From: Cyanophora paradoxa CCMP329
Lineage: Eukaryota; Plantae; Glaucophyta
NCBI GenBank assembly: GCA_004431415.1
Contig: QPMI01000477.1
Span: forward strand, 620,001-684,000
Direction: 5' to 3'
DNA: 64,000 bases
Numbering within the stretch: the first letter of the stretch is position 1; each line of letters begins with the position of its first letter. Under the pieces are notes generated by a model. That model was given only the letters and a program-made list of their open reading frames with translations, made no database searches and was not told the DNA's origin. A program made the position numbers and the translations under genes. This document shows positions 1 to 64,000 of the stretch, one piece after another.

Positions 1-1117
1 CTTGGGCAGGAAAGTCAGTTCAGGGACAGGGGTTCTGTCGTCCTTTCCAATTGTAACCATGCCTAGGCGCAGTGGGTCAAGAACCTTCTCCGAAATGGAC
101 TTGAAAGAAATGCCCCAATCATCTCCTTCAACAGGGTCTCGCCCATTCACCATCTTAAAGAGTCCGTTGTAAGACCAATCGATTCGCTTGTATTTCCCTT
201 TGGTCTTAGCCTTCTCAAACGCTCCTCCAAACCATTTGATGAGGACATCGAAAACACACTTCCCAACCTTGAATGAATCACCTTTCAAGAACATTTCCTT
301 GAATGTGGTGGCTTGGGGGTTCCCTTCGTTTTTAATGAAATTCGAAATAATCATTGGAGCGTTTGTATTGTCTCTGAGGACTTGTTCATTTCTTGGATGT
401 ATTCTTCATTATCTGTCGTGATGACTCTTTCAATTGTCATAATATCGGGTAGGTATCTTGCTCAATTAGTTTTAGGTAGCGGAAATCTTGATTGGTCGAG
501 TTAAACTCAATAACTGCTGCAATAAATTCAGCAATGACAGTCCCCTCAACACATGGGAACGTATTGAAGGTGGATTGAACCAGACCGAGAGCATTCAGAA
601 AAGCTGCCTTGGTACACTGGATACCAAAGGGGCGATTGTTCCGAAGCCTCTTCGATTCAATGTAGGTCACACCATTCTCAGTGACCCTGTTTGCATTTGC
701 AGGGGCTTGTTCTCCCTCTTGCAACTCACGGAAGAGTCTCACATTCAGGGTGACCATGTTTCCAGGTGAGTTTTCAACAAACTCACGGAGGTTAGCAATC
801 ATCTGCTGGAAAGGAGTCAAGCGCTTCCGCTCTCTCGCTTGCTCCGCTTTCTTGTTTTGCTTCTCAACATTCTTAGCGGCTCTCTCAGCCCTCTTCTCCT
901 TCTTCTCCTGCTTGCGATACAAACGAGGCTCTACGATACCTCTCAGTGTATCTCTGATATCAATCAACTTTGGAATTCTAATTGCTTTGAAAGTAAATTC
1001 TCTCAAGAAATAGATATCCTGCTCTCGGGTCAATTTGTCTTCTACTTTTGCTTGCATGTAGTAGCCAAGAATCTCATCCTGCAAATTTTTCGAAATTCGA
1101 TTACTTGGTCGAGGCAT
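1..1117 (-). CDS. Large hypothetical viral protein, N-terminal part (runs off window); possibly a replication protein
   Basis: ATG at 1117 (MPRPSNRISK) opens the ORF to 437. Open frames continue after two -1 shifts (~440 and ~360-400) to the window edge (MIISNFIKNEGNPQ...GKCVFDVLIKWF...WGISFKSISEKVLDPLRLG). It has the same upstream motifs as the 1616 gene. No diagnostic catalytic motif is visible. Confidence 0.5.
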
Positions 1118-1133
1118 TTCTTTGTTCACTCTA

Positions 1134-1189
1134 TTAATATATACCTACAAAAGTTTTCTTTAAATACTTTTATACTCGCGTCAAATTTT
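1134..1189 (-). promoter_or_regulatory. Putative viral promoter (AAAATTTGAC ... TATTTAAAGA ... ATATATTAA)
   Basis: The same three motifs occur in the same order upstream of both the 1117 and 1616 genes; the first resembles the mimivirus early element AAAATTGA. Confidence 0.5.
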
Positions 1190-1358
1190 ACCGACAAAAC
1201 CAAAAGTCTCCAACAAAATAAATTTAGTCGAGGGCATTCATAAAAATAACAAAGGGTTGGCTCGATCATCGAACTCTAAAAATAACAGAATGATTATATT
1301 TGTGGTTCCAGCGCGTTTCCCACGGGTTTCTCAGAGCAGATCGCGCTGAGAAAAACGA

Positions 1359-1616
1359 TTAACAGAGATATTTCGATTTGCGACCACGGTTAGAATACGG
1401 GACACCATAGAGATACTTCACAAAGCAGACTGCATTGGAAGCATAGAGACGCTGGGAACTCTCAACGATCTTCATGGCTCTGTAACACTCATCAGTATGG
1501 TATAAGTCACGCATTTGCTTTGCAAATCTGGCATTGTACTTTTTCAAATATTCCTGACCTTTTTCAGTTTTACGATAACGATAAGTAGCACGCTTCTGAG
1601 CCTCACTGATTGGCAT
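1359..1616 (-). CDS. Small basic viral protein (85 aa), possibly DNA-binding
   Basis: MPISEAQKRATYRYRKTEKG start, K/R/Y-rich; upstream motif set shared with the neighbouring gene. Confidence 0.65.
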   Translation of the reverse strand: MPISEAQKRATYRYRKTEKGQEYLKKYNARFAKQMRDLYHTDECYRAMKIVESSQRLYASNAVCFVKYLYGVPYSNRGRKSKYLC

Positions 1617-1635
1617 GTTGTCCTTTTCTACTCTC

Positions 1636-1706
1636 TTAATATATGTTAAGAAATCTTTAAGTAGTTTTTCTGTCTGTATATAGCGAATAAACTCCTGTCA
1701 AATTTT
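1636..1706 (-). promoter_or_regulatory. Putative viral promoter (AAAATTTGAC ... TACTTAAAGA ... ATATATTAA)
   Basis: Second copy of the motif triplet seen at 1134-1189. Confidence 0.5.
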
Positions 1707-1965
1707 GGTCCCGATTGCAGAGCATCCAGTACGAAAGAAGATGCTGGAAAAATGATAAAGCCACCGATACCCAGAAGGTTCACTTGTCGGCTGCAAGTTT
1801 CTACCACTGAACCCGGTAGAACAGGTGATTAAAGTGATTTACCTATGGATATTTCACTTCGCTCTACAACGCCTCCATAAAAATGAAGAAGTTTTGAGCC
1901 TACGGGATAGGATTGGTTACGTAGCGCTAACAATGTTTGAGAAATTATATTATTCAGATTGATCC

Positions 1966-2727
1966 TTAACGGCGATAACCGGGTCTTATACCAAGCTTGG
2001 CGAATCCAGAGACCATTGGGGCAGCATTTGGAATCGAGTTGACTGGATCAGCCTGCGAAGTGGCAACCCGAAGGATCGACTTATTGAGAACCGGCAAATC
2101 CGTTTTGTTGGAGTCTTGATACTCAATGGTCTTTGCAATCAATTCTGTAGGTGAGTCTTTTGCCACATGAACAGGTTCGGGAATAACTTCATGGGTTACT
2201 TCTGGTTTCTTCTCAACCTTTTCCTTTGTGATTGGCTGTTCCTTGATCTTGTTTTCGTTTTTGGTCTCTGCTGCAATACCATCAACAAGACTCTTAGCAT
2301 ACTGATATGTTACAGATTTCAGTCCACCAGTGGTTGAACGAATAAAGTAGCGGTTGCGATGGTCTTTCTCGGAATAGGTTGAGTAGAGTCGCTCACCACC
2401 ATCAAGCAGTTTCAGCAGTGTCGATGATGAGGCAACCTTGTCCTTTGTGGATGATTTGAACTGTCCTTTCTTGATTCCTCGTTTGGCTCCGGGCATGCGG
2501 TTCAGTGGGACTTGGTCAACAAGGGCATTATCATCATTACTGTTTTTCGTAGTGGCTTGGGTGAATTGGTTTCGTTCTTTATGGACTTCCTTTTCGAGGT
2601 CACCAGTTCCGTATGCAGCGAGTCCTTTCGATTTCTTATACCAGTTCCTTCCATTCTCACCATTGCCAACATCCGCTTCAGCGGCTGGTTTGGCTAAGAA
2701 ATTCTTGGGTTGAGTCTTGCGAGCCAT
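1966..2727 (-). CDS. Hypothetical Lys-rich viral protein (253 aa)
   Basis: Intact ATG ORF, co-directional with and 36 bp downstream of the penton-like gene. Confidence 0.7.
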   Translation of the reverse strand: MARKTQPKNFLAKPAAEADVGNGENGRNWYKKSKGLAAYGTGDLEKEVHKERNQFTQATTKNSNDDNALVDQVPLNRMPGAKRGIKKGQFKSSTKDKVASSSTLLKLLDGGERLYSTYSEKDHRNRYFIRSTTGGLKSVTYQYAKSLVDGIAAETKNENKIKEQPITKEKVEKKPEVTHEVIPEPVHVAKDSPTELIAKTIEYQDSNKTDLPVLNKSILRVATSQADPVNSIPNAAPMVSGFAKLGIRPGYRR

Positions 2728-2763
2728 TTGTAATATTGAAACAAATTTATTCTACAGTATTTC

Positions 2764-3651
2764 CTATGACCGTGAGAACGGCAGGTAGAGTCCCTCCAAC
2801 TCTTTTATGACATTCTTCAATGCTTTTTTCGTCAGATCTTTATCATCTTCAGTAATCAGTTCAAGAGTCATCGACCAGTCGGTAGTAATGTCTGCTGTGG
2901 CTCCATTCCAGTAAGAAAGTCTCACATCTAGAGTCTCAACCTCAACCAAGCCATTCTGCTCGTGAACGATCATGGAATTATTCGATGAATCATATTTTAA
3001 TAGACTGCCAACCGTTTGGTCAATCTCAATTTTCGCGATAGCATTGTTATCTCGTTTGTTATTGCTCACATATCTTCCTTTCAGTGGATCAACATGAAGA
3101 AGCAAATAGGAATTAAATAGTAGATCTAATGGCATTTCACTATCAATGTAGTGAGCATAAGTAAAGGCTCCAACTGTGACATTAGATGATAGAGGACTCG
3201 ATTGGTACAGTGTGTTAGCATTTTCAAAACCACAGAAATTGGCTAAGAGTTGAGTGTTCATAGTGATTGAGAATGGAACCTCACACATGAACCTTAGAAG
3301 CAATGTTGTGGGATCATAGGTTACATAGAAATGGCGAGTGTAAGTTCCGCCACCCGCTTGATTATAGGGCTGGGATCCAATGCGAGCGATCAGATAATTC
3401 ACCAGTGAATCCGGTGTATATGCACCTCGGAGGACTTCGTTGTTTCTATTCTTTGGGTTCCCAGCATTATCGAGTGTTTGTGTGGTGAGGGTTCCTACTT
3501 CAGAGAGGTTGTAAAGATTGTGAAACATCTCAAAGTTCGTTACTCGACAGGCTCTGACCTTTTGGATCGCATAAGGGAGTCTGTATGTGAAATTAGTTGG
3601 GGTTCCATCCGATCGGTCCCTGGAATCAATATTGAGATAGTAACGCGTCAT
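2764..3651 (-). CDS. Minor capsid (penton-like, single jelly-roll; DUF5901-type) protein
   Basis: N-terminal YLNIDSRDR...NFTYRLP, central YLLLHV and C-terminal LDVRLSYWNG...DWSMTLEL match the PLV/NCLDV minor capsid pattern; divergent from the MCP. Confidence 0.8.
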   Translation of the reverse strand: MTRYYLNIDSRDRSDGTPTNFTYRLPYAIQKVRACRVTNFEMFHNLYNLSEVGTLTTQTLDNAGNPKNRNNEVLRGAYTPDSLVNYLIARIGSQPYNQAGGGTYTRHFYVTYDPTTLLLRFMCEVPFSITMNTQLLANFCGFENANTLYQSSPLSSNVTVGAFTYAHYIDSEMPLDLLFNSYLLLHVDPLKGRYVSNNKRDNNAIAKIEIDQTVGSLLKYDSSNNSMIVHEQNGLVEVETLDVRLSYWNGATADITTDWSMTLELITEDDKDLTKKALKNVIKELEGLYLPFSRS

Positions 3652-3703
3652 TCTGTTTAATAAAGCATTTTAAAAATTTCTTTTGGTATTTTAAACATAA
3701 GAG

Positions 3704-4928
3704 ATGGCACTCACTGGAACTACCCTGAAGGAACTCCTCGTAACTCCCGGTTCCGATCAAATTTATCTTTCCCCTGGTCTCCAAATCGGAACCAACCCCA
3801 AATACAAACCATTCCTCGAGCAAGTTCGTCCCGGGGCAACACTTTTGGCTTCAAGAATACCGCTTACTTTGATCTACCTCGCAAGCAACTCCTTGCTGGT
3901 GTTTCGCTCTATTTCAAGATTGCCACTGGTGGTGGTGTAGCCTGCACCCTCCCCAATGGTGGTTCTTCTTTTATTAATGAGGTCCGTTTCGTTCATGGTG
4001 GTTTCAAGTATATTATCCCTGGTGATTGGATCACTGTAAACGCCCTGGTCGATAATGATCACGCTACCATGAGCAGCATGTATGCTTCTCTCGGTTACTT
4101 CAAAGAGACAGATCGTGAAAGCACAGATGAAGCAATGGAATACATCGTTAGAATCCCCGCTGCTTTCTGGAAGAAGCTTATTTCCCATTATGTACGCTAG
4201 CCGATATGCCAACAATCGAGGTTGATTTCCGTGATGCTGCGATTGTCCAAGTTCCGGCTGGTGGATCTGTAACCTTTGCGGATTGCTCTCTGATCTGCCA
4301 ATTCGTAAACATTGCTTCGGCTGAGGCTGAGACACTCCTTAAAATGGCGAACGAACAAGGTGGCATTCGCATCCCGATCACAGAGGTCATTCACAAGAAG
4401 ACCCGAGCGCTCAAAACCGCTGATGCTGGTGAATCTGTTGAGGTTACACTCGCTAATGTTTCTGGTCTGGTTCACTCGATTCTGATGACTGTTCGAGAGG
4501 TGAACAAACTTAACACCTACACTCACTCGGATTTCTGCGGTCATGAATCTGCTGTTAAGATTGATCAGTTCCAGATCTTCCACAACAATCGCTCCCTGGA
4601 TATATCTAACAAACCCATTTCCGGTTTCCTCTCTGCTGTCAATCACATTCCTTCTCACTACAAGGGTGTTACTGTGGGCAATACCACGTACGGATTCGAG
4701 TCTGGAAATGTTTACGGAATTGTTCTTTCCAAGTCTGGAAAAGATTCGCTTCGGAACTCGGTTATGGGTTACCAGGATTTCTTCAACAGCAGCTCGAGTT
4801 ACATGGATCTCACTGTTTCCGGATGCACTGATGCCGCTCCTGTTCAGGTTGATATCTATGCCCTCCGACACAATGTTATGGTACTTAATGGCTACAACAT
4901 CTCTACCCTGAAAGTCTCGAACTTCTAA
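3704..4928 (+). CDS. Double jelly-roll major capsid protein (~408 aa after restoring two single-base losses)
   Basis: The joined frames read FGFKNTAYFDLPRKQLLAGVSLYF, YIVRIPAAFWEEAYFPLCTL...IEVDF, NVYGIVLS and VDIYALRHNVMVL, which parallel NCLDV-type MCP motifs. Frameshifts fall in G runs at 3833-3836 and 4169-4170. Confidence 0.85.
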
Positions 4929-5008
4929 AGTTCTTTTCTTTTGTTAGTGTAGGAAGCGCAATTATTTGTAGGTGTGTACTTTATTTTGTTTTTTATCTTA
5001 TTACTGTA

Positions 5009-5767
5009 ATGGATAACACAGTAAATCTTGATGATATTCCGGAGTTCGATCCGAGTAAGACGGTTCGAATCCCGACAAGAATTTTGAATGTTGGTCGCTC
5101 CAATACAGGTAAGACAATGTTCACAAAATACTTACTTTACGAGCTTCGTGACAAGATCGATCAAATCGTTATATTTAGTTCAACAGCTTTTACTGGACAA
5201 TTCAATGACATCACCCATCCCGATAACATCTATGAAGAGTGGGATGATAACATTGTTTTGAGATTGATCAGTATGCAAAAGAAACGAATTGAGAATAACG
5301 AAAAGCGAAATAACCTAGTTATCATACTCGATGACATGATAGGTTCAAATTTGGATATGCATAATTCGGCTGTGTTATCTAAATTAGTAACGAGTGGAAG
5401 ACATTATTCAATCTCGGTAATCTTTAATGTTCAGCGTTTGTGTTCTATTTCTACTACCATTCGTCGCAATGTGGAGTTCGTTGTATTTTTCAATATTCTT
5501 GGGAACGAGAAAGAGTTCAATTGCGCCTTTGATGAGTACAATGGTGGTTTGGATAAGAAGACCTACAAGGAATTGCATAGACTATGGGGTTATAATTACC
5601 AAACTGTCATAGCTAGCCTGCAAGGTTATGATATCAAGACCTATACTGATAGAGCAGTACTCACTGATGATGATATAAAGGGCTTTAAGAAGTTTGTGAA
5701 GAGAAAAGCAATTAAAAGGAGTCAGATGGCTCGGATTCAGCGAGAAATGACCACAATCAGTGTGTAA
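5009..5767 (+). CDS. A32-like (FtsK/HerA superfamily) genome packaging ATPase
   Basis: Walker A GRSNTGKT, Walker B LVIILDD, and A32 signature TSGRHYSISVIFNVQ...IRRN. Confidence 0.92.
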   Translation: MDNTVNLDDIPEFDPSKTVRIPTRILNVGRSNTGKTMFTKYLLYELRDKIDQIVIFSSTAFTGQFNDITHPDNIYEEWDDNIVLRLISMQKKRIENNEKRNNLVIILDDMIGSNLDMHNSAVLSKLVTSGRHYSISVIFNVQRLCSISTTIRRNVEFVVFFNILGNEKEFNCAFDEYNGGLDKKTYKELHRLWGYNYQTVIASLQGYDIKTYTDRAVLTDDDIKGFKKFVKRKAIKRSQMARIQREMTTISV

Positions 5768-6011
5768 AAGGTCGATTTTTGAGAAATGTTGTATAATAAG
5801 GTAGCTTGAAATACTGTGGGGATTGCACAGTTGCGTAGAGCTTAAACAGCGCTTCAAACCGATATGCAGAACGTTGCGAGATCATAATCTGGTGATGAGA
5901 TACAAGCGTTTGAAGATGCCGATAATCGATTTACCGAAACTTCGGTGAAACGTGAGCGAAACTTGAACCGTGAGATCATATACCCTACTATGGTTTATTC
6001 CCCGGGTTTTC

Positions 6012-6095
6012 ATGGCGCATTTAATGGCGCATTTAATGGCGCATTTAATGGCGCATTTTATGGCGCATTTTATGGCGCATTTTATGGCGCATTTG
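6012..6095. repeat. 12-bp tandem repeat ATGGCGCATTT(A/T) x7
   Basis: Directly visible. Confidence 0.95.
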
Positions 6096-6157
6096 ATGAA
6101 AAGTCCCTACTCTGTGGCATGAACCAATCAGAAGCCAGCAAATTTAAAATTAATATA

Positions 6158-6260
6158 TGAGGTATTATCTGAGATATAATCTGAGGTATTATCTGAGATA
6201 TAATCTGAGGTATTATCTGAGGTATTATCTGAGGTATTATCTGAGATGTTATCTGTGATA
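6158..6260. repeat. 12-bp tandem repeat TGAG(G/A)TAT(T/A)ATC x~8
   Basis: Directly visible. Confidence 0.9.
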
Positions 6261-6703
6261 TAAACCTGGGGAGAAGTTGAAGGGGGATACAACAAAACAA
6301 GTAGCACACCAATCAGATTGCGTCACACATATATACATATACATCATGACAATATACACATCGCCGTGATCGTCATGATCTCCCGAATAAGCCGGTGTGT
6401 CATATATATCAGATACATATACATCATCATCATGACGTCATATATGAATATATATCACATATACACAAATTGATATGTTATAGGTTTGACTATAAATCGA
6501 TTTCCTATGATATATATGATATATATTACAGTGATATATTGACGTATATACGATTCAAAAACAATTAAAATTCTATTGTTTTTATTGTCGTTTCTATTGT
6601 TGTTTCTAGTGTAACAAATACAGTAAAAAATCGTTCAAAAAATACAGTAAAAAATGAGAGGTTTTCTTTCGAGGTTTTAACTAAACTTACTTAGTTATTC
6701 ATG

Positions 6704-7092
6704 GGAGACACGGCGGATGAAAAGGATATAACTTCGATTAAATATAATTAATCGAGATTATGATATAACTTCGATAAATAAGATTTAAGATATAACTTCG
6801 ATTAATTCGATTTTTGTTACTGAGGCTTACTGAGATTTAGTGAGATTTGGAATTGGGTTACTGTGAATGGTTTGTTTTTCTTGGGAATTGTTTTGGAGAC
6901 ACGGCGCATAAAAAAGATATAACTTCGATAAGATATAATTAATCGAGATTATGATATAACTTCGATTAATTCAATGTTTCTTACTGAGGCTTACTGAGAT
7001 TTACTGATATTCAAGATTGGGTTACTGGGAATGGTTTGTTTTCTGATTTGTTTTTGATTTTTTCGCGGGTATTTTTTTGGAGACACGGCGCA
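6704..7092. repeat. Two ~190-bp direct repeats delimited by three GGAGACACGGCG copies; putative terminal region of element A
   Basis: GGAGACACGGCG at 6704, 6895 and 7079; each unit has GATATAACTTCGAT sub-repeats and TTACTGAGGCTTACTGAGATTT. Confidence 0.9.
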
Positions 7093-7393
7093 GTGCTGAG
7101 CTCCCAATGCAAAGATTGTGGAGTATGTAGGTCTGAGATCGAAACTCTATGCTTTCAGAACTGAGACCTTTGATAAAATAAAGATGTCTGGGACTTCCTC
7201 AAAAGAGGTTCACTTTGATGATTTCAAAAGATGCCTGTTTGAAGGCATCACCAAAACAGTAGCAGTAGTAAACAAGCGAAGGCAAGACCACAACCTATAT
7301 GATTTGGAGAGCAGAAGGGTGGCTCTAAACCAACTCGATAGCAAAAGGAAGATATTAGACGATGGAATTCACAGCATTCCATTTGGGCTCTAA
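7093..7393 (+). pseudogene. 5'-truncated protein-primed DNA polymerase B (C-terminal ~100 aa)
   Basis: (AEL)PNAKIVEYVGLRSKLYAF...FDDFKRCLF...HNLY...VALNQLDSKRKILDDGIHSIPFG is the typical Polinton pPolB C-terminus. There is no ATG, and the upstream DNA is non-coding repeat. Confidence 0.88.
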
Positions 7394-7551
7394 TCTACTT
7401 CATCAATCTTTCTTTTTCTTTGGTTTCGCTCTCCAAGAAGTAACAAACCGCGAATTAAATGCAGCAGCCATATACATCTTAATCCTGGATCATTGGGCTC
7501 AATTGCAAAGTAGTTTGGAATTGTGTTCTCCTTCCACACAGACTCTTGCAT
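7390..7551 (-). CDS. Small hypothetical protein (53 aa), not in ORF track
   Basis: MQESVWKENTIPNYFAIEPNDPGLRCIWLLHLIRGLLLLGERNQRKRKIDEVD; fills the gap between pPolB and integrase, its stop overlaps the pPolB stop, A-rich start context, RKRK motif. Confidence 0.5.
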   Translation of the reverse strand: MQESVWKENTIPNYFAIEPNDPGLRCIWLLHLIRGLLLLGERNQRKRKIDEVD

Positions 7552-7576
7552 TTATTATATGAGAGATAAGGTAAAG

Positions 7577-8977
7577 ATGCCTTCTACACAAATAGGATTG
7601 AGACAACCACCAAGAATTGTGAGAAAAGAGGCAATTGAAGATCGAGGGAATATCCTGCCCATCACAGTTCCAGTGGAGGAGAAGAGCAGTCGAATATTAA
7701 AAAGATCAGAGATGGTCAAGCAATTAATCCCAGAGACACTCCCAGCTGAGACAGCACCAAAAGAGTCAAAGATTGCTAAGAAGTTCTATGATCCCAGGAC
7801 AGGCTACAAGGGATTTACTGCAATGAGACAGGAACTACCAGAGGAGAACTACAAGAAAATGAGAGAATGGTATGATAAGCAGGAGGTTGTCCAAATTAAT
7901 GCACCTACCCTATCTCGAAAGAGAGATCCCATGATTCCAATTAGGCAACCCCTTGATACATATGTGATTGATCTGCTCTTGTTTCCTGCATACAAAAAGC
8001 AGAATGATGGTTATGATACATTTATGAGTGCAATGGAATCAACCCTAAGAACTGGGTTCATCATTCCAATGAGAGACAAGAGTGCTCTTACTACACTTGC
8101 AGCATTCAAGCAACTTGAACAGAGAGTCCCCAGACCAATTGTTCGCATTCAGAGTGATAGTGGAAGCGAATTTACCAATGTCTTATTCACAGATTATTTG
8201 GGAACGAAATTCATTGAGCATCAACTAAGTGATGTTGCAGATCACAGAACCCAAGGTCGGATTGAAGCCTTTAACAGACAGATCAAGAGATTAATCACAA
8301 ACTACTGCATTGCAAATAATACTGCACGATTTTTTGATGTGTTGGGTGATATTGAGTATAATTATAATAATACCATCCACTCTGCAACCAAGAGAAAACC
8401 AGCAGAGACCACAGAAGCCCACTACAAAGAGATAGTGAATATGGAGGATCAGAGATTCAAGAAATCGATTGAGTATCTTGATGCTCTGAAACCTGGAATG
8501 TTTGTGAGAGTGAAAGTTGAAAAGAATCCATTTGCAAAGCAGGGTGTTAATTGGTCTCGAATTGTTTATAGTGTGGAGGGCAGAGAGGGCTTCAAATTCA
8601 GAATCAGAAGTCCCAGTGGTGAGATAGTTGATGGTAGATTCGCTTTTCATGAACTGCTTCCCATTAAAGGTGTTGAGTATCATGAAACTCCCACAGTGGA
8701 TGCCCTTGAACAGGCAAAAGAGGAAGCCAGGGTTGATTCAGCAATCAGAAAGGAGGGCATAGAAAAAGCAAGTGAAGTTCCAAAAGAACCCCTCACAGAA
8801 GCAAGAGCACAAAAGAAGGGCAGAGTAGAGAAAGAGTTGAAGAAGTTGACCATAGCAGGAACCCAGAAATTATCAGAAGTTAACAGTCAGAGATGGTATA
8901 ATGACTTTTCAACCACCAAGGAAACATATACTGCACCCCAAACTCGATTTAATTTACGAAGTGGTCAGAGGAAATAG
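7577..8977 (+). CDS. Retroviral-like (rve) DDE integrase, Polinton c-integrase type
   Basis: Catalytic VIDL, IQSDSGSEF and IEAFNRQIK; YNNTIHSATKRKP; C-terminal GMFVRV...NWSRIVYSV. Start set at GTAAAG-ATG (7577). Confidence 0.93.
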   Translation: MPSTQIGLRQPPRIVRKEAIEDRGNILPITVPVEEKSSRILKRSEMVKQLIPETLPAETAPKESKIAKKFYDPRTGYKGFTAMRQELPEENYKKMREWYDKQEVVQINAPTLSRKRDPMIPIRQPLDTYVIDLLLFPAYKKQNDGYDTFMSAMESTLRTGFIIPMRDKSALTTLAAFKQLEQRVPRPIVRIQSDSGSEFTNVLFTDYLGTKFIEHQLSDVADHRTQGRIEAFNRQIKRLITNYCIANNTARFFDVLGDIEYNYNNTIHSATKRKPAETTEAHYKEIVNMEDQRFKKSIEYLDALKPGMFVRVKVEKNPFAKQGVNWSRIVYSVEGREGFKFRIRSPSGEIVDGRFAFHELLPIKGVEYHETPTVDALEQAKEEARVDSAIRKEGIEKASEVPKEPLTEARAQKKGRVEKELKKLTIAGTQKLSEVNSQRWYNDFSTTKETYTAPQTRFNLRSGQRK

Positions 8978-8978
8978 A

Positions 8979-9221
8979 TTAACAACGCTTTCGGAATCTC
9001 TTAGACCTCTGGCGAATTTTCCTCATTTGTCTATCTTTTTCAATAATTTCCAAGAAGAAAGTTTCAAGATTTGAAACCAGTTGGTAATTATAAACAAAGA
9101 ACAGTCTCACATGCTCTGGCTGTGACATGAAGAAATTGTAATAGAAAGCAGTTTTGAAATCATGGATCCAGTCTGATTGGGCAGCATGGATGATAGCAGG
9201 GTCTTGGTAGATGGGATCCAT
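8979..9221 (-). CDS. Small hypothetical protein (80 aa) with basic C-terminus
   Basis: ATG at 9221 (MDPIYQDP), convergent with the integrase, ends RKIRQRSKRFRKRC. Confidence 0.55.
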   Translation of the reverse strand: MDPIYQDPAIIHAAQSDWIHDFKTAFYYNFFMSQPEHVRLFFVYNYQLVSNLETFFLEIIEKDRQMRKIRQRSKRFRKRC

Positions 9222-9387
9222 AGCAGAAGTTGAGAGAATCCAGAAAATCCTTGGCAATTTTTTATTTTGTTAGTGCCCGATCTCGACGAAACCTGATAGC
9301 TGCTGCCGAGAGGATTCCGAATCTGCTTTCAGAATTGAAAACGGAGCAGTTGGTAATAAAATACATATGTATGACCGAGATTGATGG

Positions 9388-9488
9388 AGTTTCAGTGATG
9401 TTTCGGTGAAGTTTCGGTGCGAAGTTTCGGTGAAGTTTCGGTGTGAAGTTTCGGTGAAGTTTCGGTGAAGTTTCGGTGAAGTTTCGGT
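9388..9488. repeat. 11-13-bp tandem repeat GAAGTTTCGGT x~9
   Basis: Directly visible. Confidence 0.93.
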
Positions 9489-9516
9489 CAATAGGATAAT
9501 TCTATAAATCGAAAAA

Positions 9517-9719
9517 TGGTTGCGCGTCATCGCAACCATCATCGCAACCATGGTTGCATCATCGCAACCATCATCGCAACCATGGTTGCATCATCGCAAC
9601 CAGGTCGCGCAACCACTCAATCGGGAAAAAAATGGTTGCGCAACCACTGAATCGGAAAAAAATTGGTTGCGCAACCAGGTTGCGCAACCAGCGCAACCAT
9701 GGTTGCATCATCGCAACCG
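9517..9719. repeat. Array of direct and inverted GCAACCA/TGGTTGC motifs (TCATCGCAACCA units, TGGTTGCGCAACCA palindromes)
   Basis: Directly visible. Confidence 0.9.
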
Positions 9720-9983
9720 TCGGCATCTTCAAACGCTCGTATCTCACCACCAGATCATCAGATCGTGACCGTCGACATAGCGCTGGAAAGCGCTTGAAAA
9801 GATCTACACGATGGTGTAGGTATCAAGTATATATACGTATAGATTACATACAAATATTTCGAAAAAACGATTAATCGGCTACTTTCTACTGTAAGGAACA
9901 TACAGTAAAATAATGCGAAAATACAGTAGCTACTGTTAAAAAAGCCATAATCTGGCGCACCATACATCAGAAGTCCTGATGTA

Positions 9984-11525
9984 TCATACACTTCGAATAA
10001 ATGCACCTGTCACATCCACTCTCATAGTTGGGGCATTTATATATACCAGTGGATAAATACGAATATACCTTGTCCTCAGAGGGTAGCCAATATAGAAAAC
10101 GTCTCTAATAGAGGTGGGAAACCCAGAACTGTATGAGACATCACCACTATTGTGGGCATTATTAATGGTTTCACACATGAACACTCTATTCACACCTTCA
10201 TACTTGATAAATGACCAGGAAACACCATCTTGTGATGTTGCAACATTGAAGGTCTTAACAAAGGCATTGGTCACACCAGAACCATATGCAATTATAGATG
10301 CTATCTCAAATATATATGGGAAGGATACTTGGAGATACTCAGTGGGAACACTCCATATCCCATCAGGAGCAGATGCATTTGCCTCCCAACCTGTTAAAGA
10401 AGGTCTTGCTTTAAATGCCTCCCTTCCAATTTTCGATGATGAAGCAGTGAATGCACCATCTGACAGAAGATACCAGTTAGCATCAATGGGAGGTATATTA
10501 TTCAGAGTGGATGATATATAGAACCTTGCAGGGTTCTTGATTTCGTAATTTGCAACCAGTAAATCACAGAGTCTATCAATCATTACTGTGTTTGCTGCTA
10601 TATACATTTCGGTTGCATCTATCATATCAGGGATCTTAGAGGTATCATCCAGAGAGTTTACTATGGTCTTTGGAAGTGGAACAGAGAGTCTATAATATCT
10701 TGCATATCCTTGGTCATCATTATATGGGAGAAACTCTTGCATCTTTTCCAGGGCTGAGAGTTCACTTGCAGCCATCAACATATTAATTAATGGACTCCCA
10801 GAGGTCGAAGCAATCCATGAGAGAATGCCCCAGCTGTTGACATCTTCATAGGAATATCCCACATTTGGGGCATCTGTTTCATTGACCTCACCACAGGATA
10901 TACTGATCACAATTATATCATCATCATCATCATAGATCTTTTTAGCATGGCTGTAACCACATACACTGGGATTGTTGTTACCTGATATTGCACCATCAAT
11001 TAGAGACATCCCATCATAGTTCACAGGTGAGAAGTAAGTAGGTGCAGCAGAGGTGGATCTTGCAGCAATCTTGCTGGGGATGGATTTGTAGGAATTATCA
11101 TTGGTGATAAAGATGGGCTTCATACTCACAGTATCAAAACTTGTGATCACCACATCTTTTAGAGAGTCTTGAATCAGTGACTCACCAGTAACAGTGAGAA
11201 TGGCTGTCTCCAATGGGGTCACATCATACTTGGTGTTGAAAAGGGCATTATCTATAATATTTCTGGGATTTGCAAAGATTAATGGAAGTTGATTGAGATA
11301 TGTTGAATGCAAATCGGTAGCAGTGAGTTTGGGTTCGTTTGGAAATTCGAGATTTTTCACATTGAGACCAATCGCAATAATCCCACCAGTGGATGTTCCA
11401 CTCACCAGGTCAACAAGGTCTATTACTCTTTTTCCAGTTCGAGTTTCGATTTCTTTTAGCAATCTCGTAATAATTATACCACGAGCTCCCCCACCTGAGA
11501 GACTGAGAATTACACGAAGGGGCAT
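9984..11525 (-). CDS. Patatin-like phospholipase fused to a C-terminal F5/8 type C (discoidin) domain
   Basis: LSLSGGGARG, GTSTGG nucleophile, STSAAPTYF, IDGA. C-terminal FTASSS, EYLQVSF, VKTFNVATSQDGVSW, RTRYIRIYP and MRVDVTG. Start set at GTAAAG-ATG (11525). Confidence 0.9.
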   Translation of the reverse strand: MPLRVILSLSGGGARGIIITRLLKEIETRTGKRVIDLVDLVSGTSTGGIIAIGLNVKNLEFPNEPKLTATDLHSTYLNQLPLIFANPRNIIDNALFNTKYDVTPLETAILTVTGESLIQDSLKDVVITSFDTVSMKPIFITNDNSYKSIPSKIAARSTSAAPTYFSPVNYDGMSLIDGAISGNNNPSVCGYSHAKKIYDDDDDIIVISISCGEVNETDAPNVGYSYEDVNSWGILSWIASTSGSPLINMLMAASELSALEKMQEFLPYNDDQGYARYYRLSVPLPKTIVNSLDDTSKIPDMIDATEMYIAANTVMIDRLCDLLVANYEIKNPARFYISSTLNNIPPIDANWYLLSDGAFTASSSKIGREAFKARPSLTGWEANASAPDGIWSVPTEYLQVSFPYIFEIASIIAYGSGVTNAFVKTFNVATSQDGVSWSFIKYEGVNRVFMCETINNAHNSGDVSYSSGFPTSIRDVFYIGYPLRTRYIRIYPLVYINAPTMRVDVTGAFIRSV

Positions 11526-11574
11526 CTTTACTTTACTCAAATTTAATAAATCTCTATAAGTAGAGTAAACAGGG

Positions 11575-14500
11575 ATGAGTTTCAATTATCCAGCAAACCT
11601 GCAAACCATTCCTTCATCAGGAAGAGGGAAGGCAGATAACAAACATGTAAATTTCGATAACTTGACAGCCAGAGGGTCAATCTCAATCGACCATAGTGCA
11701 GATGAACCCTCAAAGACTCACCCAAGAATGCATGCACTTTCAATAAACGAAATGGATCCTGAAAAAGAGGATGTGAGTGTTGCTTTCAGCATGGGGAATG
11801 TGAAATCGAATCAGGTAGCCCAGATTGAAGCAACCAGGAGCAGACCAAGAAAACTGAAAACCAGTGGAACCCATCCAGATATTCCAACTCGATTCGATAG
11901 TGGAAGGTTGATATTCAATGTTCAAAATGAGAAGGGTGGGCATCAGAGTGGTTTAAGAATCTATAATGAAGGATCAAATGCAATTGCACAAATTCCCGAA
12001 ATATTACAGATAGCACCCCATGGAGAGACCAACAAAATCGAGTTCACTAACAATGTTTATCCACGAGATATTGTGGCGAATTCGGCTTCTAATGCGCAAT
12101 TCGGTTTCCAACTACCAAGTGATACAGCAAAGAATAAGGCGTCTATCACTGTCAACAGTAGCCCCACTCAACCAGTAACAATTCATTTACATCCAGACCT
12201 TGTCGAAATGGATAGGCACCTTTTACCTCTGGTAACTAATACCAAAGATCTTGGTATCAGAACCAGGCAATGGCGAAATATCCATGGAAGCAATGTCTAT
12301 GCAAATGGAGAGAAACTTGTAAGTGAGAAGACCATAAGAGAGATCTTTGAATATTATGGACCTGTCCCAGTTCCCTTTCCTCTTCCATGGGATCCACCAG
12401 ATTTAACACCAAAAAAGCAACCAGGAAGAGAATACACAGCAGATGAGACAGTTCCCTTTGGGCAGCACATTGTGAGTTGGGAGCAGGTTCGAAATAAACC
12501 TATAATTGAACCGAGAAAGCAAATAGATGAGCAATATTTACCACCTGAAATCGATATTTTGGAGCTTGACGAATACCAATTCGTTCCAGATGAGGAGGAA
12601 TACCTACCTGATGGTTTCGACCCACAGGAGTATGAATATGATCAATATGACCCCAATGAGGAAGAGTATTTACCAGATGGTTTAGATCCACAAGAGTATG
12701 AATATGAGCAGAATTATGAACCCCATGAGGAATATTTAGCAGATGGTCACGAACCACCAGTTGTTGATTATGAGCAACCATATGAACCCCATGAAGAATT
12801 ATTACCAGATGGATTTCGACCTGAGATTTGGGAATTCTTCCCTGATTGGGAGCAGATCAACAATAAACCAGCCAGATTTCCACCAGAGGATCACAACCAT
12901 GACTGGGATGAGATCTTAGGTAAACCAGACAAATTCCCACCAGAGGATCACAGGCATGATTGGGGTGATATTGATGGAAAACCAGAAAAGTTCCCACCAG
13001 AAGACCATTTGCATATTTGGAGTGAAATACGAGAACAACCCACTTTTGCATCAGCAGGTAATGTATTATTAGGAGATATTAACAATGGTGTGAGTCTCTA
13101 TCAAAATATAGACACACCAGCAAGATTACAATTAAATGATTACTATGTGAATCGAAAGGGAATAGATGCAGGCACCACAATGGAAGGCGAATTATACATT
13201 AGACCCCCTACAAGAAATGGAATATTGGGACTTGGTGGTGGTATTGAAATTAAAGACACCAAACCAGGTATCTATCTTACCAGCTACTATGCAGATGACA
13301 TCCCAATGACAGGGGGTTTATTTTCTCTACCATCTGATCCAGCAAACTATGATGATAAAAACGCTGCAATCCAAATTAATGTTACTGATGTGAGTGATTT
13401 AGATTCATCAAGACCGAAATTAATATTCAGCAGAGAGAGATTGTTACCAGATGCACTTTTGGGGAACCGAGATGACTATAAACAATGCGAGGTTGCATGG
13501 ATCAAAACGAATTATAATGGTGGAGTTGGTGAGGGAGTTTTAGAAATCAATCAGAGGGCAGCAGCAAAGAATATTCACAATGAGACCATATCAAGAGTGG
13601 TAACAGAGGATTACCTTCAAGCCCAAAACTACATAGATGAAACAGAACTGAATACAATTATTGCAGGTATTAATATTGGTGTGACAGGGGATTACCTTCC
13701 TCTCACAGGAGGGATTATTGATGGAACAGTGACAGCATGCAACTTCTTTGTCCATACTGAAAGCAATCAAACCTTCCCTGTTGTCCATCCAGGAGGTGAG
13801 TATGAGATACCTGATGATCCAGCTATTATGCCCATTAAGATTGATCTCCCTTCTGATTATGTTGGAAGGGGTGAACTCAAAATCATCTCTTTCACAGGAG
13901 ATTATAATGATCTCACTAATAAACCCACCCCATCTAATCTACACCCTGTTGCATATTCAGGTAGCTTCCTTGATCTGAATAATCGAGCACACACCCACAC
14001 AAAGGCAGAGATCACAGATTTCGCACACACTCACACAAAATCCCAGATTACAGATTTTGCACACTTCCACACCAGAGCAGATATTACTAATTTTGCTCAC
14101 ACTCATGTTAAATCAGAGATTTTAGATCTCGGAAATGTTGCATATGTTGGTCACACCCATACCAAGGCAGAGATTACAGATCTTGGAAATGTTGCATATG
14201 TAGGTCACACCCACACTAAGGCAGAGATTACAGATTTTGCACATACTCATGATTGGAATACAGATATTTATAACAAACCAGCGATTTTCTCGGGCAACTA
14301 CAATGATCTGACCAATAAACCCACCCTTGATCCCTTTACAGCAAATAATATCACTGCAAATGCAAACCTTCTCATTGGATCAGGTTACTTTCTCGATTAT
14401 GACCCATATATTATGCCTGATCCTCCTGTTATTTGGAATTTCCACAATTCAACCCTTTCTACTAACTCTATATCTTACTATCAGGATAAAACACTCCTTG

Positions 14501-14892
14501 TTCGTGGTAATGCATATGCAAGAGAAATGTGGGTCATGGATCCTCGGGACAACTCCAAGGTGACTAAGTTAGCACCCCAATACATGCTTGATAACCTGAT
14601 TAGAAAAGGGAGACATGAAATGACAATTGCAAATCCTCAAATTGGGGGCAGTTCAGCAAGGCAAAACCATACCATTACATTAAATTGGAGTCCTGCCTTT
14701 GCATCTGCTCCATCTGTTGTTGTTACATTGCAGGGACTACCTGCAACAAATGTGGAAATCGATTATAAAATAGGAATATCAAGCAACTCAACAACCTCTA
14801 CCACAATCAATCTTGTTATTTGGGCAGCAGGATGGGTAACCATTCAACCACAGTGGCTTCAAATTGCAATTCATTGGATAGCAACAGCATAA
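11575..14892 (+). CDS. Large phage-tail-fibre-like virion fibre protein (1105 aa)
   Basis: HTHTKAEITD(F/L) x~7, FPPEDHxHxW...GKP x3, G(D/N)YNDLTNKP x2, acidic EEYLPDG repeats, P...DLG...QWRNI motif, and lectin-like tip FASAPSVVVT...IHWIATA. Confidence 0.82.
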   Translation: MSFNYPANLQTIPSSGRGKADNKHVNFDNLTARGSISIDHSADEPSKTHPRMHALSINEMDPEKEDVSVAFSMGNVKSNQVAQIEATRSRPRKLKTSGTHPDIPTRFDSGRLIFNVQNEKGGHQSGLRIYNEGSNAIAQIPEILQIAPHGETNKIEFTNNVYPRDIVANSASNAQFGFQLPSDTAKNKASITVNSSPTQPVTIHLHPDLVEMDRHLLPLVTNTKDLGIRTRQWRNIHGSNVYANGEKLVSEKTIREIFEYYGPVPVPFPLPWDPPDLTPKKQPGREYTADETVPFGQHIVSWEQVRNKPIIEPRKQIDEQYLPPEIDILELDEYQFVPDEEEYLPDGFDPQEYEYDQYDPNEEEYLPDGLDPQEYEYEQNYEPHEEYLADGHEPPVVDYEQPYEPHEELLPDGFRPEIWEFFPDWEQINNKPARFPPEDHNHDWDEILGKPDKFPPEDHRHDWGDIDGKPEKFPPEDHLHIWSEIREQPTFASAGNVLLGDINNGVSLYQNIDTPARLQLNDYYVNRKGIDAGTTMEGELYIRPPTRNGILGLGGGIEIKDTKPGIYLTSYYADDIPMTGGLFSLPSDPANYDDKNAAIQINVTDVSDLDSSRPKLIFSRERLLPDALLGNRDDYKQCEVAWIKTNYNGGVGEGVLEINQRAAAKNIHNETISRVVTEDYLQAQNYIDETELNTIIAGINIGVTGDYLPLTGGIIDGTVTACNFFVHTESNQTFPVVHPGGEYEIPDDPAIMPIKIDLPSDYVGRGELKIISFTGDYNDLTNKPTPSNLHPVAYSGSFLDLNNRAHTHTKAEITDFAHTHTKSQITDFAHFHTRADITNFAHTHVKSEILDLGNVAYVGHTHTKAEITDLGNVAYVGHTHTKAEITDFAHTHDWNTDIYNKPAIFSGNYNDLTNKPTLDPFTANNITANANLLIGSGYFLDYDPYIMPDPPVIWNFHNSTLSTNSISYYQDKTLLVRGNAYAREMWVMDPRDNSKVTKLAPQYMLDNLIRKGRHEMTIANPQIGGSSARQNHTITLNWSPAFASAPSVVVTLQGLPATNVEIDYKIGISSNSTTSTTINLVIWAAGWVTIQPQWLQIAIHWIATA

Positions 14893-14917
14893 TTAAGATT
14901 CTCACACTATTACAAAG

Positions 14918-15985
14918 ATGACCTCTCTATTAGAAATCCCAAACTATGAACTTGCCGCCAAATCATTACATAGCACCTCCCATGAAGTAGTCGACTCTAC
15001 GCCCGGTTTTATTTGCACTGAAACTACAAGCAATACCTCTTTCACAGAGAATAATATACTGAGAGTCAAAGAAATTCGATGTGATCGCAATAATGGTAAG
15101 ATAAGAACCACAGGTATTATTATCTCGAATACAAATCAAGTCCAATCAGGTCAGGTAGTCCCGGATTCAGCAATATATGATAATGTGGGTGGAGTCACCA
15201 CAGCACAGATAGTGACTTTTGGGAACACAAGCAATAATTCCGCTCTTGTAGTCAAGAGTGGAGGAGCCTACATTGGAGATGGAGCAAATGTAGCAGGAAC
15301 TGTCACAGCAAATCAACTATCTGTGAGTGGGACAAGTAGTTTTGGTGGGTATATGAATTTCAATGGTGGGCTTTCAGGGAATATTCAGTATGGAACACTC
15401 ACACTTTCCACAAGAATAAACACACCTGAGATTGACAACATGAGTGACACAGTCATGAATTACAAGAGGAATGGGGACACCATCTTTTCTCTTCAAAAAA
15501 CAACTCAAATAGATAACACAACTGTTCAACATCTCACACTTCCGACAAGCAAATATCTCAAATTAAGTAGCCATCCTCGTTTCTTTGCAACAAAACAGCA
15601 ACCAAATGGGTCAATAACTGCAACAATTTCCTCAATAAATATATATCCAACAACAGGAGTCATAGTGAACCAAGGAAATCATTTCGATCCTGCGACAGGG
15701 CTTTTTACTGCCCCTGTTACAGGAAACTATCTTGTCACATTTAGTGGATCCTGTTATTGGACTGGAAGAACAACTAATATTGTTACATTTTTACAGAAAA
15801 ACGGAAGCTCATCTGGAATTGAAGTTAATACTAATTATGCATCTGCATATGCAAACAATGGGTTCGAAATTATTGTAGACCTTCAAGCCAATGATTCCAT
15901 CAGAATATCATATAATAGCAGTGGTGGAGGTTCTATATATTATAATATCAGATGGTTCTTTGGATGCATGCTTGTCCATTCATAA
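14918..15985 (+). CDS. Fibre paralogue 1: shared N-terminal module plus C1q-like head
   Basis: C-terminal HPRFFA...NQGNHFDPATGLFTAPVTGNYLVTF...VDLQANDSI...FFGCMLV is a C1q domain. Confidence 0.85.
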   Translation: MTSLLEIPNYELAAKSLHSTSHEVVDSTPGFICTETTSNTSFTENNILRVKEIRCDRNNGKIRTTGIIISNTNQVQSGQVVPDSAIYDNVGGVTTAQIVTFGNTSNNSALVVKSGGAYIGDGANVAGTVTANQLSVSGTSSFGGYMNFNGGLSGNIQYGTLTLSTRINTPEIDNMSDTVMNYKRNGDTIFSLQKTTQIDNTTVQHLTLPTSKYLKLSSHPRFFATKQQPNGSITATISSINIYPTTGVIVNQGNHFDPATGLFTAPVTGNYLVTFSGSCYWTGRTTNIVTFLQKNGSSSGIEVNTNYASAYANNGFEIIVDLQANDSIRISYNSSGGGSIYYNIRWFFGCMLVHS

Positions 15986-16007
15986 TATTGTCTACATAAT
16001 ATAAAGT

Positions 16008-17027
16008 ATGACCACTCAAATAGCTGTTCCTGTGTTCTGTTATGCTGCCCCGAAATTACATCAACTCAACCACACAGTAACAGATGCAACCCCTGGGTTT
16101 ATTTGCACTGAAACAACAGGTGCCGATTCGTTTTCTCAAAACTCTGTGATCAGATGCAAAGAAATTCGATGTGATCGCAATGGGGGCAAGGTGAGAACCA
16201 CAGGTTTAATTGTCTCCAATAAGAACCAAGTCCAATCAGGTGAGATTGTTTCTGATTCCACAATATATGATGATGTAGGAGGGTTCACCACACCCAAAAT
16301 AGTAACCTTTGACAACACAATTAATAACTCTGCTCTTGTTGTGAGAAGTGGAGGAGCTTACATTGGAGATGGGGCAAGGGTTGATGGAACCCTAACAGCA
16401 AATCAGGTAAGTATTACAGGAACAAGCACCTTTACAGGATTGGTAACAGCAAATGCTGGTATTTCACTACCAATTGCCTCACAATCCATAATCACAGCAA
16501 CAAACAAGGTTGTCACACCAGAAATCGATACAGGAGCCAATGTAGACCTTCTTCTCAAACGAAATAGTAACACTGTCGCTACTCTGGAAGCGAATAGTTT
16601 GACAGTTAATACAGGGTGTTATCTCAAAACATCACATCCACGATTTTCAGTTCAACTTGGCTACAATCACACTGCTACAACTTCTGCTGATCTCATAAAC
16701 TGGGCAACAGTTCGAGTAAACAATACCAATTCATTCAGCACATCAACTGGAAGGTTCACAGCACCTGTTGCAGGACACTATCGATTTTCAGTATTCACTT
16801 CTTCAACCACAACTTCTGCTATTGAATTGTTTCTCAGGGTAAACAATGCAGATCCAGGGGGATTGAGCATTTCCCAAGTTCACAATCTGTCAACAACAAA
16901 TAAAGCGCTGTGTTTCTCTTGCATTCTCAATCTTGCCCAAAACGAATTTGTTACACTTGTTACAAATTCAGTCGGTTCATATGCAAGTAGCACAGCATTC
17001 TCAGGAGAATTAATAAGCATCGTTTAA
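16008..17027 (+). CDS. Fibre paralogue 2: shared N-terminal module plus C1q-like head
   Basis: HPRFSV...NNTNSFSTSTGRFTAPVAGHYRFSV...LNLAQNEFV...FSGELI; the first ~140 aa are highly similar to paralogue 1. Confidence 0.85.
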   Translation: MTTQIAVPVFCYAAPKLHQLNHTVTDATPGFICTETTGADSFSQNSVIRCKEIRCDRNGGKVRTTGLIVSNKNQVQSGEIVSDSTIYDDVGGFTTPKIVTFDNTINNSALVVRSGGAYIGDGARVDGTLTANQVSITGTSTFTGLVTANAGISLPIASQSIITATNKVVTPEIDTGANVDLLLKRNSNTVATLEANSLTVNTGCYLKTSHPRFSVQLGYNHTATTSADLINWATVRVNNTNSFSTSTGRFTAPVAGHYRFSVFTSSTTTSAIELFLRVNNADPGGLSISQVHNLSTTNKALCFSCILNLAQNEFVTLVTNSVGSYASSTAFSGELISIV

Positions 17028-17049
17028 TTTTCTTATGGTAGTTTAGGAA

Positions 17050-17316
17050 ATGTCGAATATATACCAAGTGGTTCTATCTGATATAGAAAAGTTGGGAATG
17101 GAATATTGCTGCGCATCTGTTCAGGACTGGATTGATAATGCTGCCCACAACAGGGCAAGAATCGCAATTGATGAGATTGTTCAGAAAGAGATCCAATCTT
17201 GCATCTCATCAGGAGTTCAGATACCAACCTCAAAGGAAGCCATTGTGTTACAGGCATTCCAAAGGGGAACTGTAAAGAAAGGCATCGAGTATAACAATGT
17301 CACAGAAGAGCAATGA
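17050..17316 (+). CDS. Small phage-type protein accompanying C1q fibres (possible fibre chaperone)
   Basis: QDWIDNAAHNRARIAIDEIV...VLQAFQRGTVK; I recall this motif from small marine-phage proteins encoded beside C1q-domain genes (recollection, not searched). Confidence 0.65.
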   Translation: MSNIYQVVLSDIEKLGMEYCCASVQDWIDNAAHNRARIAIDEIVQKEIQSCISSGVQIPTSKEAIVLQAFQRGTVKKGIEYNNVTEEQ

Positions 17317-17351
17317 ACATTATTTTTCTATCCTTCTTAGTAAAAGAAGCA

Positions 17352-18197
17352 ATGGGTGAATACAATCGAGTTCAACTGCCTATATATTCCCTTGGATCCC
17401 CTGCAATGCATTTTCGCCAGCATGAAGTAAATGATGAGGTTCGTGGTTTAGAATCCACAGAGAGACCCAATTCCAATGGTAACTCCTTTGATAAGAACTC
17501 AATTATTCGAGTTAAAGAACTGAGAGCAGACAAGAATTCTGGGGTTGTTAAAACAACTCGACTCCTTGTCTCAAATGCGAACTTCTTCCAACCAACTAAT
17601 GGAGGTCCTGATGCTTACAGTGTTGATCTGAAAGCCCTCGATTTCGATAAGAATTCTGCTGCTGTAACTGTGAGATCAGGTGGAGCATTTATTGGTGGTG
17701 GTTGCAGAGTTTCAGGTCAACTCTCCTCATCAATTGCATACAATGATGTCCCAGATACTCTTGAACAGAATGTTGAAGACCCCCAACGAATTCGATTATA
17801 TATACCAGTTGCACAACAGCCACTTATTCAATTTTACCAAGGTTATACTGTCACACTTGAAAACTCTGAATTGATTGAAGGAACCAAAAGAGTAATGAGA
17901 GGGCTGGTCATTCCTTCTGCAATGCTTTCTTTATGTAGAGCCAACAATAACCAGCCAGGTCACAGATACAATTTCAGTGTTCAAGGATATGATCATTTCG
18001 GCACAGGGTTCTGTGTTTATAATAACAATTTCACCTATGATCTGTTTGTTACAGATATTGGAAAATATACAATTACAGTTATGGGTATCAGAACAGATAT
18101 AGCTGCTGTCTCAGCTCTAAGAGGTGTTACTCCTGATACTCTTTCTCAAACAGGGTTTTACCAGGAACCAGATGTGATTGATAACCCAACCCCATAA
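17352..18197 (+). CDS. Fibre paralogue 3: shared N-terminal module plus non-C1q head
   Basis: IRVKELRADKNSGVVKTTRLLVSN and VRSGGAFIGGG align with paralogues 1, 2 and 4; the C-terminus (..DP.RIR.Y.P...V.GIRTD) aligns with paralogue 4. Confidence 0.78.
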   Translation: MGEYNRVQLPIYSLGSPAMHFRQHEVNDEVRGLESTERPNSNGNSFDKNSIIRVKELRADKNSGVVKTTRLLVSNANFFQPTNGGPDAYSVDLKALDFDKNSAAVTVRSGGAFIGGGCRVSGQLSSSIAYNDVPDTLEQNVEDPQRIRLYIPVAQQPLIQFYQGYTVTLENSELIEGTKRVMRGLVIPSAMLSLCRANNNQPGHRYNFSVQGYDHFGTGFCVYNNNFTYDLFVTDIGKYTITVMGIRTDIAAVSALRGVTPDTLSQTGFYQEPDVIDNPTP

Positions 18198-18220
18198 ATT
18201 ATATATCACTTTAATGTAAA

Positions 18221-19048
18221 ATGGCTGCCCCAGTAGAGCGAATTATTACACCCCAGCTATCATTAGCAGCACCTGCAAATCACGTTTTGCAGCATGCTAC
18301 TTTTGATGATGTAGAAGGTCTCCAATCCACAGAAGTCCAACCTACCATGAATACTTTTGGTTCCACCCACAAACTGAGATTGCAGGAACTCAGATGTGAT
18401 AAAAATAATGGTATAGTTAAGACAACGAAACTCCTTGTCACAAATGCAAACTTTTCTGCCCATTATGGAGACCCAGACAGTTATGGTGATCCTCTTTCTA
18501 CTTACTCTTTTGAATCTCGGTCGGGAGCTATTAACTGCAAAACGGGGGGAGCATATATTGGTGATGGTCTTCGGATTGGTGGAGCTGTTGGTGCGCCTCT
18601 TTTCGTAAATGATCAACCCAATCCCATTGATCCCAACACCAGAATTCGCACCTATGTCCCCAGCATGAATGCACCATATATTATCAAGATCTTCCCAATT
18701 GTTGTGAATGAACAGACATCAGTAGTTGATTCTCTTGTTGAGATTGGTGACCACTACAAGGTGGTCGTAGATATTCCACCAGATGTTTATGCTGTCTGTC
18801 AAGTAGAGGGTGGAACCCCAAATATTGCAGTTGTGATCACCCCATATGACAATTTCGGAATTGCTTATCATGGAGTGAATTTCGGTCTTGAAGATTACCA
18901 GTTCTTGGTGAGAGCCACCAGGTTTGGTATCTACAAATGCATTCTCTATGCTGAGAGAACCGATGCTATTGCAAGACAGAATACATATGCAGAATATTAC
19001 GGCACAAATCGCTACTTCCCCATTTTCGGGCAGGATACTGCTCCATAG
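18221..19048 (+). CDS. Fibre paralogue 4: shared N-terminal module plus non-C1q head
   Basis: LRLQELRCDKNNGIVKTTKLLVTN, KTGGAYIGDG; the C-terminal DQPNPIDP...VDIPP...VVITP...LYAERTD pattern resembles phage fibre C-terminal domains. Confidence 0.78.
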   Translation: MAAPVERIITPQLSLAAPANHVLQHATFDDVEGLQSTEVQPTMNTFGSTHKLRLQELRCDKNNGIVKTTKLLVTNANFSAHYGDPDSYGDPLSTYSFESRSGAINCKTGGAYIGDGLRIGGAVGAPLFVNDQPNPIDPNTRIRTYVPSMNAPYIIKIFPIVVNEQTSVVDSLVEIGDHYKVVVDIPPDVYAVCQVEGGTPNIAVVITPYDNFGIAYHGVNFGLEDYQFLVRATRFGIYKCILYAERTDAIARQNTYAEYYGTNRYFPIFGQDTAP

Positions 19049-19073
19049 AAATCTCAGGTATATATAGAGAGGG

Positions 19074-19346
19074 ATGGATGATAAAACAAAGAAATTCATA
19101 GAATCTGCAATGATGGTTCATGGTGATGCTAAATTCGATTATAGTGAGACAGTCTATAAGAAAGCACAAGAGAAGGTCTCTGTTAGATGCCTTAAATGCA
19201 ACAAGATCCTCCAAACCTACCCATTTAATCATGTAAGGGGAAGTGGATGCAGAGAGTGCAACAAGAAATCCTCTCATGCTTACAGAAAAAAGACGACATC
19301 AGGAATTGTAATAGATGATAAACCAGTAGTATTATATTTTGATTAG
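19074..19346 (+). CDS. Stand-alone DUF723-like zinc-ribbon protein
   Basis: FIESAMMVHGDAKFDYSETVY...VSVRCLKC...PFNHVRGSGCREC; no nuclease domain attached. Confidence 0.78.
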   Translation: MDDKTKKFIESAMMVHGDAKFDYSETVYKKAQEKVSVRCLKCNKILQTYPFNHVRGSGCRECNKKSSHAYRKKTTSGIVIDDKPVVLYFD

Positions 19347-19492
19347 ATCTTTGAAAGAGAGATGAGAATCTTTCCCCATTTTCCCTTGGTGATTATGCAT
19401 GTGTCAAAGCAGCTGGGACAGGTCTTGTGGTAGTGCAACAGAATGATATCCACCAACTCATAAGGTAGCACTCTTGCTAAGATGGTTCGCAT
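19343..19492 (-). CDS. 49-aa microprotein with F-box-like motif and CxxC, not in ORF track
   Basis: MRTILARVLPYELVDIILLHYHKTCPSCFDTCIITKGKWGKILISLSKI; stop overlaps the convergent zinc-ribbon stop. Confidence 0.45.
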   Translation of the reverse strand: MRTILARVLPYELVDIILLHYHKTCPSCFDTCIITKGKWGKILISLSKI

Positions 19493-19532
19493 TCTACCAA
19501 TCGCGTTTTTAATTTTTCTTATTTATTCATAA

Positions 19533-19934
19533 ATGAATACTCATCGAGGCTTCCATGTGATGCTGGATTACAAATTCAGAACCCAATTAGCAGTAGGAGT
19601 GGAAGACTTGGAGACAACAACCAGGTGGTTAATGCAGTTCTTACAAACTATTATTCAAGAGCAAGGTATTCGAGTAGTTCACAAGCATTGCGAGATTTTC
19701 GATGGTGGTCTTTCTCCTCCTGGTTTTGCAATGGTTCTTCTGCTGGATGAGAGCCACTGCACTGCTCATTGTTACTCAAATGAAGGTATGTTGGCGATTG
19801 ATATATTCAGTTGTGGATTAGAAGCAGAGAGAAAAACCACGAGAGTATCTCATGAGATAGATGAGAGAATAACAGGTGTGTTTTCAGGGTTGGAGAAATC
19901 GGAGAAACATAGAGTATTGCGATTTCCGAGTTAG
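19533..19934 (+). CDS. speD: Prokaryotic-type (class 1B, SpeD/SpeH-like) S-adenosylmethionine decarboxylase proenzyme
   Basis: GFHVMLD, F...PPGFAMVLLLDESHCTAHCY...GMLAIDIFSCG with the E-SH pyruvoyl self-cleavage site; 133 aa. Substrate not provable from sequence. Confidence 0.88.
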   Translation: MNTHRGFHVMLDYKFRTQLAVGVEDLETTTRWLMQFLQTIIQEQGIRVVHKHCEIFDGGLSPPGFAMVLLLDESHCTAHCYSNEGMLAIDIFSCGLEAERKTTRVSHEIDERITGVFSGLEKSEKHRVLRFPS

Positions 19935-19965
19935 TTGACACTGAGAAATTCAGAATTTCACATGG

Positions 19966-20472
19966 TCTTACTGAAATCCGTCTTGTGACACCTATTTAAT
20001 TGACTGTGACGCCTCTTTAATTGACTGTGACGCCTGTGACGCCTGTGACGCCTACTTTCAAACTTTTTAAAATTTTCAAAAATGACAGACTTCTGAAAAC
20101 TGCCGTCACAGCCGTCACAGGCGTCACACCCAATTAAAAATGGAATCTCTTTCTCTTACTGAGATTTTCGAGAATATATTCTTGTCTTACTGAAATCCGT
20201 CTTGTGACACCTCTGACACCTACAAAACACTATCCATTAATCAACCTTTTTGAAAATGCGAAGTTGTCTTACTGGATATCGTCTGCAATTTCGCTGTGAC
20301 ACCTAATTTAATTGAGTGTGACGCCTGTGACGCCTGTGACACCTACTTTCAAACTTTTTAAAATTTTCAAAAATGACAGACTTCTGAAAACAGGCGTCAC
20401 AGCCGTCACAGGCGTCACAGACATTCCACCCCTCTTACTGACTTTCTCAAAAACAAAACTATCTCTTACTGA
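19966..20472. repeat. Duplicated iteron-like module: (TGTGACGCC)x3 - 49-bp AT-rich spacer - inverted x3, plus CTTACTG motifs
   Basis: Copies at 20026-20128 and 20317-20419. Confidence 0.92.
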
Positions 20473-20531
20473 ATATCATTTGAATACTACCTGTCACACT
20501 TGATCTCAATTATTCTGTTTTATAGAACATA

Positions 20532-20798
20532 TGCAATCTAATCGATTGTTCAATTGGAGACCATGCACCTCTGTGACACTTTTCGATCTAAAATATACAT
20601 CCGCAATCTCATCGATTGTTTAATTGGAGACCATGCAACTATGTGACACTTTTTGGGTGCAAAAGTGCCCATCCCCATTATAATCGATTGTTTAATTGGA
20701 GATAATGCAACTCTGTGACAGTTTTTGGGTGCAAAAATGCAAATCAGCAATCTCATCGATTGTTCAATTGGACACAATGCAACTCTGTGACACTTTTT
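20532..20798. repeat. Four 70-72-bp direct repeats (ATCGATTGTTYAATTGGA...ATGCAACTCTGTGACACTTTT)
   Basis: ATCGATTGTT at 20541, 20611, 20683 and 20755. Confidence 0.92.
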
Positions 20799-21109
20799 GC
20801 GTTTTTCGATACAGAATGGGCGGTGGTCTACTTCAATACAAGAGAGATATATCGAGTTTATGCGAATTTATGCAATTTAATCGCGATTATTTCGTTCTTT
20901 AAGTAGTTTAATGCAAATTAATCGCAGTTATATATGTAATCGACAAAGAACATAATCAATCGATATAAGATCAATTGATTCAATCGTAAATATGCATAAA
21001 GTTAAACACGTTTTTCATTTTTAATACAAAGTTTGCATTAATTTATACAAAGTTTGCATAAAAAGTTAAAGAATTTAATCGATAAATACGTATTTTAGTA
21101 TTAATTTTG

Positions 21110-21204
21110 ACACATATGTATAAACTTATTTAAATCCAGAGTGAATCGAGATCGCGAAGCGATCGAGATGAACGAGGGATTTAAATAAGTTTATACATAT
21201 GTGT
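21110..21204 (+). other. 95-nt terminal hairpin of element B
   Basis: Perfect 28-bp arms 21110-21137 / 21177-21204, inner stem with G.A mismatches, GCGAAGC cap at 21154-21160; ends exactly at the host junction. Confidence 0.95.
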
Positions 21205-22843
21205 GCGGCGGCCCCGGCGATGACTGCGGCGATGCAGCCGGGGAGGGAGAGACCTGCCGCGCAGTGCGCACGTGTCATTATTTCAATCGGATCCATCAGG
21301 ATTCACTCGGAACCGGAGTGGCGCACCAATCTCCCAGGCAATTGAAAGGCCGTCGCGGGTCCCGCGGCCGCCCTGGAGAATCACAGTCAGCAATTTGCGA
21401 GCTAGCGCTAGCGCTCGCGATCGAGGGCTTATAGTTGCCTGAATGAAGGCAAGGGCGGTGCTGAGAACCACCCCAAAAGCGTTGACGACTAGCACCTGCC
21501 GAGAAATTGAGCCGGTTTAGAACTGCGCAGAGGCCACAGATCAATAAGGCTGCGGTGGTGGACGATTCGGACCTGGAGGCAGCGTAGTTGGACAAGGGGG
21601 GAGGACAAGAGAGACCCCACCGCCACCGCCACAAGCAGGCACGACGGCATCGTGAGCAGCTGCGCGTAACGAATGAAAGCTGCAATCAGAAGTGCATCGA
21701 ATTCGGCGCGCCCCGCAGGCGATTGCAGGTAGCGACTATACTCATCGAATACATTAATAGATTTCGAAATAGATCTTAATGTGCGTACCCAGGAAATGCA
21801 GAAAGCGGTGCAATACAGCGTTGGGATTGCGGTGCAAGCGACGGCCTGCGGGTGGCCGGATCGTATTAATACTATACGGAACGTATATGTGTGGAAGGCA
21901 CGCGTGCCTGCCACCGGCGCCGCAGAAGGGAGTCCTCGTGGCGCGATAGGAGGGCGAAGGCAAGCGCAGCGCATGCCACGGTGGCGATGGCGAGGGTGAC
22001 GGCGAAAGGCACGATGTTTCCCTCGAGAGGGGCCTTCCACATGGCCAGAGCCAGGACAGCGCCTGTCATGATCATGATCAGGAAACTTCATTTACAATAG
22101 AATGTCAGGAATTAATATAGATACCTGCTGCGGCCAGTGGGATGGCGGAGTACGAGATTGCGCCCCTGCGATTGCTCCAAGGTCAGGCCAAGGGGGGGAT
22201 TCCGGGCCGCGGGCCGGGCGCGGCCGCGGGAACTCGGCCGTGGACGGACCGGGCGCGGGCGATGCGGGTTCGGCTCCAGTTCTGGAGAAAAGCTCGTTCG
22301 ACGGTCTGGTTGGAGAAACGGCGCGGAAGAAATTCGAAGGGGGCGGATCCGGAGCTTAAGGGGGCTTGGGGCGGGGCCTGCAGTTGGCTGCGCATGCGCA
22401 TGCGAGGAGCCGGGGAGGGAGATGCGGAGCCCTCAATCTGGGGGCTTGGCGGATCCGGAGTCGGGGCCTCTTCGAATCCGCCCAACCGCAAGTCGTGCGC
22501 GTGTACTCGGTTCAGGGGAAGGGGAGAAACGGAGCGAGACAGGGCCGAAGGGCGAAGAAGAAGGCTTCCGCGGCTGGCGGGAGATCCGGACACGGGGGAG
22601 GATTTGTCAGAGGGAGACACCACATGTACACCGATCGATGGGCCGCGGCCGGGGCCCGCGGCTGGCCGCCCCGGCGATGCCATCGATTTCTTCAAATTCG
22701 CTATCGATGTCAATGTCGGGCTCGCCGGGAGTGATGGGGGCGCTGGCCGCGGGGGCGTTGGCGTTGTTGGGCGCGCCGGCCGCGGCAGTTGAGATGACAA
22801 AACGATCGCTGGCCGCGGCCGGGCTCAAGTTGGTCATGATCAC
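21205..22843 (-). pseudogene. Host multi-exon, multi-pass membrane protein gene interrupted by element B
   Basis: Hydrophobic exons (IVPFAVTLAIATVACAALAFALL; CLLVAVAVGSLL; VVNAFGVVLSTALAFIQ; LSIAWEIG|LSLPGCIAAVIAGAA) separated by short introns; the last exon is open up to the junction. 5' end uncertain. Confidence 0.55.
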
Positions 22844-23591
22844 TCGGCGTGCACGGGAAGGTATCCGTGGCGCCGCTCTCCATGATCTTACAGCTAAGAG
22901 TGCTTCGGATGCTATGATACTATGATATGGCCAGCTACGTACGTAATCCGATCATGATCAGAACTTTCGGAAGCTGAATTGCCGCAGTGCAATCCTCGTC
23001 CCGGGACTCCCGGCGCGAGCCGGGGTCGGCGCCGGCGCGCCGCGCTGTACTACGAGACTAGTACTCTGAGAGGTATCTTCGCCAGATCTTCGCCAGATCT
23101 AGAACTGGGCGCCGGAGGGCCCGAGTAACCAGCCTGGCAGCTAGGCCAGGACCTTTTTTACCAGGCTAACCACGTGCTGCGTGCCGTGCACTGGGCCAGT
23201 CTGCAGTGACTCAGTGACTCTGCACTGAGTCTGCAGCTGAGTCGGTGACACGGTGTACCGTGTACCGTGTACCGTAGTACGTAACGCACACTGTGACAAT
23301 ACGTAGTACATATACATGTACCGTCTACGTATACCGTATACGTAGATGCACCGTCATGCACGTGCACGGTGCACGCGGGCCGCACGCGTACGCGCGCGTA
23401 CGCCGCACGCGGCGCGCCCGTGCGCGGCACGGCGTCCGTGCGCGGCGCGGCGCCCGGCGCCGGCCCGGCCGGGCGCCGGCCGCGCCGCCGGGCGCCGGCC
23501 CGGCGGCTCGCGTACGCCGGGCCGTCGCCGGCGCGCGGGGCCGCGCCAGGCACTGCGGCACTGGCAGTCTGGCACGCACTGCCACGCAGTA

Positions 23592-23849
23592 CCGCGTGGC
23601 ACTATAATACCGCGCCCACTTAATTACCGCGGTACCAAATTACCGCGCCGAGAATTTGTTAAAACGCGGTAATTTGGTGCCGCGGTGCTGCAGCCAAGTT
23701 GCTCCATACAGTACCCCCCACAACTACCGCCCCATACAAGACTCAAGTTTTTTTAAAACGCGGTAATTTGGTACCGCGGTATTTTGGCCACCCCCGGGCC
23801 GGAGTTTTTAACGCGGTAATTTATGCCGCGGTAATTTAGTGCCACACGG
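23592..23849. mobile_element. MITE, Tc1/mariner-pogo type (258 bp)
   Basis: TIR CCG(C/T)GTGGCACTA..TACCGCG, TA on both flanks, internal AATTACCGCG repeats. Confidence 0.85.
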
Positions 23850-23951
23850 TAGTACGTATACCTACTAAGTTACTAAGTTAGTACTACGGTAGTAGGCATG
23901 CGCAGTATAGTATGAGTATACTATGATACGTACTAGCCTAGTACTAGTAGG

Positions 23952-24487
23952 CAGTGATGGCATTCTTTCTAGAAACATTTTTTAATTCTGTTCCAGGAAT
24001 AATTCCTAGAATGATTCCTGGAATGGTGCTGGGAACGCCGTTCTTTCAGGAATTGTTCCGAATAAGGGGGGGTACTTGTTCGTGCATGGGATTTTTTCGC
24101 CAGAACGCAGCACACAGCGTCCAGCAGAGCGCGCCCGTATCGCAAATCGATGTCTGGTGAGAACGAGGGCTCAGCTGGCCCGTCGGAGTCGCCTCCGCAA
24201 GCGGTCTGCCCGACGACGTCGACGTCGACAGCTCGAGCTCACTGCTGCACCTTCGAACGCATGAATATGCTTCAATATTTAATGCTTGACAGTTCATACA
24301 GTGGTCTCGCAAAGCGGAGCCTCGGAGAGGGGCGGACAGGGCGGGGCTGGGCCGGCGTGGGGTGCGGTACGCGTGTATGAGGGAAGGGTTTCTAGAAACA
24401 ATAAAGAATTCGGAATCTTACTAGGAATATTCCAGGAATTATTCCTGGAATGGGCAGTTTTTCGGTTAATTCGGAATAACATCACTG
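23952..24487. mobile_element. Non-autonomous hAT-type element (536 bp)
   Basis: TIR CAGTGATG..ATTC, perfect 8-bp TSD CTAGTAGG (23944-23951, 24488-24495), subterminal GGAAT/ATTCC repeats. Confidence 0.9.
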
Positions 24488-24499
24488 CTAGTAGGCCTA

Positions 24500-24755
24500 C
24501 CGTGTAACACTTAAATATGACGCCATCTGAGATGTCGTTTATAAAACCTGGACTCCCGTGCGTGAAATATGACGCTCCCAAATTATATATGTCGCTATGA
24601 AATTCAAGGTTTGTATGGGGCGCGGTAATTTTGTATCATTTTGTATCGCGCCCAGGAATTATGGCGCTCCCAAATTATGTCGTTATAGCAAAATTTCGAC
24701 GACATAATTTGGGGATGACATATTTAAGTGCGCGTCATATATAAGTGTTATACGG
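24500..24755. mobile_element. MITE, Tc1/mariner-pogo type (256 bp)
   Basis: TIR CCGT(G/A)TAACACTTA(A/T)ATATGACGC, TA flanks, internal ATATGACG repeats. Confidence 0.87.
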
Positions 24756-24994
24756 TAGTACTAGTAGGCCCTGAGGCTAGTACAAGTAGTAGCCCCCTAG
24801 TACTGTACTAGGCTAGTAGCACTAGTAGTGGCACACTGGCACGCACAGTGCACCGTCGCACATGTGTACACACAGACTGCAGCTGTGAGACACAGACTCA
24901 CACAGTGTCCCAGTGTCGTGAGTCGTGACTCGTGACAGATCATGATCACTGAGTCATCGCGATCGCCGAGTCGGTGCAGTCACCGACTCACCGT

Positions 24995-25506
24995 TAGGGC
25001 TGTGGTCGCTGGTGGTCGCTTCGCTCGCGAGGTCCCAGCGGCCGCTACGCTCGGCGTTTTCCGCCAGCGACGCCTCCTCGCTCGGCGTTTTTTGTGGCCG
25101 ACAGGCGCCAAAAAAAGCCCCACCACGCTTTTTTCTCATCTGAAGGTCGACGTAGGTCGGCGTAGCCGATTAATTATAATCTTGCTAAATTCCGACTGTT
25201 TTCAAACATCCAGGCGCCCCGTTTCGTTTCGCCCAAAAGCAGCCTGCAAGCCGCCTGCGGCTGGCCTCAATCTCGCTGAAATCGACGCATGGCTCGCAAA
25301 ACCAAGCATTAAACCTAGGCCTGAGTTTGCGGCTTAAGAGCTTGTACGAACAAACTAAGCGGAACAGATAGGTTTTCGATCGGTTTTCAGCATTTTTTCG
25401 TCAGGTTTTGGCGGTACCCCCAGCTGAGCGACGGGCCAGCGACGGGTGCCGCTCGCGGCGCTATAGCGGCCGCTGGGCCCGGCCCCCCCCAGCGAGCACA
25501 GCTCTA
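24995..25506. mobile_element. Non-autonomous hAT-type element (512 bp)
   Basis: TIR TAG(G/A)GCTGTG(G/C)TCGCTGG, perfect 8-bp TSD CTCACCGT (24987-24994, 25507-25514). Confidence 0.9.
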
Positions 25507-26327
25507 CTCACCGTACGCGTGCAGTACCGTAGTACGATGCAGACACTGACAGTCATGCAGTCAGTGACATGTACAAATTAATATTGTGTCAGTGACTCTG
25601 TCAGTGACTAGTACTCAAGTGAGACTCGACTGAGTGATGAGTAGCACTGAGTACCACTGTACCGGTACCCGGTGACCACACTGTGACAGTACCACTGTAC
25701 CAGTATCGAAACCCCGAGCATTAATATCCACACAAGGGGTCCGGCCCCGTCCGGGTCTAGCCTAGTAGATTTAGCGCTAGCAGCCTGGCAGGCCTGAGGT
25801 AAATATTTAGTACTCAGCCCTCATGCAAAACTTTGGTACTAAAAAGATCCAGTATACTAAATATTTCCCGAATTACAGTAGTCTGTAGACGTACTGTAGC
25901 TATATAGTACTCTGTAGTAGAGTCTGTAGTAAACTCAGTACTACGACCGTCGGACTCTCTAGCCTACCGGTACTACGGTAGTACCGTAGTACTACGGTAG
26001 TACAGTACTACTGGTACTACGGTAGTACTAGTGAGTCTAGTGACCCAGAGGCCTAGGGATAGTCTGTCAAAAAACAGAGGAGTCGATGTTAAAAAAACGA
26101 GCTGGTCGATCTTAAACAAAACAATCGCGGTTCGAGTCATTCGACGGGTCCGATAGAAAACAACAGAAAACATTATCGATATCGATATCATGATCAAAAA
26201 TCGCGATTTCGAAATTTTCGATCGACAGATATTGATTCAGGAAGTTCCCGGGTCGACGACTCGACGACTCGACGTCCGGGACTCCGGGTTAGTAGGGGTT
26301 AGTAGTAACTTAGTACCCGTTGTAGAC

Positions 26328-26574
26328 TCGTGTAACACTTAAGTAATGCGCGCACTTAAGTAATGCGGTACCGAATTAATGCGTTTTTTGCTGACAAAAC
26401 GCATTAATTTGGGACCGCATTAACATCGAAACGCTAGAAACTGCTGTATGCACCCCCCCAACTGCACCCAAAAAGCTTCAAAACGCATTAATTCGGTGCC
26501 GCATTATTATCAATACTCGGGGTCCGGGTCCAAAAACGCATTAATTTCTGGCGCATTAATTAAGTGTTACACGG
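26328..26574. mobile_element. MITE, Tc1/mariner-pogo type (~247 bp)
   Basis: TIR CGTGTAACACTTAA(G/T)TAATGCGC, right end CGG-TA intact, left end degraded, internal ATTAATGCG repeats. Confidence 0.8.
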
Positions 26575-27754
26575 TACTAGTAAGTTGTAGTAACTTGGCT
26601 ATATCCCATAGTACCGGTAAATCGGGTACCGGACCATTCAGCGACAAATTATAAAGTCTGGTAGCCTGGCATCATCACTGATTCATCAGTCACATGATCA
26701 GTGGCATGCGCAGTGCCGCCGACTGTGCGCATGCGACCACAAATTTTAAAGATAGGCGCGGATAGCTATCATAGTATATAGACGGGGGAGGGTAGTCGTC
26801 TAACTAAATCCTCGTCTATATGTCCTTTTGCGTAATTTCTTAGGTAAATTCAAGCTAATTCTCGTCATCCGTCTATCTTGTAAACGTCTAGATCTATCAC
26901 GACAGGTGGGCAAACGTCTAGCAAAAGCGACGTCTAATATAACTTACGGTAATGACCTTACAGTAAGTGTCAGTATTACTCAGTAACCGTGTACATGTTT
27001 TTGGAAATCACTTTTCGGAGTCTCTTGAAGTTAAGACTTGAACGCAAGGCGTCGCAAGCTGCCATATGGCATGGACTAGCGCTAGGTAAAACGGAACGGC
27101 TACGGTGGGCCGTCGGTGGCTACCTGCCTCCCCCATGGCCAGCTGCGCATGCGCACTGCGGCAGTACTAGTGCGCATGCATGCAGCCCGCAGCGCTCGGC
27201 CCCACGGCCCCCACCCATCCCCCGCTGCCCCCCGGGCCCCGGCCCGGGCCACCCGGCACGCCCTGCAGCTGGGCAGTGGGCACCGTGGCACCCGGCCGCC
27301 GGGCGACGGGCCTCAGGCCCTCAGGTGCCGCCGCTGGTCACGGGTGCCCTCAGGGCCTTTCCCGCTGTCACAGTGTCTTCGAAAAATTCTAGCCGCTCTA
27401 CGTATGCGTTATATCTATACAGATCACTTTCATGCAATGGAGCTGACTTGATCGAGCACAGAATCGAGCACAGAGTTATTTCCGACGACCTCGTCCAACT
27501 TCAGCGTGGCGTGATCATGATCGAAATCGCTTTAACTAGCTGTACTCTGTCTGCCTTCTCAGCGCTGTGCGTGAATGTAAAGATGGAAACGTTAACAGAG
27601 CTGCGACCCCGCGATGGTGGGCATGCGGCGTACCCCCCGACCCCCTCCTCCCCCTCTCGCCGCCTGTACATGTGCGATAGGATCCGAGACGATCGCATGC
27701 GATCGCAGTCGATTCGATGACACAGAACCGCGCGCAACGACGACGAGGTCACCG

Positions 27755-30700
27755 CTAGCGCTCCGCCGCGGCGGCGGCCGCGCGGGCGACGGAGCGCAGC
27801 CGCTCCGCCGCCTCCGCCCGCCCCAGCCGCTCCTCCACACCGGCCCTGCAGGCCCCGCCGCCGGTCAGCCACCACCTTTTTAGGGCGGGGATCAAATCTA
27901 GATCGAATTCTAATTCCAAAGGCGCGCGCCAGGCCTCGAAGACGGCGGCGAGGTGCGGGTCAGCGTCCGCCGCCCGCCGGAGGATGCCCCGCGCCCGCTC
28001 CAGCTCCCCACGCCCCGCCTCCACCTGCCGCCAGATCGGATCAGATCAGATCGGATCGGATCGGATCGAATTCTAAAAAGATCGGATCGGATCAGATGGG
28101 ATCTGAGCGGACCTCGCCCCACCAGAGGAGGACCTGGGCGCCCCCCGGGTCGAGCTCCGCCGCCCGCTCGAAGCTCGCCGCCGCCTGCCCCGCGCGCGCG
28201 CGCGTGGGTGAGCTCAGGTGAGCTCGGCCGTGCGCGGCGCCGGCGTGGCGCCGGCTATGGCGGCTGGCTGGCGTGAGGGAGGACGCAGCGAAGCGCGCTA
28301 GCAATGTGCCGGCTAGCGCCAACTAGCGCAGCGCGTCGAGTTCGAGTCCGGAGCGTGAACGGAGGGCGGGGCGGAAGTGGCTAATCGTATGAGCGAGGCG
28401 AAGCTATGCCGGCTGGTGCTGGCGCCGGCGCGTCGAGCTCGAGCTCGAGTTCGGAGCGCAAAACAAAACGGAGGGCGGAGCGGGGCGGGGCGGAAGGGGC
28501 TGGCGCTCCTCCGCCCCGGCCCGGTGCCCCGGCTGAAAATTCGAAGGGGCGGGGCGAGCAGGCGGGCGGGGCGGGGCGGGGCGGGGGGGCCGGGGGCCCG
28601 GGCACCTTGTCGAGGTCGCCGGCGCGTGCCTCGAGGGCCCCGCAGGCCGCCCACGCCGGCGCGCTCCACGGGTCCGCACCCTAGCGGGAGGGCCGCACGC
28701 GTCAGGCGGGCGACGAGAGGTGCTCGAGAAGCCTAGAAGATCCTTGGATACTGTGTGCTCTTTCGCATCCGTAAAGCTTCTAAAATTCGGGTCTCTATCT
28801 AGAGAAACATAGAGGCTTAAGAAACTAAAAAGCTTATAGCAGCCAAAAGCAGCGCGCATTTGTACGCGCTTAATCGTGCAGCAGCTAAAGCATCGTATAG
28901 CACTCTCTAAATCTTCACCTTATATAGCACTCTAGCGCACTCTCCACCTTATATAGCAGCTACAGGACAAGTCTAGTTTTAAGGGCGCACGACGGCGCGG
29001 GCGTAGAGTGCGCCGGCCTCGGCGGCGCGGCCACGGCGCGCCTCCAGGTCCCCCCACGCCCGCCACAGCATCCCCTGCGCATGCGCCCCCAGTCAGGCGC
29101 CGGCGCCCCCAAGTTACGCGGAGCCCCTCAAGAAGAGCTCCGCATAAGATGAGATGGGAGGGGAGGGGGCTTCGCGCGCGCCTGGCCGCGGGCGGGCGCC
29201 CTCCCGAAGTCGCACGCGGCCTCCCCCCCGTCCGCCGCGTCCGCGTCCTCCGCCGGCTCCTCCCCGGCCCCGCCCCGCGCCTGCAGCCCCCGGCCACGCC
29301 GCCCCCGCCCCCGCCCCCGTCAGCCGGCGGCCGGCGATGCTATCGCGAGCTTTAAGCTTTGTCTAGCTCCATGCACGACCTATAGAGAGAGCGGCCCCAC
29401 CGCCCCCGGCGGCCGGCGCGCGGCCCTCAGCTTTGTCTAGCTCCAGGAACGCCTAGATCTACACGCTTTGTGCTAGACAGCTTTGTCTAGCTCCAGGAAC
29501 CCCGGCCCCCCAAAGCGACCGGCCTAGACTTCTAGAAGCGATGGGCCTGAGCTCCGTCCGGAGGCTTGGGGCTTAGGTTTGCTGTGTCGCTAAGCGCTCC
29601 CTTCTTCTCGAGCTTAGATTCTGAGCCGTTTCCCAAGGGGCGGGGGCGGGGGCGGGGGCGCACGGCGGCGGGGTCCCGCTCCGGGGAGGGACCCCCGTCA
29701 GCCGGCGGCCCTCAGCTTTGCCTAGCGAGCTAGCTCCGGGCACGGGAGCGCCGGAGTAGACGTCTAGATCCCTATGTCCCTCAAGCGATCGGCCTAGACT
29801 TCGATCGGCAGCGCCTCGCGAGGCGGGGGCGGGGGCGGGGCCGCACGGCGACTGGGTCCCTCTCGGAGCAGCACGCCGCGGCGCCCTGCACGCGGGCGGG
29901 GCGCCGCCGCCCGGCGGTCAGAGCTGCGAAGCTGACCTGAGCCGCGGAGGGGAGGGGGGGAGCACCTGCGCGAGGACGCGCCGCGCCGCCTCGGCGCCCT
30001 CCTCCCTGCGCCCGGGCGAAGCGAGGCGAGGCGTCGGCGGGGCAGGCGCCTCGCGCGGAGCGGGAGTTCGGATGAAGTGTTAAATCTATGAGGCTTGCTT
30101 CTCAATACGGTCGATCCGGGCGAGGCGGGGCGGGGCGGGGCGAGGCAAGGCGGACGGGGTTCAGCGTTTATGGGCGGGGCGGGGCGGGGCGGGGCGGGCG
30201 GACGGGGCGGGGCGGGGCGAGGCAAGGCGGACGGGGTTCAGCGTTTATGGGCGGGCAGGGCGGGGCGGGGCGGGGGGCCGGGGTGGGGCACATCGGGGCC
30301 TCGGATCAAAAGTTAGATCTATGAGGCTTGCTTTCCTCTGGTGGGCGGGGTGGGGCGTTTTTCTATGTATGCGTTCCGCGAAGGGCGGGGCGGGGCGGGG
30401 CGGGGCGGGGCGGGGCGGGTGGGGCGTTCCTCTAATTATGCGTTCCGCGAAGGGCGGGCGGGGCGGGGCGGGGCGGACGGGGAGGGGCGGGGCGTTCCTC
30501 TAAGTATGCGTTCCGCGAAGGGCGGGGCGGGGCGGGGCGGGGCGGACGGGGAGGGGGCGACGAGCTCCTCCATGTTGGCCCAGGAGAGCCACACGAAGAC
30601 GTCCGACGCCCGCAGCCCCGCCGCCCGCTCGAAGCACTGCCGCGCAGCTTGAGCTTGACGTCGAAGTCCGAGCTTGGAACGGGTCGGGTCGGGGGGGCGG

Positions 30701-33700
30701 ACGCGGTGGGCGGCGAAGTCTAAGCCTAAGAAGCTTAAGCTATGACTATGAAGCTTAAAATCGAAGTCCGATAAGCTTGGGATGGGTGGGAGGAGGGGGG
30801 GCGGGGCGGACGCGGCGGGCGGCGGGGAAGTGCTTAGAATGGCGCCTAAGCCTTAGCCTAAGCGCCTAAGCGTCTGGGTCGGGTCGGAGGAGGATGGGGG
30901 GACGGGTCGGAGGAGGATGGGGGGACGGGTCGGCGGCGAAGTCTAAGCTTAAGAAGCTTCAGCTATGACTACGAAGCTTATATAAGATCCAGGTCTAAGC
31001 TTAGAACGGGTCGGCGGGTCGGGAGGGCGGACGCGGCGGGCGGCGGGGAAGTTGCGGTCGGAGCGCTCCAGCAGCGCCAGCGCGTACCTGGCGTCGGGAG
31101 GGGGCGGGGATGGCTAAGGTGGGAGGGGGAGGGGTGGAGGAGGGGCACCAGATGGCGCCGGCGGGGGGCCCCGTGCAGCGCTTCGCCCCCTCCTCCAGCA
31201 GCTGCGCGAAAAAACAAATCAGGGAAAAAAAGGGGAGGAGGGGGGTATCGGACCCTGCGGCCGGCCTCGACGCCCGCCGCGGATCGCTCCATGAGGCCCC
31301 ACGCCCTGCGGGGCGGGGCGGGGCTCAGGCAGGAGGAAAAGCAAAGCGAGCGCGGCGCGTCTCGGGCGCACCTGTAGATGTCGGCGAGGACGGGGCCGGC
31401 GGCGAGGGCCACGCCCCTCGAGAAGGCCTCCCGCGCCCTGCGAGGGAGAGGAAGGGGGGGGGGGGGGGGGGGGGCCGCGCCGGTGAGCGGGGCGGGCCGG
31501 GCTCAGGTGTGCCGCGCATCACTATCCATCCGTCCATCCATCCATCCCTAACGGGGGGGGGGGGCGGGCGCGGGCGCACTCGGGGAAGGCCCGGCGGCGC
31601 TGCTCGAGGAGGCCGAGGGCGAGGTGCGCGGCCCCCGTGCGGTCGAGCCCCGCCGCCCGCACCAGCAGCCGCCGCGCCTCCGCCACCTCCCCGCCCCGCG
31701 CCTCCGCCGCGCCCCACGCGCTCCTGCGGCGCCGGTCGACTCGAGGGCGTACTGTCCCAAGGACACGGCCCGGGCGCCGGCGGGCTAGATGTTGAGCTCT
31801 AAATAGCGTGGCAGGGCTGGATCTAGAGAGATAAAAGCCAGGGGGCTAGGAACCAGGCCGCGCCAGCCCCCTAGCGCCTAAAAAGCTACAAGCTCTGGGG
31901 CCGCGGGCGGGCCCAAAAAGCAACAAGGGCAGGGCTGAATCTAGAGCGATCTAGAGCGGGACCCAGAGGTCAGGGGCGGACAAGCCGCGCCAGCCCCCTA
32001 GCGCCCGAAAGGCTATAAATAGGCTCTGGGGCCGCGGGCGGGCGCGCGCACCAGACGCGGGCGTCCAAGAGTTCCGGGGCTAAAGGCTAAAGGCTCCGGG
32101 GCGAAAGGCTAAAGGCCAAAAAGGCTAAAGGAGAACCAGGGGACCTAGGGGACAACTGGTCGAGAGCGGGTGATCTAGCCAGGGACGCGCGGAAGGCCTA
32201 AGGCCCGGGGCCGCGCGGGGGCTAGGGAGGAAGGACAGGGACGGACAAGCCGCGCCATAGGGTCTGGAGACGCGGGCGGGCGCGCGCACCAGACGCGGGC
32301 GTCCGGAGGGATAGTCTAAGGTGGCTTAGGTGTGGCGGTAGAGTCAAGGCTAGGCTGTGCCCGGCACGCATGGCCTGGCACGCGTTGCGGTGTCCTTGAT
32401 CAACCTTAACCGCCTCCTTTATCGCTGGGAAGGGTCTAGAGCGCCCTAGGGTCTAGAAGGGCCGCGGCGGGCGGGCGCACCAGACGCGGGCGTCCTGGGG
32501 GTCGGCGCGCGCCGCCAGCTCGAAGCTCCGCCGCGCCTCCGCCGCCTCCCCCCGCGAGCTCTGCCGCCGCGCCCGTCAGACCGGCAGGAGGAAGCGCTGC
32601 GTCGCCTCTGACAACTGAAGACGCGCTCGCTCGCTGAAGAGTCCAACAGCTTCGCCTGACAGTCTTTATTAGACTTTCTACTAATATCACTTGCAATTGC
32701 GTCATTAGATTCGGGCTCGCTCGCTCGCCTGGAGGACGCGGAGGGACTGCAGCCTCACGGTTTCATGGTTTTTAAGGCCTAACAGTTTATGCAGTTTAGA
32801 CTACTGGTTCTAAGCAGTCTCACGGTTTTATGGGTTTACGGTTTTATGACAGGGCCTGTCGCCTCTAACAGACTAGGGCCTCGAAGGGAGAGCCGCGTCG
32901 CCTCTAACAGCTCTGGAGCAGTCTTAAGGCCTTAAACTCGCCTCTAGTAGACTCGCCTCCAACAATTTAAGACAGATAGGGTCTGTCGCCTCTTATAACA
33001 GCCTTGAATAGAATAGAATTGAACTCGCCTGGAGGACGCCGAGGGCCTGGTAGAGGCAGGCGGCGCGCCGGGGCGGGTCCCGCCCCTCCCCGGGCTCTGG
33101 CACCGCCGCCGAGGGCGGGGCCGCCGACGAGGACGGCCCCGCCTCCGCTGCCTCCGACGCCGCCGCCGCCGCCGCCGCCGCGGTGGGGCCCTGACGCCCC
33201 TGGTCAGACACCGAACGAGCAACAAGAAGAAGCCGAATGAGGAAGACGTGGAATAGGGGACGTGGAAGCTTTCTAATCGTCTTAACTCTAATCTTTTAAG
33301 AACGGACCAGGGGGCGAGGGAAAGGGGAAAGGGGAAGGGGGGGGAGTGATCGTCCTACATCTAATCGTTTAATCTAATCCAAGCTTTCTAATTATAATCG
33401 ATGCGAGGCGAGGGAGGGAATCCAAAGGGGCGGACGAGGAGGGCGCGGATGCCGCGGAGGAGAGAGAGAGCGAGAGAGAGAGCGCGCGCTTGCAAACCCG
33501 TAGGGAAAGGAAGGGAAACGGAAAAGGAAGGGAGGGAGGGATGCCGCGGACTAACAGCCGAATAGTTTCGTCGAGTCGTCTTTAAGCTTAAGCCTTTGAA
33601 TCTAGCCTTGAATCCCGCCTTTGGACGAACGAACCAGGAGGGCGCGGATGCCGCGGAGGAGGATGGCGCGGGCCCCGTCGGGGTTCCCCACCCGCTGCTC

Positions 33701-36700
33701 CATCAGGCCCCAGCTCTGCCACACGTACCCCTGCGCACCGGACAGGATGAGCTCCGACCTCTAGGGATCCGGAGAGGGGCGGGGCGGGGCGGGGCTTTGG
33801 GGCTTTGGGGGGGGGGGGGGGGGGGGGGGGGGAAGGGCTTCGGGGCGGGGCGGGGCGGACGTTGGAGGGCTTCTTAAGCTTCTTAGAGAACTAGCAAGAG
33901 CCAGGCTCTAGGGGCGGGCTTTGGGTGCGGGGCTTTGGGGGCGGGCTCTGGGGCGGGGCGGGGCGGGGCGGGGCGGGCGGGGCTGGGCTTTGGGGGCGGG
34001 GCTCTGGGGGCGGGGCGGGGCGGACGTTGGAGGGCTCGGCGGATGCGGCCTTCTCGTAGAGGCGCCGCGCCCGCTTCAGGTTCCCCAGCTTCTGCTCAGA
34101 TCAGATCAGATCAGATCGGGAGGGGGGAAGGGGTCCCAGCCCCTCTATATTTAAAGGAGGCCGCCCTCGAAAACATTCGCGCGCCTGCTCGCAGTTGGCC
34201 CAAGACGAGGACAGCCTCTAGGGCCTTAGGGAGGCCTTTTAGACTCTAGCCCTCGAGCGACCCGCGTCTTCAGCAGCCCCCCCAGGGCCCTCGGGAAGGT
34301 CTCGCGCGCCTGCTCGCAGTTGGCCCAGGCGTGGAGGACGCCGGCGGCCGTCCCGCTGTGCTTCCGCGTCCCGCCCCCCGCCACTTGCTCCAGCGCCTGC
34401 GCCCGCCCCGCGTCGGGTCTGGTCGGGTCGGGTCGTGCGAGAGGCGGGCGGATCGAATTTAGATAGGCGCTAGCTAGCCGGGATGGCTCCAATTAAGGAT
34501 CGCGCGGGAGGCGGGCGGGGGATCTGGGCGCCGCTAGGCTAGGCGGGCGGGGGATCTAGATCTAGGAAGAAGGATTAAGGAAGATATCAGATCCGATAGG
34601 ATCAGATCAGATCTGACCTCGCGGAAGAGGCGGCGGCCGGCGGGGGCGTCGTTGGCGGCGAACTCGAGCAGCGCCAGCGCCTGCTCAGATCAGATCAGAT
34701 CAGATCAGATCAGATCTGAGCGGATCGAATCGGATCGGACCTGCCGGCTCCGCACGTTCTCTGCGCGCGCGCGGGGGGCGCCCCCCGGGGTCAGCCGCCC
34801 CGCCCCGTCCGCCCACCCGGGCCCCCTCTAGACGCCCTCCTCTGGGGAGGCGGGGGGCAGGCGGGCGCACCCCTTCAGCCGCCCCCCTCTAGGGAGGCTG
34901 GCGGGTCCCCAGGCCCAGAACCCGGCCCTCGTTCCCTTTCTTCGTTAAATCTGATCTAGAAGGACAATCTGTAACACTGGAACTCTCTAGAAGAACCCCT
35001 CCAGCCGCCCCCCTCTAGGGAGGCGGGCGGGGGGGGGGGGGGGGGGGGGGGGGGGGCGGGTGGATCACCCGGTGCGACCTCGAGTGCGGCGGCGTAGAGC
35101 TCCGCGCCCGCGCCCCGTTCCCGCACTCCTCCTCCAGCTGCCCGGGCACGTGATCAGACGGCGAGGGCGCGGGAGGGGAAGCGGAGGGCGCGTAGGGGGG
35201 AGAAAGAGGTGGGGCACCTGGGCCCACGCGTTGTGCAGCGCGGCGTACGTCGGGTGCTTCTGCGATCGGTCGGCCGGCGGAGGCCTCAGCGGGGCAAGCT
35301 GAAGAAGGGGGGCGGGGAGGGGAGGAAAGGGGGAAGGGGAGGGGGGGAAGGGAAGGGGGTACGCGCGCACGGCGACGGCCTGGGCGAAGAGGTCGCGCGC
35401 CCGGCGGGGCTCCCCAGGTCCCGCCACACGAGCACCGCGTACGCGCACCTGGGGGTACAGGCGCACATCAGATGGGGGGGAGGTGGGGGGCGGTCGAAGG
35501 TACCAGCAGGCGGGCGGGTTCGCCTGCGTCAGCTGCGGGCCGGGCGGGGGGGAGGGGGGGGGGGGGGCGGGGGGTGTGCGTGAGAGGGGTACCGGGGGGT
35601 TGAGAGGAGGGGGGTACGCGCACAGCCCGAATGAAGATCTCCTGGGCCTTGCGCACGTCGCCCAGGTCACGCTCCGCAAGCGCCCACGCGGACCTCCGGG
35701 GTACGTGAGCCGCAAGACCCCCGGGGTGCGGAGCGGGTTCGAGGGGGGTACCAGATTGCGCCGTGCTCGGGCTCGGCGCGTACGCCTTTTTCGAAGAGGG
35801 ACCGCGCCTCTGCCGCAGCGCCGGCGGAGATTTCAAGCAGGGCCCACGACTGGGAGGGGAGGGGGGTACGCGATCAGCGGCGCGAATGGGGTGCCCGCAG
35901 CGGGACGCGCGCGGCGGGACGCGCGCGGCGGGGGGCGAGGGAGGTACCTGGTAGAGCGCGCCGAGGTTGCCCCTGTTCGCTTCGATGCCCCGCCTGCGCA
36001 GGGCGGCGTGGGCGGCGCGCCGGTTCCTGCAGCCGCGGCGGGGCGGAGGGCGGCGGGGCGGAGCGCGGGCGCACTTGAAACACTCCCTCGCCTCGTCCAG
36101 CCGCCGCTGACGCGTGAGGAAGACACCGAGCGCCTGAGGCGCGCGCGTAAGAGGCGGCAGGCCCCGAAAAGGGAGCGCGGGGCCTCAGGCGGCGCGCCTG
36201 CAGAAGGAAGGGGTTCTTCGGCTGGCGGAAGAGGCCCAACCTGAAGATTCCCTCCGCCTCTTCGAATGCACCGCGCCGCGCCTCGATGCCGCCGAGCTTC
36301 ACGCACGCCTTGGCCCAGCCTGCCGCGGATTAGATCTCACTCGCAGCGCTGCAACGCGTCGCGCCGAGGCCGAACGCACCGAAGTCCGAGCGATCGGATT
36401 CCACGATGCTCCTCAGCGTCTCCACTGCCGTCGTTCGCGGTGGAGGGCTGTCGGAGCGCCTGAGCTTGGCTCCAAACGCGTGCCGTTCCCCCGCGGCGCC
36501 GGCGGCCGGGGCCGCGCCATCGTTTTCCGATGATCGCATTCGAGCTACGACTTCAAAGAGGGGCCGCTGCTGGCCTTCGAATCGCTGCGTGGAGCTGGCG
36601 GAGGACGTGGAACGTGCCGAGGGCCGTTCCAGGGAGACGCCGCGAAGCGAGCACCGGCTCACAGCGCTGCACGCGCGTGAGATGAGAGGACGCGCAGAGA

Positions 36701-36802
36701 GAAGCGGTCGCTTCGAGCGTCTTTTCATACGCACCGCGACCAGCCCAGCGCGCGGGGCGCGGAGCCCGATGCGAGCGGCGGGCCCGCTACGAACGCCGAC
36801 AT
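27755..36802 (-). CDS. Multi-exon plastid-targeted HAT/TPR repeat protein (HCF107/Mbb1-like)
   Basis: Start MSAFVAGPP. Exons encode HAT repeats: [105 protein letters not shown]. Stop at 27755; full exon map not resolved. Confidence 0.78.
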
Positions 36803-36865
36803 CGCGGCCGGCGTGCCGTGCTCGATTGATCTTCGCTGCGGAGGGGTACAGTCTGAAAGGGCGCG

Positions 36866-37667
36866 ATGGCGGACGCGCAGCCCGCCAAGGGCGAGCTGAG
36901 ATACGAGACGAGTGCGCTAGTGCAGCCCGCTGCTTGCGAGAGGGATCCTCACGCACGCGCGCGCCGCAGGGGCGCTCGGCGAGCCGATCAAGCTGCGCGG
37001 CCCCGTGGTCACGGGCTTCCGGCGAGGAAGCAAGATGCTGGGCATTCCGACCGGTGCGGCTCGCCCGCGGTTCGCCCTGCGCGTGCCCACGCGCCGCGCG
37101 CAGCGAACCTGCCCTACGAGTCGTTCAAGGACGTCATTCACGACCAGCAGGCCGGCGTCTACTTCGGATGGGCGAGCGTGAACGGCGGAGAGGTCCTGAA
37201 GACCGTCCTCAGCATCGGCTGGAACCCGTACTTCAAGAACACGCAGAAGACGGTCGTGCGTCGCGCGGGCGCCGCCGCCGCGACGCCGCCCGAGCCGCGC
37301 GCAGGAGCCGTACATAATACACAAGTTTGAGAGCGATTTCTACGGTCAGGAGCTCAAGCTGCTCATCTGCGGCTACCTCAGGCCCGAGGCCGACTTCCCC
37401 AACCTAGGCGCGACCGCCCTGCCCCGCCCCGCCCCGCGCCGCGCCCTAAGCGCCCGGCGCAGAGTCGCTCATCGCGGCAATACACAACGACATCAAGCTG
37501 GGCGAAGAGCACCTCGAAGAGCCGGGGTACCACGTGCGCCCGCGCGCGCCGCCCCTCGAGCTAGAAGCTATCTATCCCCGCGCGCCTCACTCACGCATCG
37601 AAAGGCTTTCAAGGGCGACCCATTCTTCGCGGAGCCTGTCATGGTGATGAGCACGCCCAAGCTATGA
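36866..37667 (+). CDS. RFK: Riboflavin kinase (6 exons)
   Basis: Spliced product LRGPVVTGFRRGSKMLGIPTANL...GVYFGWA...VLSIGWNPYFKNTQKTVEPYIIHKFESDFYGQELKLLICGYLRPEADFPNLESLIAAIHNDI; five 49-71-nt introns. Confidence 0.95.
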
Positions 37668-38201
37668 CGCACCAGCGCGGCCGCGCCCAGTTTGAGATAG
37701 GATAGGCTAGCGGGGTCTAGGACGAGCATTCTTGTTTAAACGAGTCACGATCAGGAAGCGACGCCGGAGCTGACGAGCAGGGCGCGGCGGCCGTGTCATT
37801 GGCAGCGCTATGGGCGGTCGCTTCTCCGATAGGATAGGCCAGGGGCCGGCGCCGGGCCGGGGATCTAAGACGAACGTTCTCCGGGGGCCGATCGCGAGCG
37901 AGCGAGAAGCTTAAGTGGGCGGCCGCTGCCGAGGGCGAGAAATTCAAGATCTAGAGATCTAAAAGTGGGCAGAGCGTAAGCTTCCCTTCTATTCCAGGCC
38001 CGGCTGCTCCTCCTCCTTCGTCATCCCCCCCCCCCCCCCCCCCCTGGCGCCGTTGGAGCAGAGCCCGAGGGCGGAGGGGGCGGAGGGGGAGCTCCTCGCC
38101 AGTCGCTGGTGACGACGGCTGCTCCGGATCCCCTTCTGATCATGATCACCTTCGAGGCTCCCGGCCCCACCAGGCTGCCCCCTCCCCCTTGTCTCCCCGC
38201 T

Positions 38202-38236
<35 letters not shown>

Positions 38237-38621
38237 TCCCAGGGAAGGGCGCGGAGAAGATGGCCTCCTTCCGGAGCTCGAGTCCCGGGAGTCGCCATCG
38301 GCCTTGCATCATATGCATGTGCACCGATCATGACTCAGTGATTTATGATCACATCACAAATTAATGCGGTAAATCATTGAATTCGAATGTACACATGTCA
38401 GTTTCACTTCTTGATCTAGTCGAATAATCGAATAAGTGGGGGGGTGCGGGGGGGCGCTTGCGCCCCCGCTTGCATGAAGCTACAATATTAATAATATAAG
38501 TCTACTAGTACTAGGCAACGCGTATGCGCCGACGCTATACAAACATACAATCGAATAATTATACTATACGATTGCTCGTTCTGATGAGGCTCGGCGAATT
38601 CGAAGAGCTTCAAATATATAA

Positions 38622-41600
38622 CTAGCCGAGCACGAGGGAGCTGGGCCGCCTGGCCTTGACGCCGGGGCCGGCCTCCGGATCCCCGGGGGCGCCGGGCCGC
38701 AGTTCCACGACGTCGACGGACTTGGAGCGCTGGGAGCGGTGCGGGGCCGCACCGATCGCGAGCGAGTCGCCGGCGCCGGCGGTACCGGTCCACGCGGGGC
38801 GCGGCTGGGCGGGGGCGGCCGGCGAGGGCGCCCTGAGCCAGTGGCCGGGGCCGTGCCCGAGGCCGAGGCCGGGCCCCGGCTCCGCGTCGGCGGCGAGGAC
38901 CTCGACGTGCGTCACCTCGTCCCCGCGGGGCGATGTTCAGGGCGAGGGCCGGCGAGTGGCGTCGCGAGGCCGCGCGCAGGGCCTGCTCCCGCCGGAATCT
39001 CAGGCGCCGGATCGCGAAGACCGCGGCGCCGACCGCCAGCAGGCCGACGGCCGCGCAGGCGGCGGCCACGGCGATGGCGAACACGGGCGTCGACGATGTC
39101 GACGTCGACGTCGGCCGGCCGGCCCCTGACGACGAGAGCGAGGGGCGGGGCGGCGGGGCGGCGCCGGCGCCGGCGGCCGGGCCCGCGCCGGCGCCGACGG
39201 CGGCCTTGGCGTCGACGAAGGGCGACGCCGACTCGGCCGAGACCGCCGACGCGGCCTTGACGGGTGCCCCATGAACGAGGGCGCGCCGGCGCCGGCGGCG
39301 GGGCTGAGGACGGCGGCCACGAGGGCCTGTGCGAGGGCGGCCGCGGGCGGCGCGGCGTCCCCGGCGGCGCCGGCGGCGGGCCGAACGCGAAGGCGGCGAC
39401 GACGCTGCCCGGGGCGAAGGAGACGTCCAGGAGAGCGGCGCGGACGGAGGCGGTGTCGAGGCCCCGGCTCGCCGCGACGAGGGCGGCGGCGGCGGCGGCG
39501 GCGCGCTCGCGGAGGGCCGCGAGCCCTCGGGCGAGAGGCCTCCCACGAAGGCCGCGAAGTCCGCGTCCAGGACGATGCGGGCGAGGGCCGAGCCGCCCGG
39601 CAGGCCCGCGACGCCGGCGGCGGGGCCCGGGGCGGCGCAGCGCGGGAAGTCGGGCGCGCCCGACACGCCCAGGACGACGACGCCGCCGGCGAGGGCGTTG
39701 CCGGCGCAGACGGCGTGCTGCTGCAGCGCCGCGGCGAAGGCCATGCCAGTGGCGGCGACGCCGTCGTACAGGGCGACGCGGCCGTCGGGGCGGCGCTCGA
39801 GCTCGAAAGGGGCGCCCCCGGGATCGCGGCGTCGCCGGGGAGCAGGGCGGGCCGCGCCGCGTCGAGGGCGGCGCGCAGCCCCGCCGCCGAGCCGCCCCCG
39901 AAGGCGACGCTGTAGACGCGGGCCGGGTAGGGCACCGGCTGCGACACGGCGAGGGCCGTCACGGGGCGGCCGTGGAGGGCCGACCAGGGCGCGGAGAGGG
40001 CGGCGGCGAGGGCGCGCGCGAAGGTGTGCGCCGGGACGACCGAGGCGGCGGGCGAGAGCTCGTGCTGGAAGGTCAGGACGAGAGTGCCGTTGGGGGCGGC
40101 CCCGGAGAGCATCGCAGCCAGCGCCGCGTGCGAGAGCGACGCAAAGGGCGAGCCGCCCTCGGACGACACCGCGAGGACCTCGGAGGCGAGGGCCGACGCC
40201 TCGAGCTCGGCCGCCGCGAGGGGCGCCCCCGCGAGGGCGACGAGCACGGCGGCCTGCCCGTAGGCGAGGCCCTCGGGCGGGACGCTGGCGACGGCGAGGG
40301 GCGGGACGGAGAGCTCCCACGCGAAGGTCGCGGGGGAGCGCGCGTAGGCGTCCAGCGGGCGGGACGGAACCTGCGCCAGCGCCGCGCGCGCGCGGCGACG
40401 TCGACGTCAGACCGGGGCGGGGCGGCGGGGAGGGAGCCCTGGCCCATGGGGCGGACCTTGAGGCCGACGCGGTAGGCGACTGGCCAGAGGCTGGCGACGA
40501 AGGCGGGGGCCGGCGGGGCGGCGCAGAGGGCGGCGGTGTCGTTGAGGACCGTCGCGGGCGTCTGCAGCGCGGAGGCGGCGCGGGCGGCCGGCGTGCTGCC
40601 GAGCGGCTCGAAGCGGCAGGCGACGCCCGGCTCGCCGGCGGGGAAGCCCTGGCCGAGGACGAGGAGCGCGGGCGCCGCGACCGAGGCGCCCGGCTGGCGG
40701 TTGAAGACGGCCACCGAGGCGGCCGGCACGGCGGCCGCGGCGGTGACGCACGGGGCGAGCTCGGGCGGGGCCAGCACGGAGGGCGCGGGGGCGAGCCCGG
40801 TGGCGATCGCGCCCTCGACGGGCGTACCTGCCGCGGCGGACGCGTCAGGCGCTGCCGCGATCGCGATCGCGAAATTCGAATTTCGCGAAATTCCCGCACC
40901 GCGGCAGACGCAGAGGTCGAGGAGGTGCTGGGCCATCGCCGTCGCCGAGAGGGCGTCGTAGTCGAGCAGGCGGAGCGTGACGTCGCCCCCGGCCGTCGCG
41001 AGGTGCCGCAGGAAGACCGTCGGGCGGGAGACGCCGAACTCGGCGAACTGCGCCCGCAGCGCCGCGCGCAGCGCCGCCTCGAGGGCAGAGGCGGCGGGCG
41101 GCGCGCCGCCGAACGTGAGGACGACGTCGAGCGGCACGGCGTCGGAGATGGTGATGCCCGAGATGGGGAAGCCGAGGAAGCGGGGCGTGGCGGAGCGCGT
41201 CTGGAGCAGCTGGCCCGCGACGTACGAGGCCGGCATGCGGGAGAGGGCGGGCGGGACGGGCCCCAGCGTGAGCATGACGACGGCGCCGGCGCTGCCCGGC
41301 GCGAATTCGGAGTCTCGGATGGAGGCTTCCGCGGTGCTCTTCGGTACGCCGGGGCGCGCCGTCGCCGCCGCGCGGTCCGCCGCTTCTGCGAGCGCCTGCA
41401 GCCGCATGCCCCGCTTCTCCTCGGCGTTCTTGTTGCCGTAGGCGCGCCTGAAGTCGGTCGAGAGGGCAACGTGCACGAAGGTGTGGCCGTAGGGCATCCC
41501 CCTGAGGCGCAGCAGCGGGTTGGTGCCCGCGGCGGCGCACTCGCGCAGCGCCGGCGCCCGCGCCGCCGTGTCGAGGGTCGACGCGCTAATCACGACGAAG

Positions 41601-44600
41601 GCGAGGTCGACCACGTTGCCTGCGCGCGGCGCCGGCGTGAGGCCGGCCGGGCCGCGGTCCGGGGCCCGTGGCGCACCATCGCAGAGGGCGTAGTCGCGCA
41701 GCGCCTGCGCGAAGGCGTGCGCCGTCGTCTGCAGCGTGTCGTACACCTCGACCCGCACGTCGTCTGCCATCGCGCTGCCCACGACCTGCCGCGGCCCTGA
41801 GCGGCCGACCACCGGACAGAACAGAAAGTTAACCGAAGAGCGCACGGCGACGGAGGGCTGGCCCGGCTCCGGAAGGGCGGCGCCCGGGAAGAGGACGGCC
41901 TCGCGGGCGTTGACGAGGGAGCGGGTGAGGCGCGCCTCGGGCGTCTCGCCCGCAAGGTCCTCAGTGTCCACGAAGGAGACGAGCCGGAGGGCGATCGGGA
42001 AGGGCGCGGGCGCCGCGAGGGAGACCTGGAGGACCTCTGCGCCGCCGAGGCGGGCCCAGGGCCGCGCGAGCGCCGAGGCAAGAGCCCAGGCGAGGGCGCG
42101 GGCGGGGAGCAGGCCCGCCTCCGGCCCGGCGGCCTGCTGGAAGGCGAGGAGCAGGACCGTCTCGGCGGGCGTCGCGCCGGCCGCCACAGACGGGGCGGAG
42201 AACATGGAGGCGAGGAGCGAGGCCGTCAGGGCGGGGTGCGAGCCGACGGGGGCCGGCAGCGGCAGGCCGACGATGAGGCTCGCCAGGCGCGAGGGCGTCG
42301 CGTCGAAGTCCGCCGGCCGCGCCGCGAGGAGCACGCGGACCGTCGCCTGGCCGTACCGCGCGCCGGCGGCCGCGAACGTGCCGACGGCGCGCGGCGGCGC
42401 GGAGACGGACCACGTGAAGGTCCGCGTGTTGGGCGCGTCGACGGGCGGCAGCGCCGCGCCGGCGGCGAGGACATCGACGCGGTAGGTCGCGTTCCAGAGC
42501 TCCGGGAGGAAGCGGGGGTGCGCGGGCGCGGGGCAACGCAGCCGCGACGCGCTGAGGACCGTTGCCGCCGTCTCCATCGCCGCCGCCGTCGCGGCGCTGC
42601 CGACCAGGCGGAAGGAGCAGCGCGCGGCGTCCGCGGCCGTCAGGTCGAGGTTGGCGACGGTGACCTCGATGGTGGGCGGCGTGACGGTGAAGTTGTCGGG
42701 CGGGTAGTACACCACGTGCCGCGAGGGCGGATCGACGGAGAGGACGGCCGGCCCGCCGGAGCCGGAGCCGCCCGGCAGCGGGCTGGTCGGGTCGACGAGG
42801 GCGCCCGACGGCGCGACGAGCTTTAGCACCTCGGGCGTGACCTCGACGCTGACCGAGCTGCCCGCGTCGGCGAGGCCCGTGGCGAGGTTGTTCGAGAAGG
42901 CCTCGATGCACGAGCCGCAGCTGATCTGCTGCAGGAAGGCCTGCGCGGCGGCGCCCGCGGGGACCGAGGACGAGGCCGCGAAGACGTACGTGACCTAGCG
43001 CGGGGGGTGAGCGGCCCCGGCTGGCGGCGCGGGGGCGGCGGCTCGGGGCGGGTGGGCGGCGGACCTTGGTGCTCGACGAGCGGAGAGCGCGGCCGCGGCG
43101 GGCCGCCGCGCACTGGACGGCGACGGACGACGGGTCGACGCCGGCGGTGCTCGCCGCGGCCGCGGCGAGGCCGGCCTGCGTCGGGCCGTCCTGGCACTCG
43201 GCGAGGGTGATGGGCAGCACGACGGCGACCGAGGCGGGCTCGGCGGCACAGGCGAGCGCCGCGGGGGCCGCGGTGGGGAACTCCGCCGCCTCCGGTTGCA
43301 CGAACGCGCCGGCGAGGGCCCGGGCGTAGAAGGCGGTCTCAACCGCGAGATGTGCGGTCGAAACCTGTGGAGCGCGCGCGTTCGGGATCGAAAATCGAGA
43401 GTGGCGGAGAATCGAGCCGCACCGAATCAAAGAAGGCAGCAGGGCTGATAACTGCACCGGAGCGGACGACGGTAGGCGCACCAGAGGCGCCTTTGCTGAC
43501 GTTGTAGGAGATCACGCTCGACGCGACGACGGAGGCTGGAGGCAGAAAAGCGTCAGCCGACGCGACGCTGTCAATTTGATGCGGAGCAGCTCGTGATCGC
43601 GCACCGTTGCTGACAGTGATCGTCGCGCGCGCGCTGGACGACAGCGGATCTAGCGAGGCGGCCGTCCAGAGCAGGGTGGCAAGGGACGGCGGCAGGCATC
43701 CCGCGTCGGACGAGCCCGACAGAACCGCGTACGAGGCGAAGGCGCCGGGGACAGAGGTGAGGGCGCCCGAGATCGTCGTGTCGCTGTTGTATGTCATCAG
43801 CGACCATCAGATACGAGAAGAGAGAAAGCGGAACGCGGTTGGAGGCCACACACCGGGTAGTATTCCCGTTGGTAGTGCGGAATGTAAGAGAGACGGCCAC
43901 GCCCGGACGAATAGAGCGGTCAGAGAGCAAGATGCCTGCGCGCGCCTGAGAATGGGCTACATAAATTTCGAGCAAAGCGCTCACCTGCAAGGCTGCCGAC
44001 GGTCTCGATAAGCACGTTCGGCGCCGACGAAGAGGGCGTTTTCGTCACGACAGTGCCCTCAGCGTTTGTGATGCTGTAGCTGACGACGCGGAGGCCGCTG
44101 TGGAGACCGAAGAGCTGCACGGTCGTTGCGCCGGGGTTGAAATCGACGAACTTGGCGAGAACCATGCCCTCTCTGCCGCGCGCGCACGGGGCCATGATCA
44201 GCAGCGCGCAGCAAAAGGGGTGGCCAGAGCAGGAGAAAAGCCGCCCGCACCCTGCAAACTGAGTCGGATTGGCAACAGCTAAGACGGCATACGCGTCGAA
44301 GCGAGGTGACGGCGAGGAGACGGGCAGCGAGCTTGGAGAGGGGCTCGGGCTCGGCGTCTCCGTCGGCGACGGGCTGGGCGACGGGCTCGGGCTCGGCGTC
44401 TCGGTCGGCGATGGGCTGGGCGACGGGCTCGGGCTCGGCGTCTTCGTCGGCGACGGGCTGGGCGACGGGCTCGGGCTCGGCGTCTCCGTCGGCGACGGGC
44501 TGGGCGACGGGCTCGGGCTCGGCGTCTCCGTCGGCGACGGGCTGGGCGACGGGCTCGGGCTCGGCGTCTCGGTCGGCGATGGGCTGGGCGACGGGCTCGG

Positions 44601-47600
44601 GCTCGGCGTCTCGGTCGGCGATGGGCTGGGCGACGGGCTCGGGCTCGGCGTCTCCGTCGGCGACGGGCTGGGCGACGGGCTCGGGCTCGGCGTCTCCGTC
44701 GGCGACGGGCTGGGCGACGGGCTCGGGCTCGGCGTCTCCGTCGGCGACGGGCTGGGCGACGGGCTCGGGCTCGGCGTCTCCGTCGGCGACGGGCTGGGCG
44801 ACGGGCTCGGGCTCGGCGTCTCGGTCGGCGATGGGCTGGGAGACGGGCTCGGGCTCGGCGTCTCGGTCGGCGATGGGCTGGGAGACGGGCTCGGGCTCGG
44901 CGTCTCGGTCGGCGATGGGCTGGGCGACGGGCTCGGGCTCGGCGTCTCGGTCGGCGACGGGCTGGGCGATGGGCTCGGGCTCGGCGTCTCCGTCGGCGAC
45001 GGGCTGGGCGACGGGCTCGGGCTCGGCGTCTCCGTCGGCGACGGGCTGGGCGACGGGCTCGGGCTCGGCGTCTCCGTCGGCGACGGGCTGGGCGACGGGC
45101 TCGGGCTCGGCGTCTCCGTCGGCGACGGGCTGGGCGACGGGCTCGGGCTCGGCGTCTCCGTCGGCGACGGGCTGGGCGACGGGCTCGGGCTCGGCGTCTC
45201 TGTCGGCAATGGGCTGGGAGACGGGCTCGGCTCGGCGTCTCGGTCGGCGATGGGCTGGGCGACGGGCTCGGGCTCGGCGTCTCGGTCGGCGACGGGCTGG
45301 GCGATGGGCTCGGGCTCGGCGTCTCCGTCGGCGACGGGCTGGGCGACGGGCTCGGGCTCGGCGTCTCCGTCGGCGACGGGCTGGGCGACGGGCTCGGGCT
45401 CGGCGTCTCCGTCGGCGACGGGCTGGGCGACGGGCTCGGGCTCGGCGTCTCCGTCGGCGACGGGCTGGGCGACGGCTCGGGCTCGGCGTCTCCGTCGGCG
45501 ACGGGCTGGGCGACGGGCTCGGGCTCGGCGTCTCCGTCGGCGACGGGCTGGGCGACGGGCTCGGGCTCGGCGTCTCCGTCGGCGACGGGCTGGGCGACGG
45601 GCTCGGGCTCGGCGTCTCGGTCGGCGATGGGCTGGGCGACGGGCTCGGGCTCGGCGTCTCCGTCGGCGACGGGCTGGGCGACGGGCTCGGGCTCGGCGTC
45701 TCCGTCGGCGACGGGCTGGGCGACGGGCTGGGCGACGGGCTCGGGCTCGGCGTCTCCGTCGGCGACGGGCTGGGCGACGGGCTGGGTGACGGGCTTGGCG
45801 ATGGGCTCGGTGTCGGGGGGATGGCGACGATGAAACGCTGGACTTGGCTCAGTTCTGTTCCACCAACCTGTACACTCAGGGTGTAATCTCCAGCAATTAG
45901 GTCCGCGGTGGGCAGACTATAGGTAGCAGAGCCACTGGTCGTGGCGACTTCATTCGTCAGCGATTGCGCATCTCCACGTTTCACAATAAAGACGACCGTC
46001 GTTCCATCTTGCACGAGATTGCCATACGCATCCCTGAGAAAATGCGTGATCATGAGAAATAGCGTGTCCAAGCGACAATGCGCGGGGGGGCGAAAAGCAC
46101 TCACCGCACGGTAGCTGTCGCGGTGCATAGCTGCGAGGAGCCCGCAATCTGATCCGAGCATCCCTCGAAACTGACGTTGCTCTTGGCAGAGGCCGCCACA
46201 GATGGCACGATCGTAATGTCGAGCGGGGTGAAGCCTTCCGCGAGAGCAAGCGCGAATTCGCCTGCGAGCTCGCTGCCGACGGCAAAGCCGTAGTGGCCTG
46301 CCCCGAGCGACACAGGACCCGACAAAAGCGTCGCCGTCGAGTTGAGGGTCAGGGGGAAGTGGTTGTTCTCCGCGAACCGCAGGTTTCCATGCCTGAAACA
46401 GGTCAGATTTGCTTCGATTGCAAAGAGATCTAGAATATTAATGCCTTCTACTTACCCATCGCGAGCGACAAGAGTAAGGCACGCGCGGCCCGCGCCAGCC
46501 TGGACAGACGGATGGAACTGCGGGTTCGCCGCGCGTTCTTCGAGAAGGGTGTCGCCCAGAGACTGGTGGGCTGCGAGGGCAGGTGAGGACACGAATCAGC
46601 GCGGAATTTTGAATTTTGCACTGTTGCGATTCGCGCGGGCGTGTTCTTACCGGCTCGGATGCTGATGTGCGGCGTGGTGCTGGGAAGCACAGCCGAGGGC
46701 ACCAGTGCGCTGTTGATGTCGAGCTCAACGCGGTACGCCGCAGCGACGGTGAGCGTGAACGAGGCGGTGAAGGACGCGCCGTCGGCGGCGGCTGACAGCG
46801 GCACGGTCTTTTCGAGGGATTCCGACGCCGCAGCAGTGACGTCATACGTCGGGAATGAGCACGTCTCCAGAGTGAGACTCGCGGTCGAGTTTGCCGTTGC
46901 AGATAAGACCCCGGACTTGTAAAGACGCAAAACAAGCGCGGGGCCCGCATCCGCAGGCGCAATCACGTTCTCAAATTCATCGCTGTTGAGCTCGGTCAGC
47001 GAAGAACAAAGGTCGACTGCGAGTCGCATTCGCACCGCACGACGGCCTGTGCGATGCATGCGTCTCCGGCAGTCATTGACGTGCATTCGGCGAGGGTCAG
47101 TGTTGTCTTGGACGGATCGGCCGCCGCAGGCACAACCGAGAATGTCATCGGGCTATTGTCGACATCAAAGTTCCCAATCGTGGCTGTCAGAATGTACGAG
47201 CCGGCAGTGTTAAGAGACGAGAGATTCGCGGATGCTAGGCCGGAAGATGTCAATGAAGTCTGCGTCCAAATCTGGACATTCCCAGAGCCTCCAACCTTGA
47301 AGATCTTGAAGACAACCGACGAGCCGTCGACAGAGTTTCCAAATTGATCGCGCACAGCCACGGTTGCAACGCCACCCGTGGCGCCTGCGACGAGCGAGGG
47401 GGTCCAGTCGACGGACAGGGCCGATGTGCTGGGATCCGGCGCGGAAGGCGCGATGGAGAACGCCTTCGGACTGCCGCTGATGTGCTCGCCAGCGACAGTG
47501 GCAGACGCGACGTACGCCCCCGCCGCAGTGAAGGTCGCCGGCACGTCGACGGAGACGGTGCCAGCGACAGTCGAATTTGCCGAGTACGTCCAAGGCGCCG

Positions 47601-50600
47601 AGGCGTCAGGCCCGGAGATCGTGAAGGTGACGCTCTGCTCTGGAATTGCGTTGCCAAAGCGGTCTCGGATCGTGGCCTGTGCGAGGCCGATGGAAGCCCC
47701 GGGCTTGAGGGAGCCCCAGGTGAAGGTGACGGCGGATGAAGGCAGGTCGACTGCTGCGGGCTGAACAAAGAGGGTGTACGGCGAATTCCCGACCGCCTCG
47801 TTTGCGAGCAGAACCCCGACGGAGTATTCCCCCGCAGAGCTCTCCGAGAAAGACATCGAGCCAACCCCGTTTTGTCCTACGCTGACGGTGAACTGTCGAA
47901 CTTGCCGCGGCCGCTGCGTTGAGACCGGGGACACGATTATCGTGATCTCTGCACGGGTAAATCAGATCTACCACAACGCTTGAGCGCTTCAAATGGACGC
48001 ACCGACGCCGGCCTGAGCTGGCGCATCACCTTGCTCGTCCCTAACAGTCACCTCGAAGGCCGCCGTGTCTCCGGCCAGCAGCGATGGCGGAATGCTGGCC
48101 GCGCTCTTGCTTGCAGCTGGCACGCTGTCCGCTGGGAAAACAGCGACGCTCACACCAGCCGTGGCGTAGCTCCCGGCCTCGAACACCGCCCGCTTGGCGG
48201 CCGACCGCACGGTGACCGAGAACGCGTACGTGGCGCCCGCCGTCTGGAAGAACGAGGCGGGGATCGAGAGAGTCTGCCCCGACGCGGCACCTGAAAGCGC
48301 GAGGAGATCGGCGTTACGATGGCGCTCCGGGATCCGAGCAATTGCACGCAAATTATTTCAACGAGCGGGCGGCTGCGCACCGAGGAAATTGCTTCCAGCG
48401 CAAAGCGCCCTCGACGCGTCGGCGCAAGTCCACGAGTACGCCCAATCCGACGTTGAGCCCGAGTCGGGGTCGGTGGCGGTCGCCGTCAGCTCCAGGCCAC
48501 CGGCAATGTTGGTTGGAACGAGTACAGTGCCGCTCTTGTCGAGCCTCACCGTTATAGGCGACGGCACGAACCGGACGAGGACGGCACTGGTGGAAGCCAG
48601 TGCGAGCGCGTCGTCGACCTGGAGATCCGCCCTGAACTGGAGCAGCAGAGAAGGCATCTGGCGCGTATCGATTTGCGCGAGGTCGAGACGCAGCTGCCGG
48701 CTGGTGACGTTGGTAACTGTCGCGAGGTTGACCCCTGGCGGATCGACGACCGACCACGCAAGCTGGAGCCGCGAGAGCAGGTCGGCGACGGGCTCGCAGC
48801 TTGCGAGGGCGACCTCGCCCGACAGCTCAAGAGCGGCGGTGCGGCGAAGGGAGATCGTCGAAGAGCCGTGAATGGAGGTGGAGACGGTGAGGTCCGACGT
48901 CTTGGAAACGCGGACGGACGATACCGGCCCGCGGTTGCCGAAAAAGTTGCGGGGCGTGAGAGAGAACTCGAACTCCGCGTTGGAGGGAAGGCCGGCGACG
49001 GCGGAGGTCAGGTTGACGATCGGTCGGCCCTGCTGCGCGGCGATGGCAGCTTCCAGGGCTGTTGCAGCGGCCGCGGCGCTAGCGGCCGGAGCGTTGAGAA
49101 CGCGGGCCGACCAGGACAGCGTAACGTCGCGGTTCCCGCCTCCGGAGACGGACACGGCCTGCAGAACCAGCTCCGAGCAGGCGCCGATGACGGGTGGCGC
49201 GACGGCCGTGGCTGAAGGCAGGAGAGGCCGCAGTGGCTGCAATAGGGTGGACGTGGCCGTCGACGGCAGCGAGTTTCGAACAGCGGTGAACTGCGGTGTG
49301 CTCGCGATGTCAGCGCAGCGCGGAATTCGAAAGAGATGCGGCGGCTGATGCGCACGAGGACATTGGCCTTGACTGCAATGCTGTCGCCTGGCATGATGGT
49401 GCTCTGCGGCCCGAGCGAGACGACGAGCAGCGAAGGGCTCGGCCAAGAGCAGGATGCTGCGAGGCATGCACATGCGCAGTGAGTCGCATCGCGCAAAGGC
49501 CTCGGGCGGGGAGAGTGCGATCAGGCACCTCCCTCTAGGAGCATGTTGGTCGCCGCTGACAAAACGCGAGCGCAATCCTCGCTGGCGACGTGTCCGTTGT
49601 TGGGTTCAACCATATCAGCCATGTTCGTACTAACATCAAACTGGACATCGATCGAGTCGCCGCTGGGCGCGAAAACAGCCCTGGAGATCGCAGGCACGGC
49701 CGCTGCGTGATCATGACTAGCGCGTCAGAACTGAACGAAGGGGGAAGTCGCACGCCCAAATTGGTTTTAAAGCCACGCACCCGGCTGGAAGGAAATCACG
49801 CTGGAGACTGATTGCTCGAATGCGGAAGCAACTGAGCTGCGCATAGAGACTGACACGCGGAAGGACCCCGTGGGCACGACGAGCAGGCGCGCTAGGACGC
49901 CGTCCCTGGCCGGCGAGTAGTCGAGCTGGACGGACGGCGGGTGCGCGGACGCCGCTGGCCGCGTCTCCCCGACCGCGGCGACGGAGACCTCGAAATGACT
50001 GCTGACGGGGCCCCAGGTCGACAGATCGATCCTGTTCTTGTACGCATCCCGGACCTGAGCGCATTTCAGCGCGAAACGCCGCAGCGCGTCTAACGCAGCG
50101 AGTGTGGGGGGCGCACCGAAATGCGGAGGACGATTTCGGAGCCAGCGGTCGGTGCGGTAGTCACCGCGGGCGTTAGGACGGTCTGATTAGCATCCGCGGC
50201 GGACGGTGTCACGGTCATCGCGAGCGGAGCAAAGTCGCTGCCGAGCGTCAGCCTGAAGCTGCCCGCCAGAGTGCTCCCGACAACAATCCCGTAGCGGCCG
50301 GCCCCAAGCGACACGTTGCCAGAAACAATTGATGTCTGGGCGAGGCTCGTTGACGGGGATGCGGCGAGCTCGAGGGCCCAGGGGAATATGCTCTCTACGC
50401 CAACTCGAGCGTTGCGGTAGCTAGCAGCAGAATGAATGTGAGCCGTCGGCGACATTTGCTTGACCGTGAGGCAAGATCGTACGCGTACCGGTCAAGGGCG
50501 GCGAACGTGAGGCAGGCGAGGCCAGCCCCGGCCTGGAATGACGGCGAGAAAGACGCGTTCCGCCCGCGCTCCTCTAACAAGAAGCCATCGGACGTCTGGT

Positions 50601-53600
50601 CACCTGCGTGTGCCACAGAAAGGATCGTCAAAAACGCTGAACGAAAACGGGGAACTGCAAGCTACATCTCTTCAATGCGCACCGGCAACGACTACAATGT
50701 GCGGAGTGGGCGGTAGCGAAAGCGGGAGAACGTCGGTATCATTGAGCTTCAAACTGACTACGGCACGGTAGGTCGTTGCTTTTGTCAACGAGAGCGTTGT
50801 CGTGAAGGCCACGCCGTCCGTAGCGCGCGACAGAGTCACAGTGTCGCGCTTCACCTCTGAGGAAGACGAGGGGGCGGTGTACTTCGGGAAAGTGCAGCCA
50901 TCCAAAGTGACGGAGGGCGACGACTCAGGCACAGCGGCCGCTGGATCGCGGACGGTTTCAAAGAGCTCCATGAGGATTTCGAGGCTGCTAGATCCGGCCG
51001 AAGCGATTAGGTTGTCGTGCGCGTCCCTGCGAGGCATTTGCTGTTAGAGAGCAGCTGCGCGATCAAATGTGCGGATGCGTTAAAATTGCGCGGACCGAAC
51101 AAGAACGTCAAGGTTGCACGATTCTCCCGCAATGAGCGGCGAGCAGCCGGAAAAGGCAGCCTGAGTCTTCTCCGCACTTGGGGCGCCAGGAACGACGGTG
51201 AAGCCCTGCAGGCCCCCCGAGAGATCCTGGCCATCAACAGCAACTGAAAGAATATAGCTTCCTGCAGCGGTCACGCTCGAAGCTGCAGCACTGAGCTCCG
51301 TGGACACGGTCCCGTCTGCACGGGTGGACGAAGTCCAGCTCCAAACTAGCGTGTCGTTGGAAACGCTGCGGATGGACACGATGACCGCCTGATCTTGGAT
51401 GGTATTTCCGTAGACGTCGCGAATGACGGCCGAAACGTCGCCTGCAAAGTTGCCAGCGACAAAAGAACGCAACGAGATAGCCGCCGATGACATGCCAATG
51501 CTGAGCGCTGCCGGATTCACGACTAGTGTTTCGGTTTGAACTGCCTCGTTGCCGAGCAGAACCTGCACAGAGTACGACCCGGCCACGATCTCTGTGAATG
51601 AGAGTGTGGCCTGCGCTCCCTTGTCCGTAACGAATGTGCGCGCATCGACGGGGCGATGTGTCGACACAGGAGTGACCACGACCTTGAAGCCTAAGTAAAA
51701 AAAAGGGAATCAGGCCACAGCGAACGACAGCTCTGTAGTCGAAATGATGGCAGCAGAAGGGCGCACTGATGTCTGGATCGTTCGAGAGGACTCCATTCGA
51801 ATCGCGCGCGGTCATCGTAAAAGTGGATGTGCTGCCTGCGAGCATGGCAGAAGGAACATTCGCGGAGGATCGCTGGGCGTTCGCGAGAACTGCCGCGAAG
51901 ATGCTCAACCAGAGGAGGTTGCGTTTAATGCAGGAAAGAGCGTACCAAAATTGAAAGTGGCGAATCCGGCGCTCGTTTCGCCCGAAGGCGAGTTCGAGAC
52001 GCGAAGCTGGGACGACTTGTGGGTGGAATTGGAGTACGGCGGCACGGCGCAGATCGCAGAGAAGCTGCTCCGGAAGGTCGCCGCCGTCGATGTCGCGACG
52101 TCGGCGAGGTCCGTCCACCGGCACGTAAGCTGCCCGGCGTTCGGGGCGAAGTTGCTTCCGCAGACCGTGACGGTCGTGCTGGCGCTGGCGCCCGAGGACG
52201 CGGAGGACGGAAGAACGCTCTCGAGGGAAGGGGGGCGGCTGTCGTCCCACACCGTCACCGAGCCCGCGTCGACGAATGAGACACCGTCGAAGGCCAGCGA
52301 CAGCGCGATGTCGCCCGCCCACGAGTCGCCGAGGTTCGGCAGCGTGCAGCGTACGGACGACGCACTCACGAAGGCGGCCGAAGTCTCCATGACGGCACCA
52401 CCGTCAGCTCCCCACTGGGTGCGGCAGCGAAGCGCGGAGCCAGTGTTGGTGAAACTGGTGCCGGTGATGGGGACGGAAATACACGTGGGCTGGAGGCGAA
52501 TACGTGTGCATGAGAAGAGAGAGCATACAAGGGGACAAAGAAAGCGCGCACGATGTTCTCAGTGCCTGAGACAGGGCACAGTTCGGCCGCTGTGCGCACA
52601 AGGGAGATCGGATTGACTGAGAACGATGCTGCGTACACATTGTGGTCACTGCGACTGCGTGGATGAAGATGACATGTGCCGAAAGCGCGTACCAATCACA
52701 GTGATGGAGACGGCTTTCTCCAGATCGCGAGGGGACCCCAACGAAATGGCAAGCGAGTGGACACCAAGCGACAGGTGTTTCGTCGGGCAGACAATCGCAT
52801 CGTTCGTGCTTGCCGGAAGAGCATCCACCGGAGCGCTGCCAAAGAAGCAGCGCGTGCGGCCCTGCACGTAGAGAAGCCTTCCAGTCACGAGCACCGAGTT
52901 CGTCCGATCGAAGATGACGACGGCAGGGGCCACCGCGTCGGGACTCACAGCGTCTGCCGCTATACGTCAGCGCTGGGCCCAGCCGCAGAAAGCTCACGGA
53001 TTTGCACCATAAATGGTCAGCGCCGCCGTGCTCTGACGGGTCCAGCTCACTCCGTTTGTGATGGAAACGACGACGAAGTAGTCGGCCGGCAGGGAAGCGC
53101 CCAGGACGACCCGCTGCAGGTCGGGAAGCGTGCCGCAGTTGACGTTCCCGTCCGCCGCGGAGACGGCAGACCAGGAGGCGACGATCTCCAGAGGAGCCGA
53201 CGTGGAGAAAGCGGTGGCCACCGCGCACCTCGGAGTGCCGAAGTCTGCGAAAGAGAAAGCGGCGAAGCCGTCCGTGGTCGCGCGAACGGTAATCGAGATT
53301 CCACCGTAGATGGACGCAAGCACTGGCGTCGGGACCGCGCCCCAGGAAACCACCGGGTTACCTGTTGTCGGAGCGCGGGGCGGAAATAAGAAGAACGCAG
53401 GAAGCGCAATCTTGCCAGGAGCGAAACACAGCACCGAAGACGGTGACAGAGGTAGCGGCGCCGGTTGCGGGCGAGCGACCGGAGCCTGGAGACATGCGGA
53501 ACGTGATGGGCGCTGGCGCCGTGCCTGTAATGTCTACCGCGCCCGTGACACACGACACCGAGGACGGCGAAGTATCGAGCGCAAGGCCCGAGCACTCGAC

Positions 53601-56600
53601 GCCCCCGACAAACACGGCGGCCTCGACCAGCAGCGGCTGCAGGAGAGCAAAGGAGCTTGCAGCCAGTCTCAATGTAAGCTGGGAGCCGCCGGCGGCCGGG
53701 ATTCTCGTTGGCGACACGCTCACGACCTCGATAGAAGCTGCAAAAAATGCGATGAGCTGAACGCCTGTTCTAGATCTGAAATACAGCTGAATATTAATGC
53801 GCACGATAGAGAGTGAAATCCAGCTTGCTGTCGTCGACGTAGCTCACGCCATTGGGAGCGAGGGCTACTTGGAGCGTGAAAGGAGCGCCCCCAAAAGCAG
53901 AGTCCGGGAGCGGCATCTCAAAGAACTCGGCGGGAGTGTTGCTCGGGGCGGCCGTCGGCTGGCAGGTGCAAGGGCCCAACACGGGCTTCGAGCAGTTGGC
54001 GCTGAGCTTGGGCAGGCCGGCGGCCCCGCGGGCGCCCCACGTGGACTGGCGGACTGGGACGGGGGCGGGGCACGAGACCCCTCCACTGCTGAGAATCGCC
54101 TGCACTTCCGCCTCGGCGCCCCCGGGAACGCTCCAGCGGCACCTGCGGGCAGTGGCGCGTCACACGAAAAACACCGGGCCGGGGGATTGCGAGCGGAGCC
54201 GAGGACCTGGCTTCCTTGGGCAGGCCACCTAGATTCTGGCCCACGAGGCGAATTGCAGAGGGCGAGGCCACGACCAGCCAGCCGCGTGAAGGCGAGAGCA
54301 GCGTGGGCAGCACTGGATGGTTGAAGTACGTCAGACGAAGCGTGTTCTGCGCGGCCTCACTCCCGTCTGGCAGGTAGGTCAGCGTCTGCTCGAACGGGTC
54401 CGTCGCCCCTGCACAAGCGGCGGATCAGACGAAAAATGTGGGGCTTCGCTTCTGTGCGTGCGGCTCAATTACTAGTCGCACCCTTCGGAGGGAGGCTGAA
54501 CGCAAAGGAGCAGCCATCCTGACTGAAGTTCGAGGGCTTGAATCTCAGGTCGCCGACCTGCACGAAGGCATTGCCGTCTGCCTGGAGCAGCCCGGAGCCG
54601 AAAACAGTGATGGAGGTCGAGCCCGCTCCGAAGGCGGGCGCGGAGGCAGGGACGATCTCGGCCAGAGAGCCGGCCCCGTCGCGGTAGGTGTAGGTCACGG
54701 GCGCCGTCCTGAAAGTGTGGACGGCACGAACGCCGAGAGCCACCTTGCTCGCCGCGCGCGTGAACTCGACCGACACGGGCACCGTCCCGGTGCGGGCGCT
54801 TAGGGGCGCAGCACATAGGACGGAGTTAATTCTGTCGGGGCTGCGGAGGAGGGTGGCAGGGACCCGGATGCCGTCGAACAGGCACGTCAGGTCCTCCGTC
54901 TGCGTAAAATGAAACGCAGCGTCAGCTCAAGCTCGAAAGGGGCGCGAAATATAGGAAGCAGACCGCGAGGAAGTTAGTGCCGCGGATCGTGAGGATAACG
55001 GGGCTTCGGCGATTCCCAGACGTTGGGAAGAGGGGAGTTGTGGCATCCAGAATCGGCCGACACTCCGTATTATCGCCACCGCACACGTTGCAGGCGTCAT
55101 ACGTTTGACCCTCGATCAGGCCGTCACAGCCCTTGCATGTGGAGCCATCGCCGCCGCAGACGCCCTGCAAAAGAAACATCGATATCAGAGAACTGTAAGC
55201 TGGATGTCTCTCAGCCTGTATGCTACGCACGCATAGGTCCTTGCGAAGGCCGCCGTTAATGACACCAGCGCAGTCCACGCATTGGTTGCTCCCGCCGCAG
55301 GTTCCGCAACGATCGCGGTTCGGGCATGGGTCCGTGTCATCGAGGAGCCCGCGACGACTGGACGCCGGCTGCGCCCACAGAGCATCGACTGTCGCATTCG
55401 CAACAGCGACTCGCCACGAGTTCATAACGGCCGCGTAGAAAGGAGTTAGGCCTGCGTGCAAGCATGGTCAGGGCCTGCGAACAAACGCATCAGGAGCGCC
55501 AGATCGCGATCATCGCACCGCGAGATGCGAAGAAGTAGATGAAATCCGTCTGGAAGCGGCAGTCGCTGACGCGCTGCACGCTGGAGGAGCGCAATGTGAA
55601 GTTCGTGTCGGGGAAGTTCAGGACGGCTGAGAAGGGCCCCGTGCCCGCCCAGGCGACGGAGATGGTCGTGTTTTCGCCGACTATGACGCTCGAGGGCTGC
55701 ACCGCAATGGCGATGTCCGTCGGCTCGGCGCCCGCCACGTCCAGGTCCAGCGAGCCCTGCGCCTGGCCCCACCGCGACGAAACTGTAACCGTGACGCGCT
55801 TCGGGCCTCCGTCCTGCCGCAGAAGGCTGTTATGAAGGCAGCCCGCGGCCGGGCGATCAGCAAACGCGGTACCGTGAACGTGTGCGTGACAACCGGATTC
55901 CCGCCCGTGCTCTTCGTGACAGTCGAGTCTGATGCGGACCGCTTGCAAAGCCACCGCTCGCCGGCCAGAGCGACTGGCGCGAGCGTCCAGTCGAATGTGA
56001 ACGGGCCGTTGCCCGACTCGACTTCGGCGGAGAAGGCCAATGGCGCGCCTTCCGCCGGCGCAGTCGAGTTGGAATTCCCGGACACAATCCGAATCTTCGG
56101 TGGAGAAGGTGGCGCTCCGTTGACCGCAATCACGAAGGTCGCGCTCACGTTTCCAGCGGGATTGAAGGCTTGTATGCGGACCACGCGGTCGCCCGGGGAT
56201 GCCGGCGTGAATCGGACCTCCTGGCCCCACACCTCGCGGTCGGTGAAGTTGGTGTACGTTTCTGTGATCCCGAAGCCGTCGCCTTCGCTCAGCGCCGTCC
56301 AGAGGAAGTTCATTGGGTCGTCGCCCTTGCCGGCGAACACCAACGCCTTTATCGGACGGCCCGCCACCGGCGTGCCCTCTGTCGTGATGGAAAGCTCAGA
56401 AGGAAGCGTCGGAAGGACTTCGATGGGGACGACGAGCGACGAGTTGCCCTGCAGAACGTTCGTAAGGCAATTCGGGGGCGTCAGGCAGAGAGCTCTGTGC
56501 GGGCGAACCTCGGGTGAATGAGCTTTGACCGTGAGATTCATGCGCCCGAACGCCGAGTACGAGTGCACGCCGGCGTCCTCCAGAAGGAACTGCGCGCGTC

Positions 56601-59600
56601 GAATTGAGTAATTATATAAGGACAACAGATCTAGACCAATTCGAACTCGATCGCACCGTCTCTGGCGAGGCGAGCTCCCCCCAGTCCACCTGGAGCGCAA
56701 ACCGAGGCCTTGAGCACGAGAGCTGAGAGAAAGAGACAATATTGATTTCCTCTTACCCAGTACTGGACAGGCCCGCAGCCGGCTGCCCGCGACGCGGTTA
56801 CAGTGACGTTCTCGCCGGTGCGGACGACAGAGCTCGAGATGTTGGCGCTCAGCCCGCGCGGCGGGCCCGCAAAAGCTGCAACATAGAAGACAGCACTCGA
56901 CTCGCCAGCGGAATTCGTTGCGGAGACTTTGACCTCGTACGTGCCGGTGTTGCTGTACGACTTCTGCAGCACGGGCCACGCCTGGGCGGTCGAGACGGTT
57001 CGCGTGACGGCTGGCGAGTTGTCGCCGAAAGTGACGCGAAGAGTAGTGGGGTACGCGATCGACGCGTTCGCAACCGACCCGAAGCGGAACGAGGCCGGCG
57101 CGTCGCTGCAAGCTTCCACCAAGTCCGGGCCTGTCACCGTAACACCCGTAGGGAGCCCGACCAGAACCTTGGCCTACAGAATAAAAAGCGATTGGCGCCA
57201 GTTGCAAGGGGCGTAAATATAAATCGAAGACGGCCCGAGGCGCGCACCGTTGCCAGGACTTCGGGGCTTTCGTCGCTGAGAGCTGGCGGCCTGACTGGCG
57301 TTTCCCTGTAGCTTGCCGGGAGCAGGTTGGTGGCCGTGGTAGTGACAGTTGCGGGCCGATCTGCAATTGGAAGGCGGTCGGACTTTTCAAGCGGTGTTAG
57401 CACTTGCCGAAATATGTAGCAACGCACTGCGACTCTCTACGGAGATGAAGGCATAGACTTCGTCCATAATAGTTGGGTCCTGTGCGTTGGCCTTTGAGGC
57501 TTGCAGAATTACTGTGGCGACGCCCGCGGCCGTGAAAGTGAACGTAGCCGTAGTCCCTTGCGCCGTGGCACCGCCAATGTCCAGCTCCTGCGATTGCAAG
57601 GAACTCATGATCAGCACCGGCCGCCGCCACGAGCAAACGTTGAACGGGAAAGGCAAGACGCGCCCAGAAGAACGTGTAACCGGACAGCTTGGCCGGGTCG
57701 AACTGGGCCGTGAACGTGACCGGCTCCCCAACGAAAGGCGTCAGCGTCGGCGCCTGAATCCAGAGGTCGCCGCTCGTCTGCTTCAGGCCGCGCGCGCGCG
57801 ACGGCGGCAAGAGCCGATCGAAGTTTAGATCAGGCGACTCCAGTGCATGCCTCCGCGCGGGCGTGAACGGGGTCTCAACGGGCCAGCAGTTGCCAAAGAC
57901 GGTGCCGGCAAACGGAGCCGAGAAAGGAGTCTGGGCAACGAACGGGTTGTCGTCTGGCCACCTGGTTATCCAATCTGCGGACGGGACCTCGGCGTCTGCA
58001 AAGGACGCCGAGAGCCGCCCGCCTCAAGATCTGTGCGCACCGAGGCATACTCGGACGTCGTGCGCCAGACCGGCCCACTTGTTAACCTGCACCGCGCCCT
58101 CCCTAGGGAAGTTCGCATTAACCTGGCGCGCGCAGCCGTCTGAGCGAGGGCGCGGACGCGAACCAAGAATTATCTTTGGCGCACCCGGAACGAGAGAGAG
58201 CAGGTGGCGCCGGCCGAGCAGCCTGAGAACTGCCGGGTGGTCCCGACGGAAGGCCCCATGAGCTGCGGATTCTCCGCATCCACCCGACAGTCGACGAAGT
58301 TCGACTGCCAGCCGTTCCACTGCACGCACTTGTACAAGAAAAAGACCTTCACTCCGGAATGCGCTGATAGCAACGTGTAGTCAGCCGGACGCGGATTTCG
58401 AACAAGGCGGCACTTAAGGCCACAGACCGAAGTCTCCGAGGCTGTATACGTATGAAAGCGAGACCGTAGAGCCTTCGCAGAGTCAGAACAAAGAACAGAG
58501 CCTACAATATGAACGCATGGGGCTGGATCGGAATAGGATCAGGAAACACACCAGCGTTTAAACGAGTCTGCGAAATCGAAGTGATCTGCAAGCTAGTTGC
58601 TGCGAGGGGCTCAGCGCAAGTGATCTCGAATGAGCGATTGGATTGCAACGCACGATTTGGCTTGATCAAAAAGTACTGCTGTTCGGCGCTCTCAACGCGA
58701 GTCCCGTAATATGTGAACTCCACGCGGAGCTAAAGCGGGGTCAGTGAGAGCCGGATGTGCTAAACAAGCTGAATGACTTTTACCTTCGCTGTCTTGACTC
58801 TCGGGCTGAGCCAAGACGCGAACTGCCAGCTGAAATGGTTGAGCAGAGGGCACTGGGCAGCGAACAATCCGAACTGTAGATTGTAGGTGGCGCCCTTCGT
58901 TCCGTCCGCGGTCGTCGACCTGATCGTGCACGTTTCCGCCGCATTGGCCGCGTCTGTGATGACGAGCCTGTACTCCATGTCACCTGCAAAAGCGCAACCT
59001 CGTCAGCCTTCTATTTCGCCGCGGCCTTTGACTGTTTGCGAGCCCGCGCACGTTCGCAGTGGTCAGTCCACCAGGTGACTGGGTACGGAACCATTGGGAA
59101 CATGCCCGGTCCGTTGAGGGAGAACGTCCAGAAGGACCAGGAGAACGGCTTGGTGTTCGCCACGCCCCTGAAGATGATAGGAGGCACCGCCTTCTTCTTG
59201 ATCCTCGTGAGCCGAACGGTGATCGTGTTTGAGGAGTACGTCACGCCTTGGATCGACGTCGTAACTCGCAACTGCTCGATGGCGCTGAATGGGACGGAGC
59301 GAAACGCGGCACCTCCCCGCGGGCGCGCACCGACAAGGCCTTGTCCTTCGTGCAGACCGGGAGGCTATCGAGGACCGAGCACCCCACGGCACGATCGCCC
59401 CAGAACAGTTCTCGATAATACGGAGAGGACTGCAAGAGACTCTGAGTAATCGCACATCGAGTAGCTGGTGCCGCCGGGTCCCAGAATTCGAAGCTAAAGC
59501 TTGTCGATACTGCGGGTCACGCTCAGCGAGAAATGAGAGCACGGCGTCGGTCTGTTCATGCGCACGGCCGCATCTACGCTCGTTCCGCCAGGAGATTTTG

Positions 59601-62600
59601 ATAGGGTCGTCCGCAAATATGGGCATGGACGCCGGATTAATCTCGTCGAGGACAAGCCTCGGCTCTGTGCAAAATCAGCCCCGGACTTGTCAGCAAGCGG
59701 CCCGAGACCAAATGCGCATGCGCACCGTTCTTGATGCCGAGACGGATCGGCAGGGACGCTGATACTACGCCACCGCCGTCGTTGGCGTTGGGAAGCGACC
59801 ACGCTACTCGCAGGTGGTGATCGATAGAGCCGCCGCAACTGAGCCGGCCGACGCTTGCGAGCGCCGGGACTGTCCACGTGAACGAGCTGTCCACAGTCAC
59901 GTGCACAGAGCTGCCCTGTGCACTTGACGGAATCGCAATGGGAGACTCGGTTCGCACGACTTGGAGCAGGTTGCTCGACACAATGTCCCGGCTGAGGGCC
60001 GTGTATCCGAAGGGCGAGAAGAACGCGCCAACGTAGCGTGCTGTCAGCTGGTCGCCAGCCTCTAGGATGGAGGTCGCCGGCGTGCTTGACGTGAGCGACA
60101 GTGCGGTCACTGTTCATTCAGACAGTGTAAGCTGCGGAAGGGTTTTGTACACACAAGCAGGAGGCTTCGCGCACATTCCCTCCGGCCGGCTTGGAAGGTG
60201 ACCTGAGCGACTGTGTTCTGGGTGTCCACTTGGAGTCTATCGGCATACTGGATCCTTATCTAAGAGCCTCGTTGTCAGTCGCAGCACAGCAAAGAGCCGT
60301 ACATTCCGTAACGCCCACGCACCGTGAAGGACGCCGAATTGCCGACGGGAATGGAGCTCACAATCGATGCAACGCCAAATACCAGCCGCCCACCTGATCA
60401 GAAATGAAGGTATCAATGAAGAAGTTAAAAAAGCATCGCCTCGTTCCGTTGCGGCACGCACGCACCGGCGGTTGAAGCCGAGAACGAGTCGAGCGCGGGC
60501 TGGTTGGGACCCCCCGGAGGCGACAGCGTGGCCACAACCTGGTTGTTGGCGTTCACCACCTCTACGCTGTAGCTGCTGTAGCCGCCTGCAGAGAAGCTCT
60601 CAGTTTGATGTACCGCGCGAGAGCGCATTGTATTTAAATTCGGGCGCACGGAAGACTCCGTACGTCTCCGAGGTCCAGACCAGCTCCACCCTGGCCCCGT
60701 TCCAGTACGTGTTGCTGAAGAAGAGAGGGGCAGGAGGTTGGGCTCCAAGGCTGATGGACAGCCTGCCCGAATCGAGCGTTATTCCAGCTCTGACGCGCTA
60801 CTAGATATAGAGCCGAAACAGAGCAAAAGCGGACTTGTTCCTAGGGAGGGCGTTGATCTTCACGCTCGTGACGTCCTTGACAGTGTTGTCGTCGCGGCGC
60901 ATGACCCGGATAAAGAAATTGCCAGTGACCGGAACGCCGCCCAAAGAGCCTGCAACATTAGGTCTCAGCTTTCAGCGGAGCACCAAACGAGAAGAGAAGC
61001 TTAAGGGGCGCGCCAGGGATCGTCCACTGGGCGCTCTGCTCCCTGAACGCCACGCTGACGGCAACCGTGTCCGCGATCGTCGCGCGGACAGAACCGTCCG
61101 GGTTGAGCAGGTCGACCTTGACGTCGCCAGTCGCCGAGCTCTGCGGCACGGATCCGGATCATATCGAAGACTCTTCGGTGCACCGCAATCGCGAGGGTAT
61201 CCACGTCTTAGCGCTAGATACCGACATAGATAGCTACCTATCGCTGTAGCTAGCTACAAACCTATTTCAGCTAGCCCAACGCCAAACCCAACGATTATAC
61301 AGAGACACGCACGAGCCAGGTGACAAACAGAGTCTCGAACTCGACGTAATCCGGGAAGGGCGGGTCGAGCACGTTGATGTACATGCCTGCAAGAGCAACG
61401 TCACGGAGATGCCTCGTTGGAGTGAGTCGAGACAGGAGGCGGCATCACCAGATGGAGTCCAGTCCAAGCGGAGGTGCAATATCCCATGGATGCCCGGGTC
61501 CAGCCCAGGCGTAGGTGGAATATCCGGGTTCTCAGCCAGAAACGCGTAGCCCCACTCTTTCCTCGGGTACCACGCGAGGAGAACCAGATCTCGGACGACC
61601 CAAGTATCGTGGTAGAAGACCGAAAGGAGGCCGTCGCGCTCGTTGCCGGCGGGGCGGACGTCAAAGATCACCTGAGAAGCCCGGATCCGTGGCACGGCCT
61701 CAAAAATCCAAGCGCGAACTGCTCTGAGAAAGGAAACGCACGTCGCTGAGCTGGGGCGCAGGAGTCGAAGGTCGCTGACGGCCGCGGAAGTAGGGCGCGG
61801 CTGCGGTCGGAGGGTACCTGCTCCGAGCATTCGTGCGGGGCGGGACGGGGTGAGCTCGAGCGCCCCAAGGCGAGGGGCCCCGCGCACCACACGTTCACCG
61901 ACGGCTCGCTGCCGCAGATGCGAAGCTGCTCGAGAGCGGTCAGTGGTGGGGTCTCCGGGCGAGAGCGGCGAGCGAAACCGAGATCACCTGGATGGTGATG
62001 CCGGATCGGCCAGGGACGCGTCCATAGACGGCCGCGGGCTCCTTGACCCCGTAACTGGATGTGGTATTCACTACGCGCGCCCTCATCAGGTGGGAATCCC
62101 GACCAATTTCCGAGGCCTGGGAATGAGCTGACATCCTTCCCCGTACGAGAATGTCAAACCGCAGCCTCCCCAGCTGACCAAATACAACGCCTGGACGCGG
62201 AAGAACCGCGTCCAATCTGCCGCACGACCTCGATGAGCGAATGAGCAGCTAAAAGAGCCCGTAGCGTTGAGATTAATACTGTCGAACCGAGGTAGAAGCT
62301 CCAAGCGCCGAAGGTATTTCCTTCATACCAAATCAAGTTGATGCCCATATCGGTCCCCCAAACAGGGAAGCGCGGGGGAGAAGCGGCCCCGAGGAGCACT
62401 GAGTTCGACATGCGCGTGGGGGGGAACCGCGTGATGGCGTTCTGGTAGTCGTTGTACTGGAAATCTTCGATTAGGTTGGACGTGTGGGCCGGCATTGGAA
62501 CGAGCGCGATCGTCTCGGCGGTGGGATCGCTCTTGAGAGTAGATCGGATGAAGAGGTAGTGGAGCGAGATCTCGTCAACAGAGTTCCCTGCGAGGTCATG

Positions 62601-64000
62601 GTCAGGGGCCGTCAACGAACGTGCACGTGCACGTGCTTCAAAGGCCCAGCGAGTAACAAGCGCAAGGGGCGCACCGTCGGCGTAGCCGGAAAAGCCGGAG
62701 ACGGCGAAGGCCCAATCACGTTTGGGGATCCAGCCCGAGAGGACTACGCACTGGATCGCGTGGATGTTCTCGACGTACACGTCGGCGCACCGGTCGGCCG
62801 GGTTTCCGCCGGCTCTGTAGTCGGACCGCACCAAGAGGCGAATCCTGGTGGGCCACGGGTCTGGGTCCCCTCGCAGCCTCGCGCGAGTGCGCATTTCTTG
62901 AGTGTCTGGAATATCGAACGTGGAAAGAAGAGTGCGCCCCTGCCAGTACAGCTGCACGCGGCGTTGGACCGACAGGACGACGACGCTGACGCCGGCGGTG
63001 GGCAGGTAGCCGACGCCCCGCACGAAGAGCCTGCGGTCGATGCCGTCGGAGGTCGTGCGGCGGCCGAAGCTCAGGATGACGCCGTCGCCGCCGGGCGTGT
63101 CGGATCCCATCGAGACCTTCGGGGGCGGTGAGCAGCTGCAGGGCGCGGCCGATGGCCGTGGCGCCGGCCGCTGAAGCAAATCTAGACAGACACCGATTGG
63201 CCGCGCACCTCGGCATCGAAACGGAACTGGTCGAAGACGTCCGTGGTCCCGCTCCACGGGAAAAAGACAATGCCGCCGTACTGAGGCCCGGGGACGCCAG
63301 CCTGCGTGAGGCGCAGCCGCTCGAGCAAATCGAGGTAGCCGCTTGGGCAGGCCTGGAAGTAGTTGCAGTGGCCAGCCATGAAGGCCGGCGTGTTCCCCGC
63401 CGACCCGAAGACGCTCCACGTGGGCAGAAAGCCGGTGGTGCCGACGGGGGACGCGCGCGACTTCCAGAACCCGGTATCGAGGACCAGCGAGAGAAAGCCA
63501 GAGTCCGCCTCGGCTCTGAGGTGGCGCGTGACGAGCTCCGACCCGAGCGAGACTTCGCCGCCGATCTCGAGGGCGCCAATGTTGGACGATATTTGCCACT
63601 CTCTTTGGGACGAGGGCTCCAGCTTCTGCCAGCACGAGAAACCGTAGTTCCCTCTGTTGCATACTCCAGTACCGGCAATGTCTGGAGGGAGGACAGGATG
63701 AGATGGGGCGGAGCGTTCCGCGAAGGAGAGTGAACGCACTGTGGAACCAGCCGAACCACCTTGGAGGCGGGAGCACTCCGTCGTACCTCGGACTCGTGTC
63801 GACGGTGAAAAACGTTGACGTGCTATCGTCGGAGCTGGCCGTCAGGCTGCCAATCGCAAGGAGCCAGAAATACTGAACAGGGAACGCCGCGTTGAGGGGG
63901 CGCGTGAGCGTCCTGACACCGCCCTCGTTGGAGGCAGACACGGTGACGGTGCGAGATCCGTACGTCTCGAAGTCCTTCGTGCCAGAATACGTCTCGAACT
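38622..64000 (-). CDS. Giant multi-exon single-pass cell-surface protein (5' end outside window): PKD-like, Cys-rich, IPT/TIG, invasin/filamin Ig-like, REJ-like and Ser-Pro repeat regions, C-terminal TM
   Basis: [32 protein letters not shown] (~39000-39085); REJ-like [27 protein letters not shown] (~49100-49190); RDxFGN Ig-like repeats; [16 protein letters not shown] (TIG); DxCGVCGGD repeats (~55060-55330); VTFGDNS...[17 protein letters not shown] (PKD). Splicing checked across only a few junctions, so more than one gene cannot be excluded. Confidence 0.72.
44341..45810 (-). repeat. 42-bp coding minisatellite, ~34 units, encoding [14 protein letters not shown]
   Basis: Directly visible; single-G losses near 45230 and 45474 shift the frame. 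Confidence 0.95.

Follow-up and report, generated by a model that had tools for sequence, protein, structure and literature searches.

Nesting of Polinton-like viruses (PLVs) and virophages has already been described in other single-celled eukaryotes. In Halocafeteria seosinensis, five PLVs and nine virophages are reported to be nested in other viral elements (bioRxiv 10.64898/2026.07.28.741278). Ngaro and other retrotransposons are described as sitting inside EMALE virophages and PLVs of cryptophytes, with one Ngaro located in a gene whose product is a protein-primed DNA polymerase of family B (pPolB) (PMC8547959, PMC12220804). The same two papers report retrotransposons that break viral genes in Cafeteria and cryptophytes and use counts to show that Ngaro prefers viral DNA. 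A possible PLV hotspot is mentioned for Tetraselmis (PMC9356565), and PMC10945749 gave no match to nesting terms. Polinton/Maverick elements, as summarized in PMC8097293, combine pPolB with a retroviral-type (rve) integrase and TIRs, are flanked by a 6-bp target-site duplication (TSD), and have ends of the AG//CT and AC//GT types.

The window analyzed here is the whole stretch of 64,000 nucleotides, in which virus-like, AT-rich DNA (GC about 0.40) occupies positions 1-21204 and GC-rich host sequence (GC 0.65, CpG o/e 1.18) follows from 21205 on. The host is likely a unicellular eukaryote, as we infer; a domain scan of host ORFs gave no clade. The host sequence includes a very large gene region on the minus strand (about 38500-64000, and 44341-45817), which carries Ig-like (Big_1, invasin D3) and PKD domains as well as a 42-bp array of 33 copies. 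The virus-like DNA consists of two elements, A on the left and B on the right, which meet at 7102/7103 inside the pPolB gene of B. The best reading of this junction is probably a nested, integrase-made insertion of A into that gene, and A in B would be a further example of the nesting outlined above. The initial annotation had also proposed this insertion. The proposal stands on the mobile end of A and on the continuity of pPolB in sister copies; the arguments from a CA end and from a particular duplication fall away.

As in the Halocafeteria cases, a viral element appears to lie within a viral element, and rve integrases, pPolB, and terminal palindromes adjacent to element ends are involved. 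The present locus differs in being one case that is mapped to the base and falls inside pPolB. Palindromes in that preprint prefer replication genes other than pPolB, whereas B appears to have both pPolB and a terminal palindrome. The disruption of a core viral gene by an insertion recalls the reported Ngaro cases, but at this locus a DNA virus-like element would be what invaded. Like Polintons and Mavericks, B has pPolB beside an rve integrase, and the CT end of A and the putative T(GT)2 end of B resemble the AG//CT and AC//GT ends, respectively, although the full repeated 6-bp motif given in PMC8097293 is in neither end. B further differs from Mavericks in its lipase, C1q fiber, and SAM-decarboxylase genes, which are typical of protist PLVs.

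The visible coding part of A spans 1-5767 (CpG o/e 0.82, GC 0.42), and its left part lies outside the window. An ORF on the minus strand at 2764-3651, which we take from its motif and position to encode a minor capsid protein, gave no match in Pfam, phage, PDB, or IMG/VR searches. Three overlapping frames on the plus strand at 3704-4928 presumably represent the major capsid gene; they gave no match in Pfam, phage, PDB, or word-indexed protein searches, and a single-sequence structural model of the putative protein was uninformative (pLDDT 33). Two frameshifts in this putative gene reflect decay or assembly error, so this assembly or this copy of A is not clean. An A32-like packaging ATPase is encoded at 5009-5767 on the plus strand (Pfam Pox_A32, E 1.6e-15). 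This ATPase and a fixed terminus at many insertion sites are PLV traits that A shows. No integrase gene was found within the visible part of A (1-7102).

Public sequencing data were used to locate the end of A. A run search with 3500-11500 listed 24 runs under a single organism label. In 19 of the listed runs, half or more of the sampled words were present (0.64-0.69); the 20 runs with a match correspond to 17 studies and two rows without a study, and no RNA run was listed as a match in this search. Four public runs, all in the form of assembled contigs, were compared with the window, which may itself derive from one of these runs.

The right terminal region of A (5768-7102) is noncoding and is likely a TIR or the outer part of a TIR. 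It contains 12-bp arrays at 6008-6098 and 6154-6255 and repeats of about 190 bp at 6704-7092, and it is covered in all four runs. The two units of about 190 bp are 75% alike across 194 columns, and the sequence GGAGACACGGCG occurs in them three times, at 6704, 6895, and 7079. The region varies in length: in many sister copies the 12-bp arrays, or a portion of one 190-bp unit, are missing, with deletion joints at 5922-6165, 5927-6360, 5945-6352, and 6665-6814. A high-depth contig of 36-37 bases (7066/7067-7102) stops at 7102 in the three of four runs that list it, with summed depths of 2233 in run X1, 1729 in X12, and 35 in X18. Among contigs compared over 7035-7165, loose ends follow 7102-7106 in all four runs. 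At least five unrelated flanks come after A, two at 7102 and one each at 7103, 7104, and 7106, and four of them are at least 255 bases long. The flanks placed at 7103, 7104, and 7106 are those that begin with C by chance, as the window does. One flanked contig has a depth of 54 in X1 and 28 in X12; a sixth copy of A breaks off at 7095. Element A ends ...GCAGTGCTGAGCT at 7102, a mobile terminus next to many different flanks.

This end revises several details of the initial annotation, in which the repeats stopped at a CA at 7092 and the bases that follow read directly as pPolB. The three copies of GGAGACACGGCG, the lack of a start codon, and the C-terminal pPolB sequence are borne out. However, A ends at 7102, and its last 10 bases (7093-7102, plus strand, ...AGCT), which include an in-frame TGA at 7097-7099, belong to its terminus and not to the polymerase. 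The CA at 7091-7092 is internal, 10 bases away from that end, and cannot serve as the sign of integrase chemistry it was taken for, the end being ...CT at 7102. The proposed duplication GTGCT/GTGCTG fails as well. GTGCT is part of A's own end, and since A runs to 7102 within its own sequence, GTGCT(G) is not a TSD.

Polymerase sequence begins at 7103, and the T at 7102 fits either A or B. The C-terminal 96 codons of pPolB, the last tenth of the gene, occupy 7103-7393 on the plus strand, in an ORF that has no start codon and in which the TGA precedes the polymerase residues. These 96 residues have no Pfam match of their own, and a word-indexed protein search returned no relative. An index-free search, in contrast, recovered 502 related proteins at E<=0.001. 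Among the best 150 of these 502, the median distance from the last matched residue to the C-terminus is 9 residues, and 24 proteins have lengths of 900 aa or more, with the match close to the C-terminal end. When 23 of the 24 long relatives were scanned, PF03175 DNA_pol_B_2 was found in seven, endonuclease VII in four, and both in one, with no domain match at 1e-5 in the other 13. The C-terminal matches to long proteins, together with DNA_pol_B_2 in some of them, identify 7103-7393 as the tail of a Polinton-type pPolB.

The same gene is intact in sister copies. Contigs of two to three polymerase variants enter the window at 7102/7106 in all four runs, and their letters upstream differ from those of the window. 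Translated by hand, these loose ends read ...IPGKYKNE, whereas the fragment in the window starts PNAKIVEYVGLRSKLY. The pattern G-x-[FMWLY]-K-x-E is found at the place of the junction in 92 of 122 relatives with usable upstream sequence. The pPolB of B runs uninterrupted across 7102/7103 in sister copies in all four runs, and 1-21204 is therefore not one genome. Sister copies in which 1-21204 is contiguous, which the initial annotation had named as contrary evidence, did not occur: A ends meet many flanks, and pPolB runs upstream.

The window matches polymerase variant 1 at 58 of 58 bases (X1, X12, and X18). Variant 1 and the end of A have one base in common, which leaves no homology for recombination or for an overlap mis-join. 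A join by microhomology would be possible with a second variant, which agrees at about 9 of 10 positions with the last bases of A followed by CCC, although the sequence of the window is that of variant 1. The exact mobile end of A thus adjoins, without homology at the join, an internal point of a gene found whole in sister copies. In X1 and X12, the depth of A ends and that of uninterrupted pPolB are each 41-64 times that of one flanked contig, a rough ratio only.

Downstream of the polymerase tail, an open frame at 7577-8977 on the plus strand encodes an rve integrase. Its Pfam rve match (E 0.003) is below the cut-off, and its PHROG transposase match has an E of 2.2e-11. The one integrase homologue found, P0001, is 70% identical and groups with rve clusters at 0.97; no other close relatives were found. 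B thus shows two Polinton/PLV traits, the protein-primed family-B polymerase as a tail and the rve integrase by a weak Pfam match, the PHROG match, and P0001. A CpG-rich internal spacer with palindromic arrays follows at 9270-9983. A third element beginning near 9361, where ACATATGT looks like the end of B, was considered and rejected, as one high-depth contig in run X8 runs across this position. Within 9984-19934 are open, CpG-poor frames for a patatin lipase plus an F5/8 domain, a long fiber-like protein, two C1q-domain proteins, two further fiber-like ORFs, a zinc-finger ORF, and a SAM decarboxylase-like ORF. No Pfam match to a capsid module (MCP, minor capsid, ATPase) was found among the 11 ORFs of 7100-19934.

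B appears to end in a 95-nt palindrome with 46-nt arms at 21110-21204 (z -12.6), which finishes ...ATGTGT. The GC content jumps from 0.33 to 0.65 at this putative end, into host DNA. The palindrome is closed by GCGAAGC, an unusually stable DNA mini-hairpin. The putative end, ...T(GT)2 at the GC jump, resembles the AC-type Maverick ends described in PMC8097293. A pair of palindromic blocks related to each other (20016-20138, z -8.9) lies in the subterminal region (19984-20813), which also has a 72-bp array of 3.7 copies. In comparisons of the window with the main contigs, 16 of the 17 listed differences in pPolB and the integrase are synonymous (167 further rows exist), as are six of nine among the listed rows for patatin. 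Because nearly all of the listed pPolB and integrase differences are synonymous, selection was acting on B, and the copy in the window is not riddled with errors. B was thus a working family member, and the break in its pPolB looks recent.

A and B differ in composition. The difference in CpG context noted in the initial annotation is confirmed, with 36.1 CpG per kb in the ORFs of A versus 13.1 in those of B (p about 1e-21), whereas the GpC control gives 39.2 versus 33.7 (p 0.09). The best composition change point lies at 7090 (2-unit interval 6970-7500), and none of 2000 random placements reached its score. The two sides also differ in their use of Arg codons and in GC3, as do the end motifs, ...CT in A and ...T(GT)2 in B. 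The genes of B (7103-19934) are CpG-poor (o/e 0.22-0.55) compared with the host (1.18), and this CpG avoidance is likely an inherited lineage trait rather than decay of this copy. The two elements share about 150 bp of inverted homology, between 5772-5922 in A and about 9720-9870 in the spacer of B (75% over the best 88 bp), and short tandem arrays follow each copy. This stretch could be a cis element common to both or else a small ORF. An Rfam search found no family for it and gave only sub-threshold miRNA hairpin matches. No relatives were found in IMG/VR, JGI metagenomes, phages, or PDB sequences.

In the mechanism that we propose, a retroviral-type integrase would have inserted A into the pPolB gene of B, with the right end of A at 7102/7103. 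The rve integrase, whether A's own or supplied in trans, would have linked this end to DNA cut with a stagger, and a duplication of 5-6 bp, CCCAA(T), is predicted on both sides of A. Its right copy, positioned from the end of A, would be 7103-7108 on the plus strand. A 6-bp TSD is reported to go with rve integrases (PMC12220804, PMC8097293). The rest of pPolB and the capsid module of B would lie to the left of A, outside the window. In family-B polymerases, the KxY motif and the thumb are located in the C-terminal part. The split would take both from the 5' part of pPolB, so this copy of B, unable to make its own replicase, would depend for its replication on sister copies acting in trans. The insertion would thus have disabled replication of this copy.

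A one-ended or secondary event could also have joined the end of A to pPolB, by an integrase-made adjacent deletion or by recombination with a neighboring copy. In that case no matching duplication would exist, and the 5' part of B would have been lost or would lie at another place. Only a single end of A is visible in the window, deletion variants of its terminal region are common (one copy breaks at 7095), and the inverted element of about 150 bp common to A and B could recombine. However, the join falls exactly at the terminal base of A, and the frames of B to the right are open, with differences that are nearly all synonymous. We regard such an event as unlikely, although it survives better than the other alternatives.

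An assembly chimera of two high-copy repeats, arising from a chimeric read or a mis-join, is slightly less likely again. Both sides are high-copy by the rough depth ratio, artifacts in such elements are documented in PMC10120064, and the putative capsid gene of A contains frameshifts. A mis-join requires overlap, however, and only one base is shared; moreover, a random chimera is not expected at a terminal base. No contig bridging 7102/7103 was found in any of the four runs, and other contigs account in full for the summed depth at 7105-7129. This result was counted neither for nor against the insertion, since Logan contigs are described as collapsing minor variants (10.1101/2024.07.30.605881). 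The window's private B alleles are likewise missing at many listed places in the same contigs. Clean-up may not fully explain the missing bridge, because some low-depth bubbles of 60 bp were retained, and the insertion may be absent from the sampled lines. The idea of a single mosaic virus genome that spans 1-21204, is passed on as one unit, and keeps a vestige of a polymerase as its tail would fit the restriction of capsid-type genes to the left and of integrase, lipase, and fibers to the right, as well as the module exchange reported among PLVs (bioRxiv 10.64898/2026.07.28.741278), but it is very improbable and largely refuted as a many-copy form, because all depth at 7110-7129 belongs to contigs that continue into upstream pPolB in all four runs, A ends lead to unrelated flanks, the CpG break is sharp, and neither end has an inverted repeat within 1-21204.

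Under the favored nested insertion, the simplest account of the site is chance or a weak preference for AT-rich viral DNA rather than targeting. The genome contains dozens of B copies, each longer than 14 kb, so that a single hit in pPolB would need no targeting. The PLV-on-PLV targeting or hotspot suggested in the initial annotation has no support from one event. Four of six other A-flank heads were searched in the window, with zero matches; insertions into repeats would be under-represented among long flanks, and the result is hence uninformative. It is very unlikely, in our estimate, that A integrates preferentially into B, with pPolB hit above chance, so as to disable and ride a co-resident rival that combines pPolB with a hairpin end, the element of about 150 bp acting as a common cis signal. 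Competition of this kind among PLVs was not found in literature searches on nesting and integration.

The base-mapped junction pins down the terminus of A, an undescribed family of high copy number that is almost without relatives in the databases searched. Dozens of copies of A and B are present in many sequenced samples, which makes insertion preference between co-resident PLVs directly countable. If A does prove to hit B, or its pPolB, beyond target size, this would represent competition between endogenous viruses by targeted insertion.

Follow-up and report, generated by a model that had tools for sequence, protein, structure and literature searches.

What kind of end does a Polinton-like virus (PLV) have when it carries both a polymerase of the pPolB type and an rve integrase, and how is such an end copied? 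The question is raised by a palindrome in the window, by which we mean the whole 64-kb stretch of Cyanophora paradoxa CCMP329 DNA analysed here. The palindrome lies at the extremity of the end region of an integrated element, termed B, and adjoins host DNA. It folds into a hairpin whose mismatches are all G/A oppositions, and it is the terminus of the Polinton-like virus and not an artefact. The features of the locus, given with strand where one was assigned, are as follows.

1 to 7092: element A, AT-rich and virus-like, with an A32 ATPase and probable capsid genes.
7100 to 7393, plus strand: C-terminal remnant of a pPolB, 97 residues, recognised by matches to the polymerases of two related loci, L156 and L151.
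7559 to 8977, plus strand: rve integrase (rve E 0.003, below the cut-off), with D138, D200 and E236 present.
9984 to 19934: cargo of element B, from domain and ORF annotation.
19935 to 21109: AT-rich non-coding end region, likely a terminal inverted repeat (TIR), marked by repeats and by high copy number over 20400-21109.
21110 to 21137, plus strand: inner arm of the 28-bp outer stem, an inverted copy of the terminal 28 nt, from pairing.
21138 to 21176, plus strand: purine-rich core of 11 Watson-Crick and 7 G·A positions with a GCGAAGC cap, from pairing.
21177 to 21204, plus strand: terminal arm and 3' end of the element, with a GT reiteration at its end, from pairing, depth and a contig start.
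21205 to 21900: host flank, GC-rich and of single-copy depth, from depth and GC content.

Element B (7100-21204) is AT-rich against a flank of 65% GC. Its left part lies beyond the window and its pPolB gene is interrupted in this copy. The preliminary description had stated that B encodes a pPolB, and this holds to the extent that the C-terminal remnant is present, with 97 residues only within the window. The remnant matches the C-terminus of the L156 polymerase (E 1e-7), which is placed with PF03175 at 0.98 in the Atlas, as well as L151 (E 6e-10), and aligns to the C-termini of PF03175-type polymerases that lie upstream of related integrases. When used alone as query it gave no match in the Pfam, PDB, Atlas, homolog and phage searches. 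The integrase has a complete rve DDE triad formed by D138, D200 and E236. The cargo consists of a patatin-discoidin fusion, a PTR fibre-like protein, two C1q-domain proteins, two unknown ORFs, a zinc-finger ORF and an AdoMet decarboxylase, the last of which (S-adenosylmethionine decarboxylase, 19533-19934, Pfam E 6e-11) is the last ORF of B. According to the accessible text of PMC12220804, the patatin-discoidin fusion occurs mainly in rhizarian and glaucophyte PLVs.

The end region behind the cargo contains tandem repeats with units of 9, 21 and 72 bp as well as two imperfect, subterminal inverted repeats. It is likely one TIR of the element, whose left partner would lie beyond the window; no partner was found within the 64 kb. 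The subterminal inverted repeats (20016-20138 and 20307-20423) are related to each other and are built of 9-bp units around an AT-rich spacer. They are possibly protein-binding arrays of the end region. A search of Rfam over 19900-21400 gave 15 matches, all 15 below the gathering scores.

Element A is apparently inserted in the polymerase gene of B, and the A32 ATPase and the probable capsid ORFs belong to it. The capsid genes, designated as probable from sequence motifs, include a probable major capsid gene split over several ORFs (3704-4928). The end of element A has 12-bp and ~190-bp repeats, and no hairpin comparable to that of B was found there. A 73% inverted repeat is formed by 5826-5922 in the end region of A and 9720-9816 in an intergenic repeat region of B. 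At the far side of the window, 44059-63998 holds one or more host genes with repeats of the Ig-like, PKD and filamin type and an extended array of 42-bp tandem units.

In the hairpin, positions 21110-21137 pair with 21177-21204 over 28 bp with no mismatch. The 18 inner positions consist of 11 Watson-Crick pairs and 7 G/A oppositions, of which 21138-40 against 21174-76 make one 5'-GA/GA tandem and one adjacent A·G, with the others at 21143-44 against 21170-71 and at 21148-49 against 21165-66. All three tandems are in 5'-GA/GA order. The GCGAAGC cap occupies 21154-21160. The folding z-score of the hairpin is -11.5, with none of 200 shuffles equally good, and the longest stem of Watson-Crick and G·A pairs is 47, compared to 15 or less in 200 shuffles of 19935-21204. 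Base pairing and folding against shuffles thus confirmed the perfect stem and the 18-position inner stem of the preliminary description, and the restriction of the mismatches to G/A, as three GA/GA tandems and a single opposition beneath the GCGAAGC cap, was verified position by position. The presence of G/A in 7 of 7 mismatches has a p of ~4e-6 under either a uniform or a decay null. Five of the six GA steps are flanked by a pyrimidine on one side and a purine on the other. A GA step between a pyrimidine and a purine is a context that favours sheared pairs, and the core sequence fits a hairpin on the 3' strand closed by G·A pairs of presumably sheared geometry.

The opposite strand has T/C oppositions at the same positions. 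Stability on one strand, which had been proposed for this structure, is partly upheld: the G·A oppositions fall on one strand and the T/C oppositions on the other, but the ViennaRNA energies differ by only 1.2 kcal/mol (-32.7 for the hairpin versus -31.5), and those of the core alone are -6.0 versus -5.3. Because this calculated difference is small, the case for strand specificity is made from published chemistry, not from computation. Two adjacent G·A pairs leave the stability of B-DNA unperturbed and a GGA/GGA guanine zipper is described, both in the accessible part of PMC11014236. The GCGAAGC hairpin is reported as stable, nuclease-resistant and found at origins (PMC13037366, accessible text).

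The position of the hairpin was determined from contigs of four sequencing runs placed on 20400-21900, the interval that the depth comparison covers. The runs carry one organism label (2012, 2019, 2024), possibly represent one strain, and one of them is perhaps the source of the window. The evidence consists of assembled contigs, which drop rare variants, and not of raw reads. Summed depth in the hairpin bins was 80-209x that of the flank in 4/4 runs, and single contigs were at 19, 23 and 82x flank depth; these ratios are not copy numbers, and GC bias may inflate them. The same contig recurs in all four runs, beginning at 21178 and extending into the GC-rich single-copy flank. GC content is 0.20-0.26 right before the hairpin and 0.76 right after it. 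The end of the element was placed at 21204-21207, assuming 31-letter words, and the extra GCG past 21204 is compatible with a flank shared by chance (0.59 for 20 ends). As the preliminary description had it, the hairpin coincides with the host junction, which is marked by the depth drop and the contig start, with the end at 21204 or perhaps as much as 3 nt beyond. That the hairpin is a fold-back artefact of a single assembly, a concern raised there, is excluded by the identical junction contig, and in the four runs the hairpin forms the end of a high-copy repeat.

Sister copies were followed among the 24 of 80 loose ends and the 32 of 890 pieces listed. The loose ends show a second stem type, in which a 10-nt block has 5 changes per arm and the arms are still complementary. 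One piece (X10 record 15) covers 21110-21203 gap-free and with 10 differences. It probably carries these 5+5 stem changes, and its G·A core would then be unchanged. A second core type is seen at three core-boundary loose ends, two behind 21139 (X1 and X10) and one before 21174 (X8). It has repeated GCGAAGC units, is purine-rich on the same strand, and retains the first AG and the last GAG. None of the three was flipped. In X10 record 14 the body of the element runs unbranched into the AG start of the G/A core, so that a flipped isomer is unlikely to be common there; X1 record 7 ends at 21137, the stem end, of which a flipped core is also a possible cause. Among the loose ends and pieces listed, the sister copies keep the stem pairing, and their core is purine-rich on the same strand.

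More distant relatives were collected through the rve alignment, which gave 83 loci, 3 viral and the best 80 of 102 metagenomic. A terminal fold-back was found in 2 of the 83, L156 and L151, and purine-only mismatches in one of these, L156. In L156, a metagenomic locus, a pPolB is followed by an rve integrase (27% identity), then ~470 nt of non-coding DNA, and then an 85-nt hairpin (3463-3547) on the same strand, 1 nt from the contig end. This hairpin has 20+9 outer pairs around one bulged C, a TT loop, and the mismatches A·G, G·A, G·G and A·G, which contain the GGA/GGA motif; four purine-only mismatches have a chance probability of ~1/81. ACAC…GTGT ends are common to the window element and L156. 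It is chiefly on account of L156 that the hairpin is attributed to the virus terminus rather than to an independent repeat of the Helitron type. In L151 a fold-back whose 26-bp perfect outer stem opens on a TAG reiteration lies 25 nt from the contig end, and its inner part is decayed, with mixed mismatches and a cGTAg tip. The three elements, all with pPolB upstream of rve, share a near-perfect outer stem of 26-29 bp, and two of them, the window element and L156, have purine-only mismatches on the 3'-ended strand. The proposal that the structure is selected in the single strand with the 3' end is borne out in part: the sister copies and L156 keep purine-rich mismatches on that strand, and the best explanation of this is that the single strand itself folds.

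Four of the loci (L192-L195) represent one 12.1-kb rve element that has a large polymerase-sized ORF and a plain 150-bp TIR with no fold-back. L194 and L195 are flanked copies of this element. Its TIR starts with CATCAT, an adenovirus-like reiteration, and short reiterations open all recognisable ends, this plain one included. The rest of the 83 loci had no recognisable terminus. The palindromes of L130 and L141 are internal, AT-rich and intergenic, and the fold-backs of L001, L127 and L203 lie away from any recognisable end. In L001 an ATPase-rve module is flanked by an internal inverted repeat (1-67 and 1961-2155), part of a 174-nt fold-back. In an rve tree of 67 rows, L194 fell in one half and the window element, L156 and L151 together in the opposite half. 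The tree is not counted as support because its label test was not significant (47/500 shuffles), its branches are long, and the plain-ended label of two loci (L188 and L204) was given without inspection of their termini.

Searches with the exact hairpin patterns gave no match in viral or metagenome contigs, and single-protein locus searches gave none. The ACAC…GTGT pattern had 2 matches, neither of them a terminal hairpin of the window type. The motif CGAG-N3-GCGAAGC-N3-CGAG, by comparison, has at least 123 matches in viral contigs (L004-L125). Of the 123 listed, 61 pair through and 43 have one spacer pair in common; the spacers are paired in 13 of the 67 distinct spacer pairs among the matches listed, versus 5% expected. 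The CGAG/GCGAAGC hairpin is likely a common single-strand signal, and since the motif is common in viral contigs it is not by itself specific to B. G·A/GCGAAGC hairpins are a general single-strand motif.

How would such an end be copied? The account that we prefer, while holding it tentatively, is modelled on Streptomyces: a 3' fold-back would cap the single strand and rebuild a terminal duplex for protein-primed synthesis. The 3' end of an excised or displaced single strand would snap back in the cell, with folding nucleated by the mini-hairpin, and would be capped against nucleases. Without recourse to a panhandle, the fold-back would restore the terminal duplex as a 28-bp copy, and the polymerase and a terminal protein could then start the second strand at the reiterated end by slide-back or jump-back. 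Initiation of this kind needs short terminal reiterations, as described for phi29, PRD1, Bam35 and adenovirus in the accessible text of PMC5175343, and such reiterations are present in the window element, L156 and L151. Protein priming would yield full monomers and, without a resolution step, would keep one core polarity; one polarity is seen in the window, X10 record 14 and L156. Occasional trimming of the outer arm and refilling from the inner arm would keep the arms complementary and give concerted arm changes. The T/C oppositions of the opposite strand may let proteins tell the strands apart, and they would disfavour the extrusion of a cruciform from the integrated duplex.

The preliminary description had set the hairpin against protein priming. 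The paired 3'-OH does adjoin template, but the contrast was overstated, as Streptomyces telomeres combine 3' hairpins closed by G·A pairs with terminal-protein priming, which patches their 3' overhangs (PMC4513846, accessible text). Against the preferred mechanism as a whole, a terminal fold-back is found in only 2 of the 83 loci, the L151 mismatches are mixed and the plain-ended 12.1-kb element has none. Against protein priming in particular, the 3'-OH is paired, flush and next to template, as would be ideal for a primer, and a Streptomyces end shows fold-back extension in vitro (PMC4513846, accessible text).

The 3' arm, paired to its last base, could serve as primer itself, as in parvoviruses: the folded 3'-OH would prime the second strand, and the closed end would later be nicked after the terminal motif, perhaps by integrase 3' processing before joining to host DNA. 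Five of 28 positions have changed and the arms are still perfectly complementary, as templated copying would leave them. One polarity would also be kept on a route from single strand through closed monomer to integration, and hairpin priming has been proposed for terminal palindromes (bioRxiv 10.64898/2026.07.28.741278, accessible text). Repeated passage through closed ends, however, should flip the cores unless resolution is asymmetric, and the three core boundaries described above are unflipped. The scan of the window ORFs revealed neither a Rep nor a resolvase, and the ends have slide-back-like reiterations beside a pPolB. Self-priming is the chief alternative, possible but on balance doubtful. 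Covalently closed hairpin ends of the poxvirus kind, in which the 28-bp stem is the duplex end and the integrase opens it, would also account for arms without mismatch, for the restriction of mismatches to the core and for a palindrome that stops at the junction. Flip and flop would require both strands to fold, whereas the mismatches in the window and L156 suit one strand, and the pPolB would be redundant; ends of this kind are improbable.

Two other readings were weighed. The last 1.2 kb might be a separate high-copy, non-autonomous rolling-circle element (HINE- or Helentron-like) at the edge of the virus, with the hairpin as its end signal. The high depth of 20400-21204 and the internal tandem repeats fit such an element, and the depth comparison covers 20400-21900. 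However, the junction reads GTGT and then GCGGCG, with no AT or TT, the target of Helitrons and Helentrons in the accessible text of PMC5443660. One end is seen, no viral remainder is present beyond the junction, and L156 has a like-ended hairpin 470 nt behind its pPolB-rve pair. The hairpin is probably not a Helitron-type insert, and a rolling-circle origin as set out here appears improbable. Least probable of all is an accidental by-product of fold-back repair with no selected function. Accidental annealing is named as an alternative in the same preprint (accessible text), and the inner arms of L151 look decayed; the type of mismatch, G·A at every one of the seven and in 5'-GA/GA order, largely refutes it, and the second core and L156 reuse GCGAAGC or GGA/GGA motifs.

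Terminal palindromes of integrated virophages and PLVs and the proposal of hairpin priming are already in bioRxiv 10.64898/2026.07.28.741278 (accessible text). Polintons or PLVs with terminal hairpins mismatched only by G·A were not found in the literature, in a search that had subscription papers and bioRxiv supplements mostly outside its range. What was not found in print is a one-strand design with purine-only mismatches in pPolB-rve termini. It brings terminal palindromes into the pPolB elements, the group in which the preprint found fewest. Mismatches that suit only the 3'-ended strand would be a fingerprint of a single-stranded stage, and the 95-mer is a substrate with which protein priming and self-priming could be separated in a simple in-vitro assay. 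Excision and end copying of Polintons and PLVs have been modelled, with experiments still needed, according to the accessible text of the preprint. A broader reading, plausible yet more speculative than the mechanism preferred above, is that a lineage among the pPolB-rve PLVs converged on one-strand telomeres of the Streptomyces/parvovirus style, in which 3' fold-backs with purine mismatches take over from the TIR panhandle as origin of the second strand and serve as integrase sites as well. If true, the hairpins would be the first sequence-level evidence for a single-stranded intermediate of Polinton replication.

Among known systems, Polintons/Mavericks and pPolB-rve PLVs share with B the order of pPolB then rve, AT-richness relative to the host, a repeat-rich end, and fibre-like and patatin-discoidin genes (PMC6431247 and PMC12220804, accessible text). 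In the standard Polinton model two TIRs anneal with no terminal fold-back (bioRxiv 10.64898/2026.07.28.741278, accessible text), and the 12.1-kb element has such a plain end. Like B, the endogenous virophages of Halocafeteria seosinensis (subtypes 1, 2, 5 and 6) and PLV subtype 4 are integrated, encode rve and carry a palindrome at the extremity of the TIR. Their palindromes occur preferentially in elements without pPolB, whereas B, L156 and L151 are pPolB-rve elements; a second replicase is possible in the part of B beyond the window. The words "mismatch", "sheared" and "imperfect" do not occur in the accessible main text of that preprint, whereas the window hairpin has a core with purine-only mismatches.

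The 3' hairpins of autonomous parvoviruses resemble the window hairpin in the folded 3' end and the paired 3'-OH. They need a Rep/NS1 nickase and a host polymerase. The window element, by contrast, is a virus of the dsDNA type with its own pPolB, and no Rep was found in the window ORFs scanned. Parvovirus hairpins have been likened to Streptomyces telomeres (PMC4513846, accessible text). Typical Streptomyces telomeres (Tpg/Tap) have what is proposed here, a 3' single strand, hairpins closed by sheared G·A pairs and terminal-protein priming (same source and extent). They are bacterial and have several palindromes, an internal origin and a dedicated Tap, whereas the window element has one long hairpin and belongs to an integrating eukaryotic virus. 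It would work in a similar way without being a member of that class.
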